The notes under the pieces are model-generated. The model ran no database searches. It was not told where the DNA came from and saw nothing but the letters and a program-made list of their open reading frames with translations. A DNA stretch of 64,000 bases from Macrostomum lignano (Eukaryota), in the NCBI GenBank assembly GCA_002269645.1, contig NIVC01003928.1, forward strand, positions 5,340 through 69,339, in the 5' to 3' direction. The stretch's first letter is position 1; each line of letters begins with the position of its first letter. Of this stretch, positions 1-64,000 are shown piece by piece. Position numbers and translations under genes: made by a program.

Positions 1-2
1 GC

Positions 3-3000
3 CGGCCCATTGACATTCTTCAGCAGACGCTGGCGCTGCGCAAAGCCCGGCCAGGCCTGGTGGGCAACCTCAGCCAGTACCGGTTCGTGTACGAGACTGT
101 GGCCACGGCGCTGGCCTGCCGACCGACCACCGTGAAGGTGTTCGACTTCGCTAAGCTGACCGCTAGGATGGCCCAGCGCGACCCGTCGGGTGGCAGCCAG
201 GCGACCGGCTTCTCGGCGGAGTTCACCTGCCTGGCCGGCCTGGTGAAGCCGCTCAGCGTCGGCGAGTGCGCGGGCGGGCATCGGGCGGAGAATCGATGGA
301 AAAGTCGAGACGTCATGGTGCAGCCGCGTGAGTCCCTGGCTAGCAGCTGGACTACCAAGAGCGGGGTGCAGGAGCACTGACTGGGCTGACTCCACTGCCC
401 GTTGCAAACGTTAGCGTAGATGAGAATCGCTAAAAAATTCGTTTGTCTTTTTAACGACTCAAACTCGTTGTGCTGACGCTTAACTTTCGCTAGAGATGTG
501 ACTCAACTTCATCAAGCGACGAAAATGCGCTTCAAACACAACTCAGTGACTCTACAGCGACTCAAGCACGCCTCAAATACGACTCTACCGCCCAGAGTAG
601 CTATACTGTCAAGCCAGAGTCACTTGCGTCTACCGCCCAGAGTAGTTTTACTGTCAAGCCAGAGTCACTTGCGTCGACCGCCCCAGAGTAGCTATACTGT
701 CAAGCTAGAGTCACTTGCGTCGACCGCCCCAGAGTAGCTATACTTTCAAGCCAGAGTCACTTGCGTCGACCGCCCCAGAGTCGTTTCAGAGTCGCAGACA
801 ATAAAACGCTTCAAAGTGACTTTTGGGCGAATCTTTGATGACTTTTTTGGCGGCTTTAAACGTGAAATCTCGTCGTTTTAGAGTTTAGTCCCACGTCACT
901 TCTTTCTTATTTTACCTGTACCACCTGCAACGACTCTAAAACGACTCTGGGGCGACACAAGTGACTCTGAGACGCTTCTTGGCCCAGGTACCGTTTTCAT
1001 CGGGCTGATGCTAGAATCTCAGAAATTCAGTAGCTCACCCAATCAAGGTGTCAGGTGCAAGTCGCAATTAGCTATCTGATGATATTTCGTCTATTGAAAG
1101 TGCATGGATTACGGAATGGTAGACTCGCTGAGGGTGCTCAGAGTGTCTGCAGCATCAGCAGCACCCTGTGAGCAGTAGGACTCGACGCGGATGATGTGGC
1201 CTACCGCCTGGAGTCTCCGACGACGAGGCAGATCCTGGGGCAGGTTCTTGACTTGGCCCTGTTAAAAACCTTCTTACAACCTGGATCATCGCCTGAAACA
1301 ACGTTGCCCTCTGTCCGACAGAAGATGCAAGGCAGCCAAGACGAAATCCTTGATCCATCCCAGGTTAATTAATCACTGTCAAACCGTCCAGCTGACTTTA
1401 CACGTCGGGCTTCATTTATCAAATATGATTTTTAATCTTTTTGTTTGTCAGAGCTGTCAATGAAGTACAAGCTGCTCATTAAGTTTGCTAGATCGTTGGT
1501 TCCGTGTTCTTGAATTTAAAATTATCACCTGATTTCCGCGCCACCTTCAGCCGAGCGAGCCAGGCCCTACCTGCTGACGCAGGACAGCGCGTCCAGCACG
1601 GACTTCATCAATGCTGTCTATGTTGATGTGAGTAAATTGTAGGGCTCGGTGGCAGCTCCCTAAATTTCTAGACATACCCCGTTAAATTATACGAATAGCC
1701 CAGTGTTCATACTCTGAAATGCTCTATGAGCATTGTGCCCACTAAAAGTATATTATCTAAAATACCACTGGCAGGGGCATAGTCGGACCAATCAGTACAT
1801 TGTGACCAGTGGCCGCTGAAGAATACTGTCTGCGACTTCTGGAAGTTAATCCACGATCACCACGTGTCAGTGGTGGTGCTGCTGTCCGACTCCAGCCGTG
1901 GCGGCACCGGCTCGCAGCCGAGATTCTGGCCAGCTGAGACCGGCTCGGAGCAGGGATTCGGCTCAGTGTTTGCCATCAAGCAGGACGAGTTGAGAGTCAC
2001 CGAGAGTGTGCTCTGCAGGATGCACGCCGTTACAAAGGTCAGGAATTCTGATAGAATATTTCTAGCACTTAAAAAAAAACTTTTATTCCTTCTAGCATAT
2101 GGATGGCTACTTAGACTAACTTGTTAGTCCTAAATTCGACTAACATCAGAAACGCAATAGTCCTCATCCATCTCACGAGAGCGTCAATAAAGATTCGTCA
2201 GCTAACAGACCTGATCTTGGCTGCTGTGTACACGAGTATCGGGCGGGGTAGGAAAACTGCGGCTGGGGTGGGTGCCGAGTGTATAAGCATTAATCGATAA
2301 ACTTCACCCACCCCACTCCCCGCTGGGGTTAACGTAAGTCGCTTAGCAGACAGATCTAATTAAGGGGGGTTGCGGACGTGGGGATAGGAAAATTGGGGTG
2401 TTGGGGGTTGGGGTCCTTTGCCGGAAAATCGATAAGACCTACTCCCCACTCGATATGGTAGCGCAGTTAAAAATATTACTTTTATTAATATACACTACAT
2501 GTGAGAATTATGCTCGTAGATTGATCTTATAGCTCGTAAGCGATAAAAAAGCCACTATCTCTAACCAAAAACAATGTCTCTTTGAAGGACAAATTATTTT
2601 CCTACGAATTAGCTATCAAGGTCGGCTGGTCCAACAGTTCAGTTTCTATGAAATATCGGTGGCCTGTACAATCTCTCTCGATGCGGGGAGCGTGAGTGTG
2701 CCCTTAGTTCCACGAAATCAACTTCCCAATTCATCACCAGGTCCAGTGTTTGGGCCTGGAGAAGTGGAGGTTAGAGAGAGAGAGGGCGGTCGGGCTCAAA
2801 CCTGTCTTTAATCCCTCCAGCTTCCCCATCTAACAGGCGGGCGGCACGCCAGCCTGTCAAAGGAGGATCTCGGGGTGCAAGAGTGGACTTTATGGCGGCC
2901 TGGCAGGCTGGAGGGCAAAAGGGGAAAGGTGCTGAGCTGGAAAGTGAGAGCATAGAGAGGGAGAGAGAGCAGAGAATTGAGGGTAAGAAGGCGCTGCCAT

Positions 3001-5638
3001 GGTCTACAACCACCCTGCAGACCAAACTGAAGGGGATTTTTTCAAAAAAGCCCAACCCATGAAAAGCCTGATGAATTGTTTCCCAAGAGCAGCGGCCGCC
3101 CTGCATCCCGCGCGATATTGGGCCTCGACACGCAGATTGACTTGCACTGCACTGATAGGGACGAGCCAACCCGACTGCAAGGGAAGCCGGCTCGGAGATG
3201 TTGGGAATAAAGTAGCATTATTAAGTGGAAGAGGAGTTGAAATTTACCCCCTCTGCAGCTCAGAGCAGACGTCTCTCTTCAGCCAGCTTAGCAGCGTTCC
3301 AGCAATCGGGGTGGTTGGAAATATGTTCCATGAAAACGTCTTTGCTGAGAACTTCAATAATATAATTGCACTGGGCCACCCGGCCGTCAATCCGGCTCCC
3401 ATGACTTGGGCCTATCTGCCTATGCCAGTGTTTGCTTATCTCCTCACTTCAACCGGCCCACCCCAGCTTCATTCCTGAGTATTTGGGGCTCAGCGCGTCA
3501 CAGAGTGGCTTATATGGTTAACCTGCTCCCCTTGGCGACAATCGCTTCTCTTCCCCGACGGTTCTCGCAGCCCCGGACGGAATGCTGTCTGGGGCTTCTG
3601 TACTCTTCTTCTCTCAAGCCTCACACGGCTTCATTTCACACAGAGCTGCCTGCCTCCATCCTGCATTTCCTAGCACGGTTTGTTGCATATCTGGTACACA
3701 ATTATTGCCAGCAGCATCGCAATTCTGCTCATCCAAAATACCACTCAGTCGGAAATTCTGACAGCTACAATTTTGCACAGCAGTAATTTCTTTCTGTTAT
3801 AATTTTCACTCTGTCACTATGTCACTCACGTAAAGGTCAGATACTAGATAACTACATAATGTCACTTAAATCATAGTCACTCGATCACAATGTCACTCGA
3901 TCACAATGTCACTCGATCACAATGTCACTCGATCACAATATCACTCGATCACAATGTCCCTCGATCACAATTTCACTCAAACACAATGTCACTCGATCAC
4001 AATGTCACTCGATCACAATATCACTCGATCACAATGTCCCTCGATCACAATTTCACTCAAACACAATGTCACTCGATCACAATGTCACTCGATCACAATG
4101 TCCCTCGATCACAATGTCACTCGATCACAATGTCCCTCGATCACAATTTCACTCAAACACAATGTCACTCGATTACAATGTCACTCGATCACAATGTCAC
4201 TCGATCACAATGTCACTCGATCACAATGTCCCTCGATCACAATGTCACTCGATCACAATGTCCCTCGATCACAATTTCACTCAAACACAATGTCACTCGA
4301 TTACAATGTCACTCGATCACAATGTCACTCGATCACAATGTCACTCGATCACAATGTCCCTCGATCACAATGTCACTCGATCACAATGTCCCTCGATCAC
4401 AATTTCACTCAAACACAATGTCACTCGATTACAATGTCACTCGATCACAATGTCACTCGATCACAATGTCACTCGATCACAATGTCACTCGATCACAATG
4501 TCACTCGATCACAATGTCACTCGATCACAATGTCACTCGATCACAATGTCCCTCGATCCCAATGTCACTCGATCACAATTTCACTCAAACACAATGTCAC
4601 TCGGTCGGCATTGTTACTCTTAATCTGAACCTCGCAACTCCAACAGATCGGCAGCGGGGGCCCCTCTGGTTTCTCCCAGGACGTCCGTCACGTGGCCTTC
4701 CTCTGCTTGGCCTCGCCCTGGCCAACCTCCAGCCGAAGTCGCGGCAGTCACGGCCTCCTCGAGCTCGCCTGTCTGGCCGAGTCAACCAATCAGAATCTGG
4801 AGGAGACCCCGGGTTCGAGTCCTCTACTAGTCGTTAGCAGGTTAGTTTGATTTATCAACGCAACGATAATTTCATCACTAGGAAGATTTTGTCCCTAAGT
4901 AAATTTGTTCCCGCCATTGCGCAGCGACGGAGTGACCAAGTGCGGAGTCTTCTGCGTTCTGCACATGACCATGGACAAGATGCGCTACGAGGGCGAGGTG
5001 GACATCTTCCGGGCAGTCGAAAAGGTGAAGCGCAATCGGCCGCAGCTGGTTGGCAGCCAGGTGAGTTTTGGTTTCCGAGATTGGGCACCATCTGCCCAAT
5101 TTATTACTCTCTGATCGTAGTGCAGTATGAAAATTGTGGCCTTTCATGGGGTGTGCTAATGATGAAGCCTTCCGCGGGACAACCATGGCCAGCAGAGAAG
5201 TTGCTTCTGGCGCCTTCGATTTTCGCTAAAAACTCCTTTATTAGCGCGTCTGAAAGTGACTGACCTCCTCTGATAATAGCTCTTTCTGCTGCTTCCTGGG
5301 CGCTGGTTTTTGGGCTTCAAGCGTCCAAATTCATTCGCCACTGTTCACTCGCATTGCAGCAGGAGTATGAGCAGTGCTACTCCCTGGCGGAGCTGCTAGT
5401 CGAGTATTTCTTCTCTGGCCGGGTGTCCATCCAGGACAGTCAGAGCCTGCGGTTTCAGGACCTCGACCGAGTGCCTCCCGTCACCGGCCGGCCGGCCGCA
5501 ATCGCGGATTTTCGATTTCCAACGTCGCAACCCGACGCCGGCGGGATGGGGCGCCGTACCCTGGACGCTCTGCTGCTGCCCTGCGCCAGGCGGCGCCGGC
5601 GGGAGAGGCAGCTGCGATTGGCCGCCGCGATAGTGTGA
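3..5638 (+). CDS. Receptor-type protein tyrosine phosphatase, 3' part (end of D1 plus whole D2 domain); gene is 5'-partial
   Basis: Phase-consistent GT-AG exons: <3..327, 1551..1627, 1775..2037 (1-nt frameshift at ~1807), 4647..4840, 4925..5060, 5360..5638. Translation gives PTP hallmarks: IDILQQTLALRKARPGLVGNLSQYRFVY (D1 Q-loop region), STDFINAVYVD, YIVTQWPLKNTVCDFWKLI, PLLVVSSDGVTKCGVFC (degenerate P-loop), VDIFRAVEKVKRNRPQLVGSQQEYEQCY. Confidence 0.9.
584..970. repeat. 45-46 bp tandem repeat (~4.5 copies) plus an inverted-repeat arm; fold-back structure in PTP intron
   Basis: Unit ctaccgcccagagtagctatactgtcaagccagagtcacttgcgt at 584-790. Segment ~754-792 (gagtcacttgcgtcgaccgccccagagtcgtttcagagtcg) is an imperfect reverse complement of ~931-968 (cgactctaaaacgactctggggcgacacaagtgactc). 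Confidence 0.75.
3875..4602. repeat. 16-bp minisatellite (cacaatgtcactcgat)n in PTP intron
   Basis: About 45 directly visible copies with recurring variants (cacaatgtccctcgat, cacaatttcactcaaa). It produces the spurious MSLDHNVTRSQCHSIT ORFs. Confidence 0.95.
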
Positions 5639-7694
5639 TGTGACGTCATCACTATTATGTGAGAGCAGTAAAATGTTGGCATTTTGCTCAATGTACTGCT
5701 GCTTTGAATTATTCAGTAGTATACAGCGAAAAATTGCCCGATTGCCACTTTATACTGCTGGTATAACAATGATAACTCTTAGTTCCTACATTGAGTTTAA
5801 GCGAATTGCAAATAAGCATATGCCAGCCATCGTGAATAAAGATCCGAAGATAAACTGACTGCCTAGAAATTATTTTATTGTTTTTTATAAGCGCACAAAG
5901 TATCTATGATAAGCATGCACCTCTGTGAATGATTTTCTGAATGAATGAGATTTTGCATTCTTAGAGTTTTTTTCCTCTCAGTCTCCACTCTGTGTTCAAA
6001 GCCATCGTATCCAGGTCTCGTCTTATTTAGAGTTTCGAAAATATTTTCAGATTTCATGTAAACCATCCGTTACAAAAGTATTTTTGGAACAAATCCTCGA
6101 CCTTCAATTTTAATTTTCCTTTTGAAAAAAATTGTTAAATATATCAAATAAAATTTTGAAAACCTTACACGGTGTAAAAGTAAAATATCCGGAGATTTAA
6201 ATTTTATACCAGACGTTTTATTACCAGAAATCAACTGAATTAATTATCATCTATACAGCAATCTGTTTTTAGCATTAAAAAGGGTACTGAGAAACTGGTG
6301 GCAACGGAAGTGCAATTCTATTGTATTAAAAGACTCATAGTCGCACATGTATAAACATATCCTAGTACATGCATGTATGGCTGTAGTCCTTGTGTTCTTG
6401 AGCAAGGCACTACAAGTGAAATTTCTGATATTCAGCAGAAGTGACCAATTTATTTGTCCTTTGTAGAAAGAATCTTCACTCTGATAATTAAAGGGTATAC
6501 AGTGTTGTTTATGGGTCCGGTTAAAAGTTTGATAGAGCTGACCTAGACAATTACAAGTAACTTATAATAAACAGCGTGTACTTTAGCAGAGTATTATTAG
6601 TTGATGCTACATGTGGCGCCCGATTTTCTACATGCGGAGTGCATCTTACAACGATTAAGTGAGTTAGTGCAGTAAAATTCAGTCGGTGATCCGATGCCTA
6701 CTGGCGATCCGCCGCAGCATTTATGATATCCTTATTGCTCATGAAAGCGAAGCAGTGTGTCCCCAGAAGAAAAGCGGGAAAAATACGAAATAATAGGACC
6801 GTTCGTAAAAGCGTTTTAGCTTCCGAGAAACGTTCCCGTCAATTCAAAATATCCAAAATGCAAGAAACCGCGCGGCACGAGCGTACGTGCATATATTTAA
6901 TTTTTTGTCCCCAGTCGTAGCTACTGCTTGATTGGTGGCAATATTTAGTTACTTACTTTTTACTTGAAGGTAAACAAGCCACGAGTAGTCCTACTTTTGT
7001 GTAATTAAATCTACGGAAACAATTGTTCTTTGTTAATTGCCCATTCGATTCTTAATCTTGTGCTTAATTTTAAAATTCTTAATTTTAATGTCATCACAAA
7101 TTCTTGGAATACTTTATTTATTTGATTTAAAGACAAATCTTTAAAAGCATATTTTATTAAGTCATATAAAGACCTTAATAGTTGAAATTAAGAGTTTACA
7201 TAAATTCTGATATTTTCAGTGGGTCAGATTATTGTTTTCTTGGCTTTGATTAATTTCATTCTATTAAATAAGGCCATTTTACCAATATTAATAACTATAC
7301 AAGGTGTAAGCTGAACTCCAAGGACTATACTAAGCTCTGCAAAGTGAAATAAAAAACAAATTTATAATTAGCACAAAGTATTTTACCTATATTTTTGGCT
7401 TTAATGTTCACAAAAAAGTTTAAAAATATATCTATGCTTCACTTTGAAAATCTTTTTTATGCTTGTAGCTATTTATTCTAACAAATTCTTAGGAGTTTAA
7501 ATTTTGGCATTATCTTTCGCCTCAGAAATTTTAATTTAGCAATAGCATTTAAACATTTTAATTTTTTATTTACTTCCATATTTCAGTTTTTAAACTCTTG
7601 TAGTTTTGAATTGTTGATTCTTATTTTTAGCTGAATTTTTGGCTGATAGTCCTATCAAATGAGAATAAAATTTGCAGCAAATTAGACACAGAAA

Positions 7695-10600
7695 ATGCTT
7701 GTCACTGAAAGCACAGCTGAAGTGCTCCATGCAGACCTGTCCAGGTGGTCGGCCATCGACCCACCAGAGATTCCACTGTCTCCGATTGACTCCGTGATGC
7801 CGCCCTGTTACATCACCGCCATCTACGTGTTCAAGAATGCCAATGGGTTGGCAGACTTCATGCCGTTCGACTTGCTGTCCGAGGGCTTGAAGCTGGCCAT
7901 GGCCGACTTCCCGGATCTCAACTACCGGCTGAAGCGAAACTGCACCGGTGACTGCGTACTGGTGACCGAGAACTGCGGGGTCCGGCTGGTCACCGCCAAC
8001 GCCGACTTCTCGGCTGCCGACCTCGAGGCCATCAATTTCGACCCAGTCAGACTGCCGGCCAGCCTGCTGGATGGCAGCCCCGCTGACTGCGGACAGTTCG
8101 TGTGCAAGGTGCTGCTATGGGGGAGATGGGATTGGGGGTGGGGAAGATGGGATTGGGGGTGGGGAAGATGGGATTGAGGGTGGGGAAGATGGGATTGGGG
8201 TGGGGAAGATGGGATTGAGGGTGGGGAAGATGGGATTGAGGGTGGGAAGATGGGATTGAGGGTGGGGAAGATGGGATTGAGGGTGGGAAGATGGGATTGA
8301 GGGTGGGGAAGATGGGATTGAGGGTGGGATGATGGGATTGAGGGTAAGGGAAGATGGGATTGAGGGTGGGGAAGATGGGATTGAGGGTTGGAAGATGGGA
8401 TTGAGGGTGGGGAAGATGGGATTGAGGGTGGGGAATGGAATTGAGGGTGGGGAAGATGGGGTTTTGGGTGGGGGAGATGGAATTGAGGGTGGGGGAGATG
8501 GAATTGAGGGTGGGGGAGATGGAATTGAGGGTGGGGTGAGATGGGCTCGGTTAGGGTCATGGTAGCGGAGATGGGATAATTGAGTTGGGATCGTAATGTA
8601 AAATCGCACGCACCCGCAGTTCAAGCTGACCCGCCTGTCCGACAACTCTGTGGCGCTGGGCGTCCTGCTGCACCATAACGTGATGGACGGAGACGGCGCC
8701 TTCGGCTTTATCAACAGGTGCGCTTGGAGAAGTTACTCCGTGCGAAGCTAACAAGCACACGAACCACTGAAGGAGCAGATGGTACGCTTGCAAGGTATCA
8801 AAATCCAACTTGTAAATTGTGAAATCTATCAAAAACGCCAGGTGGGCCGGCATCTGCCGGGAGCTGCGACAGCGGGGAGGTCGGCCCGCCGAACCGGAGC
8901 TGCAGCGGCCGCCGGTGTCCCGCGACCGGTCGGTGCTGAAGCCCGACGGCGTCCCGTCAAGTGTCGACCACCAAGGTCGCGAGTACGCCTACGTGGAGCC
9001 GCAGCCGGCGCCCGAGCCCGAGGTCAAGCCGACGCTGCCAGTAACCCAGGCGCCGCAATTCACGGCCCGTCTGTTCCACCTGAGCGCGGATTTTCTGGCC
9101 CGACTGAAGAACAGTGTTAATAGCGAGCCGGGCGAGCAGGTCAGGGAGAGGGGCTCGGTGCGAGATCCCAGCAGATAGCGGGACTTTAATTGTTTGGGTG
9201 GCAGAAGCTCGTCGCTGGAGGGATTTAGTAGGCAAGTTGGTTGTTGTGGACGCCAAGTTTGTTGTCAGGGACGCCAAGTTGGTTGTCAGGGACGCCAAAG
9301 TTTGTTGTCAAAGACGCCAAGTTTGTTGTCAGGGACGCCAAGTTTGTTGTCAGGGACGCCAAGTTGGTTGTCAGGGACGCCAAGTTGGTTGTCAGGGACG
9401 CCAAGTTGGTTGTCAGGGACGCCAAGTTGGTTGTCAGGGACGCCAAGTTGGTTGTCAGGGACGCCAAGTTGGTTGTCAGGGACGCCAAATTAGTGGTCAG
9501 GGACGCCAAGTTGGTTGTCAGGAACGCCAAGTTGGTTGTCAGGGACGCCAAGTTGGTTGTCAGGGACGCCAAAGTTTGTTGTCAGGGACGCCAAATTGGT
9601 TGTCAGGGACGCCAAAGTTTGTTGTCAAAGACGCCAAGTTTGTTGTCAGGGACGCCAAGTTTGTTGTCGGGGACGCCAAGTTGGTTGTCAGGGACGCCAA
9701 GTTGGTTGTCAGGGACGCCAAGTTGGTTTTCAGGGACGCCAAAGTTTGTTGTCAGGGACGCCAAGTTGGTTGTCAGGGACGCCAAAGTTTGTTGTCAAAG
9801 ACGCCAAGTTTGTTGTCAGGGACGCCAAGTTGGTTGTCAGGGACGCCAAGTTGGTTGTCAGGGACGCCAAGTTGGTTGTCAGGGACGCCAAATTAGTGGT
9901 CAGGGACGCCAAGTTGGTTGTCAGGAACGCCAAGTTGGTTGTCAGGGACGCCAAGTTGGTTGTCAGGGACGCCAAAGTTTGTTGTCAGGGACGCCAAGTT
10001 GGTTGTCAGGGACGCCAAAGTTTGTTGTCAAAGACGCCAAGTTTGTTGTCAGGGACGCCAAGTTGGTTGTCAGGGACGCCAAGTTGGTTGTCAGGGACGC
10101 CAAGTTGGTTTTCAGGGACGCCAAAGTTTGTTGTCAGGGACGCCAAGTTGGTTGTCAGGGACGCCAAAGTTTGTTGTCAAAGACGCCAAGTTTGTTGTCA
10201 GGGACGCCAAGTTTGTTGTCGGGGACGCCAAGTTGGTTGTCAGGGACGCCAAGTTGGTTGTCAGGGACGCCAAAGTTTGTTGTCAGGGACGCCAAATTGG
10301 TTGTCAGGGACGCCAAAGTTTGTTGTCAAAGACGCCAAGTTTGTTGTCAGGGACGCCAAGTTTGTTGTCGGGGACGCCAAGTTGGTTGTCAGGGACGCCA
10401 AGTTGGTTGTCAGGGACGCCAAGTTGGTTGTCAGGGACGCCAATTTGGTTGTCAGGGACGCCAAGTTGGTTGTCAGGAACGCCAAGTTTGTTGTCAGGGA
10501 CGCCAAATTGGTTGTCAGGGACGCCAAATTTGTTGTCAGGGACACCGAGCTATGGTTATCAGGGTTGCTAAGTTGGTTGTCAGGGTCGTCCCTCAAGTTT

Positions 10601-12497
10601 GAGGTCAGACACTCAAGCTTTGCCTTTCATGTCTTTTAAGCTCAAAATCTTTTGCCTGAGTGACAATACTTTTAGCAAACGCTTTCACAACATTTTCGCT
10701 TTACACTCCTTTCTTGTTACTCGCCTAGTGTCGAGCGTTCTTTATTATTTGTTATTCATAAGTGATCTAGCCACGTCGGGTTTCAGTTGGCACTCCTTAC
10801 GTTAGCGAGGAACAAGTTCTTATTCTGACTTTATTTCAGTTTTTTATCTTATCAAGACGCCGGTCTGCCAGAAACGGTAGAGGGCTGCATGAGACCCAAT
10901 TTTTAATTTGTTTTATCTTCTCCAGCTCAACTAGTACGTGGGGTCATAGCTAGCAATGTGTGTGACAGTTTCTGAGTAGGGAGGAACAAAATTCTTTTCG
11001 ACTTAATTTTATGCTACTCGTTAGTAAGCGATGTCTGTTCTGTTTAAAGAGGTTCAACAGCCTTAACTAATATCTCCCAGAGATTATGAATTTGAGCGTC
11101 AAGTTTGGTGTGTCAGTGGCTTTAAGTTGGGGTGTCAGTGGCTTAAGTTGTGTGTCAGTGGCTTCAAGTTGGGGTGGGGTGTCAGTGGCTTCAAGTTGTG
11201 TGTCAGTGGCTTCAAATTGTGTGTCAGTGGCTTCAAGTTGTGTGTCAGTGGCTTCAAGTTGTGTGTCAGTGGCTTCAAGTTGGGGTGTCAGTGGCTTAAG
11301 TTGTGTGTCAGTGGCTTAAGTTGTGTGTCAGTGGCTTCAAGTTGGGGTGTCAGTGGCTTCAAGTTGGGGTGTCAGTGGCTTAAGTTGTGTGTCAGTGGCT
11401 TCAAGTTGGGGTGTCAGTGGCTTCAAGTTGTGTGTCAGTTGTTGCTATTGAAGTGCTTGTTAGAAAGTCCTTATGGGGTGTCAGGATGGCGCCAGTTCAG
11501 TGGGTGTCAGGATGGCGCCAGTTCAGTGGGTGTCAGGATGTCGCCAGTTCAGTGGGTGTCAGAATGGCGCCAGTGCAGTGGGTGTCAGGATGTCGCCAGT
11601 TCAGTGGGTGTCAGGATGGCGCCAGTGCAGTGGGTGTCAGGATGTCGCCAGTTCAGTGGGTGTCAGGATGGCGCCAGTGCAGTGGGTGTCAGGATGTCGC
11701 CAGTTCAGTGGGTGTCAGGATGGCGCCAGTGCAGTGGGTGTCAGGATGGCGCCAGTGCAGTGGGTGTCAGGATGGCGCCAGTGCAGTGGGTGTCAGGATG
11801 GCGCCAGTGCAGTGGGTGTCAGGATGGCGCCAGTTCAGTGGGTGTCAGGATGGCGCCAGTTCAGTGGGTGTCAGGATGTCGCCAGTTCCTACCAGTGTGA
11901 ATTACCAGCAGCTCCTGCCCGCCCCTGCAGCCCGCGGTCCAGTGCACCACCAACGACTGCTTGGTGGCGCTGCTGTGGCGCTGCGTCACGAAGGCAAAGC
12001 GGCTGCCCGCCGACGCGCCAACGAAATTCGCCATGGCCTGCAACGCCCGCCAGCGCCTGTCGCTGCCGGCCGGCTACGCTGGCAACGCGAATTTCTACAT
12101 CGCCGACCAGCTGACGACTGGCGAGGTGGCCGACGGCCTCAGCCTGGCCAGCCTGGCTCGCCGGGTTCGCGCCGCGGTGTCGCACGGCACGGCGCCGGAC
12201 TACCTGCGCTCCATCCTGCGCTGGCTGGCCGAGCGGCCCGACCGGTCGCGCATCCTGCCGGGCTTCCGGATGTTCGCCAACGACCTGGCCTTCACTTCCT
12301 GGGTGCACTTTCCCGTCTACGAGGCCGACTTCGGCTGGGGCCGGCCGTTGCGATTCGCCGTGCCGAGCGCCGGATTCGACGGCCTCGCCGTCCTGATGCC
12401 GAGGTTCGACGGCGACGGCTACGATGTGCTGACCGGCTGCGAGGTGGACGCGATGGACCGGCTGGCGGCCATGCCGGAGCTGGCGAGACCGACTTAG
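7695..12497 (+). CDS. BAHD / transferase-family (PF02458-type) acyl-CoA-dependent acyltransferase, 458 aa, 4 exons
   Basis: Exons 7695..8108, 8620..8717, 8842..9139, 11931..12497 total 1377 nt with phases 0/2/0 all matching and all introns GT-AG. Motifs: N-terminal LSPIDSVMPPCY and LKLAMADFPDLNYRL; catalytic LLHHNVMDGDG (HxxxDG); PVSRDRSVL; TTNDCLVALLW; PAGYAGNA; DLAFTSW..VYEADFGWGRP. Confidence 0.93.
8121..8545. repeat. ~21-bp G-rich minisatellite (gggattgagggtggggaagat)n filling BAHD intron 1
   Basis: About 20 visible copies starting ~12 nt after the donor at 8109. Confidence 0.95.
9232..10585. repeat. 21/22-bp minisatellite (gttggttgtcagggacgccaa)n with higher-order blocks, BAHD intron 3
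   Basis: About 63 copies. The rare variant tagtggtcagggacgccaa occurs at 9491 and 9894, implying a ~403-bp higher-order duplication. Confidence 0.95.
11100..11440. repeat. ~21-bp minisatellite (gtgtcagtggcttcaagttgt)n, BAHD intron 3
   Basis: Directly visible tandem copies. Confidence 0.9.
11475..11888. repeat. 26-bp minisatellite (gggtgtcaggatggcgccagttcagt)n, BAHD intron 3
   Basis: About 16 copies ending ~40 nt before the acceptor at 11930. Confidence 0.93.
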
Positions 12498-13289
12498 GGC
12501 CTTCGGATCTGTGCCCTGTCTACCGAATATGCTTAGGTGGAGTTTTAGGTTTTACCCACAGAGATTTTTACTGCAATAGTATAGTGCTCAATGAATTGAC
12601 AGCATAATTGACAGGGACCTAATTATTGACTAATTATCGCAGAGTGAACCGTCTCGCTTGCGGAATCGCGCAATTATCTCCTACTTAAAGTCCCCCCCAA
12701 TAGAGCCAGAAAATTGTCACCAATTACCCAGAAGTTTCGTCAGTTTTTATGGAGTTTATTGCGTCTGATTTTGTTGATTTTCAGTCCAATCAAAAGAATT
12801 CAAAATTTTCTAAACAAATAAATCAGAACTCTCGCTCTAATTCCAAGTAAATATGCTCCCCATTTCTCCCTTGCAAATTTATTTCTTTTATTTTAGGCTT
12901 CAACAATGACAGGGTGCTAACTACTTAACAAAATCCAAGCTTTATTTCGCTAGAAGCAATCAAATCAATAATTTTACTAAATTTATAACACAGAGACGGT
13001 ACAGCGCGGCAGACACTGGCAAAGCTACAGCTAATTAATCCACAATGGCTTGCTGTGATGGGGTTTGTGACCAAAGGAACTGCTGTAAGTGCTGTTGGCT
13101 TGCTCAAACTTATAGGCATGTAGGATTTGGTCTCTCAGTGACTGTGAGAACTGGGAAATTTGACGCAAAAAATAACTAGCTGATGCATGGGTTTGTACTG
13201 TCTGCATTCATGAGACGGACGAGAAGAAAGGAGCGAGACGCTGGAGAGACGTGAGACTGATATGATGGGACTGAGAAGGCTGACAGGTC

Positions 13290-13815
13290 AGAGTGGAGAA
13301 AGACAGAAGAGACAGGTGACAGGTGAGAAGATGAGGGGAGAGAGACGGACATGCTAGGAGAGACAGGTGACAGGTGAGAAGATGAGGGGAGAGAGACGGT
13401 CATGCAAGGAGAGACAGGGGACAGGTGAGAAGATGGACATGCTAGGAGAGACATGACAGGTGAGAAGATGAGGGGAGAGAGACGGTCATGCAAGGAGAGA
13501 CAGGTGACAGGTGAGAAGATGAGGGGAGAGAGACGGTCATGCAAGGAGAGACAGGTGACAGGTGAGAAGATGAGGGGAGAGAGACGGGCATGCAAGGAGC
13601 GACAGGTGACAGGTGAGAAGATGAGGGGAGAGAGACGGTCATGCAAGGAGAGACAGCTGACAGGTGAGAAGATGAGGGGAGAGAGACTGTCATGCAAGGA
13701 GAGACAGCTGACAGGTGAGAAGATGAGGGGAGAGAGACTGTCATGCAAGGAGAGACAGCTGACAGGTGAGAAGATGAGGGGAGAGAGACTGTCATGCAAG
13801 GGAGACAGATGACAT
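13290..13815. repeat. 51-bp purine-rich minisatellite
   Basis: Unit gacaggtgagaagatgaggggagagagacggtcatgcaaggagagacaggt, about 10 copies. Confidence 0.92.
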
Positions 13816-14484
13816 GCAAGGAGGGGCCCCACAACATCAGCAAATTAAAAGACACGCAACAACAGTCTAACAAACAAATTAGGTCAAAAGCTCAGTTCGC
13901 GACCCTACAGTAAGTTTCAACAGAGGCAAACAGTACAAATCAAGGTAGAAGGGGTGGGTGATAACGCAGGTGCATTGAATGCGGCTAATATGGGTGTGAC
14001 AGGTGTACCTTGTATGGATTATCAGTGAGACACCGCTAAAACTGATGAATGACACAAACTACACACGCAGTCATAAATAAATATATGGATATATTGATAG
14101 CAGATCGATGTGTACAGAGGAGCATGCGCTTATAAAAAAAATTAATATTCATAATCGATTGCAAATAGTCAAATAAGTTGGTTTAAATTTAATGATAAAA
14201 TCTGGTTTAGGGTGGCTGAGACTGGTACAGACAATCTACGCATGTAATGTATCGCAATTCTGAACAAGGAACAAAGTAAAAGACAAAGATTTACACACAG
14301 AGAGAACAGAGTCTGGCAGAATCTATGCAGGCTTAAAAGGTGCATGAAATATTTGGTTGAGGACTGTAATTGTAAAGAAATTTGCTTTTAAAACACAAAT
14401 CCGACCTTAACAAAACTTAACCAAAGCAATCCTTCGGACCTCTACTGATGATCACCTGGTTGGGCTGTCCATGAGGTCAGCTGT

Positions 14485-15282
14485 GTCTCAGTTATCAAAA
14501 GATGGGATCTCGGTTATCAAAAGATGGGATCTCGGTTATCATAAGATGGGATCTAAGTTATCAAAATATGGGATCTCAGTTTTCAAAAGATGGGATCTCA
14601 GTTATCAAAAGATGGGATCTCAGTTATCATAAGATGGGATCTCAGTTATCAAAAGATGGGATCTCAGTTTCAAAATATGGGATCTCAGTTATCAAAAGAT
14701 GGGATCTCAGTTATCATAAGATGGGATCTCAGTTATCAAAAGATGGGATCTCAGTTATCAAAAGATGGGATCTCAGTTATCAAAAGATGGGATCTCAGTT
14801 ATCAAAAGATGGGATCTCAGTTATCAAAAGATGGGATCTCAGTTATCAAAAGATGGGATCTCAGTTATCAAAAGATGGGATCTCAGTTATCAAAAGATGG
14901 GATCTCAGTTATCATAAGATGGGATCTCAGTTATCAAAAGATGGGATCTCAGTTATCAAAAGATGGGATCTCAGTTATCAAAAGATGGGATCTCAGTTAT
15001 CAAAAGATGGGATCTCAGTTATCAAAAGATGGGATCTCAGTTATCATAAGATGGGATCTCAGTTATCAAAAGATGGGATCTCAGTTATCATAAGATGGGA
15101 TCTCAGTTATCAAAAGATGGGATCTCAGTTATCAAAAGATGGGATCTCAGTTATCAAAAGATGGGATCTCAGTTATCATAAGATGGGATCTCAGTTATCA
15201 AAAGATGGGATCTCAGTTATCAAAAGATGGGATCTCAGTTATCAAAAGATGGGATCTCAGTTATCATAAGATGGGATCTCAG
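14485..15282. repeat. 22-bp minisatellite (gatgggatctcagttatcaaaa)n
   Basis: About 36 near-identical copies with an aaaa/ataa variant, downstream of the headcase stop. Confidence 0.95.
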
Positions 15283-15509
15283 TTTTAGAGGGTGAAGTAT
15301 ACAGGCAATCTCAGTATCGAAGGAAAGGATTTAAGCAAGCATCTACAGATGACATTCCAATATCAGAGATCAGTGGATGATATCTCAGCACGAGAGACTG
15401 CGATATCAGTTTAACAACATGTCGGTAATTAATAATTAATCTAATAAAATCAAAGAAATAAAACTGGGGAAATCTTTTGCAGCTACAAGAGACCATCTCG
15501 GACTTCGGC

Positions 15510-17232
15510 CTAGAAGGACGCCGCCGCCGCTCCGCTGCCTGTCGTAGCGGCGGCGGTGGCGGCGGCTGCGGCGCCAACCTGCCTGAAGATATGGCCGGCC
15601 GGCTTGACAAAGTGGAAGTCCTGCGCCCGGCAGTGGGCGCACGCGGCCGCCTGGCTGAAGTGGGAGAAGGCGCTGGGCAGCTCGGCGGAGTCCTTCACGG
15701 CTGGCCGGCGGCAGTGGGCGCACATCAGGCGGTCCGGGCAGCACGGGCAGCAGGCGAACACATCAAACAGGTAGACACCGCCAATCAGCAGGTGGGAGCC
15801 GTCCCAGACTCGCTGGCAGAACCGGCAGCGGCTGTGCAGGGTGGACACGCAGGCGCAGTGCATGCAGACAGCGTGCAGGTAGCCTTTGCCGCAGGCTGGG
15901 CTGTCCTTGTTGTGGCGCAGCGGGCTGAGGAAGAAGGTGCCGTCCACCAGGGGGAAGTGGTCGTAGACGGGCATCTGGCGGGAGCAGAGGACGCAGGCGA
16001 CGGTCGGGCAGCGGCAGGCAGTCAGGGTGGTGAGCACCAGAGACTTGAGCTCGTCATTCTCTGTTGAGCTGTCGTCCTCGGTGACAATGTGGAACTTGTT
16101 CTGCTTCCAGCGGGGCAGCGCCTTCAGACTGTCGTAGTTGTCGCTGCGCCTCTGGAAGATGTTGCCCCGGCTGTGGCCGCCGCCGCTGGCCGAAGCCGCG
16201 GCCGCGGCAGTGTAGACAGGCGAGGAGAAGGGCAGCGGGGCGCCGGGCGCGTTGCCGTCGGTCTGCGGCGGGCTCAGGCTGAAGTTGCCGCTCTGGTTGG
16301 ACGAGTTGCTGAGGTGCCGGAACCGTCTGCTGATCATGTCGGTCGGGCTGTAGGAGGAGCCGCCGGCCACCAGGCCGTTGGTCTGGCGCTTGCGGACCCC
16401 GGCGGCGATGAGCTGCGGCGGCGACTGCCGGGTGTCCCGGCTGACCTGGCCGCGGCCGCAGGGGCACCGGATCTTTCCCATGGTGCCAGGGGCGCGCAGT
16501 TTGGAGGCGTTGAGCAGGACGCGCTCCCAGCGGCCAAAACAGTCAGCATGGGCCCACAGGCCTGGTTGGGAGAGATCATGTTTGTGACACGACAAGTAAA
16601 CGGCGGGAGTAACTATATCCCCTCGGCCTCGTCATATTATTAGTCTCTAATGATGAGTGGAAATTTTCAAGTCAATACTAATTGCAAGGACTACTCAATT
16701 AATCCTTGAGTAGTCCTTGGTCTGTTGAAATGGGTGGCATTAAGAAACACAAAATACAATTAGAAACGTTTCAATTTTAGCACAGGGGATCTGTACTGTG
16801 TTTGCGCAATTCACTAAGTACATGCATGCTTGTAAGTTTCTGGCTTTTTAGCGTAATATAATCCTTGCCAAAGGGAGCCAGAGAATGCTTCACAGTTTTG
16901 AACAATTCATCACTTCGGTTTTCTCTACTTTCACCTTTGTCAATCGATTTTTTGGTGCTAAGTTGCTTTGCACTTTAAATAAACAGCCGAGCTGCTTGCT
17001 GATTGACTGACTCACTGTGACTGCAGTGCGCGTTGGAGCAGACCAGCTTGACAGCGTCGCCTGGCTCGTCGGGATCAATCATGAGATCGCCGGGGTCCAG
17101 GCAGCCGTTCAGCGCGTGGCCCGGCTTGCTGGGGTCCGGCTCGGCGTGCAGGCAGCAGGGAACACCCGGCGACACGGCGATGCCGTTCTCCACGGGTGAC
17201 TCGGAAGCTTTGCGCACTCGACTGCTGGACAT
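15510..17232 (-). CDS. HECA: Headcase homolog (HECA/hdc family), ~422 aa, 2 coding exons
   Basis: Exons 17232..17016 and 16561..15510, phase 1, GT-AG. N-terminal domain VKLVCSNAHC..WAHADCFGRWE..CPCGRGQVSRD. C-terminal domain CPTVACVLCSRQMPVYDHFPLVDGTFFLSP, HAVCMHC, WDGSHLLIGGVYLFDVFACCPCCPDRLMCAHC, FSHFSQAAACAHCRAQDFHFVKP. Confidence 0.9.
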
Positions 17233-17774
17233 TGTTGACTTGCCCTGTGCCCGGCTGACTGCTCCGCTTAAAACAAGAGGAATCGTTTGAAATGGCGGCG
17301 ACGGGCGAGGATCAAGAAAGGAAAAGTAAAGGATGGCGATAGAGACTATGACGCGATGAGGAGATGACGGGGCGAGGAGATGGGAGAAAGGAATGACAGG
17401 GTGCGAGGCCTCGCTTAGGTTCAATTTGCTAAAAATGAGAGAGGAGAAAACAGGCAATGTCTGGCTTAGCAGTGCGCTTTTCTATCTGCGCAACTAAATG
17501 TACGCGAATACACGCCTGCCTCTCCCAACATGCTTTCCTGTCTTTCTGATCTCGGAAAGCGCTTGCCGGGGCCTGTGAATGGAGAAGCGGGCGGACGGCT
17601 CTCTGACCCTCTCAGAGAGCGTGAATGTACATTCAGCCTTTCCCTCAAGAGTGTACAATCAAACCTCCCCCTCAAAACAGTGTACATTCCTATCTTTCCA
17701 GAACTTTCTAGCTAGCTGGCATTAGTTCTTCCCCCTTATTTTAGACAGCGTACACTGGAACACAAGTTTTTCTC

Positions 17775-17810
17775 TCCAATGGCCCGGCCGGGGAGGGCGG
17801 GGTCTATTTG
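17775..17810. promoter_or_regulatory. Possible CCAAT box plus GC box upstream of headcase
   Basis: ccaat followed by gggagggcgggg, ~550 nt upstream of the headcase ATG. Short motifs only. Confidence 0.25.
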
Positions 17811-17934
17811 CAAGGAAACGCGACTTGCACTTTAAAACCGCCGCATCTAGTGTCTGTACTTAGCCAAGTCTATGCTATGCGGAGCTGAGGGTGAGAGGCT
17901 CTAGCAAGCGGTCGGGTGAGACAGTTGGCAATGC

Positions 17935-17942
17935 GGAGTACG

Positions 17943-18003
<61 letters not shown>

Positions 18004-18130
18004 TGCACGAGGCACTTATTGGCCAAGTGTGCAAAAGCTTGCACATATTGGGACTGCTCCGACACACGAAAAATCACACACACACACGTCCCCACACAGG
18101 CAATTTTCAACCCACCAAATCGATTTTTAT
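17935..18130. repeat. (CA)n microsatellite within a dispersed repeat family member
   Basis: About 28 CA units followed by gcacgaggcacttattgg. Related flanks at 23500-23655, 45475-45600 and 53040-53155. Confidence 0.75.
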
Positions 18131-18615
18131 TGACAACATGCTTTTGGCTTACTGAAAACAGTTGGAAAGCATTTTTCGAGGTGCATTGAACTCACAACAG
18201 ATTGTACATGTATACTTGTCTAAAACAGAATTAAAAAACCCTGGTGTCTTGCTGAATTCCACTTAAGGCAATAATATCAGCGCGTCAAATTTCACCGGAT
18301 AATTTCAGCGATCATAGATTATAGAAGACAGGATGGTAAATGGCAAGGGACTTTAAGGTTATCGAAAACAAACGACATTGACACATATCAAAAAAATTTT
18401 ACGATCTGAATAAACAAAATTTGCTACATTTAGTGCCACTGGGAAAAAACAATTCTGTAGCGAAACTCCACTGTTCATAAAAATGTACTTTATTGATTAT
18501 GACACAATCACTAGAATTACTCAAAAGGTACATGTCAGCTATTCGGACCCACAGAATGCTACGAAAGGATGCGGAAATGAACCACACTATAGCAGAAGCC
18601 AGCACACACTATAGT

Positions 18616-18872
18616 ATAGGGCTGTCCCAACAATTCCAGCATAGCCAGTGTGGATAGGGCTGTCCCAACAAATCCAGCATAGCCAGTGTGGATAGGGCTG
18701 TCCCAACAATTCCAGCATAGCCAGTGTGGATAGGGCTGTCCCAACAATTCCAGCATAGCCAGTGTGGATAGGGCTGTCCCAACAATTCCAGCATAGCCAG
18801 TGTGGATAGGGCTGTCCCAACAATTCCACCATAGCCAGTGTGGATAGGGCTGTCCCAACAATTCCAGCATAG
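18616..18872. repeat. 38-bp minisatellite (atagggctgtcccaacaattccagcatagccagtgtgg)n
   Basis: About 6.7 near-identical copies. Confidence 0.95.
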
Positions 18873-19068
18873 CTTGAAAAAGAATATACACAAATACTAT
18901 AAAAAGCAAATGCTAGAGCTCTACCGCGGTCATTGCACCGGATTTTAATAGAAACAGACTGCAAAAAATGCATCCTCTAAATAATATTCCAGTGAAGCAC
19001 ACAACAGTTAATCGGCTTCTCAATTCAGAAAATTAAAAAATATCCAGCTCCGCCAGAAAACTCATGAA

Positions 19069-19092
19069 TTAACTGACTGCTGCACAGATAGC

Positions 19093-19143
<51 letters not shown>

Positions 19144-19752
19144 GGCTTGTGAGCAGCAAGTGAGCCAAATGACGGATGCAGCGGCGAGATCAGAATGCTC
19201 GCTGCTGATCGTTAAAGCGCATTCTTGTCTCTTAGGCATGTCGCTGGCGTGGCTGACTTCAGAATCTGCGAGGAAAAGAAATCAATTAAGATAGGCTTGC
19301 CTTAGTAATCGTTAATAGGCTATAAAGGAACCCTTTAATAGAACGTGTTCAACTAATGCTGGGTCTGTTTTGAAAAGTCAGAACTCAGAAGTAGTCGCGA
19401 TTAGAATCAGTATTGTCCCAATAAGTGCGACCCAACAAATGCTGTTCAAAAAATAGGCCTGGCTGCAATGTCCCAATAAATGCCCAACAAATTACTAGCC
19501 TTGAGCTAGGCTGGGCTGTGTTTACTATTCATTGCGTTTGTAGCTTGTGTCCCAACAATGCCACTGAGATTGTTGCATTGCTTTTGAATTGTGCTCTACC
19601 AAGTAACACAAGTACTCTGGTGTACAATACTTCTACAGCAGATAATACTCACCCAAAACAGATCGTCTCTTTCTCTTTAATCCTGTGCCGGACGGGTTTT
19701 CTTCAGATCGACCAGAAAATTCACAAATAGACTGACTGCCTGCACGGATAGC

Positions 19753-19800
<48 letters not shown>

Positions 19801-21137
19801 GGCTTGTGAGCAGCAAGTGAACCAAATGACGGATGCAGCGGCGAGATCAGAATGCTCGCTGCTGATCGTTAAAGCGCATTCTTGTCTCTTAGGCATGTCG
19901 CTGGCGTGGCTGACTTCAGAATCTGCGAGGAAAAGAAATCAATTAAGATAGGCTTGCCTTAGTAATCATTAATAGGCTATAAAGGAACCCTTTAATAGAA
20001 AGTGTTCAACTAATGCTGGGTCTGTTTTGAAAAGTCAGAACTCAGAAGTAGTCGCGATTAGAATCAGTATTGTCCCAATAAGTGCGACCCAACAAATGCT
20101 GTTCAAAAAATAGGCCTGGCTGCAATGTCCCAATAAATGCCCAACAAATTACTAGCCTTGAGCTAGGCTGGGCTGTGTTTACTATTCATTGCGTTTGTAG
20201 CTTGTGTCCCAACAATGCCACTGAGATTGTTGCATTGCTTTTGAATTGTGCTCTACCAAGTAACACAAGTACTCTGGTGTACAATACTTCTACAGCAGAT
20301 AATACTCACCCAAAACAGATCGTCTCTTTCTCTTTAATCCTGTGCCGGACGGGTTTTCTTCAGATCGACCAGAAAATTCACAAATAGACTGACTGCCTGC
20401 ACGGATAGCGGCTGCTGCTGCTGCTGCTGCTGCTGCTGCGGCTTGTGAGCAGCAAGTGAACCAAATGACGGATGCAGCGGCGAGATCAGAATGCTCGCTG
20501 CTGATCGTTAAAGCGCATTCTTGTCTCTTAGGCATGTCGCTGGCGTGGCTGACTTCAGAATCTGCGAGGAAAAGAAATCAATTAAGATAGGCTTGCCTTA
20601 GTAATCATTAATAGGCTATAAAGGAACCCTTTAATAGAAAGTGTTCAACTAATGCTGGGTCTGTTTTGAAAAGTCAGAACTCAGAAGTAGTCGCGATTAG
20701 AATCAGTATTGTCCCAATAAGTGCGACCCAACAAATGCTGTTCAAAAAATAGGCCTGGCTGCAATGTCCCAATAAATGCCCAACAAATTACTAGCCTTGA
20801 GCTAGGCTGGGCTGTGTTTACTATTCATTGCGTTTGTAGCTTGTGTCCCAACAATGCCACTGAGATTGTTGCATTGCTTTTGAATTGTGCTCTACCAAGT
20901 AACACAAGTACTCTGGTGTACAATACTTCTACAGCAGATAATACTCACCCAAAACAGATCGTCTCTTTCTCTTTAATCCTGTGCCGGACGGGTTTTCTTC
21001 AGATCCACCAGAAAATTCACAAATAGACTGACTGCCTGCACGGATAGCGGCTGCTGCTGCGGCTGCTGCTGCTGCGGCTTGTGAGCAGCAAGTGAAATAA
21101 ATGACGGATGCAGCGGCGAGTTTGAATGCGGACGAAC
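19069..21137 (-). CDS. Putative gene with four tandemly duplicated poly-Ala exons; 5' end not resolved
   Basis: Exons 21137..20949 (189 nt), 20561..20310 (252 nt), 19922..19653 (270 nt) and terminal 19265..19069. Each has a strong acceptor (cttttcctcgcag or ctcacgcacag), and the first three have the donor G|GTGAGT. All are phase 1/1 and open in the frame ...AAASVIWFTCCSQ(A)nIRAGSQSICEFSGRSEENPSGTGLKRKRRSVLG. Confidence 0.5.
19070..21125. repeat. ~640-660-bp tandem duplication (3.2 copies), each copy with a CTG tract
   Basis: Anchor gcggctg at 19091, 19751, 20408 and 21047 (periods 660, 657, 639). CTG counts are 16, 15, 9 and an interrupted 3+CGG+4. Confidence 0.97.
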
Positions 21138-23499
21138 CTGTGCGTGAGCGCACAAAAGAAAAATCACTTATTGAGAAATCTGTTTGATTTGTTTGAAAAC
21201 AGATTTAAATGTCGCTGTTCTAATAAATGCTTCATTGTCAATGAAATTTTACTGTACAATTAAAATACTCGTAGTTTGTCCCAACGGTGCTGCTTGTGTC
21301 AGTTAGATGGAGTATGTACAAATTTCACTTTCTCGATAGTGCCGCAGCAACTTACTTTGCCCTTAGCTGACTGCAGGCAGGCTTGCTTGTTTTAATAATG
21401 CCCTAGAAAACAAAACACTTATTGCAATTAAGTTTCAGTTACTGGGAGTTGCAATTTTCTGAGATCCTATCTCTTTGCTGACCGCCCATCTTCCCAATCA
21501 GATGAGCTTCTTTTTTGTTGCTGACTCTGCCCTGCTTTTCTTTCGGCGTTTGCCTTTGCAGTAAGCTTTGTTTCTCGTTCTAGAATGCTGTCATTTTATA
21601 CTGTTCTTTAGTTATGTAATAATACTGCTTTGAGTAGAAAAATAATTTGACTATCGAATTATAACAGTAATATATTATATTAGTTGCCCAGCAAACTCAC
21701 ATGGTATTTCTCCAAGTCTCTAGTACTGTGGGCGATGTGTCATGCGAGATTTCTTTCCTAAATGTTTTGATTGAAACTTTTAGTAAAATTTGTTCTTCCT
21801 AGAAGTGTAAATTTTGCCTACTTATGAGTGCTGTGTAGTGCTGTTGTAAATTAATTGATAAATAAGGTGATCGTGCCGCCTCTCTTATATTTCACTGAGC
21901 TCAGAGTATTACTAGGCTGCTAATTATTTTTTTCAACGTACAAAAATACGACATATACGAGTACGAGACAAGACTTACTTGACAATGAAGGCAAATCTGT
22001 TTGTTATAGAAGAAAACGGTAGCTTATCGATATCAACGTATCTGGAATTTTAGAAAAGTACATATGTAAATTCCAGTTAAGTTTTTATTTAATCATAAAA
22101 TTTTAAAAAGAATTTTAAATTCTACTTACATATGTGTAATGGTTCCTAGCCAAGTCTTTTCATGCCAGGTCATGCATGGAAACTCTTGTGACGTGGCACA
22201 TTTTGTCTGTGTAGTGCAGGTCTCGTAAATGAATTATATTCGTTTGAACATATGCAGTACCGCCAGTACGCCTTTTGTCAAAGGGAACTTCTACATGTAC
22301 CTTTCCGTTAGAATTGGCTCTTCCTCTTGTAGGCCTCAACTTCAGTGTAAACTTTATCCCGACTCCCTTGCGCCCGCCTCTCCTCCCCGCTTCCCCCCGC
22401 CGCGATAGGAATGTACGCGTGGCCTGGGTAAGGGATTGCCTGGGTCTTGTACACGCTTGTCCTAACACTTCTGCACTGTACGTGGGTTTATCTTTACGAT
22501 CCAAGATAAGCAAAATTGTTTTCCAGGAAGGCCTAGTAGTTAGTTTTGGGCCAACTAGTCATCGATTTCGACTTTACAGTGACAGTGACACTCAAACATG
22601 TGCTAGCAGTCCATGCAGTCATCTTAAGTTTCTTCGTATCTCAGTACATTTCAGTATACCAGACGATAATTATCATAATTCTAGGAAAAATTTTGCTACA
22701 TAGTATAGCTGCCCAAACCCAGGCCAATAAGGAAGTCATTTAAAGCCTTAGAGATTAAACGTTTCCCTCTAATACTCGTCCTCGGTTTTCTCGGGAAATG
22801 CAAAGTTTTTCTTTGCCCTTTATTTCTTTGCTCTAAAAGCGCTTCATAAGACTGTGAGAATTTCCACCGGAAAACTACCTCACTCAAAGTGTCACTTTAC
22901 GTTAATGGCCTCCAGTCACTAACTTGAGTCAGTTAATACCCATTCACATATGACAAATAGATTAATGCAGCTGACTGAAAACGAGAATTTCAGTTAAAAT
23001 GGCCGAGGGCACAGGCGGATGTAACCTTAATTTGTTATGTTTCGTGTATAAGTGAAATTGGAAGCTAATGAATTTAGATGCTAGCTGTTTCTATGCAAAA
23101 ATCTAAATATACTAAATCTATAAGGTTTGTATGCTTGATTGTAATATTCTAAATCCTTATTAAATTATTTCATATTTTATAGTAAACACGATGCCAAATG
23201 TCAGGATCCTTTCAAGTGTCGATTGGCAGCCCTGTGGAGAACCTCTATCTGTTACTTGTAGTAGACTTTCTTGATATTGTAAGAAATATTGTAATAAAAC
23301 GAGAATACCGATTTGAGACCCAATTGTTCTGTTGGATCAGACCATCAGTTCGCATAATTTTTTAAACTTCTTAGGACACTGCAAATCATTAGATTCCCCG
23401 TGTTTGATTAAAAATATGAAAAAATGACATTGATTTTTGAAAGGAGAATCGAAAGACGGTTCCAATGAATATTTTTTCATTTCAATAGAATTCATTTTT

Positions 23500-23600
23500 G
23501 GAAGTGTCGGGACGCACTTATTGGGCCTGGCCCAACACATTTTTGGTCCTAATAGCACGGGTCAGTTTATACACGCTTGTCCCAAGAAATGCCTAATGCA

Positions 23601-23653
<53 letters not shown>

Positions 23654-23655
23654 TC
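23500..23655. repeat. (CA)n-containing dispersed repeat member
   Basis: Flank gcccaacacatttttggtcctaatagcacgggtc..gtcccaagaaatgcctaatgcacaaa(ca)n aligns with 53040-53155. Confidence 0.7.
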
Positions 23656-24464
23656 AGTAAGAGGCCCGACAAGGCTAATTCGGCTAAAGAAAAGTAGGAA
23701 GGGCCGGCAGCCCCCCCCCTGGTCAGGTGACCAAGGGAAGCTAGTGAACAATGATGCACTTCTTTCGTTCATTTGCTAATGTACAAGGCCGCCTGCACAG
23801 CAATGCTAACTTCAACTGCATTAGGCGATTAACATTATTTTGCATGTAGTAAAGAGTCCTCAGACTCCTCTAAAGAGTCATAAGACTGCCGGCCACAAAT
23901 ATTGTGAAATTCAGAAGTATCTTAATAGCTTTTAGAGAAGAGTCAATTCTTTTTTAAATCAAGTTTAGATGTACAAAATAAGAGGCTGGCCGTATGTATG
24001 GTTTTATTACAATTAAACTATATATAATTTAATATGATTGCCATGTTTATATATATATATTTTAATTTAAAATATACTCAGCCGCAGGAGACAACTTAAG
24101 GTTGGTTTAATCAATGAGCGGAGCGGCATGCGATCAATAATATTTATAGATCAATCGAAAGAAAACGTGAGCAAACTACTCGTGCACTAAACACTAACTG
24201 GAAGCAATAAACGGTGACAAGAGCCGCTAAATGATCACATCCACATTGTCTATAGAGACTGAATTTACTGTGAACTATGCCTATTGTGCTGCTATGTTGG
24301 AAATAAAGTCTGCGTTCGCAATCAAAACGGGGTTTGCATTGTATAAAATCTTCAAGTATAAGGGTTAAAACACATCCTCCTCGAATACTAACAATGGGAG
24401 AAATGAATGATGACGAGCATAAGACTGATTGGTTAAAAGGCAAGTCTCAAGGCTTGAGTGCTGG

Positions 24465-24690
24465 GGTCGGGCAGATGAGGGTGCACTGAAGGGCTGGGAC
24501 AGCTGAGGGCGCACTGAAGGGCTGGGACAGTTGAGGGTGCACTGAAGGGCTGGGACAGCTAAGGGTGCACTGAAGGGCTGGGTCAGCTGAGGGTGCACTG
24601 AAGGGCTGGGTCAGCTAAGGGTGCACTGAAGGGCTGGGGCAGCTGATGGCGCACTGAAGGGCTGGGACAGCTGAGGGTGCACTGAAGGAT
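24465..24690. repeat. 28-bp minisatellite (gggtgcactgaagggctgggacagctga)n
   Basis: About 8 copies. Confidence 0.92.
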
Positions 24691-25005
24691 ACAAGAATAA
24701 AAATCGTATAAAACTACTGAATAACAGATGAATAAATGTGAAGCCAGATTAGGAAACCAGCCCAGTCACAGTAACAAGTGTACATGCTGTTAATAATTAA
24801 TGAGATTAAATATGCACACATGGATAAAAACGAGTACTGTTGACACCGAATCTGAGAATGACGCTTGCCCGAGTCATCGTTAGAATATTGATGACAATTT
24901 AGAATTGTAATGAGCAAACATAAGCCAGGAAAATTCAAGAGATGCATGGCAGATCTACAGAACTGAGAGAATAGAAAGTTTGTCAAAAAAAAACAAAAAT
25001 TTGTT

Positions 25006-25285
25006 TCTAATCCAGATTCTACTATACACATCTTGCTAGTTTAGAAGTCTCGGGGCGCAGTTTCCAATCCAGATTCTACTATACACATCTTGCTAGTTTA
25101 GAAGTCTCGGGGCGCAGTTTCCAATCCAGATTCTACTATACACATCTTGCTAGTTTAGAAGTCTCGGGGGCGCAGTTTCCAATCCAGATTCTACTATACA
25201 CATCTCGCTAGTTTAGAAGTCTCGGGGGCGCAGTTTCCAATCCAGATTCTACTATACACATCTTGCTAGCTTAGAAGTCCCGGGC
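25006..25285. repeat. 57-58-bp tandem repeat directly downstream of the p85-like stop codon
   Basis: aatccagattctactatacacatcttgctagtttagaagtctcggggcgcagtttcc, about 5 copies. Confidence 0.93.
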
Positions 25286-25296
25286 AGAAGCCGCGG

Positions 25297-28200
25297 TCAA
25301 ACGTAGGTATTGTTAGTCCGCTCGGCGGCATTCATCTGGGCCAGCTGCTTCAGCGGCAGCAGTAGAAAGGTGTCCATGTCGCGGTTGTGCTTGCCCAGCG
25401 AGTTCACCCGGTAGTGCGCGACCAGCTCCTCCAGGCTGGGGAACGAGGTCGGACTGACGTAGTCGAAGCCGCACCGGCCGGTCTGCTGCTGGCCGGCGCC
25501 CAGCTCCATGAAGATCTTGCAGAAGCGGACACCGCACGGACTGCGGACGGACAGCACTAGGCTCTCCTCGCCACCTGAGCGAGACGCGTGAATCAGGAAG
25601 GTGCCGATTGGCGCATTGTCCAGATGGCGCAGCAGCGGGTCGGCCTTGGTGATCTGCCTGTCCAGCCAGTCGGCGGGGTCCCACGGCGCCGCGGAGGTCG
25701 AACCCACCGGGTCCTCGGCCAGCGACAGTCGCTCGAAGCTGTCGGCGCAGCCGGGGAAGTAGCCGCCGAGATTGGCGGCGTCCTCGGCGTCCACCGTCTC
25801 GCGCAGCACGCCGTACAGGGTCATCAGGATGGCCTTGAGGCGGATGCGCTTCTCCTGGATTGCGCGAACGTCTCCGCGCATCGTGCGCACCTCGGCCTGC
25901 ATCACCTGGCTATCGTGCCGGATCCGCTGCGCCTCCTTCTCGGCCGCTTCCTGCCTGGACCGGTACATCTGCATGCGGCTCACCTGCGGAATGGGCGGCG
26001 GGGGTGGCTTTATGGGTTGCCAGCGGTATGCTGCTTGCGGGATCAGGTAGAAACAGGTGAGGAGAAGGGAGCATAGGGAGAATCCAGATGGGAGCATAGG
26101 GAGAATCCAGATGGGATCATAGGGAGAATCCAGATGGGAGCATAGGGAGAATCCAGATGGGGATCGAGGGAACCCATATGGGGATCAGGGGAGAATCAAT
26201 ATGGGGATTAAGGGAAAATTCCGAGAATACCGATACTCACGATTCCACTCCAATAAACTTATCACTCACCTGCGAGTCCCGATTGGTCTTCATGAGCTGT
26301 TCCAGAGCACTGCGCCGCTCAATGAGTCTGTCCATCTTGGCGATATTGTTGGTAAGGGTGAGCACGACCTGCGAGTAGCACTTAGCGCCGCGCTCCGCCT
26401 CCAGCTGCTGATCCTTTAGCGTTCCCATAGTAACAATGTTCTCGTCCATCTTTGTAAACACGTCGGAGATTTCGCGACCCATTTCTTGGTAGAGGGTCAG
26501 CAGCTCCTGCCTCATCTGGGCGGGAAAACCAATTCGAGATGGGATCAATACGACTCATACGAGCCTCATGCGCCCCATCACTCGATTCTTCCCATCTCCA
26601 CAATCTTCCCCCTTTCCGTCACTCCAATTCTTCCCCTTTCTCGTCACTCCAATTCTACCCCTTTCTCGTCATTCCAATTCTTCCCATTCCCGTTACTTCA
26701 ATTCTTCCTCTTTCCTGTCACCCCCAATTCTTCTCCTTTCTCGTCACTCCAATTCTTCCCCATTCTCAAAAAAATAATCTTCCCCCTTTCTCGTCACTCC
26801 CAATTCTTCCTCTTTATCGTCACTCCCATTTTTCCCCTTTCTCGACCCTCCAATTCTTCCCCTTTCCTGTCACTCAAATTCTTCCCTTTTCTCGTCACCC
26901 CAATGCTTCCTCTTTCTCGTCACCCCAATTCTTCCCCATTCTCGTCACTCCTAATTCTTCCCCTTTCTCGTCACCACAATTCTTCCCCTTTCCTGTCACT
27001 CAAATTCTTCCCTTTTCTCGTCACCTTAATTCTTCCCCTTTCTCGTAAATCGAATTCTCCCCTTTCCTGTCACTCAAATTCTTCCCCCTTTCTCGTCCCT
27101 ACCAAATCTCTCTTTTCTCGTCACTCTAATTTTTCCCCTTTCTCTTAAATGCAATTCTTCCGCATTCTCTGACTCTAATTCTTCCCCACACCCTGCAACC
27201 CAAATTCCTCCCCTACGAGTGAACAGCAAAACACAGATCCCCAGCTCACTTCTTCGCTGTTCCCCTTGGAGGCAGATTCAGCTGGGCAGCCTGCAAACTT
27301 GCTAATGGGATAGAGGAGCAACACGTCCAGGTTGTTATTGTACTCGCGCAGCGAATTGTAGGTGTAGTGATTGATGACCTGGGCTACCGTGTAGAACTCG
27401 GTGGCCCGCTCGGAGAAGCCGTACGTGACCCGGTCGCCGGTCTTGTAGCGCGGATAGATTCTAATCAGCTTGTTCTCGCCGTCCTTCTTCAGAGTCAGCG
27501 TGTAGCCGCCGCTCATGTTGGCGGCGTTGCGCACTAGGAATGAGCCGTCCGGCCGGTTGGCCAGCACGGCTTGAACCTCCGACTTGGAGATGTCGCCCCA
27601 GTACCACGGTTGCTCGGGCAGGGAGATGTGATCCACCTGCGGGATGGCGCAGCGGTTGCTTTTAGTTGTCAAGCCGGTTTCACTTATGAGCTAGTTGCTA
27701 GGCAGTTCTGGGGATTGGATATAATTGGGGTTGGGGTTTGAGATCGGGAATCGGGATAGTGATGGGATTTGAGATTGGAAATCAGGACACTGATGGGATT
27801 TGAGATTGGGAATCGGGACAGCGATGGGATTTGAGATTGGGAATCGGGACAGTGATGGGATTTGAGATTGGGAATCGGGACAGTGATGGGATTTGAGATT
27901 GAGAATGTGGATGGGATTTGAGATTGGGAATCTGGATGGGATTTGAGATTGGGAATCATGATGGGATTTGAGATTGGGAATCATGATGGGATTTGAGATT
28001 GGGAATCTGGACAGTGATGGGATTTGAGATTGAGAATCGGGATGGGATTTGAGATTGGGAATCGGGATGGGATTTAAGATTGAGAATCTGGATGGGATTT
28101 GAGATTGGGAATCAGGATGGCATTTGAGATTGGAAATCGGGATGGGATTTGAGATTGAGAATCTGGATGGGATTTGAGATTGGGAATCATGATGGGATTT

Positions 28201-31200
28201 GAGATTGGGAATCTGGATGGGATTTGAGATTGGGAATCATGATGGGATTTGAGATTGGGAATCTGGATGGGATTTGAGATTGGGAATCATGATGGGATTT
28301 GAGATTGGGAATCAAGATGGGATTTGAGATTGGGAATCTGGATGGGATTTGAGATTGAGAATCTGGATGGGATTTGAGATTGGGAATCATGATGGGATTT
28401 GAGATTGGGAATCTGGATGGGATTTGAGATTGGGAATCATGATGGGATTTGAGAATGGGAATCATGATGGGATTTGAGATTGGGAATCTGGATGGGATTT
28501 GAGATTGGGAATCTGGATGGGATTTGAGATTGGGAATCTGGATGGGATTTGAGATTGGGAATCTGGATGGGATTTGAGATTGGGAATCTGGATGGGATTT
28601 GAGATTGGGAATCTGGATGGGATTTGAGATCAGAAATCTGGATGGGATTTGAGATTGGGAATCGGGATGGGATTTGAGATTGGGAATCTGGATGGGATTT
28701 GAGATCAGAAATCTGGATGGGATTTGAGATTGGAAATCAGGACACTGATGGGATTTGAGATTGGGAATCGGGATGGGATTTGAGATTGGGAATCTGGATG
28801 GGATTTGAGATTGGGAATCTAGATGGGATTTGAGATTGGGAATCTGGATGGGATTTGAGATTGGGAATCCGGATGGGATTTGAGATTGGGAATCTGGATG
28901 GGATTTGAGATCAGAAATCTGGATGGGATTTGAGATTGGGAATCGGGATGGGATTTGAGATTGGGAATCTGGATGGGATTTGAGATCAGAAATCTGGATG
29001 GGATTTGAGATTGGGAATCATGATGGGATTTGAGATTGGGAATCGGGATGGGATTTGAGATTGGGAATCGGGATGGAATTTGAGATTGGGAATTGGGACA
29101 GTGATGGGATTTGAGATTGGGAATCGGGATGGGATTTGAGATTGGGAATCGGGATGGGATTTGAGATTGGGAATCGGGATGGGATTTAGGATTGGGAATC
29201 TGGATGGGATTTGGGATTGGGAATCTAGATGGGATTTGGGATTGGGAATCTGGATGGGATTTGAGATTGGGAATCGGGATGGGATTTGAGATTGGGAATC
29301 GGGACAGTGATACGATACGATACAGTAACTGTAGGGTATAGGACCAAGGAAGGCTCACAACCACCCCAGGGAGACAGCAGCCAGACTGAGGAACGAACCT
29401 GAGACGGGTCGTTAAGCACCAGAAATGAAGGCAGCACGCAGCCCCAGCGGCCGTGGGACAGCACCCCCTTGGCAACGTCGTGCAATGGCACAACACAAGG
29501 CCGACTGTGCTCGCCGGCCACCATCCCGGTCACTCGGGACCAGGCCGGACGGAGCAGCAGCTGGCCGAAAACGCGCGACCACGAAATGAAATACTGACGG
29601 TCGGCGTTTCGAACCCGCCTGAAGATCTGCACAAAGTGGCACATGAGGTGCTGCAGAGTAGCCCTATGATGGTCGGGGGCCTCCGACAGCAGACGGCGGA
29701 GCTCCACGGCCTGCTGATGCAGCTGGCTGGCAGGCAGGTCCATGAGGCGGACGAATCTGCGCGGGAGGCGAGTGACAGATTCGCTGGGGTGAGAGGGCGA
29801 CTCTCTGGGATGAGAGGGCGACTCTCTGGGATGAGAGGGCGACTCTCTGGGATGAGAGGGCGACTCTCTGGGATGAGAGGGCGACTCTCTGGGATGAGAG
29901 GGCGACTCTCTGGGATGAGAGGGCGACTCTCTAGGGTAAGAGGGCGAATCTCTAGAATGAGAGGGCGACTCTCTGGGATGAGAGGGCGACTCTCTGGGAT
30001 GAGAGGGCGACTCTCTGGGATGAGAGGGCGACTCTCTGGGATGAGAGGGCGACTCGTTGGTATGAGAGGGCGACTCTCTGACAGGTAGGAAGCGATTCTC
30101 AGACTTGGAACTCTCTGATGCGCCAATGCCAGCCTTCAGTCTCACTTGTCGTAGTGCTGGCAGGGCAGCAGTGAGGTCGGCAGCTCCTGCAGCCACAGTT
30201 TGAGCAGCTGGGCCGCCAACTTGCCGTCCAGTTTATTAAACGCGGCCGGCCCAACTCCGCAGCCGAAGTCGGCGCGAAGGGCTTCAACGTCGGCGGCGGT
30301 CCGCCTGAAACGGTAGAACTGCAGCAGGTCGCCTGGATAAGTGAGGCTCTCCCGCTCCACTGTGTAAGTGCACAGCCGGACAATATAGGGCACCAGGTGC
30401 GAGGCCGCCTCCGGTGCCATGGAGTCGGGCGCGTCGGACAGAGCCGGCTGGTCAGAGTGGGCCAGGCTGTCGTACACGTTGGTGGAGTCGGCGTAGTTGT
30501 CCAGCTTGCGGCGAAAGCTCTCGTCTGGCAGCTGCTGCTCGCCTGCGGCTACCTGCTCATCAATGGACGCGCCGAACACGATGGACGGCACCATAGGCGG
30601 CACGGTGGGTCGGCAGGATTCGTCACCTTCAGCACCGGTTGCCCCCCACCGGTGAAACCTGGCGCAGTGCCGATGCGCGACCCGGCCGCAGACGGTGCAC
30701 TGCAGGCCCTGCTGGTAGATGCCCAGCAGCCGGAGCCCGCAAGCTGCGCACTCAGTCTGGTGTCCGGCAAAGCTGGCCAGCCGCATCCGATGCCCGGCCG
30801 GACTGTCCGGATGTCCGAGCCGCCACTCGGTTCCGGCTTTGTCCGCCTCTGGCCAGTCGCGGTAGCCGGCCAGCAGTTGCTCCAAGGCGGCCGAGATCGC
30901 CCGCCGGTGCGGTACATCCTGCATCCGCCAGTCCTTCTCCAGCACCTGGTCCGTGAGACCGCGGAGGCACGCGCCGCCTGTTCGGAGTTGAAAGGGGCGG
31001 CGATGAGGAATCGAGAGTTTGGATTCCGAATTTACAAATCCCAAAAGTGTGGGAATGGTTTTCAACCCACATGAACTGCAGATTACACCAGATACAGATC
31101 CCAAAACAGTAAAGCCATAGATCCCAAAACAGTAAAGCCACAGATCCCGATGAATAAAAGCCAATCAACAGCAGCCATCAGTTACCCGGGAAGCCCCGCT

Positions 31201-32737
31201 GGCCGAGATATTTGCAGCAAGAGTCCAAGAACCGGCTGAGGTTGGCAACGCACAGCCACTCCAGCACCATGCGGCTGGTCCAGGCTTCCACCAGCACGGG
31301 TTCCCAGTGCAAATACAGGTAGTGAGAATCGTCCGGCGGCGGGGCGAAGCCGTCGCAACCGACCAGAAGCTGCGACCCGGCGCCCGCCTCGGAGTCAGCA
31401 ACGTCGCCGTATTTGTCGTCGACATCGCCGGAAGCCGCCGCCACAGCAGCGGCTGTACAGGACAGGTGAAAGACGCGCTTGCAGACGGCGCACTGCGCGG
31501 CGCCGCAGTTCCACAGATAGTCCTGGCACAGGGTGCAATAGCGCGGGCCGGACACGAACACGGTCGGGCCGCCAGGCAGGGCGTGCCGCCGTCGCTCCCG
31601 ACTGCTGCTGGCCGCGGAGTCGCCACTGCTGCTGTCCGAGAGCTGAGGGCCTGACAAGCCTGGCATATTGGGATATGGGATCAAAATTGGGGACGTTGCA
31701 AACTGGGAAACAGTGGGAATAGGATGGGGATCACAGTGCGAATAGGGTGGGGATCACAGTGCGAATAGGATGGGGATCACAGTGGGAATAGAATGGGGAT
31801 CACAGTGCGAATAGGGTGGGGATCACAGTGCGAATAGGATGGGGATCACAGTGGGAATAGGGTGGGGATCAGTGGGAATTGGGTGGGGATCACAGTGCGA
31901 ATAGGGTGGGGATCACAGTGGGAATATGGTGGGGATCAGTGGGAATTGGGTGGGGATCACAGTGCGAATAGGGTGGGGATCACAGTGCGAATAGGATAGG
32001 GATCACAGTGGGAATAGGGTGGGGATCACAGTGGGAATAGGGTGGGGATCACAGTGGGAATAGGGTGGGGATCACAGTGGGAATATGGTGGGGATCAGTG
32101 GGAATAGGGTGGGGATTACAGTGGAAATAGGGTGGGGATTACAGTGGAAATAGGGTCGAGATCACAGTGGGAATTGGGTGGGGATCAGAGTGGGAATTGG
32201 GTGGGGATCGCACAGTGGGAATTGGGTGGGGATCGCACAGTGGGAATTGGGTGGGGATCGCACAGTGGGAATTGGGTGGGGATCGCACAGTGGGAATTGG
32301 GTGGGGATCACAGTGGGAATAGTTTGGGGATTACAGTGGAAATAGGATTGGGTTACTGAGTAAGAGTATTCTGAGTAGCCAGGGTATCTTCAACCAATCA
32401 AAACAAGCAAAGAGCACAAAGCAAGGTCTGGAGAGTTGCCAGGATCAAGGAGAGAGAGAGCACTCCCGCCCTTACCAGCGTCAGTGGAGGGGTCATCCGC
32501 CTGCACCAGCTGCAGATACTTGGTGGGCACCAGGCCCTCCCGATTCTGATAGCGCACCCGGCAGGTGCCAGGCAGGACTGCGGTGGACACCGAAGACTCC
32601 GCAGGTGCCAAGCCAATCAGCTGAGCCCCAGCCTCCAGCACAGAGATGAAGCCAGCGGCCACTTCCTCATCGCTAGGAATAAATGGCTGCAGACAGCGAT
32701 AGACAATGGCTAATGGTTTTGGTGGCTCTGTGGCCAT
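25297..32737 (-). CDS. PIK3R-like: PI3K class IA regulatory subunit p85-like, ~1099 aa (SH3-C1-SAM-C1-RhoGAP-nSH2-iSH2-cSH2), 7 exons
   Basis: Exons 32737..32476, 31659..31186, 30977..30146, 29756..29399, 27690..27250, 26515..26270 and 25983..25297 total 3300 nt with all phases matching. The nSH2 WYWGDISKSEVQAVLANRPDGSFLVRNA..GYTLTLKKDGENKLIRI..YNNNLDVLLLYPISKF closely matches the p85 nSH2. Also present: two H-x-C-x2-C..C-x2-C..H-x2-C C1 motifs, SAM WTSRMVLEWL..LTDQVL..HRRAI, and RhoGAP VPYIVRLC..FYR..LLKLWLQELPTSLL. Confidence 0.9.
26600..27180. repeat. Degenerate ~25-bp CT-rich minisatellite (tcgtcactccaattcttcccctttc)n, p85 intron 5
   Basis: Visible tandem copies. Confidence 0.85.
27715..29310. 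repeat. 25-bp minisatellite (gggatttgagattgggaatctggat)n, p85 intron 4
   Basis: About 60 copies filling nearly the whole intron. Confidence 0.95.
29785..30080. repeat. 21-bp minisatellite (gagagggcgactctctgggat)n, p85 intron 3
   Basis: About 14 copies; it produces the ESPSHPR repeat ORF. Confidence 0.95.
31725..32350. repeat. ~23-bp G-rich minisatellite (gggaatagggtggggatcacagt)n, p85 intron 1
   Basis: About 27 visible copies. Confidence 0.93.
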
Positions 32738-35009
32738 CAGTTGGCCACAGTTGAAGCTGCAATCATGGGATTGTTGGAATGATATTTTCTGAAATCAATC
32801 ACATACCTAGATAGATACAGACAAATCAGTTTTAGCATTGTGGATTTGTTGTCTCATTGCAAAAGTAACAAATATTGGCAGGAAGGCTGCAGACACCCTG
32901 GCGCAATGCCTTTGGTAGCATTGGTCTTAGCTAGTCTTGGGATAATTCTGCCCATTCCACTGACTTGTAAGGACATAAAAGCATATACCAATATTTAAGC
33001 AGGCACATACTCATATGCACGCTTGCACAGGGTGTACTGCAGAAAACTTTTTAATTGTTAGACATAGGCAAATTCTGCACCTTAGTGGTTGGCCATTATA
33101 GGTGAGAGGCAATTTAATCCTTAGCAAATTTTGTACACAAGCCCTAAATGAATATGGCTATGCACAGAATCAAACTAGAGGTTCCCATTTTTCAATTCTT
33201 AACCAACATTTTGTATTTCATATATTTGACATTTTGATAAATTTCCAAATTTCACTTTTTTAGCATATTTGATTTCTTGCCCCTAGTTGGGAAACAACTT
33301 TTAATATATAGAATTATTTTTATAATAAGAAAAAATCAAACATTGGCAATAGTGAATGATAATAAAAACAATAATTTTCCTAGAGTCTCCTTTAGAATTC
33401 TAGGCTGAGACAAATGTTTATAGATCTTAAAGCAAATCTTTTTGCTATTTTGATTATATTAATAGTCTATTAAATATATCAATACTATAAAAAAAGGCTT
33501 AGACTAGCCTAATATTTTTTGTTATAAACAAAAAATGATTAAATACAGATACTTATAAATTTACTTTTAGGCAAAAAAGCTTATATAGGCAAAGTGCATT
33601 AAAAAAGTAGTTTGATTATTAAAAAATTAAGATAGAAATATTTTTATTACTTGACTAATATCAAAAAAGCTTTTAATTTAGGCAAGCAAAATTTATCAGT
33701 CACCAAAAACAACTTTTAAAATCTCATTGGAGCACTTATTAAAACTAAATAAACAATGTTAATAATAGACAAAATGGCTATATAAAACAAGTGTTGCAAG
33801 TTGACTTGTTCTATTAATATATATTCTTAATATTGTATAATAAACACAGCCTCTACTATACTATAAATATTCTAAACCATTATTATAGTAATAAATTTGT
33901 ACTACTGAGTATACTTAGTGTTTTTAACTATTTTTAGCTTTGGTACTTACATCATTTGCATCAAAACAACAAAATGCAAAAGAAGTAAATATATTGAGAT
34001 ATCATAATATTTATATAGGCAATATGCATCCAAAAAAGAAGCACAAAAGAAGTAAAAACAAAATTGTATTTTATAGAACAACAACAAACAATTATACAAA
34101 TTTAAAAAAATGCTAAAAAGGTTATGTAAAATAGTTTAAAAAACCCTAAAAAGGTTTACAAAATATCACAAAGTAAAATTTACCACAAAATTTAAATTGA
34201 TCATAAAAGTAGAAAGTAGCTCCACCCCTTTTTGTTAATTATAAACTTCAATTAGGGGGCCTAAGCATTTTCAACTTCTATTACAAATTATTACATCTTT
34301 TGTCCAAATAGTACAAAATGCAATAGACCTACAACACTTTTTGTTTTATGTGGCCATTTTGATGGTGTGACTGTTTTGTTGTGTGGCACATTTTGATAGC
34401 ACCCCATTTTGATATTGTTTGTTAGTTTTATTGTTAAAAATCATAAATCTTCATTAACAATTTATTTAAAAAAATAATTTAACAAATGAAACTAAAGACA
34501 AAGTTATGTTGTCATTTGATATCTATTGGTAGCCTTAAGCTATCAAATTTATTGTGTAGGCTAGGCTCTATACATGTTATGTTATTGTTATATAAGTAAA
34601 AGAAAAACAAGAAAACTTAGAAAACTAGCATGCTTGGGTGCAACCTTGGGATTCACTCGGCCGTTTCTATTGGCAATTTTAAACTAGGGCCTATTGAAAA
34701 TATATATTATTTAAGCCTAGTTTTAAAATAGTATATAATTTAAAGTTTAAAAGTTTAAAGTTTAGTATAAACTTTATAAAGTTTTATAAAGTTTAAAATA
34801 GTATAATATAAAGTGCATCTTGTTGCACTATTTATCCCATAGTCCTTAAGCCCTAACCATAGCCCAAGGCCTAAAACCCTCCATTCCCAATCCCAATACA
34901 TTATTGGTTGGCTTTACCTATAACATTACATAACACATAGTTGGGTTTTGAAGCTACCAACCAACCAACACAGTGAAGCTTGAATTTGAAATAAGCACCA
35001 TGCATTAAA

Positions 35010-35775
35010 GGGTGCTGGTCACTTCGTCAACTGGCGTTTCGTCAAATGGTTGACGAAGTGACTATTTGGCAGGGGTAGGGGTATTTGCTATTGACGAAGT
35101 GACCAAAGTCTAGTGGGTGGTCTTACTGATTGGTCAGTTAACGAAGGGACCGAGATCAACGAACCCCAGTTGACAAAACGAAACAAAAAACTTTGAATAA
35201 GTTTACTCGATGGAAGTGGGTTGGCTATTATTTTTTCTTTTCTTTCTTTCCTCGTTCGAAGTGCATGCCATGTCGAATGCGTTACTCGACGATGCCAAAT
35301 GCGTATAAATTATTAAGCATTTGTTCAGAAGTCTTAATTGTAGTTCTTAAGGTTAATTTTTATTAATTAATTTTAATTACTCAACTGTTTATCATTGTTA
35401 ATTGTTCTTTTTGAAATAGCTTTTCCTTTGTTGTAATGCAATGAATTTTAATATCGCAAAAATTCAAATGTAGAGAATGTAATTAGAAATTTGGACCGAC
35501 TGCAGCAGCAGTGTTGGTGTGGTACACGATTTAAAATTAATTAGCCTGCTTAATCCGCTTCATTCATGTGAGAGTTTACCAGAAAAATTCTTGGCACAGA
35601 TGCAGTCATGAACATATATACATACTACTGCATTGTATAATACGAGTATGTACGTAATGCACAGTTGACGAAGTGACCACGTTTAGAGGTCCACTGATTG
35701 GCCAGTTGACGAAGTGACCCGAGGGCAATAGCTTCCCAGTTGAAGAAACGCCAGTTGACGATTTGACTAGGATCC
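35010..35775. mobile_element. Non-autonomous TIR DNA transposon (MITE), 766 bp, 36-bp TIRs, 8-bp TSD
   Basis: Left end GGGTGCTGGTCACTTCGTCAACTGGCGTTTCGTCAA versus reverse complement of right end GGATCCTAGTCAAATCGTCAACTGGCGTTTCTTCAA (30/36 identical). Flanking direct repeat GCATTAAA at 35002-35009 and 35776-35783. Subterminal TTGACGAAGTGAC repeats near both ends. No ORF. Confidence 0.88.
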
Positions 35776-37375
35776 GCATTAAAAACCCCTTATATTAGTG
35801 GCAAAACTATGAATTTGATCCTATCAAAATGGCAACTATTTATATAAGCATCAAAGTTCAAGAAGTCTCAAAATTTAAGTAACTTTCAATGTGAGTTGGG
35901 TTGTAATTTGAGAGCTATGAAACTGGGGCTGCTTAATCACAGTTAGAAAATGTCAGCTGGTAAATAGCGGCCACAAAAAGTCGGCAAACTAAAACCTGAA
36001 CTGACAAAAGTCGGCTAATGGGTTTCACAATTGCTCTGAAATTTCAGACCGATTACATTCAAAACGAATCGTCTATAATTTTTAACAAAAATTGACCTGC
36101 TTCAACCATCTTTGTAGCAAGTATTAAGCAATTGCTTGGCATCTAATTAGCTCTATGAAGTGACGATTTTCTGAAGTGAAAAAATTAAGATACATCGATT
36201 CATAGTTTGCTTAGCAATGCTCTGATTATTTTTTTGCCCAAAAATAATTGAGGGAGACATTACATATTTTGATGTGTATTGCCTTTCTTATGGCTCTAAT
36301 TGATATTCATAAAGCTTTACGTGCAGAAAGTTAGTATTCTATGTTAATTCTCAGTGTTCTAAATCTACCATTCATACTAATGCTATAAGTGCTAGGATCT
36401 ATGGTTATTAAGACGTCCCAGTTATTAGTCTATGGAAGAGAGCGACATTAACACGCGCTGTATCATGTTGACCGTATTAACCCGATAAGAGGAGAAAGAG
36501 AGCTAGCTAAAGAGGAAATGGAGGCATTGAATGTACTGCTTCTCTTAATTTTACATCTATTATGAAATTAGCCATGGCTGACGCTGAGAGGCAGTATCTA
36601 AAATGTTGTCTCATACTGAACTATAAGGAGCTTTGCCTAGGGATGAAATATCCGGAGTAACCTTGATCACGGAGCTGCATGAACGGAGACGGAATGCAAA
36701 CGGAGCTGAATGCAAGGATCTAATTTTGGTGACTTCATGACGTATCTGGATGCTGAAACTGATGAGAATGCAGTCGACATGTTGCATGGAATGCCTGAAA
36801 GTTCAGAGGCAAATGATGGCCGACTTCGGTAATAAGTTTGTTATCTTTCTTCGCGCAAAAAACCTACAGGCGTAGCGACTTGGCTGACATGGATGATGAT
36901 GGAACGCTATTAAACCAGTATCGGAGAAAATTCTGAGGCATAGCAGTTTTTTTCTGCCCTATTTTGGAATGCGAGCTATCATTACAACGCTCGCGCTGTA
37001 ATAACACTAGCCTTCAAAAATAGTGCAGAAATTATATCATTACGGCTGAACCAATTAGCAAGTTGTTTACGTCGCAAGCTTGTCTTTATTTTTTATAGCT
37101 TATACATCCTCCGGCCTTCTTTGCTACTGAACTGGAAGTAGAAGGGCTGTTTCACTAAGTATTGAATACCTAAGTGAACCAGTCTAGTTATTTCAGTATC
37201 TGTAGTATGCGAGTGCAGAAATATGCTATTTTAACGCACTGTTTCCACTAACTGGCACGTGGCGGTTATATACTTATAAGTTGTTTTACGAGTGTATATT
37301 TTAAATTTTTATTCAAAAAACTAGTTGCGGCATGCGAGTGTTAAGTAAGTGCGACAGTTTCATAATATAAAATAT

Positions 37376-38335
37376 TCAATGATTAGTGTTTATCATATAA
37401 TGCTCATAGCAACAAGTCCTCTGCACTTTGAGCGATGCTACTGATGGGAAAAACACTGAGAGAGGATTCTTGTGCCACTTCCAAGTGCGAAAGCCAAGCT
37501 TAAATAGGCCTCGCCAAATCCGAATCAAGCGCGCATAGTCGCTCTTCTTTTTCACGAGTTCACTAGTGCGCGATTTGAAGATAAGCTGCTTCACATTCTT
37601 CAGGCACCCTTCGTTAAAAGCCTTTTCAAAGCTGGCCCACTCCCAGTGCTCAACGTCGATTTTCAGTATGTCGATCTTTTTGTTCTCGTAGCCCAGCTCG
37701 TAAAACAGCGTGCATAGAGTTCGCATTTTCCAGCCATTGCTGTCCACCTTAGTCTCAGAAGAAATGCCAATTCGATAGAACCTCGATGTCTTCTTCCTCT
37801 GATGGTCGTTCACATTAACCTTGCTTGGATCGAACATGTACACGTTGCAATGATACTTTTCGGCGAGAGTGTCGTCGTACTCCCAAGCATTGTCGATTCC
37901 CAGTGAGAAGGCGACGCACGGCTTGCTCTCCGTGATGTTGAAGGGCCGGATGAAACAGACATCCCAGCCTCCATCGTCGGAATTCCCGATGCGGATGCTG
38001 TAGGGGCAGCGGACGTGCTGCTGCTCCAAAATGCCAAAGTACATGACCTCAAGCTGAGCGGGAGTTAGCGAGGCCAGATTCGTCTTGAGAACAGCAGCCG
38101 CTCGGTTGAAATCTTTCGCTTCGCGGACATCCAGCCAGGAAGAGTGACTTGCCCACCGCTTTGAGGCATCTGTTCCTACTTCAGTTCTTTCAACATCATC
38201 TGTGGCATCGGCCTTAACTGCGCTGCAGCTCAGGCCGAGTCTTCGATGAATAGTGACAATCACGATCAGTGAAGTGATGAATAATGTAACAGAGAGAAAT
38301 GCACTGGGCAGAGAGACCGTATTGGAGACCCTCAT
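37376..38335 (-). CDS. METTL24-like: METTL24-like / Methyltransf_22 (FkbM-related) SAM-dependent methyltransferase with N-terminal membrane anchor, 319 aa, single coding exon
   Basis: Hydrophobic stretch at residues ~10-30; IRIGNSDDGGWDVC, CVAFSLGIDNAWEYD, CNVYMFDPS, IDILKIDVEHWEW, VKQLIF motifs. Confidence 0.82.
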   Translation of the reverse strand: MRVSNTVSLPSAFLSVTLFITSLIVIVTIHRRLGLSCSAVKADATDDVERTEVGTDASKRWASHSSWLDVREAKDFNRAAAVLKTNLASLTPAQLEVMYFGILEQQHVRCPYSIRIGNSDDGGWDVCFIRPFNITESKPCVAFSLGIDNAWEYDDTLAEKYHCNVYMFDPSKVNVNDHQRKKTSRFYRIGISSETKVDSNGWKMRTLCTLFYELGYENKKIDILKIDVEHWEWASFEKAFNEGCLKNVKQLIFKSRTSELVKKKSDYARLIRIWRGLFKLGFRTWKWHKNPLSVFFPSVASLKVQRTCCYEHYMINTNH

Positions 38336-39052
38336 GTTTACTAAAAATCGGTGCCTGTAACTATTTAAGCTTTTTAAAACATGCTTTATTGCTTGCCGTC
38401 GTCTTTTTGTATTCGTTCAGGATAAAAATTGACTTTAATAACACACGAGTGGAATTCTACTTGCTTGGAATGGAATCTCAAGAGTCATACATGTACGTAA
38501 GCACTGGTGTGAGTAGGCTTGTATCAAAAAAATGTTTAACCATGACTTTATCGATTATACAGAAACATAATTCAAAACTTAGTTGCTACAGGAGTTCGGT
38601 TGATACCAACTGCCTCGCATTTTTGCGCAGGTTTCAGGAATGCAACTTTCATGCCTCTGACCCGGTTGACTGCTTTGATTGAGAGTTCGATGTAAAAAGT
38701 ACTTGTGCTTGTATGCTGAACCTATCTTACATGATCTATGAAAGTAAGATGCTGATTAATACCCGTACAGGAACTGTGAAAACAAATATTCCCTGAGATC
38801 ACTGATTGCTTCTATACCTTCTTTGAGGCCTTTTTCCTTCTTTCAAGTTAAGATCGACTTGGTCGGGCAACCAAATCCCCCACTTTGTGTATAAATTATT
38901 ACAAATATCAAATAAACTCAATGCAAGAAGGAAATAGATGTAAACTGATGCCAATCATAGCAGCAGTAATGGAACCTGCAGTTGTATTTATTTTCAATAT
39001 GAATTTCTATATGAAATGCAATTTTGTGGTCGGATTGGATTATCTCCCTTCC

Positions 39053-40682
39053 TTACGCTTCTTCTAGAAGAATTGGTTCTCCGGTGTCTGGACTGGCCAG
39101 CAGAAAGTCGGGACTGTCAGCTGGGCGCTGCAGGCCCCAATGTACCCGCGGGACGCTACAGATGCGACTCTCCAGCGCCTGCAGCAGTCGCGCATCGTCT
39201 GAGAGCGCACTGAAGATGGGCAAGATTGGCTCTGCTGGGCTTCTATCAGCGGTAGAACTGAACTCTCGCGCTCGCTTCGACAGCAGACGATAGAGTGCCA
39301 GCGCCGCGCCTATGGCCACCAGAAGGCAGCCAAGTGTGGCGGCGACTGGAGCCAACCAGACTCGAACTCCGTTGGAAGCCTCGCTGACGCTCTTCCGGCG
39401 TTTATCGCAGAGCTGCCGCCGCAGTGTGGTAAAGTTTGCCGGATCCACCAGATCGGGTCGGCACCTCAGCTTGTTGATTTGCAGTTGGCGCCAACCAGAG
39501 CAGCCTTTCTGCCTGCCGACTGTCATTCATTAGGGCAGTAGGTTCGAGTAGTAAGTAAAAGTTCACTTTTTGGACTGCAGCAGTGTGGATATGGTTTTAG
39601 TTGCTATGGCCAACCTGGTCTCTGCTTAAATATGGAATATGGCCGTGGTTGCTATGGGGAATCCAATTTTGGTTCCCAGGGCGTACTGGAACTCACTTGC
39701 AATTTCGCACTCCTGCTCTGGAGTTTCAGCATCACAATTCCCAGTTGCCGATGATGAGCCACTATGGTTTGACAGTTGTTCAACCTGCAGACGAAATCGC
39801 GCATATTAGAGTTAAACGGGTGACATATTTAATTTTATTGTAGTACAGATTCGATGTAAAAGCAGCTTATAGTTAGCATACCTTCCATCGGTACGGGTAC
39901 TGACACTTCAAGTACTCCGATGGTACCCTGAAGACCAACTGACGCAGCACTGGTTGACCATGCGATGAAACTAGTCGCGTCTGGAAACAGAACGAGTAGA
40001 CATTCAGATCTTATATCTATATACTTTTAGTTGGTTTGCAGGGGCTTCTCGGCACTGGTAAGGTGACAGCGACGCTTTCAAAAGCTCGAGCTTCATGAGA
40101 GCTCAAGTTAGAAAAACAACAAAATTTCTAGCACTACTTCCAGAGATTGTGAGGTGACCGACATGTTTACAGTTTTCGACAATGGGAAAAGTTCGAGCTT
40201 GTGCAGTTTCGAGTTTTTTGAGGGGAATCAGCAAGACCCTTCGACGACTTGAAGTTTTTAGCTGGTAACATTATTTTCTCTTTCGTAATGAGATTCTGTA
40301 ATGCAGGTAAAAGTTCACCTTGGTTGTATTTCCCAGCACAATCCTCATCCAGTGGCTGTCGTAGCTGTTGTAAAACTCGAGGCAAACTTGCCAACTCGAT
40401 GCTGTTGAATTGCTGTTGCTGCTGTCACTGGCAGTTCTTGCTGGCATGAGGATGTGCAGAAATTCTCTTTGGTTGCAGACCATCGCCAGCGGAAGCAGCG
40501 ACTCTGCAAGCCGATGCGATGCAAAAGCAATTTGTTTTTAGTCTATACTGAAAAAGACTGCATGCTTTGCAGTCTTGGAAATTGAACTGCTCACCTTGCA
40601 GACCGTTGGCATTCAATGACAGAGCCGTTAGTAGCAGCAGGCATGGCAGTTGCAGGTCTCTGAGTCCGACTGCTGCCGTCAT
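39053..40682 (-). CDS. Orphan type I membrane protein, ~308 aa, 5 exons
   Basis: Exons 40682..40595, 40503..40319, 39980..39882, 39784..39697 and 39519..39053 total 927 nt, phases 1/0/0/1 all matching, with strong donors (G|GTGAGC, AAG|GTATGC, A|GTGAGT). Signal-peptide-like LPCLLLLTALSL, Cys-containing ectodomain, TM segment VWLAPVAATLGCLLVAIGAALALY, then basic RLLSKRAR. Confidence 0.68.
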
Positions 40683-41079
40683 ATTGTGCAGAGCAGGCAA
40701 TACACGAGCAAGCCCTTAGCCAAATGCAAATGCCTCTTTCGGTGTGCGCTATCTTCTATTTTTATAACCACCAGGCGACACAATTGCGCCGCACTTGCTT
40801 TCTTTTTTCAAGCCTGAGCCGCCAGTACAAACAAATATGTTGAGTTTGCTTGCCTCTCTCTTTCTCTTCTTCTACCTCTTAATTGTGCTCAAGACGCCGC
40901 ACATTGTCAGTCAAACTCTGCAGCAGTTTTATTGGCAGGAGGCATTGACCCGCTGCATCTGGCATCCACACACGCTCAGAAATTCAAACTCCACAGCTTT
41001 CTACATGGTTTGGATAAAATCTCTCTCTAATCTCCCCTGTCTCTCTCCCTCATCTTTCCATCTCTGATCCCTCTAATCT

Positions 41080-41420
41080 CTCTGTGTCTCTCCCACATCT
41101 CTCAGTCTCTCTCTTTCTCTCATCTCTCCGTCTCTCTCTTTCTCACATCTCTCCGTCTCTCTCTTTCTCTCATCTCTCCGTCTCTCTCCCTCATCTCTCC
41201 GTCTCTCTCTCTTTCTCTCATCTCTCCGTCTCTCTACCTCATCTCTGCGTCTCTCTCCCACATCTCTCCGTCTCTCTCTCACATCTCTCCGTCTCTCTAC
41301 CTCATCTTTCCCACCTCTCCCTCATCTCTCAGTCTCTCACCTTCATCTCTCAGTCTCTCTCCCTCACCTCTCAGTCTCTCTCCCACATCTCTCAAGTCTC
41401 TCTCTCATCTCTCCTTCTCT
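41080..41420. repeat. CT-rich low-complexity / degenerate tandem repeat
   Basis: Repeats of tctctccgtctctctc..ctca. Confidence 0.85.
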
Positions 41421-41887
41421 CTCCCACCTCAATCTACAACAATGCAAACGTCAAATCAATAATCGCGGCGCACACCCAGTCCCTCCACTTCCTTCCCTCT
41501 GTACAATATAATACAACAGGCCCCCAAATGGCGCACGAACCAATCTGCCATCAAATTTTAGTCAAGCTGCAGGTGCGGTCCCGTGCAGACACACTGAGCC
41601 AATCTCTTTCCACCTGTCAGGCCACTCCCCAATTGCGGAAGACGCTTCCCAAACGGCCCGCCAAGCAATATTAGGCTGGAGGTACACAAGAGCCACGGAT
41701 ATATGCGCGCACACGTCTGACTCTTGCGGCTTCCGGACTTGAGACGCCATCGCTGCTGCAGAGTCTGAAGTATTTGCCAAATTCAGTTTTCATCATCCTG
41801 GAGTGCTTCTATCCATCGTGTAAGCAACGTCCTTAATAATTGCAGTGGCTGAGCAGTAGGAAGATGAGAACAGTACTGCAGCGTCCC

Positions 41888-42650
41888 CCTCTCTCCCTGT
41901 CTCCGTCTCATCCTGTCTCCCTCTCACCCTGTCTCCCTCTCACCCTGTCTCCCTCTCACCCTGTCTGCCTCTCACCCTGTCTCCCTCTCACCCTGTCTCC
42001 CTCCAACCCTGTCTCCCTCTCACCCTGTCTCCCTCTCACCGTGTCTCCCTCTCACCCTGTCTCCTTCTCACCGTGTCTCCTTCTCACCGTGTCTCCTTCT
42101 CACCGTGTCTCCCTCTCACCCTGTCTCCGTCTCATCCTGTCTCCCTCTCATCCCGTCTCTCTCTCACCCTGTCTCCCTCTCACCCTGTCTCCCTCTCACC
42201 CTGTCTCCGTCTCACCCTGTCTCCCTCTCACCGTGTCTCCTTCTCACCGTGTCTCCTTCTCACCGTGTCTCCCTCTCACCGTGTCTCCCTCTCACCGTGT
42301 CTCCCTCTCACCCTGTCTCCCTCTCACCCTGTCTCCCTCTCACCCTGTCTCCCTCTCACCCTGTCTCCCTCTCATCCTGTCTCCCTCTCATCCCGTCCCC
42401 TCTCACCCTGTCTCCCTCTCACCCTGTCTCCCTCTCACCCTGTCTCCCTCTCACCCTGTCTCCCTCTCATCCTGTCTCCCTCTCATCCCGTCCCCTCTCA
42501 CCCTGTCTCCCTCTCACCCTGTCTCCCTCTCACCCTGTCTCCCTCTCACCCTGTCTCCCTCTCATCCTGTCTCCCTCTCATCCCGTCCCCTCTCACCCTG
42601 TCTCCCTCTCACCCTGTCTCCCTCTCACCCTGTCTCCCTCTCAGCTCTGT
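41888..42650. repeat. 16-bp minisatellite (ctctcaccctgtctcc)n
   Basis: About 47 copies. Confidence 0.95.
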
Positions 42651-43079
42651 CTCTTAAGCGCCATTGCACCAAAAAGCCATCAGCTTGAATAGAATCAGTT
42701 CAACCGAATTCATTATGAGCTCTGCAAAAGCAGAAAAGCTGCTGGTTGGCAATTTCTATCTGAAGGCCTTTTCCGCATGGCTAATTGAGATTGCCATTGG
42801 AAATGATTTATGCTATTCGGATATATTTAGCAAAAATATTGCAGAGCTAGTTTAAAATCAATGATGAGCCTGGATTGCTTGCCTTTTCATTGCAGATAAA
42901 ATTGATGATATTTTTAATGAAAGCGGCTCTGGGAAGAGAGATTAGAGAGAGATCAATATACTGGCATGTATTGCACAGTATGAAAAAGTAAAATGATTGC
43001 TAGTCTAACCAATTGGTGGATAATTTATCATTAGATGCCGTCAAGTATGACGTCATTTTCATAGGCAATCAAATGAGAT

Positions 43080-44120
43080 ATGCGCTGCAAAACTCATATG
43101 GGTCTTTGGTGGGGTTGGCGTCACCACAAAGATTGCACATGCCTGGCGATGGAAAGTCAGACCCGCTGTACACCCTGTGTGCGTGTCGATTATCGCCTTG
43201 CTTTCCGGCAGTGGCTAAGCTGCCCCCCACTGCGAGCTCATCAAGTCCCAGAGCAGATTGATCAAAGCAATTTTGCCTCCTCCTTTCCGAAACACCCAGC
43301 GGTCCTCCCGGATCCGGTCAGCCAGCTGAGCTCTCGGCGCCGCCTGCAGCAGCGGCCGCTGTCGCCCAACAGCCACCGGCTGGCGCAGATCGCTCGCGAT
43401 GTCGATATCCTGCGCCGGCGCCGAGGCCGCAGCCCGCCAGCCGTCGGCTGCGTTCGCGGCCGTGGCCTCGCCTCCGCGCCCGCCGCCGCGCCCTCAGCAG
43501 CCGGGCCGAGCCGCTGCGCTGCGCCGGTTCGCTCGGCGAACTCCAACCCGACAGTCGCACGCGAATCGTCAAGTGGTGCCGAACTCGCGCCCCAATCGAC
43601 GGCGCTGATCTTCGCTGACGGCTTCGCCGGTCCTGCCGATGTCGATCGGTTGCGCGAGCGGGGGTCTCGACGGCAGGCGCCTCAGAGACCGCTGCGGAAG
43701 TCGCCTCTCCCGCCGCCACAGCCGCTGCCGCTGGTGGTCCCGGAGCTGCTGGTTGAGTCCGCGGCTTCCAGCAGTGGCTACAGCCATCGCCGGACGGTTT
43801 CGGCTGTCGCCTTCGAGGCCTCCAGCTCTGCCGCCTTCATTCGCCGGGAGCCGCTGCTCGGCGTCAGGAGGAGTCGAACTGCTTTCAGTTGCCGACGAGG
43901 CGCTGCCGCCGCTCCGGCTGCGACGACACCGCCAGCCTGGCCGACTTCGCCGCAAGGCACCTCAGCCGGCGACTGCCTGCGAGTGTCCGCCGCGCTGCCG
44001 CCGCGTTATCGACGCTGCGCATCGCAGCCATCGGCGGCGGCGGTACTGTGCGAGCTGGCCGAGGACACCTGGGCGCAGCCGAGGAATCCCGTGAATTCGC
44101 CTGAGCCTCCAGCCTACTGA
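43080..44120 (+). CDS. Uncharacterised disordered Arg/Pro/Ala/Ser-rich protein; probably a terminal exon starting at the acceptor at 43257
   Basis: 346-codon ORF in a GC-rich island, with an abrupt switch to AT-rich sequence right after TGA at 44120. It ends in PPAY. No family recognised. Confidence 0.45.
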   Translation: MRCKTHMGLWWGWRHHKDCTCLAMESQTRCTPCVRVDYRLAFRQWLSCPPLRAHQVPEQIDQSNFASSFPKHPAVLPDPVSQLSSRRRLQQRPLSPNSHRLAQIARDVDILRRRRGRSPPAVGCVRGRGLASAPAAAPSAAGPSRCAAPVRSANSNPTVARESSSGAELAPQSTALIFADGFAGPADVDRLRERGSRRQAPQRPLRKSPLPPPQPLPLVVPELLVESAASSSGYSHRRTVSAVAFEASSSAAFIRREPLLGVRRSRTAFSCRRGAAAAPAATTPPAWPTSPQGTSAGDCLRVSAALPPRYRRCASQPSAAAVLCELAEDTWAQPRNPVNSPEPPAY

Positions 44121-45474
44121 AACGCTTTTCATGCTACTTATAAAGCATAAGTAGTGTGTAAGGAGTTTTTTGATACTTAAATTTAACGAAGAAATGCATA
44201 TAAACCTAAACCTAAACATGCGTACATATGTGAAATATTAAAATAAGCTTTATTTAATATGTATTATAATTACTAATTAATAATCACCAATTACTGTAAG
44301 AAAAAAATCTTTGGCAATATATTTCCCAGACGTACCTCAAATTGTGTATTTTTAATTATCATGTATTTTTAATTGTACATAAAAATGAACTTTTAAGTCT
44401 TTAAATATTTGTTTTTTTAAACTCGAGAGAAGATTCGTTTTATTCGTATTGAACTTATTTCAAAAGGCATTTCTTCATAGATTTCATAGAAAACTTGTTT
44501 ACATCTTTTTTTCATCAGTCCATTATGAAACGTTGTATTTTTTCGATGACAGCTCAAGTGAGCACACTGCACCCAATAACTATCTCCAGCCATTTCTGGG
44601 GGCCTCGCAACTGTTCGAGGCATTCTTTCTCGGATTAAACAGGATTAGAAGTTACAAGCTATTCAAGAGACCACAGCTGGGCTCGCGGGGCCACTCAACC
44701 GAGACGGGGCCATCAAAAGTGGCTTTGTGAGGCTGGGCTGCACTGCTGCATTGGTCTGGCGACTTTTGTGTCTGTATTATGCAAAATTTCTATTCAATAT
44801 GACAGTTGAGCTGGCTGCTCCGCCATTGGCCCGGCAGGGCTGGGCTGGCACAGAATATGAGAAGGTGGGAGCGCCGGCGTCTCAGCCCAGCGGGGGGTTT
44901 AAATTCAAGCAAGGCGCCCCAAAGCTCATTAGCGGCCAACTTGCAGCAAAGCATTCGATAGACAGAGAGGCTCTTTCCCTCTCGTACCCAGTTGAAGTGC
45001 CGCGCGCTTTACTCGTAATTGACTCAACAGAGCTGCTCAGCTTAATCCCTTGACAACCTACTTCACACTCTGGTACAGCCTGGGCCCCATTCGGTACTGC
45101 CGGAACTCCAGCAAGCGTTGGCTTAACCAGCTCAGAAGGATAAGAAGAAACAACGAAGGGATCCAACAGCTTTACGAAGGCAGGTAGGAAACTTCCGGTT
45201 CTGTGCACCCCGAGTCCTTTCCGAAGTATTCTCTCTCGAAGACATTCCAAATCTGCATCAGGCGGCTGGCCGGTTTCGCAATGGCAGCCTCAAACTGGCC
45301 AATTCTCATTTTCCCAGCTCTCAATGGAGCGGCCAAACAACACGCACAGGTAGAGGCAGTGAGTAAATGAGAGGCGCTGGAATTTCTGCCAGGCAGCCGC
45401 CCCACCCCAAGTTTGCCAACTGAGTCCGCACTGTTTGTTTGGCCTGCTTGCCAAATGGAAGAAGTTGAAGAGGC

Positions 45475-45507
<33 letters not shown>

Positions 45508-45600
45508 ACGCACCGGGCACTTGTTGGTACGGTATACAATGGTGGGCACTTATTTTGCAATTTTTTTTGACACACGAAAACACGCACATACACACAGTGC
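45475..45600. repeat. (CA)n-containing dispersed repeat member
   Basis: (ca)n-atcacgcaccgggcacttgttgg..gacacacgaaaa matches 17940-18075. Confidence 0.7.
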
Positions 45601-46026
45601 AATGACCTATTAAGTATTTTTAGCATTTAAATGATGAAAAAAAGCATACATTGAAATAAAAAAGCACGTCCCATACTAATAGTATGATCTATTGAAAGTG
45701 AAGGAATAGCATATCATCGTGTAACTATATTGTCCTCAGTCGAGCGAATTCAGCATTACTTGAAATACAAGTCTTCGTTGAAGCCAATCCACATGAAGGA
45801 AAAACTAGTTACAAGCAGTCTATTTACCTTTACCTTTACTAATACGCTATAATGCTGTACGCAATATGCCTGACTAATATGAATAAAAAATTCAATTACA
45901 CTTGCGCTTAGGAAAAAACCTAAAATTGACAGTGAAACTGAAAAACTGAAACGCAAAGATTAGTTAAGCAGATTAAACAAAAAATTCCGGTCGAGCGAGA
46001 AAACAGGAGTCTCGTTATTTAGAGCA

Positions 46027-49000
46027 CTCTGGCATCCAGCATTACGCTTGCAGATTATAAATTAGCTGCTCTCCTGAGTTCGAAGCTGACAGGTCCGTTG
46101 CAGTCGGCATCGATTGAGTCGACTGCCAATTTAGTCAATGGGTTTCGTTTCTTCTTTTCACTGGAACCTGTGGTGGGATTAGCAAAAGATCGATTTCGCA
46201 TATCTGTTTAGTGATTTCAAGGACGACAAAATCATTCTTCTCTGCATGTCAGCTCCAGAAGATGCTAGTTTGCTTGCAGCTTTCTGTAGGAGCATTCTAC
46301 TTTAGTAAAGTGTACCCATTCTAAAATAAGCTGTTTTTAATATGTCCCAACAAGTCTCTGTGCAGTGTGTCATCCGTTTGCCCATCAATTTGTTCTGGAG
46401 CCCTTTATTAATTGAGTTCTTTAGGTGACTTAACAAATGCGGAAAAAACTAGACACACACACACAGTGGCCCAACACTTCGTGTCCCAATAATTGCTAGG
46501 AAAAATGCACTGCAGTGTTTAAGCATCTCCTCTGAGGGGCCCTTGCATGCATAGCTATAGAATCTGCTAAGACCCGATCTGAGAGTTAAAAGTACAAAAA
46601 GTTATAACGCTTCTAGACACGAAAACGAATGCAGCCACAGCATGAACTAACCTTTTATTGAAGCTTCTGCTTTAAATACTTTGATGCTGTGAAGCATTCT
46701 GGCATCTAGCATTACTCTCGTAGACTATTAGCTGCTCTCCTGAGTTCGAAGCTGACAGGTCCGTTGCAGTCGGCATCGATTGAGTCGACTGCCAATTTAG
46801 TCAATGGGTTTCGTTTCTTCTTTTCACTGGAACCTGTGGTGGGATTAGCAAAAGATCGATTTCGCATATCTGTTTAGTGATTTCAAGGACGACAAAATCA
46901 TTCTTCTCTGCATGTCAGCTCCAGAAGATGCTAGTTTGCTTGCAGCTTTCTGTAGGAGCATTCTACTTTAGTAAAGTGTACCCATTCTAAAATAAGCTGT
47001 TTTTAATATGTCCCAACAAGTCTCTGTGCAGTGTGTCATCCGTTTGCCCATCAATTTGTTCTGGAGCCCTTTATTAATTGAGTTCTTTAGGTGACTTAAC
47101 AAATGCGGAAAAAACTAGACACACACACACAGTGGCCCAACACTTCGTGTCCCAATAATTGCTAGGAAAAATGCACTGCAGTGTTTAAGCATCTCCTCTG
47201 AGGGGCCCTTGCATGCATAGCTATAGAATCTGCTAAGACCCGATCTGAGAGTTAAAAGTACAAAAAGTTATAACGCTTCTAGACACGAAAACGAATGCAG
47301 CCACAGCATGAACTAACCTTTTATTGAAGCTTCTGCTTTAAATACTTTGATGCTGTGAAGCATTCTGGCATCTAGCATTACTCTCGTAGACTATTAGCTG
47401 CTCTCCTGAGTTCGAAGCTGACAGGTCCGTTGCAGTCGGCATCGATTGAGTCGACTGCCAATTTAGTCAATGGGTTTCGTTTCTTCTTTTCACTGGAACC
47501 TGTGGTGGGATTAGCAAAAGATCGATTTCGCATATCTGTTTAGTGATTTCAAGGACGACAAAATCATTCTTCTCTGCATGTCAGCTCCAGAAGATGCTAG
47601 TTTGCTTGCAGCTTTCTGTAGGAGCATTCTACTTTAGTAAAGTGTACCCATTCTAAAATAAGCTGTTTTTAATATGTCCCAACAAGTCTCTGTGCAGTGT
47701 GTCATCCGTTTGCCCATCAATTTGTTCTGGAGCCCTTTATTAATTGAGTTCTTTAGGTGACTTAACAAATGCGGAAAAAACTAGACACACACACACAGTG
47801 GCCCAACACTTCGTGTCCCAATAATTGCTAGGAAAAATGCACTGCAGTGTTTAAGCATCTCCTCTGAGGGGCCCTTGCATGCATAGCTATAGAATCTGCT
47901 AAGACCCGATCTGAGAGTTAAAAGTACAAAAAGTTATAACGCTTCTAGACACGAAAACGAATGCAGCCACAGCATGAACTAACCTTTTATTGAAGCTTCT
48001 GCTTTAAATACTTTGATGCTGTGAAGCATTCTGGCATCTAGCATTACTCTCGTAGACTATTAGCTGCTCTCCTGAGTTCGAAGCTGACAGGTCCGTTGCA
48101 GTCGGCATCGATTGAGTCGACTGCCAATTTAGTCAATGGGTTTCGTTTCTTCTTTTCACTGGAACCTGTGGTGGGATTAGCAAAAGATCGATTTCGCATA
48201 TCTGTTTAGTGATTTCAAGGACGACAAAATCATTCTTCTCTGCATGTCAGCTCCAGAAGATGCTAGTTTGCTTGCAGCTTTCTGTAGGAGCATTCTACTT
48301 TAGTAAAGTGTACCCATTCTAAAATAAGCTGTTTTTAATATGTCCCAACAAGTCTCTGTGCAGTGTGTCATCCGTTTGCCCATCAATTTGTTCTGGAGCC
48401 CTTTATTAATTGAGTTCTTTAGGTGACTTAACAAATGCGGAAAAAACTAGACACACACACACAGTGGCCCAACACTTCGTGTCCCAATAATTGCTAGGAA
48501 AAATGCACTGCAGTGTTTAAGCATCTCCTCTGAGGGGCCCTTGCATGCATAGCTATAGAATCTGCTAAGACCCGATCTGAGAGTTAAAAGTACAAAAAGT
48601 TATAACGCTTCTAGACACGAAAACGAATGCAGCCACAGCATGAACTAACCTTTTATTGAAGCTTCTGCTTTAAAGACTTTGATGCTGTGAAGCATTCTGG
48701 CATCTAGCATTACTCTCGTAGACTATTAGCTGCTCTCCTGAGTTCGAAGCTGACAGGTCCGTTGCAGTCGGCATCGATTGAGTCGACTGCCAATTTAGTC
48801 AATGGGTTTCGTTTCTTCTTTTCACTGGAACCTGTGGTGGGATTAGCAAAAGATCGATTTCGCATATCTGTTTAGTGATTTCAAGGACGACAAAATCATT
48901 CTTCTCTGCATGTCAGCTCCAGAAGATGCTAGTTTGCTTGCAGCTTTCTGTAGGAGCATTCTACTTTAGTAAAGTGTACCCATTCTAAAATAAGCTGTTT

Positions 49001-51927
49001 TTAATATGTCCCAACAAGTCTCTGTGCAGTGTGTCATCCGTTTGCCCATCAATTTGTTCTGGAGCCCTTTATTAATTGAGTTCTTTAGGTGACTTAACAA
49101 ATGCGGAAAAAACTAGACACACACACACAGTGGCCCAACACTTCGTGTCCCAATAATTGCTAGGAAAAATGCACTGCAGTGTTTAAGCATCTCCTCTGAG
49201 GGGCCCTTGCATGCATAGCTATAGAATCTGCTAAGACCCGATCTGAGAGTTAAAAGTACAAAAAGTTATAACGCTTCTAGACACGAAAACGAATGCAGCC
49301 ACAGCATGAACTAACCTTTTATTGAAGCTTCTGCTTTAAATACTTTGATGCTGTGAAGCATTCTGGCATCTAGCATTACTCTCGTAGACTATTAGCTGCT
49401 CTCCTGAGTTCGAAGCTGACAGGTCCGTTGCAGTCGGCATCGATTGAGTCGACTGCCAATTTAGTCAATGGGTTTCGTTTCTTCTTTTCACTGGAACCTG
49501 TGGTGGGATTAGCAAAAGATCGATTTCGCATATCTGTTTAGTGATTTCAAGGACGACAAAATCATTCTTCTCTGCATGTCAGCTCCAGAAGATGCTAGTT
49601 TGCTTGCAGCTTTCTGTAGGAGCATTCTACTTTAGTAAAGTGTACCCATTCTAAAATAAGCTGTTTTTAATATGTCCCAACAAGTCTCTGTGCAGTGTGT
49701 CATCCGTTTGCCCATCAATTTGTTCTGGAGCCCTTTATTAATTGAGTTCTTTAGGTGACTTAACAAATGCGGAAAAAACTAGACACACACACACACAGTG
49801 GCCCAACACTTCGTGTCCCAATAATTGCTAGGAAAAATGCACTGCAGTGTTTAAGCATCTCCTCTGAGGGGCCCTTGCATGCATAGCTATAGAATCTGCT
49901 AAGACCCGATCTGAGAGTTAAAAGTACAAAAAGTTATAACGCTTCTAGACACGAAAACGAATGCAGCCACAGCATGAACTAACCTTTTATTGAAGCTTCT
50001 GCTTTAAAGACTTTGATGCTGTGAAGCATTCTGGCATCTAGCATTACTCTCGTAGACTATTAGCTGCTCTCCTGAGTTCGAAGCTGACAGGTCCGTTGCA
50101 GTCGGCATCGATTGAGTCGACTGCCAATTTAGTCAATGGGTTTCGTTTCTTCTTTTCACTGGAACCTGTGGTGGGATTAGCAAAAGATCGATTTCGCATA
50201 TCTGTTTAGTGATTTCAAGGACGACAAAATCATTCTTCTCTGCATGTCAGCTCCAGAAGATGCTAGTTTGCTTGCAGCTTTCTGTAGGAGCATTCTACTT
50301 TAGTAAAGTGTACCATTCTAAAATAAGCTGTTTTTAATATGTCCCAACAAGTCTCTGTGCAGTGTGTCATCCGTTTGCCCATCAATTTGTTCTGGAGCCC
50401 TTTATTAATTGAGTTCTTTAGGTGACTTAACAAATGCGGAAAAAACTAGACACACACACACAGTGGCCCAACACTTCGTGTCCCAATAATTGCTAGGAAA
50501 AATGCACTGCAGTGTTTAAGCATCTCCTCTGAGGGGCCCTTGCATGCATAGCTATAGAATCTGCTAAGACCCGATCTGAGAGTTAAAAGTACAAAAAGTT
50601 ATAACGCTTCTAGACACGAAAACGAATGCAGCCACAGCATGAACTAACCTTTTATTGAAGCTTCTGCTTTAAAGACTTTGATGCTGTGAAGCATTCTGGC
50701 ATCTAGCATTACTCTCGTAGACTATTAGCTGCTCTCCTGAGTTCGAAGCTGACAGGTCCGTTGCAGTCGGCATCGATTGAGTCGACTGCCAATTTAGTCA
50801 ATGGGTTTCGTTTCTTCTTTTCACTGGAACCTGTGGTGGGATTAGCAAAAGATCGATTTCGCATATCTGTTTAGTGATTTCAAGGACGACAAAATCATTC
50901 TTCTCTGCATGTCAGCTCCAGAAGATGCTAGTTTGCTTGCAGCTTTCTGTAGGAGCATTCTACTTTAGTAAAGTGTACCATTCTAAAATAAGCTGTTTTT
51001 AATATGTCCCAACAAGTCTCTGTGCAGTGTGTCATCCGTTTGCCCATCAATTTGTTCTGGAGCCCTTTATTAATTGAGTTCTTTAGGTGACTTAACAAAT
51101 GCGGAAAAAACTAGACACACACACACAGTGGCCCAACACTTCGTGTCCCAATAATTGCTAGGAAAAATGCACTGCAGTGTTTAAGCATCTCCTCTGAGGG
51201 GCCCTTGCATGCATAGCTATAGAATCTGCTAAGACCCGATCTGAGAGTTAAAAGTACAAAAAGTTATAACGCTTCTAGACACGAAAACGAATGCAGCCAC
51301 AGCATGAACTAACCTTTTATTGAAGCTTCTGCTTTAAATACTTTGATGCTGTGAAGCATTCTGGCATCTAGCATTACTCTCGTAGACTATTAGCTGCTCT
51401 CCTGAGTTCGAAGCTGACAGGTCCGTTGCAGTCGGCATCGATTGAGTCGACTGCCAATTTAGTCAATGGGTTTCGTTTCTTCTTTTCACTGGAACCTGTG
51501 GTGGGATTAGCAAAAGATCGATTTCGCATATCTGTTTAGTGATTTCAAGGACGACAAAATCATTCTTCTCTGCATGTCAGCTCCAGAAGATGCTAGTTTG
51601 CTTGCAGCTTTCTGTAGGAGCATTCTACTTTAGTAAAGTGTACCCATTCTAAAATAAGCTGTTTTTAATATGTCCCAACAAGTCTCTGTGCAGTGTGTCA
51701 TCCGTTTGCCCATCAATTTGTTCTGGAGCCCTTTATTAATTGAGTTCTTTAGGTGACTTAACAAATGCGGAAAAAACTAGACACACACACACAGTGGCCC
51801 AACACTTCGTGTCCCAATAATTGCTAGGAAAAATGCACTGCAGTGTTTAAGCATCTCCTCTGAGGGGCCCTTGCATGCATAGCTATAGAATCTGCTAAGA
51901 CCCGATCTGAGAGTTAAAAGTACAAAA
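46027..51927. repeat. 666-bp tandem array, ~8.9 near-identical copies
   Basis: Anchor tagctgctctcc at 46063, 46729, 47395, 48061, 48727, 49393, 50061, 50726 and 51391 (periods 666 x5, 668, 665, 665). Differences are rare: CA-count, aatact/aagact, gtaccc/gtacc. Confidence 0.98.
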
Positions 51928-53039
51928 CTTATAATTTTTGTGGTTGGACACGTAGGCTATTGAGTGTCAATGGATTCAGACGAAATGTCAAGTTTTACTC
52001 AAAGCTTTTACAGCTTACTGGTTAAAGTCGACGGATCCTTTGGCAATTGCGCCACATGGCAGTTGATCAAAGGTGATATACCTGAAGTAAAGGTAGGTAC
52101 TGCTTAGCAGGAGCAGTATTTTTATAGCATTTAAATATAAATGCTTCTTGTTTCCGACAAAGTTTTTTAATACCACTTACATGTTTCTCGCTGTGCCATT
52201 CCATGCTGTTCTTTCCATACCATGGTGACTCGGGTGCCATGGCAGAGGCAGAGTTGACCATTGATTTCAGCATAGCGAGTACATGCCAATTTAGTTTTAC
52301 CGTACGTTTGCGGGGTGGCGTCAATAATAGACCAAAATAAAAGTACACTTAACTAGCAAGGGGACTCTGGTAAATTGGAGCCATGTACACAGGGGGTAGG
52401 GCTTAGTCCTAACATGTACGGGGTAAGTCCTAATATGAGTGGGCTTTTGTAAACGACACTCTAGCACACAGCCCCAACAATTTATAGAATATCGAATGCG
52501 CGCAGCAGTCAATAGCATGAGTCCTAACAAGAGTGGGCTGTTGTATTCAACACTGCAACACTGTCCTAACAATTTAGTTCGTGTAGAGTACTGATGCCCA
52601 TCACAGTCAGAAGTACATGTAAGCCCTTGTCATTTCTTTAGGTTTATCTCCATCCAGAACCATCCTTTGACAATAAAATACCCTTAAAAGTGTTTTGCTA
52701 TGCTTTGCTTTGTATGTATTTTAATGTATGCTATGTATTTACGTCTTGTAACAAAGACTGCAGCAAATGAATGCGCTTGAAATCTACTATTAGTAAAAAT
52801 ATGAGAAAAAACCAATAAAAATATGCGGGAGCAGATTAGCCATTTCAGTGTCCCAATAGTGATTTGGTCGAATTTTGTATCATTTTTCCTTATTGGGACG
52901 CCAGTTTTTGCTTAATTATGGACTCAGAAAGTAAAATTATTAAAAATGAGTTGCACCATCAAAAAGAGGCTGTCGAGCTGAATCCATAGAGTATTTTTTT
53001 GAGCTGCTATTGTAAGTTTTTTGGAAGTGTTGGACGGAC

Positions 53040-53121
53040 TTGATGGGACAGTCCCAACATTTTTTTTGGCCCAACAGTGCGGGTCCCGTTGTACGCGTAT
53101 GGCCCAACAAATGCCCCGTGC

Positions 53122-53155
<34 letters not shown>
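53040..53155. repeat. (CA)n-containing dispersed repeat member
   Basis: gtcccaacatttttttggcccaacagtgcgggtccc..ggcccaacaaatgccccgtgcgcaaa(ca)n; homologous to 23500-23655. Confidence 0.7.
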
Positions 53156-53156
<1 letters not shown>

Positions 53157-53508
53157 GGGTGGGGACGGAGCAGAAGAGAAAAGCTCAAACTGTCACGGTC
53201 CAGTCCGCTCAGGTTGCGAGACTCTCCGACCCCAGCCCACCCCATCTGCACACAGCGGAGAGCGGAGGCCCGGTGTGTGCGGATTCCTGCAGCCTCTGAG
53301 CGATACCCAAACTCACAAGGCAAGCACGTAGCCGCCATCAATCAGGGAGCGGCAGCCGGTGCGCACCACCGTCTACTGCTGAAGAGCCCAATGCATTTTA
53401 TTTCTTCTTTCCTCTGCTGCTCCGCTGCTTTCGGTGCGGACCTGAGGCAGTAATTTTTTATTGAATTCTCCTACGCCCTCAGTAGTGAGCGGCTAGCTGA
53501 AAATACAG

Positions 53509-54900
53509 ATGGATTTAGAAATTCTCCATTTTGTCGGAAATGCTCATCCTGCAGCTTCCATGGCGTCGCGGCAGGCGCACTGGGAGGCGGCACCGGCCCG
53601 ACGCGCCGTCCCTTCCTCCAGTTGGCAACAGCCAGCGATGTCGGCCTCCGAGCAGCTGCAGAGCTACATCGACAGGTTCGAGAAGTCGCAAGCAGCGGAG
53701 TCGGCTCCGCCAGTTCATAACGGCTTCAGTGCGCATCAGCAGCAAGGCGCAGCAAAAAATGACGACAAGGACGCGTGGGACTTGCTGTGCGGCCGGCACG
53801 GAGCCAGCGACGGTCACGTGAGCGTCAAGACGCGCTGCATACTGCGAGACGTCGAACGAAAACTGGGCTACACGGAGCCCTGCTACTCTGCACAGGACAG
53901 ACGTGAGTGAAACTCCAATGCTCATATGAACTTTCTGAAATCCAGCACGTCCTCAGCATGACACACCGCAAACAATCCGCTTGCAGTGGACCTGCGCAGC
54001 ATCTGGCCCAGCATGCACGAGCATCTGGAGCGGCGCTGGCGTCGTCAGCTGCGCGAACGCTACGAAGCTCAGCAGCGCGCCGAGGCTGCAGCTGCGGCAA
54101 CCGCGGCTGAGGCTTCCGCCCGCGCCGACCTGTACAGGTATAGTCGGAAGACCTCAGGCGGTACACGGCGCAGCCGCTTGCCGACGTCGCTAACTCCGCA
54201 ATCAGAGGCGCCACCGGCTCGGGTGCAAGCTTCAGCAGACAGCGACGATGAGGACAAGACCGTGGAATGCAGCGACTCGGGGAGGGACGGCGGCGGCGGC
54301 GGCTCCTCGCTGGCCGTGGGTGCAACAGACGCCGCTCGGTGCAGCAAAGAGCGGCTGTGGGGCAGCGACTCCGGCATCGAGCAGTCCTGCAGCGGCGCCG
54401 CGGCCGTGACTGCCGCCACCGCCACAGCTGCAGCTGCCACCTGGCAGAGCGATAATAAAGTATCCAGCGAGGCCGAGGCGACGGACGACCCAAGCGAAGT
54501 CGGCGGCTCCTTCGAAGAGCGGATGCGCTCCTACCGCTGCGTCCTGGAGGCTCACGAGTTGAGCTCGCGACTCCGTCAGCACCTGGAGGCCGCGTGCGCC
54601 ACAACGGGCAACGGCGGCAAGAAAGTGCTCAGCGTAGAGGAGAAGGGCCGCATCCGGGACCGGCTGGCTCGGCTGCAAGGGCCGCTGCGAGGCGGCTTCA
54701 TTCCGTCGGACGATGGCGAGGCAGATCGCGAGCAGCCGCCGCAGCCGGAGCCTGAGCGAATCACCACCGAGCGGCTGGCTCAGCTGATGAGCTTGGCGCG
54801 AGGCCTCTTGCCGAGTCGAGTTGAGGAAGCTGAAGAGGACAGGCGATGGCCTGTGCTTGATGATGCAGCTGTGGAGGCTGGTCAAGAACCCGGACAGTGA
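53509..54900 (+). CDS. Uncharacterised protein, 2 exons (~436 aa)
   Basis: Exons 53509..53902 and 53987..54900 are joined by an 84-nt phase-1 intron (C|GTGAGT..ttgcag|TG). GC-rich, with helical segments EQLQSYIDRFEK, HEHLERRWRRQLRERYEAQQ and EEKGRIRDRLARL. No family recognised. Confidence 0.7.
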
Positions 54901-55741
54901 GGACGTACCAAGCACCTTTTTTAGGAGCTGCGAGATATCCTTCAAGTATTTTTTTGCATTGAACATTCACGCATATTACTTGCACCAACGTATAATGCCT
55001 CACGCATCAGGTATAATAAATCAAATATAAATGTTGGAAAGGCGAACTGATGCAGCTAAAAAGTCCAAGATGCTACTGCTAGTAGGCAAGTACAAGTTTA
55101 TTCTTGTTATTTTAAATCTCCATCGCGTCAAAAAAGCTATTAAAAGTATTTTGCTACTTTGTTTAAGACGATGAACAGTGTGCGTGAAGTACAGGATTCA
55201 ATGAGCTACTACTGCTTGTGCACAATGGACTCAACTACGGTGAAATAGATAAGAGCCATAAACAGGCCCCTCAACTGAAGGCTTGTCGTTGGATTTCATG
55301 CCTTATTTTGAATGCGGCCTAGTTCGAAACTTTATCGACATTAAGATAAAAGTACAAGCTAAAAAGCTAGGTTTAATAACAAATTATACAGCATACTGCT
55401 GGATTGGGGTTTTCAGCCATGTTGTGCCATTTCAAGGACACTGTAAGGCATGTACAGTGCGGCATCACTTGGACTAGGACTAGTGATGCGTTTCGTTATT
55501 GACACAAATAACTGGCAACAAGCAAAAGGGAATCACGTTGTATAGGTGAAGGCCTGAGTGCGCAGGTCCATGCTACGGTTAGTACAAGTTAATACGAGCA
55601 TAAATACATGAAGCTAGTGAAAGTGCTGGATTGTATTTACAACGCCCTTGCTTGCCATGATATGTGGACTACATGATGAGTACCTGATACCAGTGTATTA
55701 AATTAGTCAGCAAGAGAGCATGAGATCATATTATCGCGGGC

Positions 55742-56210
55742 GTTGTCAGGGGTGCCATTGTGGGTGTTGTCAGTGGAGCTACAGTGGGTGTTGTCAGTGG
55801 AGCTACAGTGGGTGTTGTCGGGGGTGCCACAGTGGGTGTTGTCAGTGGAGCTACAGTGGGTGTTGTCAGTGGAGCTACAGTGGGTGTTGTCAGTGGAGCT
55901 ACAGTGGGTGTTGTCGGGGGTGCCACAGTGGGTGTTGTCAGTGGAGCTACAGTGGGTGTTGTCAGTGGAGCCACAGTGGGTGTTGTCAGTGGAGCTACAG
56001 TGGGTGTTGTCAGTGGAGCTACAGTGGGTGTTGTCAGTGGAGCTACAGTGGGTGTTTTCGGGGGTGCCACAGTGGGTGTTGTCAGTGGAGCTACAGTGGG
56101 TGTTGTCGGGGAGCTACAGTGGGTGTTGTCAGTGGAGCTACAGTGGGTGTTGTCAGTGGAGCTACAGTGGGTGTTGTCGGGGGTGTCACAGTGGGTGTTG
56201 TCGGGGGCGC
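55742..56210. repeat. 24-bp minisatellite (gggtgttgtcagtggagctacagt)n
   Basis: About 19 copies just downstream of the MDH-like stop. Confidence 0.95.
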
Positions 56211-56265
56211 AAAGATCTTTATTTGACACTCTGTAAGCCAACAATCGAAGTCCTTCCATTGATTC

Positions 56266-57547
56266 TCACTCAGCCGACGGCTTCCAGGCTCGAGCGAACC
56301 GCCTGCCCTGGTCGATCTGCTCGCCGAGCTCCTGAGCCGCCTCGCTCAGCAGCTGCGCCTCCGACTCGGACAGCCGGCCGACGCCCATGTTCTGCTCGAC
56401 TCCCTCCTGGCCGAGCAGCAGCGGGTTTGAGCAGAACGCCGGTCCGTCCGTCGCGTCCGACTCAACGTAGGCGGACTCGACAACATTCTGCCTGCCGTCC
56501 ATGGCACACAGCAGCGAGTGCAGGAAGCCGTGGGCCGCGGCCGCCACGGACAACGAGGCGGAGCCGGCGCCGGCCTTGGCTTGCAGCACGGTGTCAGCTG
56601 CGCCGCGGACAGCCCGCGTCATGGCAAGCAGCTCGCTGGCTGGCAGGCGGCAGTGCGGCTCCGCACGGCTCAGCACCGGCACCAGAGTCGAGCTGCTGTG
56701 GCCGCCGACCACCGGCACGCTGACTTGGTCCAACGGTGCGCCTGCGATCGGTGCACAGGGGTGTTGGATCGGTGCACAGTGGTATTGGATCGGTGCACAC
56801 AGGTGTTGAATCGGTGCACAGAGGTGTTGGATCGGTGCACAGGGGTGTTGGATCGGTGCACACAGGTGTTGGATCGGTGCACAGGGGTGTTGGATCTGTG
56901 CACAGGGGTGTTGGATCGGTGCACACAGGTGTTGGATCGGTGCACAGTTTGCAATCAGCTGATGCAGACACTGACACGACGCAACACTCACCTGTCTTCT
57001 GAGCCATGAGAATGTTGGCCCGAACCGAGTTGATGGCCGTGACACCGAACAGCCGGCGCGGATTGTACACCCCGTAGCGCCGCAGGACCTCAGCAGCCAG
57101 AGGCACACTGCTATTCAGCGGGCTGGTGAGCAGGCAGAGCAGCGCCTCCGGGCAGTGCCGGGCCACCGCTGAGGTCAGCTCGGCCACTGTGCCGGCGTTC
57201 TGTTCGAACAGATCGGACAGCTGCATGCCGAGCTGCCTGGGCCGGCCGGCCAGCATCACCACCAGGCTGCAGTGGCGCAGACAGTCGGCCAGCTGCTGCC
57301 GCCCGCCCTGATAGCCGCTGACGCGGGCCTTGGTGGCGATGTGGCCTAGGTCGGCGCACAGGCCTCGGGTGTCCAGCGTATCGTAGAGAGCCAGCTCGGA
57401 CACGAATGCCGACCGCTTCAGCATGAGGGCCAGCGGTTGGCCGACAGCTCCGCAGGCGCCCAGGATGGCCACCCGGTTCTGCGGCAGGTCCGGCACGCCG
57501 TGCAGACGGCGCCGACCGAGAGCGCGGACCAGCTGACTAGAAGCCAT
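56266..57547 (-). CDS. MDH2-like: Mitochondrial malate dehydrogenase (MDH2)-like paralog with substituted active-site residues, 343 aa, 2 exons
   Basis: Exons 57547..56992 and 56741..56266, phase 1. RVAILGACGAVGQPLALML (Rossmann motif), DLGHIATKARV, VPVVGGHS, AKAGAGSASLS and NPLLLGQEGVEQNMGVG are colinear with MDH2. Confidence 0.92.
56745..56950. repeat. 21-bp minisatellite (ggatcggtgcacaggggtgtt)n filling the MDH-like intron
   Basis: About 10 copies abutting the acceptor. Confidence 0.93.
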
Positions 57548-58724
57548 GCGGTTTGTCTGACTAGAAATTAATTCAAGCATGTGGGGACTCAAGCACTACG
57601 GGTATAGCTGCGGTGATATATCGGTATTATACAGTAATGCGCCTGAATTGCTGGACTCGACAGCTGATTGGCTCGCGCCCCAGCCCTCGCCAGTCCCGAA
57701 CGGTGGATGCAGAATGAATTTCAAAGGGGAATTTCAAGGTCACCACCTCCTCAGCTTCCCAATCCGAAACTCCGCCGGGCTCAAGAAACCATCGGAGCGG
57801 GGAAAATTTATGAACTAAGCCGACTATGCGAGAGAGGGCTGGCAAAAGTACTTTTAAAAATGCCTCTGATGCCTCTTCTTCCCCCCCCCTACTTTCAGCC
57901 ACTCATCTTTTCATCTTTACTTTAAAGCGGCTTATAATGAAAAATTGAAAACCTGAGAAGGAAAGATTTAAGTAAGGAAATCAAGTTTATTGCTGGAATT
58001 TGCGGCTTACAATGCAGTTGCCAGCTGCCCGCTGGAAGGGCGAACTTCAACCGTGTGTGGCGCACGTTTGTTATGTCACAGGGACTTTAGCACTGCCGCA
58101 CCAAGGGGCTTTAGCACCAAGGGGCTTTAGCACCAAGAGGCGCCAGCATCAAGGGACTAAAGAAATCGTCATTAAAACTCATTGGATAGCAACCTCTAGC
58201 TTCGTTATCCCCTGTTCCATCATCGAACCTTCTCTTATCTCATCCCTCTCGCAGGCAATCCCTCTCCTGTCGTGTTTAATCAGATCACTCGCGCGTAACG
58301 AGACGCAGGCGGATGCTCGAATAATTCGATTTTCTGTGTCCCACCCTCCTCCATCTCTGTGCGGCTGGAATAGCGGTGCTACAGTGCAGTCCGCTTCCTC
58401 ATAGCCTATTATGAACTATACAGCAATATGAGCTCTGTGGGCTCCTGCGATTTCTTTATTGATTTCGATTTTTGTCAGACAATGACTAATCCCGGGAAGC
58501 TAATGGTTAATGGCGATCTCTTCTTATCAGATGGTACAATACTACTCGTGTTTGGCATTGTAGTTAACTTAGTCTTTAGCCTAGCATTGGCGAGGCTCCA
58601 TAGCAACTCCTTGTCCATTGTGGTGCTATCTCAGCTTCATCGGAAAGTGGACAAGCACTGGAGAAAGTTCCGCTGTTCAAGGTTCACTTTCGAATAGCCA
58701 ATGATATCGCTTTGGATAGCGGTG

Positions 58725-59945
58725 AATGGCGATGCTCAAGAGGAATTGCTCAGATGCCAATGCTCAAGGGGAATAGCTCAGATGCCAATGCTCAAGGGGA
58801 ATAGCTCAGATGCCAATGCTCAAATGGAATCGCCCAGATCCCAATGCTCAAAGGGAATTGCTCAGATGCCAATGCTCAAATGGAATCGCCCAGATCCCAA
58901 TGCTCAAAGGGAATTGCCCAGATCCCAATGCTCAGGGGGAATTGCTCAGATGCCAATGCTCAAGAGGAATAGCTCAGATGCCAATGCTCAAAGGGAATTG
59001 CCCAGATCCCAATGCTCAAGGGAATTGCTCAGATGCCAATGCTCAGGGGGAATTGCTCAGATGCCAATGCTCAGGGGGAATTGCTCAGATGCCAATGCTC
59101 AGGGGGAATTGCTCAGATGCCAATGCTCAAATGGAATCGCCCAGATCCCAATATTCAAAGAGAATTGCCCAGATGCCAATGCTCAAAGGGAACTGCCCAG
59201 ATCCCAATGCTCAAGGGGGATTGCTCAGATGCCAATGCTCAGGGGGAATTGCTCAGATGCCAATGCTCAAAGGGGCTCAGATGCCAATGCTCAAAGAGAA
59301 TTGTTCAGATGCCAATGCTCAAGGGGAATTGCCCAGATCCAAATGATCAAGGGGAATTGCCCAGATGCCAATGCTCAAGGGGAATTGCCCAGATCCAAAT
59401 GATCAAGGGGAATTGCCCAGATGCCAATGCTCAAGGGGAATAGCTCAGATGCCAATGCTCAAGGGGAATTGCCCAGATCCAAATGATCAAGGGGAATTGC
59501 CCAGATGCCAATGCTCAAGGGGAATAGCTCAGATGCCAATGCTCAAGGGGAATTGCTCAGATGCCAATGCTCAAGGGGAATTGCCCAGATCAAAATGATC
59601 AAGGGGAATTGCCCAGATGCCAATGCTCAAGGGGAATTGCTCAGATGCCAATGCTCAAAGGGAATAGCTCAGATGCCAATGCTCAAGGGGAATTGCCCAG
59701 ATCCAAATGATCAAGGGGAATTGCCCAGATGCCAATGCTCAAGGGGAATAGCTCAGATGCCAATGCTCAAGGGGAATTGCTCAGATGCCAATGCTCAAGG
59801 GGAATTGCCCAGATCCAAATGATCAAGGGGAATTGCCCAGATGCCAATGCTCAAGGGGAATAGCTCAGATGCCAATGCTCAAGGGGAATTGCTCAGATGC
59901 CAATGCTCAAGGGGAATAGCTCAGATGCCAATGCTCAAGGGGAAT
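58725..59945. repeat. ~28-bp minisatellite (ggggaattgctcagatgccaatgctcaa)n with alternating variants
   Basis: About 43 copies; variants gcccagatccaaatgatcaa and tggaatcgcccagatccc. Confidence 0.95.
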
Positions 59946-60744
59946 TGACAACTCTCATGGATAATATGCATGAAGAATTTATGACACTAAGAAAGCAATC
60001 GAACTCAGTGATATAACAGACGTGGAAAGTTAGAATCGAAATAAGAATTTAGCCCAGCACTACAAAAAAGGCATGAAAACTCAATTAGTGTCCCCGAAAT
60101 GAGTTGGATTATTAATTATTCAAATTCAAAAAGGTCAACAAAACAATACTTTGGAAAAGTCTTAAAAAATGAGTTTATGTCCCATTACTCAGTTGCTCAG
60201 TTTGGGTCGTTGTGGGCACAAGGATGCAAGAATGAATGGCTGCTTCAATGCTTCAATGATTCTAGTACTCATAGTTAATGAAGCAGCGCCCTCGGGCTGC
60301 TGGACTTGCTCTGCCTTAATTAGCTTGATGAATGAAGGCTTGTGACACGATAGCCTCGTACTTTGACTTTGAACAAAACAAGCTGGGAATAAAGGAGCTG
60401 ACCTGGCAGGAAGGTAACTCCTGTTAACTCGGTGAAGGAGGTACTTGAGATTCGGACTCGTCCTACTTACTGCCATGCTCATCTATCAAGCAAAATGCCT
60501 TGCGGCTAAAATGTCTCAGGCTTGTAGAAGCTTTCGTCGATTTTGTTTATCGAGGTAGGAGCCTGCGTGCACCCTGGCGCACTTTAAGCGACATTGTCAC
60601 AGCCGGCGAGAGGCATCACTGCCGGTTCCGCCGACTCCCCTGAGTAGGCACACAAGCGCGCGGATGTACAAGAGGGTACAGCGGCCCTAAATTTACGACG
60701 TACTTATCGTTAAACATGTACACTTCACTGTGACTTGGGTTGAC

Positions 60745-60812
60745 TGCACGTAGAATCGAGCCTGGGCCGCTGGCACATCGAGCGCCAAGCGCTAGACCAC
60801 TGGGCTACGGCC
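60745..60812 (-). mobile_element. tRNA-derived SINE head or tRNA pseudogene fragment
   Basis: Minus-strand Pol III A-box TAGCCCAGTGG (60807..60797) and degenerate B-box GGCTCGATTCT (60762..60752) at tRNA-like spacing. No complete cloverleaf seen. Confidence 0.45.
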
Positions 60813-61907
60813 ACCCAGGCTTCATCAATGTCTTGCATGGAAGCTGGGAGACAGTCTCAGGGCACAATTCACTCTAAAAAAACAAAAATTTATGAACTGC
60901 GTCACATGGTGCCTCCGGGCTAGGGCGGGAGCGCTTAGCGTCAGCGGCAGCACCTCCTGCACCGACTGTGTGTAGTACGATTCGGAGCGGATGCTGTGCG
61001 ACCTGCCAGCTGGGAATAAATACTTAAAGCGCCTCTAAATCTCGACGGGGTTGCAGAAAAAAAACTTTGTCAGTGATCCATGTCAGTAATTTAGCAATAA
61101 CAACATGTTATCGAGATTATTTCCCAGAACTTCCACCATAAAAAATTTGTACAGTTCCTTTCAGAAGCAGGCTTCCCTAATCTTCGCAAAGCTGAGGACT
61201 AGAACTCTCTAGGGCTTTTGCTCTCCTGCATTTCCCGCGAAGCCCCGAAAGCAGCGGCTTCATCAAGCCCAGGGGCCAGCGCTTAATCCTTTGTATCTGA
61301 GAATTATCGCAGCGGGAAGCTCGCACATAAAACTAAGTTTGTTTGTTTCTCTTCCCGAGCTCTCTGCTCAAGTTAGAATAATATTGAGATTGCTTGGAGC
61401 AGCGATTTTCTGCCGCAGACTTCGTTTTCGGCCGGCAAATTAGTTTTTATTCTAATTAATTCTGGTATATTTCTTTGTATCTAAATTGCCTACTATTGAG
61501 TAGAAATTGCGGCTTATGGTAGTTCTAAACTGTGTTAGAAACTCAGCCGGCCGATTGCAGAAGCAAATGTCACAATCATGCAGCAAATAAAGTGTGAGTT
61601 TAACTTGGCAATGAAATTCTCAAGATGCCCTCTATGCAGTCAGCCTGGCGGTTCGCCCGTCCCGACCTTGCTCTGGCCGCGGGCTGACGCAGAACTGCCA
61701 CGTCAGCTGCAAAGTAAGTAAAAAGCCGGAAAGCTTATCAGCTGGTAGTAACTTTGATACCCCGCTGCGCGGGCCTTAACTTTGGCCAGCCAGGTAGATA
61801 AGTCATAAGCGTTCTGTGACACGCACTCACATAACAACTGAAACAAGCTGCTTCAGCCAAGAACGTTGCGAGCTGTGTTAGTTTCTATTTTGTCATTTCT
61901 GGCCGGA

Positions 61908-63339
61908 ATGTCCGAGACACGCAAGGTGACGATCTTCGGAAGCGGCCTGGTGGGCTGCCAGTGGGCCATGCTGTTCGCGGCTGCCGGCTTCCAAGTTGCA
62001 CTGCATGACGCCAAGGAGGGCCAGGCGGCGCGGGCTCTTCAGCAGATCGACAGCCAGTTGAGAGACCTGTCAGCCAAAGGTCATCTGCGCGGCTGTCTGT
62101 CTGCTGAGCAGCAGCAGCAGCTGATCTCGGCGCCTGGTTCCCTCGATGAGGCTCTGGATGGTGCCTTCCTCGTGCAGGAGTGCGTCTTCGAGGACGTCCA
62201 GGTGAAACGCGACGTCTTCAGGCTGCTTGACGCCAAAGCTCCGGCCGAGGCTTTCCTGTGCTCGTCCACCAGCTGCATCATGCCCTCTGAGTTCACCAGT
62301 GAACTGCCGGGTCGGGCCCGGTGCCTGGTGGCACACCCGGTGAATCCGCCCTACTTCCTGTCACTGGTGGAGCTCGTGCCGTCGCCCTTCACCGACCCGG
62401 CGGCTGTGCAAACCGTGAAGGAGACGCTTGTAAAGCTGGGCCAGGAGCCGATCGTCATCAACTATGAAATTGACGGATTCGCGGTCAATCGACTGCAGTA
62501 CGCCATCATCAACGAGGCTTGGAGACTCGTTACCAGCGGGCGATGAGCGCCGAGGATGTGGACAAGGCGAGTGCTGAGTCTACCGCTCTGTGATGTACTT
62601 CTGTAATGCTTTGGTGAAAGGAAGACCTCGTTGTACTTATTAGACTGAACTTGGTACGTAGCCCAAGGGATTGGTATTGGATTTGCTATACAATGACACT
62701 TGAAATTTATGCGAGAAATTAGGTGTTAAGCTTTGAAGACAAATGCAGAATGTGGAGCCCAAAGATTCCAGCAGGGAATCACTCCTTGTAAGACGAATCA
62801 TATTTAGCATTGGGAGCTGGTTAAAAGTGACAAAATCCAATAAAGGAACAACGAGAATTCGAATACCGAGCAACTGATCGACACCGACTAAAAGCGCAAA
62901 ATTTGGGTGTTTAAAAACCACAACGCGACAACCGAACTCAGACTTCGACCATGCCACCCCTAACACACTTACAGCTGCCCACAAAGCACACTTGTATTCC
63001 AAACGTCCCCCTGCCAACATCCGATCATAGGTGATGACCTGCGGCCTGGCCCCTCGCTACTGCTTCCTCGGCCCCCTCGCCGTGATGCAGACCAACGCTA
63101 GCGGCATCCGGGACTACTGCCAGCGCTTCGGCTCCGGAGTCGCCCGCGTCTCGGCCACGTTCGGCCCGACGCCGACCTACCAGGGCGAGGAGGTGGACCG
63201 GGTGGCGGCCCAGATGAACACTCTCATGCCGCCAGAGTCGCTGGCCGACGTCTGCGCCAGGCGAAACCAGTTTCTCGCCGCTCTGGCCAGGATGAAGCGC
63301 GACTTTTCTCAAAGTCGTGGGTCGCAAGACAACATCTGA
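61908..63339 (+). CDS. CRYL1: Lambda-crystallin homolog / L-gulonate 3-dehydrogenase (3-hydroxyacyl-CoA dehydrogenase family)
   Basis: Exon 61908..62566 (1-nt frameshift at ~62540) and exon 63031..63339. KVTIFGSGLVGCQWAMLFAAAG, VQECVFED, SSTSCIMPS, LVAHPVNPPY, EIDGFAVNRLQYAIINEAWRLV, then MSAEDVDK|VMTCGLAPRY..GPLAVMQTNA. The intron is GC-AG. Confidence 0.92.
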
Positions 63340-64000
63340 CTGAACGGCGGCCTAGAACATTTTTCAGTTCATTTTTAATTGATTTTTCAAACGAACTAAG
63401 ACCGAAGATCTTTGTTATTTCTTAGAAAACATGCCTCATTTTGATACCTATGGCCGGAATGATGGAGCTCGGGAGTTTTATCAGACGGACGGTGCCTATA
63501 ATCAGTACAGCTGGCATTTCGTGAGCTTGGTTAATCGCACTATACAAGTATATTACTGCTGCACTAAGTATGACGCACGCTTGTTCATACAAAAGACGCC
63601 ATGTGCCGTATGAAGCCTGCATGCTTCGCAAGCCTCGGGGTTGTTTATGCTATTCTTGTGTATCCGCAAAAATCCTCGACTCCAGCAGACAGATAGGCGG
63701 TCGGGTGTAAGCAAAGGCAGTAGCGACTTCATCTGCCAGCGACTGGCGATTAATTACGGTAGAAGTGCACCGCTGGGGATGAGGCCAATAAAGCTAGGGA
63801 GGTCGCAGCTCTGTGGGGTCTTTTGTGCAACAAGGCCGTCGCACCGGCCACAATTGCTGAAGTGGGAATAAAATAGCTGACCGATCTGACCAAATGCTAC
63901 AAGGCGCTTCTGTCTTCGGTCGATGGCTGCACTATTGGAGCGAAGTGTGTAGCAAAGCTGTCTGAGTAATGGCTGTGTAAGGGGAGTCAGCCTCCTCCCG

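What the first reader, a model, noticed from the sequence alone, without database searches (positions are those of the whole stretch)
7695..12497. Intact plant/fungal-type BAHD acyltransferase embedded as a spliced gene in an animal-like genome (candidate domesticated HGT)
Seen in sequence: a 458-aa ORF with both BAHD signatures (HHNVMDG = HxxxDG, and C-terminal DFGWG), plus YAGNA and TSW motifs. It has three phase-consistent GT-AG introns, two filled with the same kind of minisatellite as neighbouring introns, and GC-rich codons like its neighbours. It lies between unmistakably metazoan genes (receptor PTP, headcase, p85). Established: BAHD transferases acylate specialised metabolites in plants and fungi and are not part of the normal metazoan gene set; a known exception is the plant-derived phenolic glucoside malonyltransferase of whitefly, used for detoxification. 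Inference: an old horizontal acquisition now used for xenobiotic detoxification (e.g. dietary algal or diatom compounds) or small-molecule biosynthesis. Host-type introns and contiguity argue against contamination.
Basis: partly seen in the sequence, partly recalled or inferred. Interest (0 to 1): 0.88.

Follow-up and report, generated by a model that had tools for sequence, protein, structure and literature searches.

The report
Flatworm gene for a plant/fungal-type acyltransferase
The flatworm Macrostomum lignano carries an intact, spliced, apparently expressed gene for a BAHD acyltransferase, an enzyme family typical of plants and fungi; it is clearly part of the worm's genome, but whether it was acquired by horizontal transfer or belongs to a rare old animal lineage also seen in a hydroid is not settled.

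Summary
Window 7695-12497 (+) holds four exons and three GT-AG introns that encode a 458-aa protein. It matches Pfam PF02458 over its full length (E 1e-45) and has HHNVMDG and DFGWG motifs and a plant-HCT-like fold. The window is Macrostomum lignano contig NIVC01003928.1, and the model equals GenBank PAA49264.1, which derives from RNA-seq.

Contamination is excluded. Three intact copies lie in the same PTP / BAHD / headcase / p85-like synteny on contigs up to 722 kb. Codon usage matches the neighbours (RSCU r 0.93). Changes between copies are biased towards synonymous (9 S : 5 N, p 0.003).

The best hit is the fungus Basidiobolus (35-38% identity), not a plant. BAHD genes also exist in a cnidarian (Hydractinia). 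My ML analysis places the flatworm gene next to that cnidarian-type clade more often than anywhere else, but bootstrap support is weak (about 35-55%).

Ancient transfer from a fungus-like eukaryote remains the leading explanation (about 0.55). A rare, mostly lost animal lineage is a serious rival. The substrate is unknown. The protein is not a canonical shikimate HCT and not like the whitefly malonyltransferase.

The parts
7695..8108 (+). Exon 1 (codons 1-138), N-terminal half of BAHD domain 1; starts at ATG 7695
   Evidence: tblastn; identical to PAA49264.1
8109..8619 (+). Intron 1, GT..AG, phase 0, 511 bp; filled by a 21-bp minisatellite (8118-8545, 20.6 copies). Its length differs in the other two genomic copies (824 and 245 bp)
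8620..8717 (+). Exon 2 (98 nt) carrying the catalytic HxxxD motif HHNVMDG at 8671-8691 (His157, Asp161)
   Evidence: H157 and D161 invariant in alignments
8718..8841 (+). Intron 2, GT..AG, phase 2, 124 bp, no repeats; 97.6-99.2% identical between copies
8842..9139 (+). Exon 3 (298 nt): end of domain 1, the Pro/Glu-rich disordered crossover loop (residues about 182-241, pLDDT < 50) and the start of domain 2
9140..11930 (+). Intron 3, GT..AG, phase 0, 2791 bp; three minisatellite arrays (9233-10585 21 bp x 63.8; 11099-11439 21 bp x 15.8; 11476-11888 26 bp x 15.9). It is 1653 and 1197 bp in the other copies
11931..12497 (+). Exon 4 (567 nt including the TAG stop): domain 2 with YAGNA (codons 319-323), TSW (392-394) and DFGWG (12327-12341)
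4905..5114 (+). Upstream neighbour: exon of a protein-tyrosine phosphatase gene (context only)
   Evidence: PF00102, E 3e-7
15510..16595 (-). Downstream neighbour: headcase gene main exon (context; same neighbour in all three genomic copies)
25297..32737 (-). Next neighbour: p85-like gene with two C1, RhoGAP and two SH2 domains (context; syntenic in the other copies)

Best explanation
This is a genuine, transcribed and selectively maintained Macrostomum lignano nuclear gene (locus tag BOX15_Mlig030323g4). It encodes a cytosolic BAHD-family acyl-CoA-dependent acyltransferase.

Mechanism, inferred from the family: His157 of HHNVMDG sits in the channel between the two chloramphenicol-acetyltransferase-like domains. 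It deprotonates a hydroxyl or amine of a small-molecule acceptor, which then attacks the thioester of an acyl-CoA to give an ester or amide plus CoA. DFGWG is structural.

Origin, my best inference: an ancient horizontal acquisition from a non-plant eukaryote related to early-diverging (zygomycete-type) fungi. The gene has since been fully domesticated: it gained three spliceosomal introns, those introns were invaded by host minisatellites, codon usage converged on the host, and the gene was copied along with the worm's recent genome and chromosome duplications. The same or a parallel event may underlie the BAHD genes of hydrozoans.

Shown: gene structure, family membership, fold, genomic residence, three syntenic copies and a bias towards synonymous change. 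Inferred: catalytic activity, cytosolic location, horizontal origin and donor type. Unknown: acyl donor, acceptor and biological role.
For: Family and fold:
- PF02458 E 1e-45 over the full length.
- Full-length sequence hits to solved plant HCT structures, E 3e-38.
- AlphaFold model with pLDDT 74.7 and pTM 0.76; Foldseek TM 0.78-0.84 to HCTs, E 8e-35.
- H157, D161, D403, F404, G405 and G407 conserved.

Residence in the host genome:
- The window equals NIVC01003928.1 with 0 mismatches over 22.5 kb.
- Two further copies lie on 722-kb and 426-kb contigs with the same headcase and p85-like neighbours and the same three intron positions.
- An independent older assembly gives the same protein (UniProt A0A1I8JM83 and A0A1I8INC0).
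- The GenBank annotation of this assembly was built from an RNA-seq-guided transcriptome (PMC5730564), and its model equals mine.
- GC3 is 0.86 and RSCU correlates at r 0.93 with the neighbours.

Selection:
- All three copies are intact.
- 9 synonymous and 5 non-synonymous variable codons, against 74% non-synonymous sites (binomial p 0.0026); pairwise dN/dS 0.11-0.24.

Foreign-looking distribution:
- No relative above 50% identity outside M. lignano.
- Best hits are Basidiobolus (247 bits, E 4e-68), Pythium, Endogone, Phalansterium and Riccia.
- The only identified animal hit in the top 150 is Hydractinia at E 5e-23. That gives an alien-index-type difference of about 104 natural-log units.
- With long-branch taxa removed, the flatworm + cnidarian-type group sits next to Basidiobolus inside a zygomycete-type group (aBayes 0.94 and 0.99).
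- No paper in the library mentions the gene.
Against: No donor clade is identified. Identity to anything is at most 38%. My ML bootstrap (24 replicates) gives no supported sister group, and NJ is unresolved.

The most frequent sister is a clade that contains real cnidarian genes. This fits an old animal lineage as well as it fits transfer.

Most of the 150 best hits could not be assigned to an organism, so further animal homologues may be hidden among them. Other Macrostomum or flatworm data may simply be missing from the databases. Even M. lignano RNA-seq contigs are absent from the 90% cluster.

The selection test rests on only 14 changes. Expression is inferred from how the annotation was made, not from reads I saw. 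No substrate evidence exists.
Confidence: 0.6

Rival explanations
1. Rare ancient animal (or opisthokont) BAHD lineage. The gene descends vertically from an ancestor shared with cnidarians, and ultimately with early-diverging fungi. It has been lost in almost all other animals. On this reading there was no transfer into the flatworm lineage.
For: - Hydractinia symbiolongicarpus has at least 3 BAHD loci on chromosome-scale scaffolds.
- In ML the flatworm gene groups with the clade that holds them: aBayes 0.987; placement likelihood weight 0.86 + 0.12; RELL 0.62 + 0.17.
- The grouping survives removal of P0018, of the Hydractinia subclade, or of long-branch taxa (aBayes 0.956-1.0).
- It is the plurality result in bootstraps.
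- M. lignano and all cnidarian-type sequences share a 2-residue deletion before LPxxYxGN.
- The next relatives are fungi (Basidiobolus, Martensiomyces, Endogone), as expected for opisthokont descent.
- The family also occurs in Amoebozoa and oomycetes, so it is old in eukaryotes.
Against: - Bootstrap support is only about 17-21% for the exact clades and 54% for a loose clade. Stricter trimming dissolves the specific grouping.
- The shared deletion also occurs in the chytrid Hyaloraphidium and not in P0018.
- No intron is shared: the Hydractinia, ERZ25072740 and P0018 genes are intronless.
- This reading needs dozens of independent losses across Metazoa.
- The flatworm protein scores far higher against Basidiobolus (246 bits) than against any cnidarian-type protein (at most 150 bits).
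- The comparison set was selected by similarity to the flatworm protein, which biases reciprocal ranks.
Confidence: 0.25
2. Direct plant-to-animal transfer of the whitefly BtPMaT1 type, for example from algal or plant food.
For: The best solved-structure matches are plant HCTs. Plant sequences (Riccia, Ginkgo, Turnera) are among the top hits. The DFGWG motif is the plant-typical form. There is a precedent in Bemisia (PMC9599486).
Against: - Solved BAHD structures are almost all from plants, so that ranking is a sampling effect.
- In ML, plant sequences form their own group away from the flatworm gene, and every placement outside the cnidarian-type/Martensiomyces neighbourhood is worse by dlnL > 17.
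- Identity to plants is about 31%, against 40-84% for whitefly genes to their plant hits.
- Similarity to malonyltransferases is marginal (2xr7 E 3e-6).
Confidence: 0.05
3. Decaying or function-less relic: a transcribed pseudogene-like passenger without enzymatic function.
For: No direct expression or activity data were seen here. The long low-complexity loop (residues 182-241) is disordered. The HCT arginine handle is not conserved.
Against: All three copies keep a complete ORF, all splice sites and all catalytic motifs. Changes between copies are biased towards synonymous (p 0.0026). A disordered crossover loop is normal for BAHDs.
Confidence: 0.07
4. Contaminant DNA or an assembly chimera.
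For: None beyond the unusual taxonomic affinity.
Against: Three contigs (69, 426 and 722 kb) show the same synteny with metazoan genes. A second independent assembly contains the gene. The introns, minisatellites and codon usage are host-type.
Confidence: 0.01

Closest known systems
Plant hydroxycinnamoyl-CoA:shikimate/quinate hydroxycinnamoyltransferases (HCT; clade V BAHDs; PDB 5FAL, 4KE4, 5KJT, 4G0B)
   Same: Full-length alignment at 25-29% identity (E 3e-38). Same two-domain fold (TM 0.78-0.84). HxxxD, TSW and DFGWG sit at equivalent positions.
   Different: The residue aligned to the 'arginine handle', which binds the shikimate carboxylate (AtHCT R356, from my own knowledge of Levsh et al. 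2016), is Pro380 in a low-confidence loop. The same Pro is seen in the fungal and other top hits. The host is an animal without a phenylpropanoid pathway. The gene is not nested among plant sequences in ML.
Uncharacterised BAHD-like 'transferase' of Basidiobolus meristosporus (ORX94943.1) and relatives in Endogone and Martensiomyces (early-diverging fungi)
   Same: Highest similarity of any named protein (35-38% identity, 246-247 bits, full length). Same motifs. Adjacent in ML once long-branch taxa are removed.
   Different: Divergence is still deep. Basidiobolus has closer relatives than the flatworm protein (M. lignano ranks 5th for it). The function of these fungal proteins is unknown.
Hydractinia symbiolongicarpus BAHD-like genes (LOC130647511, LOC130647513, LOC130636699) and related intronless genes on ERZ25072740 contigs
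   Same: Animal-encoded PF02458 proteins. They are the plurality ML sister group and share a 2-residue deletion with the flatworm protein.
   Different: Only 22-27% identical. They are intronless, whereas the flatworm gene has three introns. Their motif is DFG(L/Y/S)G instead of DFGWG. They lie in AT-rich DNA (GC3 0.28 against 0.86). The relationship is not statistically supported.
Whitefly BtPMaT1/BtPMaT2 (plant-derived BAHD phenolic glucoside malonyltransferases)
   Same: A BAHD gene functioning in an animal genome after a presumed eukaryote-to-animal transfer (PMC9599486).
   Different: The whitefly genes are clearly nested in plants and belong to the malonyltransferase type. The flatworm protein is HCT-like and barely similar to malonyltransferases (E 3e-6 to 2e-5). 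It is far more diverged from any candidate donor, and it has no known diet-related rationale.

Membership tests
BAHD acyltransferase superfamily (Pfam PF02458 'Transferase') | Significant full-length match to the family profile | tested here: met
   E 1.1e-45, 156.6 bits against a cut-off of 22.7; profile positions 20-427 of 434
BAHD acyltransferase superfamily (Pfam PF02458 'Transferase') | Catalytic HxxxD motif in the middle of the protein | tested here: met
   H156-H157-N-V-M-D161-G162; H157 and D161 are invariant in alignments with 6 to 29 homologues
BAHD acyltransferase superfamily (Pfam PF02458 'Transferase') | C-terminal DFGWG structural motif | tested here: met
   D403-F-G-W-G407 at window 12327-12341
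BAHD acyltransferase superfamily (Pfam PF02458 'Transferase') | Two chloramphenicol-acetyltransferase-like domains joined by a crossover loop | tested here: met
   AlphaFold2 model with pLDDT 74.7 and pTM 0.76 from a shallow 12-sequence alignment. Foldseek top 50 are all BAHD structures, TM 0.78-0.84 to HCTs. The loop at 202-241 is disordered
BAHD acyltransferase superfamily (Pfam PF02458 'Transferase') | Acyl-CoA-dependent O- or N-acyl transfer activity | not testable with these tools
   Needs recombinant enzyme assays
Shikimate/quinate HCT subfamily | Arginine handle that binds the acceptor carboxylate (AtHCT R356 equivalent) | tested here: not met
   In the HMMER alignment to 5FAL the equivalent residue is Pro380, with Arg at 377 and 383 nearby. 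That loop (376-384) has pLDDT < 50, so the alignment there is uncertain
Whitefly-type plant-derived malonyltransferase (BtPMaT1-like) | Closest similarity to, and nesting within, plant phenolic glucoside or anthocyanin malonyltransferases | tested here: not met
   Malonyltransferase structures 2XR7 and 2E1T score only E 3e-6 to 2e-5, against 3e-38 for HCTs. There is no plant nesting in ML
Horizontally acquired gene in an animal | Physically integrated in host chromosomes next to vertically inherited genes | tested here: met
   Three syntenic copies on contigs of 69-722 kb, lying between PTP, headcase and p85-like genes
Horizontally acquired gene in an animal | Absent from related animals (patchy distribution) | tested here: inconclusive
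   There is no relative above 50% identity in 5.8 billion proteins, and only Hydractinia was identified among animals. However, most top hits could not be named, and coverage of other flatworms in the databases is unknown
Horizontally acquired gene in an animal | Phylogenetic nesting within a donor clade with statistical support | tested here: not met
   No supported sister group. ML bootstrap is at most 21% for any exact clade, and NJ at most 35%. The alien-index-type score is high (about 104), but the fast-evolving cnidarian clade confounds it

The most novel reading that the evidence does not exclude
Flatworm and hydrozoan BAHD genes (plus unassigned intronless genes in GCA_024449895.1 and ERZ25072740) form one old 'animal BAHD' lineage whose nearest relatives are BAHDs of zygomycete-type fungi. 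Either the enzyme family was present in the cnidarian-bilaterian ancestor, by opisthokont inheritance or a single very early fungus-to-animal transfer, and was lost almost everywhere else; or animal-associated early-diverging fungi (Zoopagomycota-like) have repeatedly donated it to invertebrates. In both cases some animals would have an unrecognised acyl-CoA-dependent specialised-metabolite acylation capacity.
Probability: 0.3. Interest if true: 0.72.

Novelty: new member of a known kind. Interest (0 to 1): 0.55.

Why it matters
BAHD acyltransferases build esters and amides of specialised metabolites in plants and fungi. Animals are generally thought to lack them. The one characterised exception (whitefly BtPMaT1) turned out to be a key detoxification adaptation.

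A domesticated BAHD in M. lignano is experimentally tractable, because this flatworm has transgenesis, RNAi and expression atlases. Study of it could reveal an unknown small-molecule pathway in a flatworm, such as diet detoxification, acylated polyamines or phenolics, or secretions.

The link to hydrozoan BAHDs raises a second question: whether animals retain or repeatedly acquire this enzyme family. That bears on how often eukaryote-to-animal gene transfer happens, and on how reliable alien-index screens are.

Tried and rejected
- Word-indexed protein searches were nearly blind for this divergent family. They returned 4, 7 and 4 hits, even with a 30-sequence profile. The exhaustive HMMER search was needed, but it carries no names, and only 20 hits could be named.
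A scan of bacterial and archaeal genomes with the Logan homologue P0013 found nothing, so a bacterial source for that relative is not indicated.
- A Kimura-distance NJ tree with 200 bootstraps was unresolved. I therefore wrote a small ML program (BLOSUM62-derived rate matrix, 4 gamma categories, NNI search). It recovers the plant, oomycete and ascomycete-like groups, but its aBayes values proved overconfident compared with its own bootstraps.
- The sigma-70 promoter and terminator scan of the upstream region showed no enrichment and is irrelevant for a eukaryote.
- Literature searches for the locus tag, the assembly accessions, BAHD + Macrostomum, BAHD + cnidaria, and Hydractinia + HGT + acyltransferase returned nothing relevant.
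- I considered and rejected the idea that the three copies are a gene-family expansion. They are syntenic duplicates, consistent with the known redundancy of the DV1 assembly.
- I could not identify the organisms behind GCA_024449895.1 (P0018) or ERZ25072740.

Full report
**1. What is there**

Reading window 7400-12800 and splicing exons 7695-8108, 8620-8717, 8842-9139 and 11931-12497 gives a 1377-nt reading frame of 458 codons plus stop. The three introns are GT..AG, in phases 0, 2 and 0.

- HHNVMDG at 8671-8691
- DFGWG at 12327-12341
- YAGNA at codons 319-323
- TSW at codons 392-394

No second copy lies in the window.

**2. Family membership**

The protein matches Pfam PF02458 (Transferase, the BAHD family) over essentially the whole profile, with E 1.1e-45. 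It aligns end to end with solved plant hydroxycinnamoyltransferases at E 3e-38.

An AlphaFold2 model was built from a shallow alignment (mean pLDDT 74.7, pTM 0.76). It has the two-domain BAHD fold with a disordered crossover loop at residues 202-241. All 50 Foldseek matches listed are BAHD structures, led by HCTs at TM 0.78-0.84.

H157, D161 and the DFG.G residues are conserved in every alignment I made. It is therefore a BAHD acyltransferase with an intact catalytic apparatus.

It is not a canonical shikimate HCT. The residue aligned to the HCT arginine handle is Pro380, although that loop is poorly modelled. Similarity to malonyltransferases of the whitefly/plant type is marginal.

**3. Whose genome**

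The protein is identical to GenBank PAA49264.1 (BOX15_Mlig030323g4) of Macrostomum lignano. The window matches contig NIVC01003928.1 of assembly GCA_002269645.1 without a mismatch over 22.5 kb.

Two more copies exist, on contigs of 722 kb and 426 kb. Each is followed by headcase and the p85-like SH2/RhoGAP gene. Each has the same three intron positions, but the intron lengths differ because the minisatellites differ in copy number. The older independent assembly also contains the gene (UniProt A0A1I8JM83 and others).

The genome paper reports 180 Mb of >=95% identical duplicated blocks in this line. It also states that the GenBank annotation is a filtered RNA-seq-guided transcriptome assembly (PMC5730564). 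The three copies are therefore duplicated-chromosome copies, not a family expansion. The deposited model, which is identical to mine, is indirect evidence for transcription and for these splice junctions.

The neighbours are ordinary animal genes:
- a tyrosine-phosphatase exon
- headcase (E 3e-59)
- a p85-like gene with C1, RhoGAP and two SH2 domains
- further along, a methyltransferase, a malate-dehydrogenase-like gene and a 3-hydroxyacyl-CoA-dehydrogenase-like gene

Codon usage is indistinguishable from the neighbours: GC3 is 0.86 against 0.59-0.89, and RSCU correlates at r 0.93. Minisatellites of 16-58-bp period fill introns and spacers throughout the region. Contamination or chimerism can be dismissed.

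**4. Is the gene maintained?**

All three copies are intact. Among them, 14 codons vary: 9 synonymously and 5 non-synonymously. About 74% of sites are non-synonymous, so the one-sided binomial p is 0.0026. Pairwise dN/dS is 0.11-0.24. The numbers are small, but they point to purifying selection.

**5. Relatives**

The word-indexed search found nothing above 50% identity outside M. lignano. The exhaustive HMMER search of 1.84 billion cluster representatives found 2792 homologues. The best were:
- the fungus Basidiobolus meristosporus (E 3.8e-68, 35-38% identity)
- a multi-domain plant protein (Turnera)
- Pythium oligandrum
- an unassigned Logan contig
- Endogone
- the amoebozoan Phalansterium
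- the liverwort Riccia

The family is therefore widespread in eukaryotes, and the flatworm protein is not close to any of them.

Naming ten more hits showed that one of them, P0117, is from the cnidarian Hydractinia symbiolongicarpus. That species has at least three loci on chromosome-scale scaffolds, and at least one of them is intronless. Related intronless genes occur on AT-rich, gene-poor contigs of ENA assembly ERZ25072740. Their base composition is the same as that of the Hydractinia locus. Another relative, P0018, lies on a 5.3-kb contig of GCA_024449895.1. I could not determine the organism for either assembly.

**6. Phylogeny**

A simple NJ tree was unresolved. No tree software was installed, so I wrote a small ML program: a BLOSUM62-derived exchange matrix, empirical frequencies, four gamma categories and NNI search. 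I ran it on 57 sequences and 418 columns. It recovers sensible plant, oomycete and ascomycete-like groups.

Main result: the flatworm protein is sister to P0018 plus the Hydractinia-containing clade (local aBayes 0.987). In an attachment-point scan on the fixed backbone:
- this placement and the one next to P0018 take 0.98 of the likelihood weight
- they take 0.79 of the RELL replicates
- placements among plants, ascomycete-like sequences or the chytrid group are worse by more than 17 log-likelihood units; a placement directly beside Basidiobolus is not among the 12 best attachment points

Robustness:
- The grouping survives removal of P0018, of the Hydractinia subclade, or of long-branch taxa.
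- With long-branch taxa removed, the next relatives are Basidiobolus and then an Endogone-containing group.
- With stricter column trimming, the flatworm protein instead joins P0018 and Martensiomyces inside a larger clade that still includes the cnidarian-type sequences.

Real ML bootstraps (24 replicates) are sobering:
- the exact clades appear in only 17-21% of replicates
- a loose clade of at most 13 taxa holding both the flatworm and the cnidarian-type sequences appears in 54%
- Basidiobolus is sister in 4%

A 2-residue deletion is shared by the flatworm and all cnidarian-type sequences. It also occurs in a chytrid and is absent from P0018.

My reading is that the cnidarian-type clade is the single most likely neighbour, with zygomycete-type fungi next, but this is not statistically established. 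Plant ancestry is disfavoured.

**7. Interpretation**

The secure part (about 0.9) is that M. lignano has a resident, intact, probably expressed and constrained BAHD acyltransferase gene.

For the origin I favour an ancient horizontal acquisition from a fungus-like eukaryote (about 0.55). The reasons are:
- the family is missing from nearly all animals, as far as these searches show
- the best hits are non-animal by a wide margin (about 104 natural-log units of E-value)
- the nearest named lineages (Basidiobolus, Martensiomyces) belong to fungal groups that, to my knowledge, are often associated with animals

The main rival (about 0.25) is a rare old animal/opisthokont lineage shared with hydrozoans and lost elsewhere. 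Either way the event is old: three introns were gained, codon usage is fully host-like, and identity to anything known is at most 38%.

The biochemical role is open. By family mechanism the protein should transfer an acyl group from an acyl-CoA to a hydroxyl or amine of a small molecule, with His157 as the base. Nothing here identifies donor or acceptor. The detoxification idea is only an analogy with the whitefly (PMC9599486).

**8. Novelty**

The gene is already in GenBank as 'hypothetical protein' and in UniProt as 'Transferase'. I found no paper that mentions it, BAHDs in flatworms, or BAHDs in cnidarians.

It is a new member of a known kind: a BAHD enzyme, and an animal gene of probably foreign origin. 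The possible common lineage with hydrozoan genes is an extra point of interest.

Noticed in passing
L007 10001-11326 (Hydractinia symbiolongicarpus CM055238.1); proteins P0117, P0165, P0168: A cnidarian has at least three PF02458 (BAHD-like) loci on chromosome-scale scaffolds, and at least one is an intronless 441-codon ORF. I found no literature on them. They are 50% identical to each other, so they have been in that lineage for a long time.
   Followed up: partly
L005 10001-11299 and L006 3902-5209 (ENA ERZ25072740 contigs); L008 2397-3743 (GCA_024449895.1 JAANSX012346775.1): Intronless BAHD genes sit alone in gene-poor eukaryotic DNA of unidentified organisms. The ERZ contigs have the same GC (32%) and gene GC3 (0.29) as the Hydractinia locus. 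These genes are the nearest ML neighbours of the flatworm gene.
   Followed up: partly
window 9116-9139: A UniProt entry from the older assembly (A0A1I8FGT2, 416 aa) lacks residues VNSEPGEQ. This corresponds to an in-frame alternative GT donor 24 nt upstream of the exon-3 donor (GTTAAT at 9116). It may be an alternative splice form or a prediction artefact.
   Followed up: no
window 7650-7694: A T-rich tract ending in TTTGCAG lies about 18 nt upstream of the start codon. This is a plausible spliced-leader trans-splice acceptor, since 39% of M. lignano genes are trans-spliced according to PMC5730564. It was not testable here.
   Followed up: no
window 19425-21026: Three tandem units of about 640-660 bp each carry the same 101-codon ORF on + and an 81-87-codon ORF with a poly-Ala run on -. 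This is a long-period tandem repeat of unknown nature.
   Followed up: no
window 25297-32737 (-): The p85-like neighbour combines two C1 (phorbol-ester/DAG-type) domains with RhoGAP and two SH2 domains (1089 aa in the GenBank model). This architecture is not that of canonical p85.
   Followed up: no
window 3876-4603, 8118-8545, 9233-10585, 13308-15284, 26596-29304, 41084-42692, 55720-56260: Minisatellites create many long spurious ORFs in several frames (up to 453 codons). One of them gives a false Pfam hit (herpesvirus gp350 C-terminal) inside the malate-dehydrogenase-like ORF 56594-57592. ORF lists in this genome need repeat masking.
   Followed up: partly
L001 (Logan SRR30952543 contig, 13.1 kb): The fourth-best homologue (P0013, 33-35% identity) sits in a compact, apparently intron-poor gene array (adh_short, AbfB/DUF5695). 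No close relative was found in 185,579 bacterial and archaeal genomes, so it is probably from an unsampled fungus-like eukaryote.
   Followed up: partly
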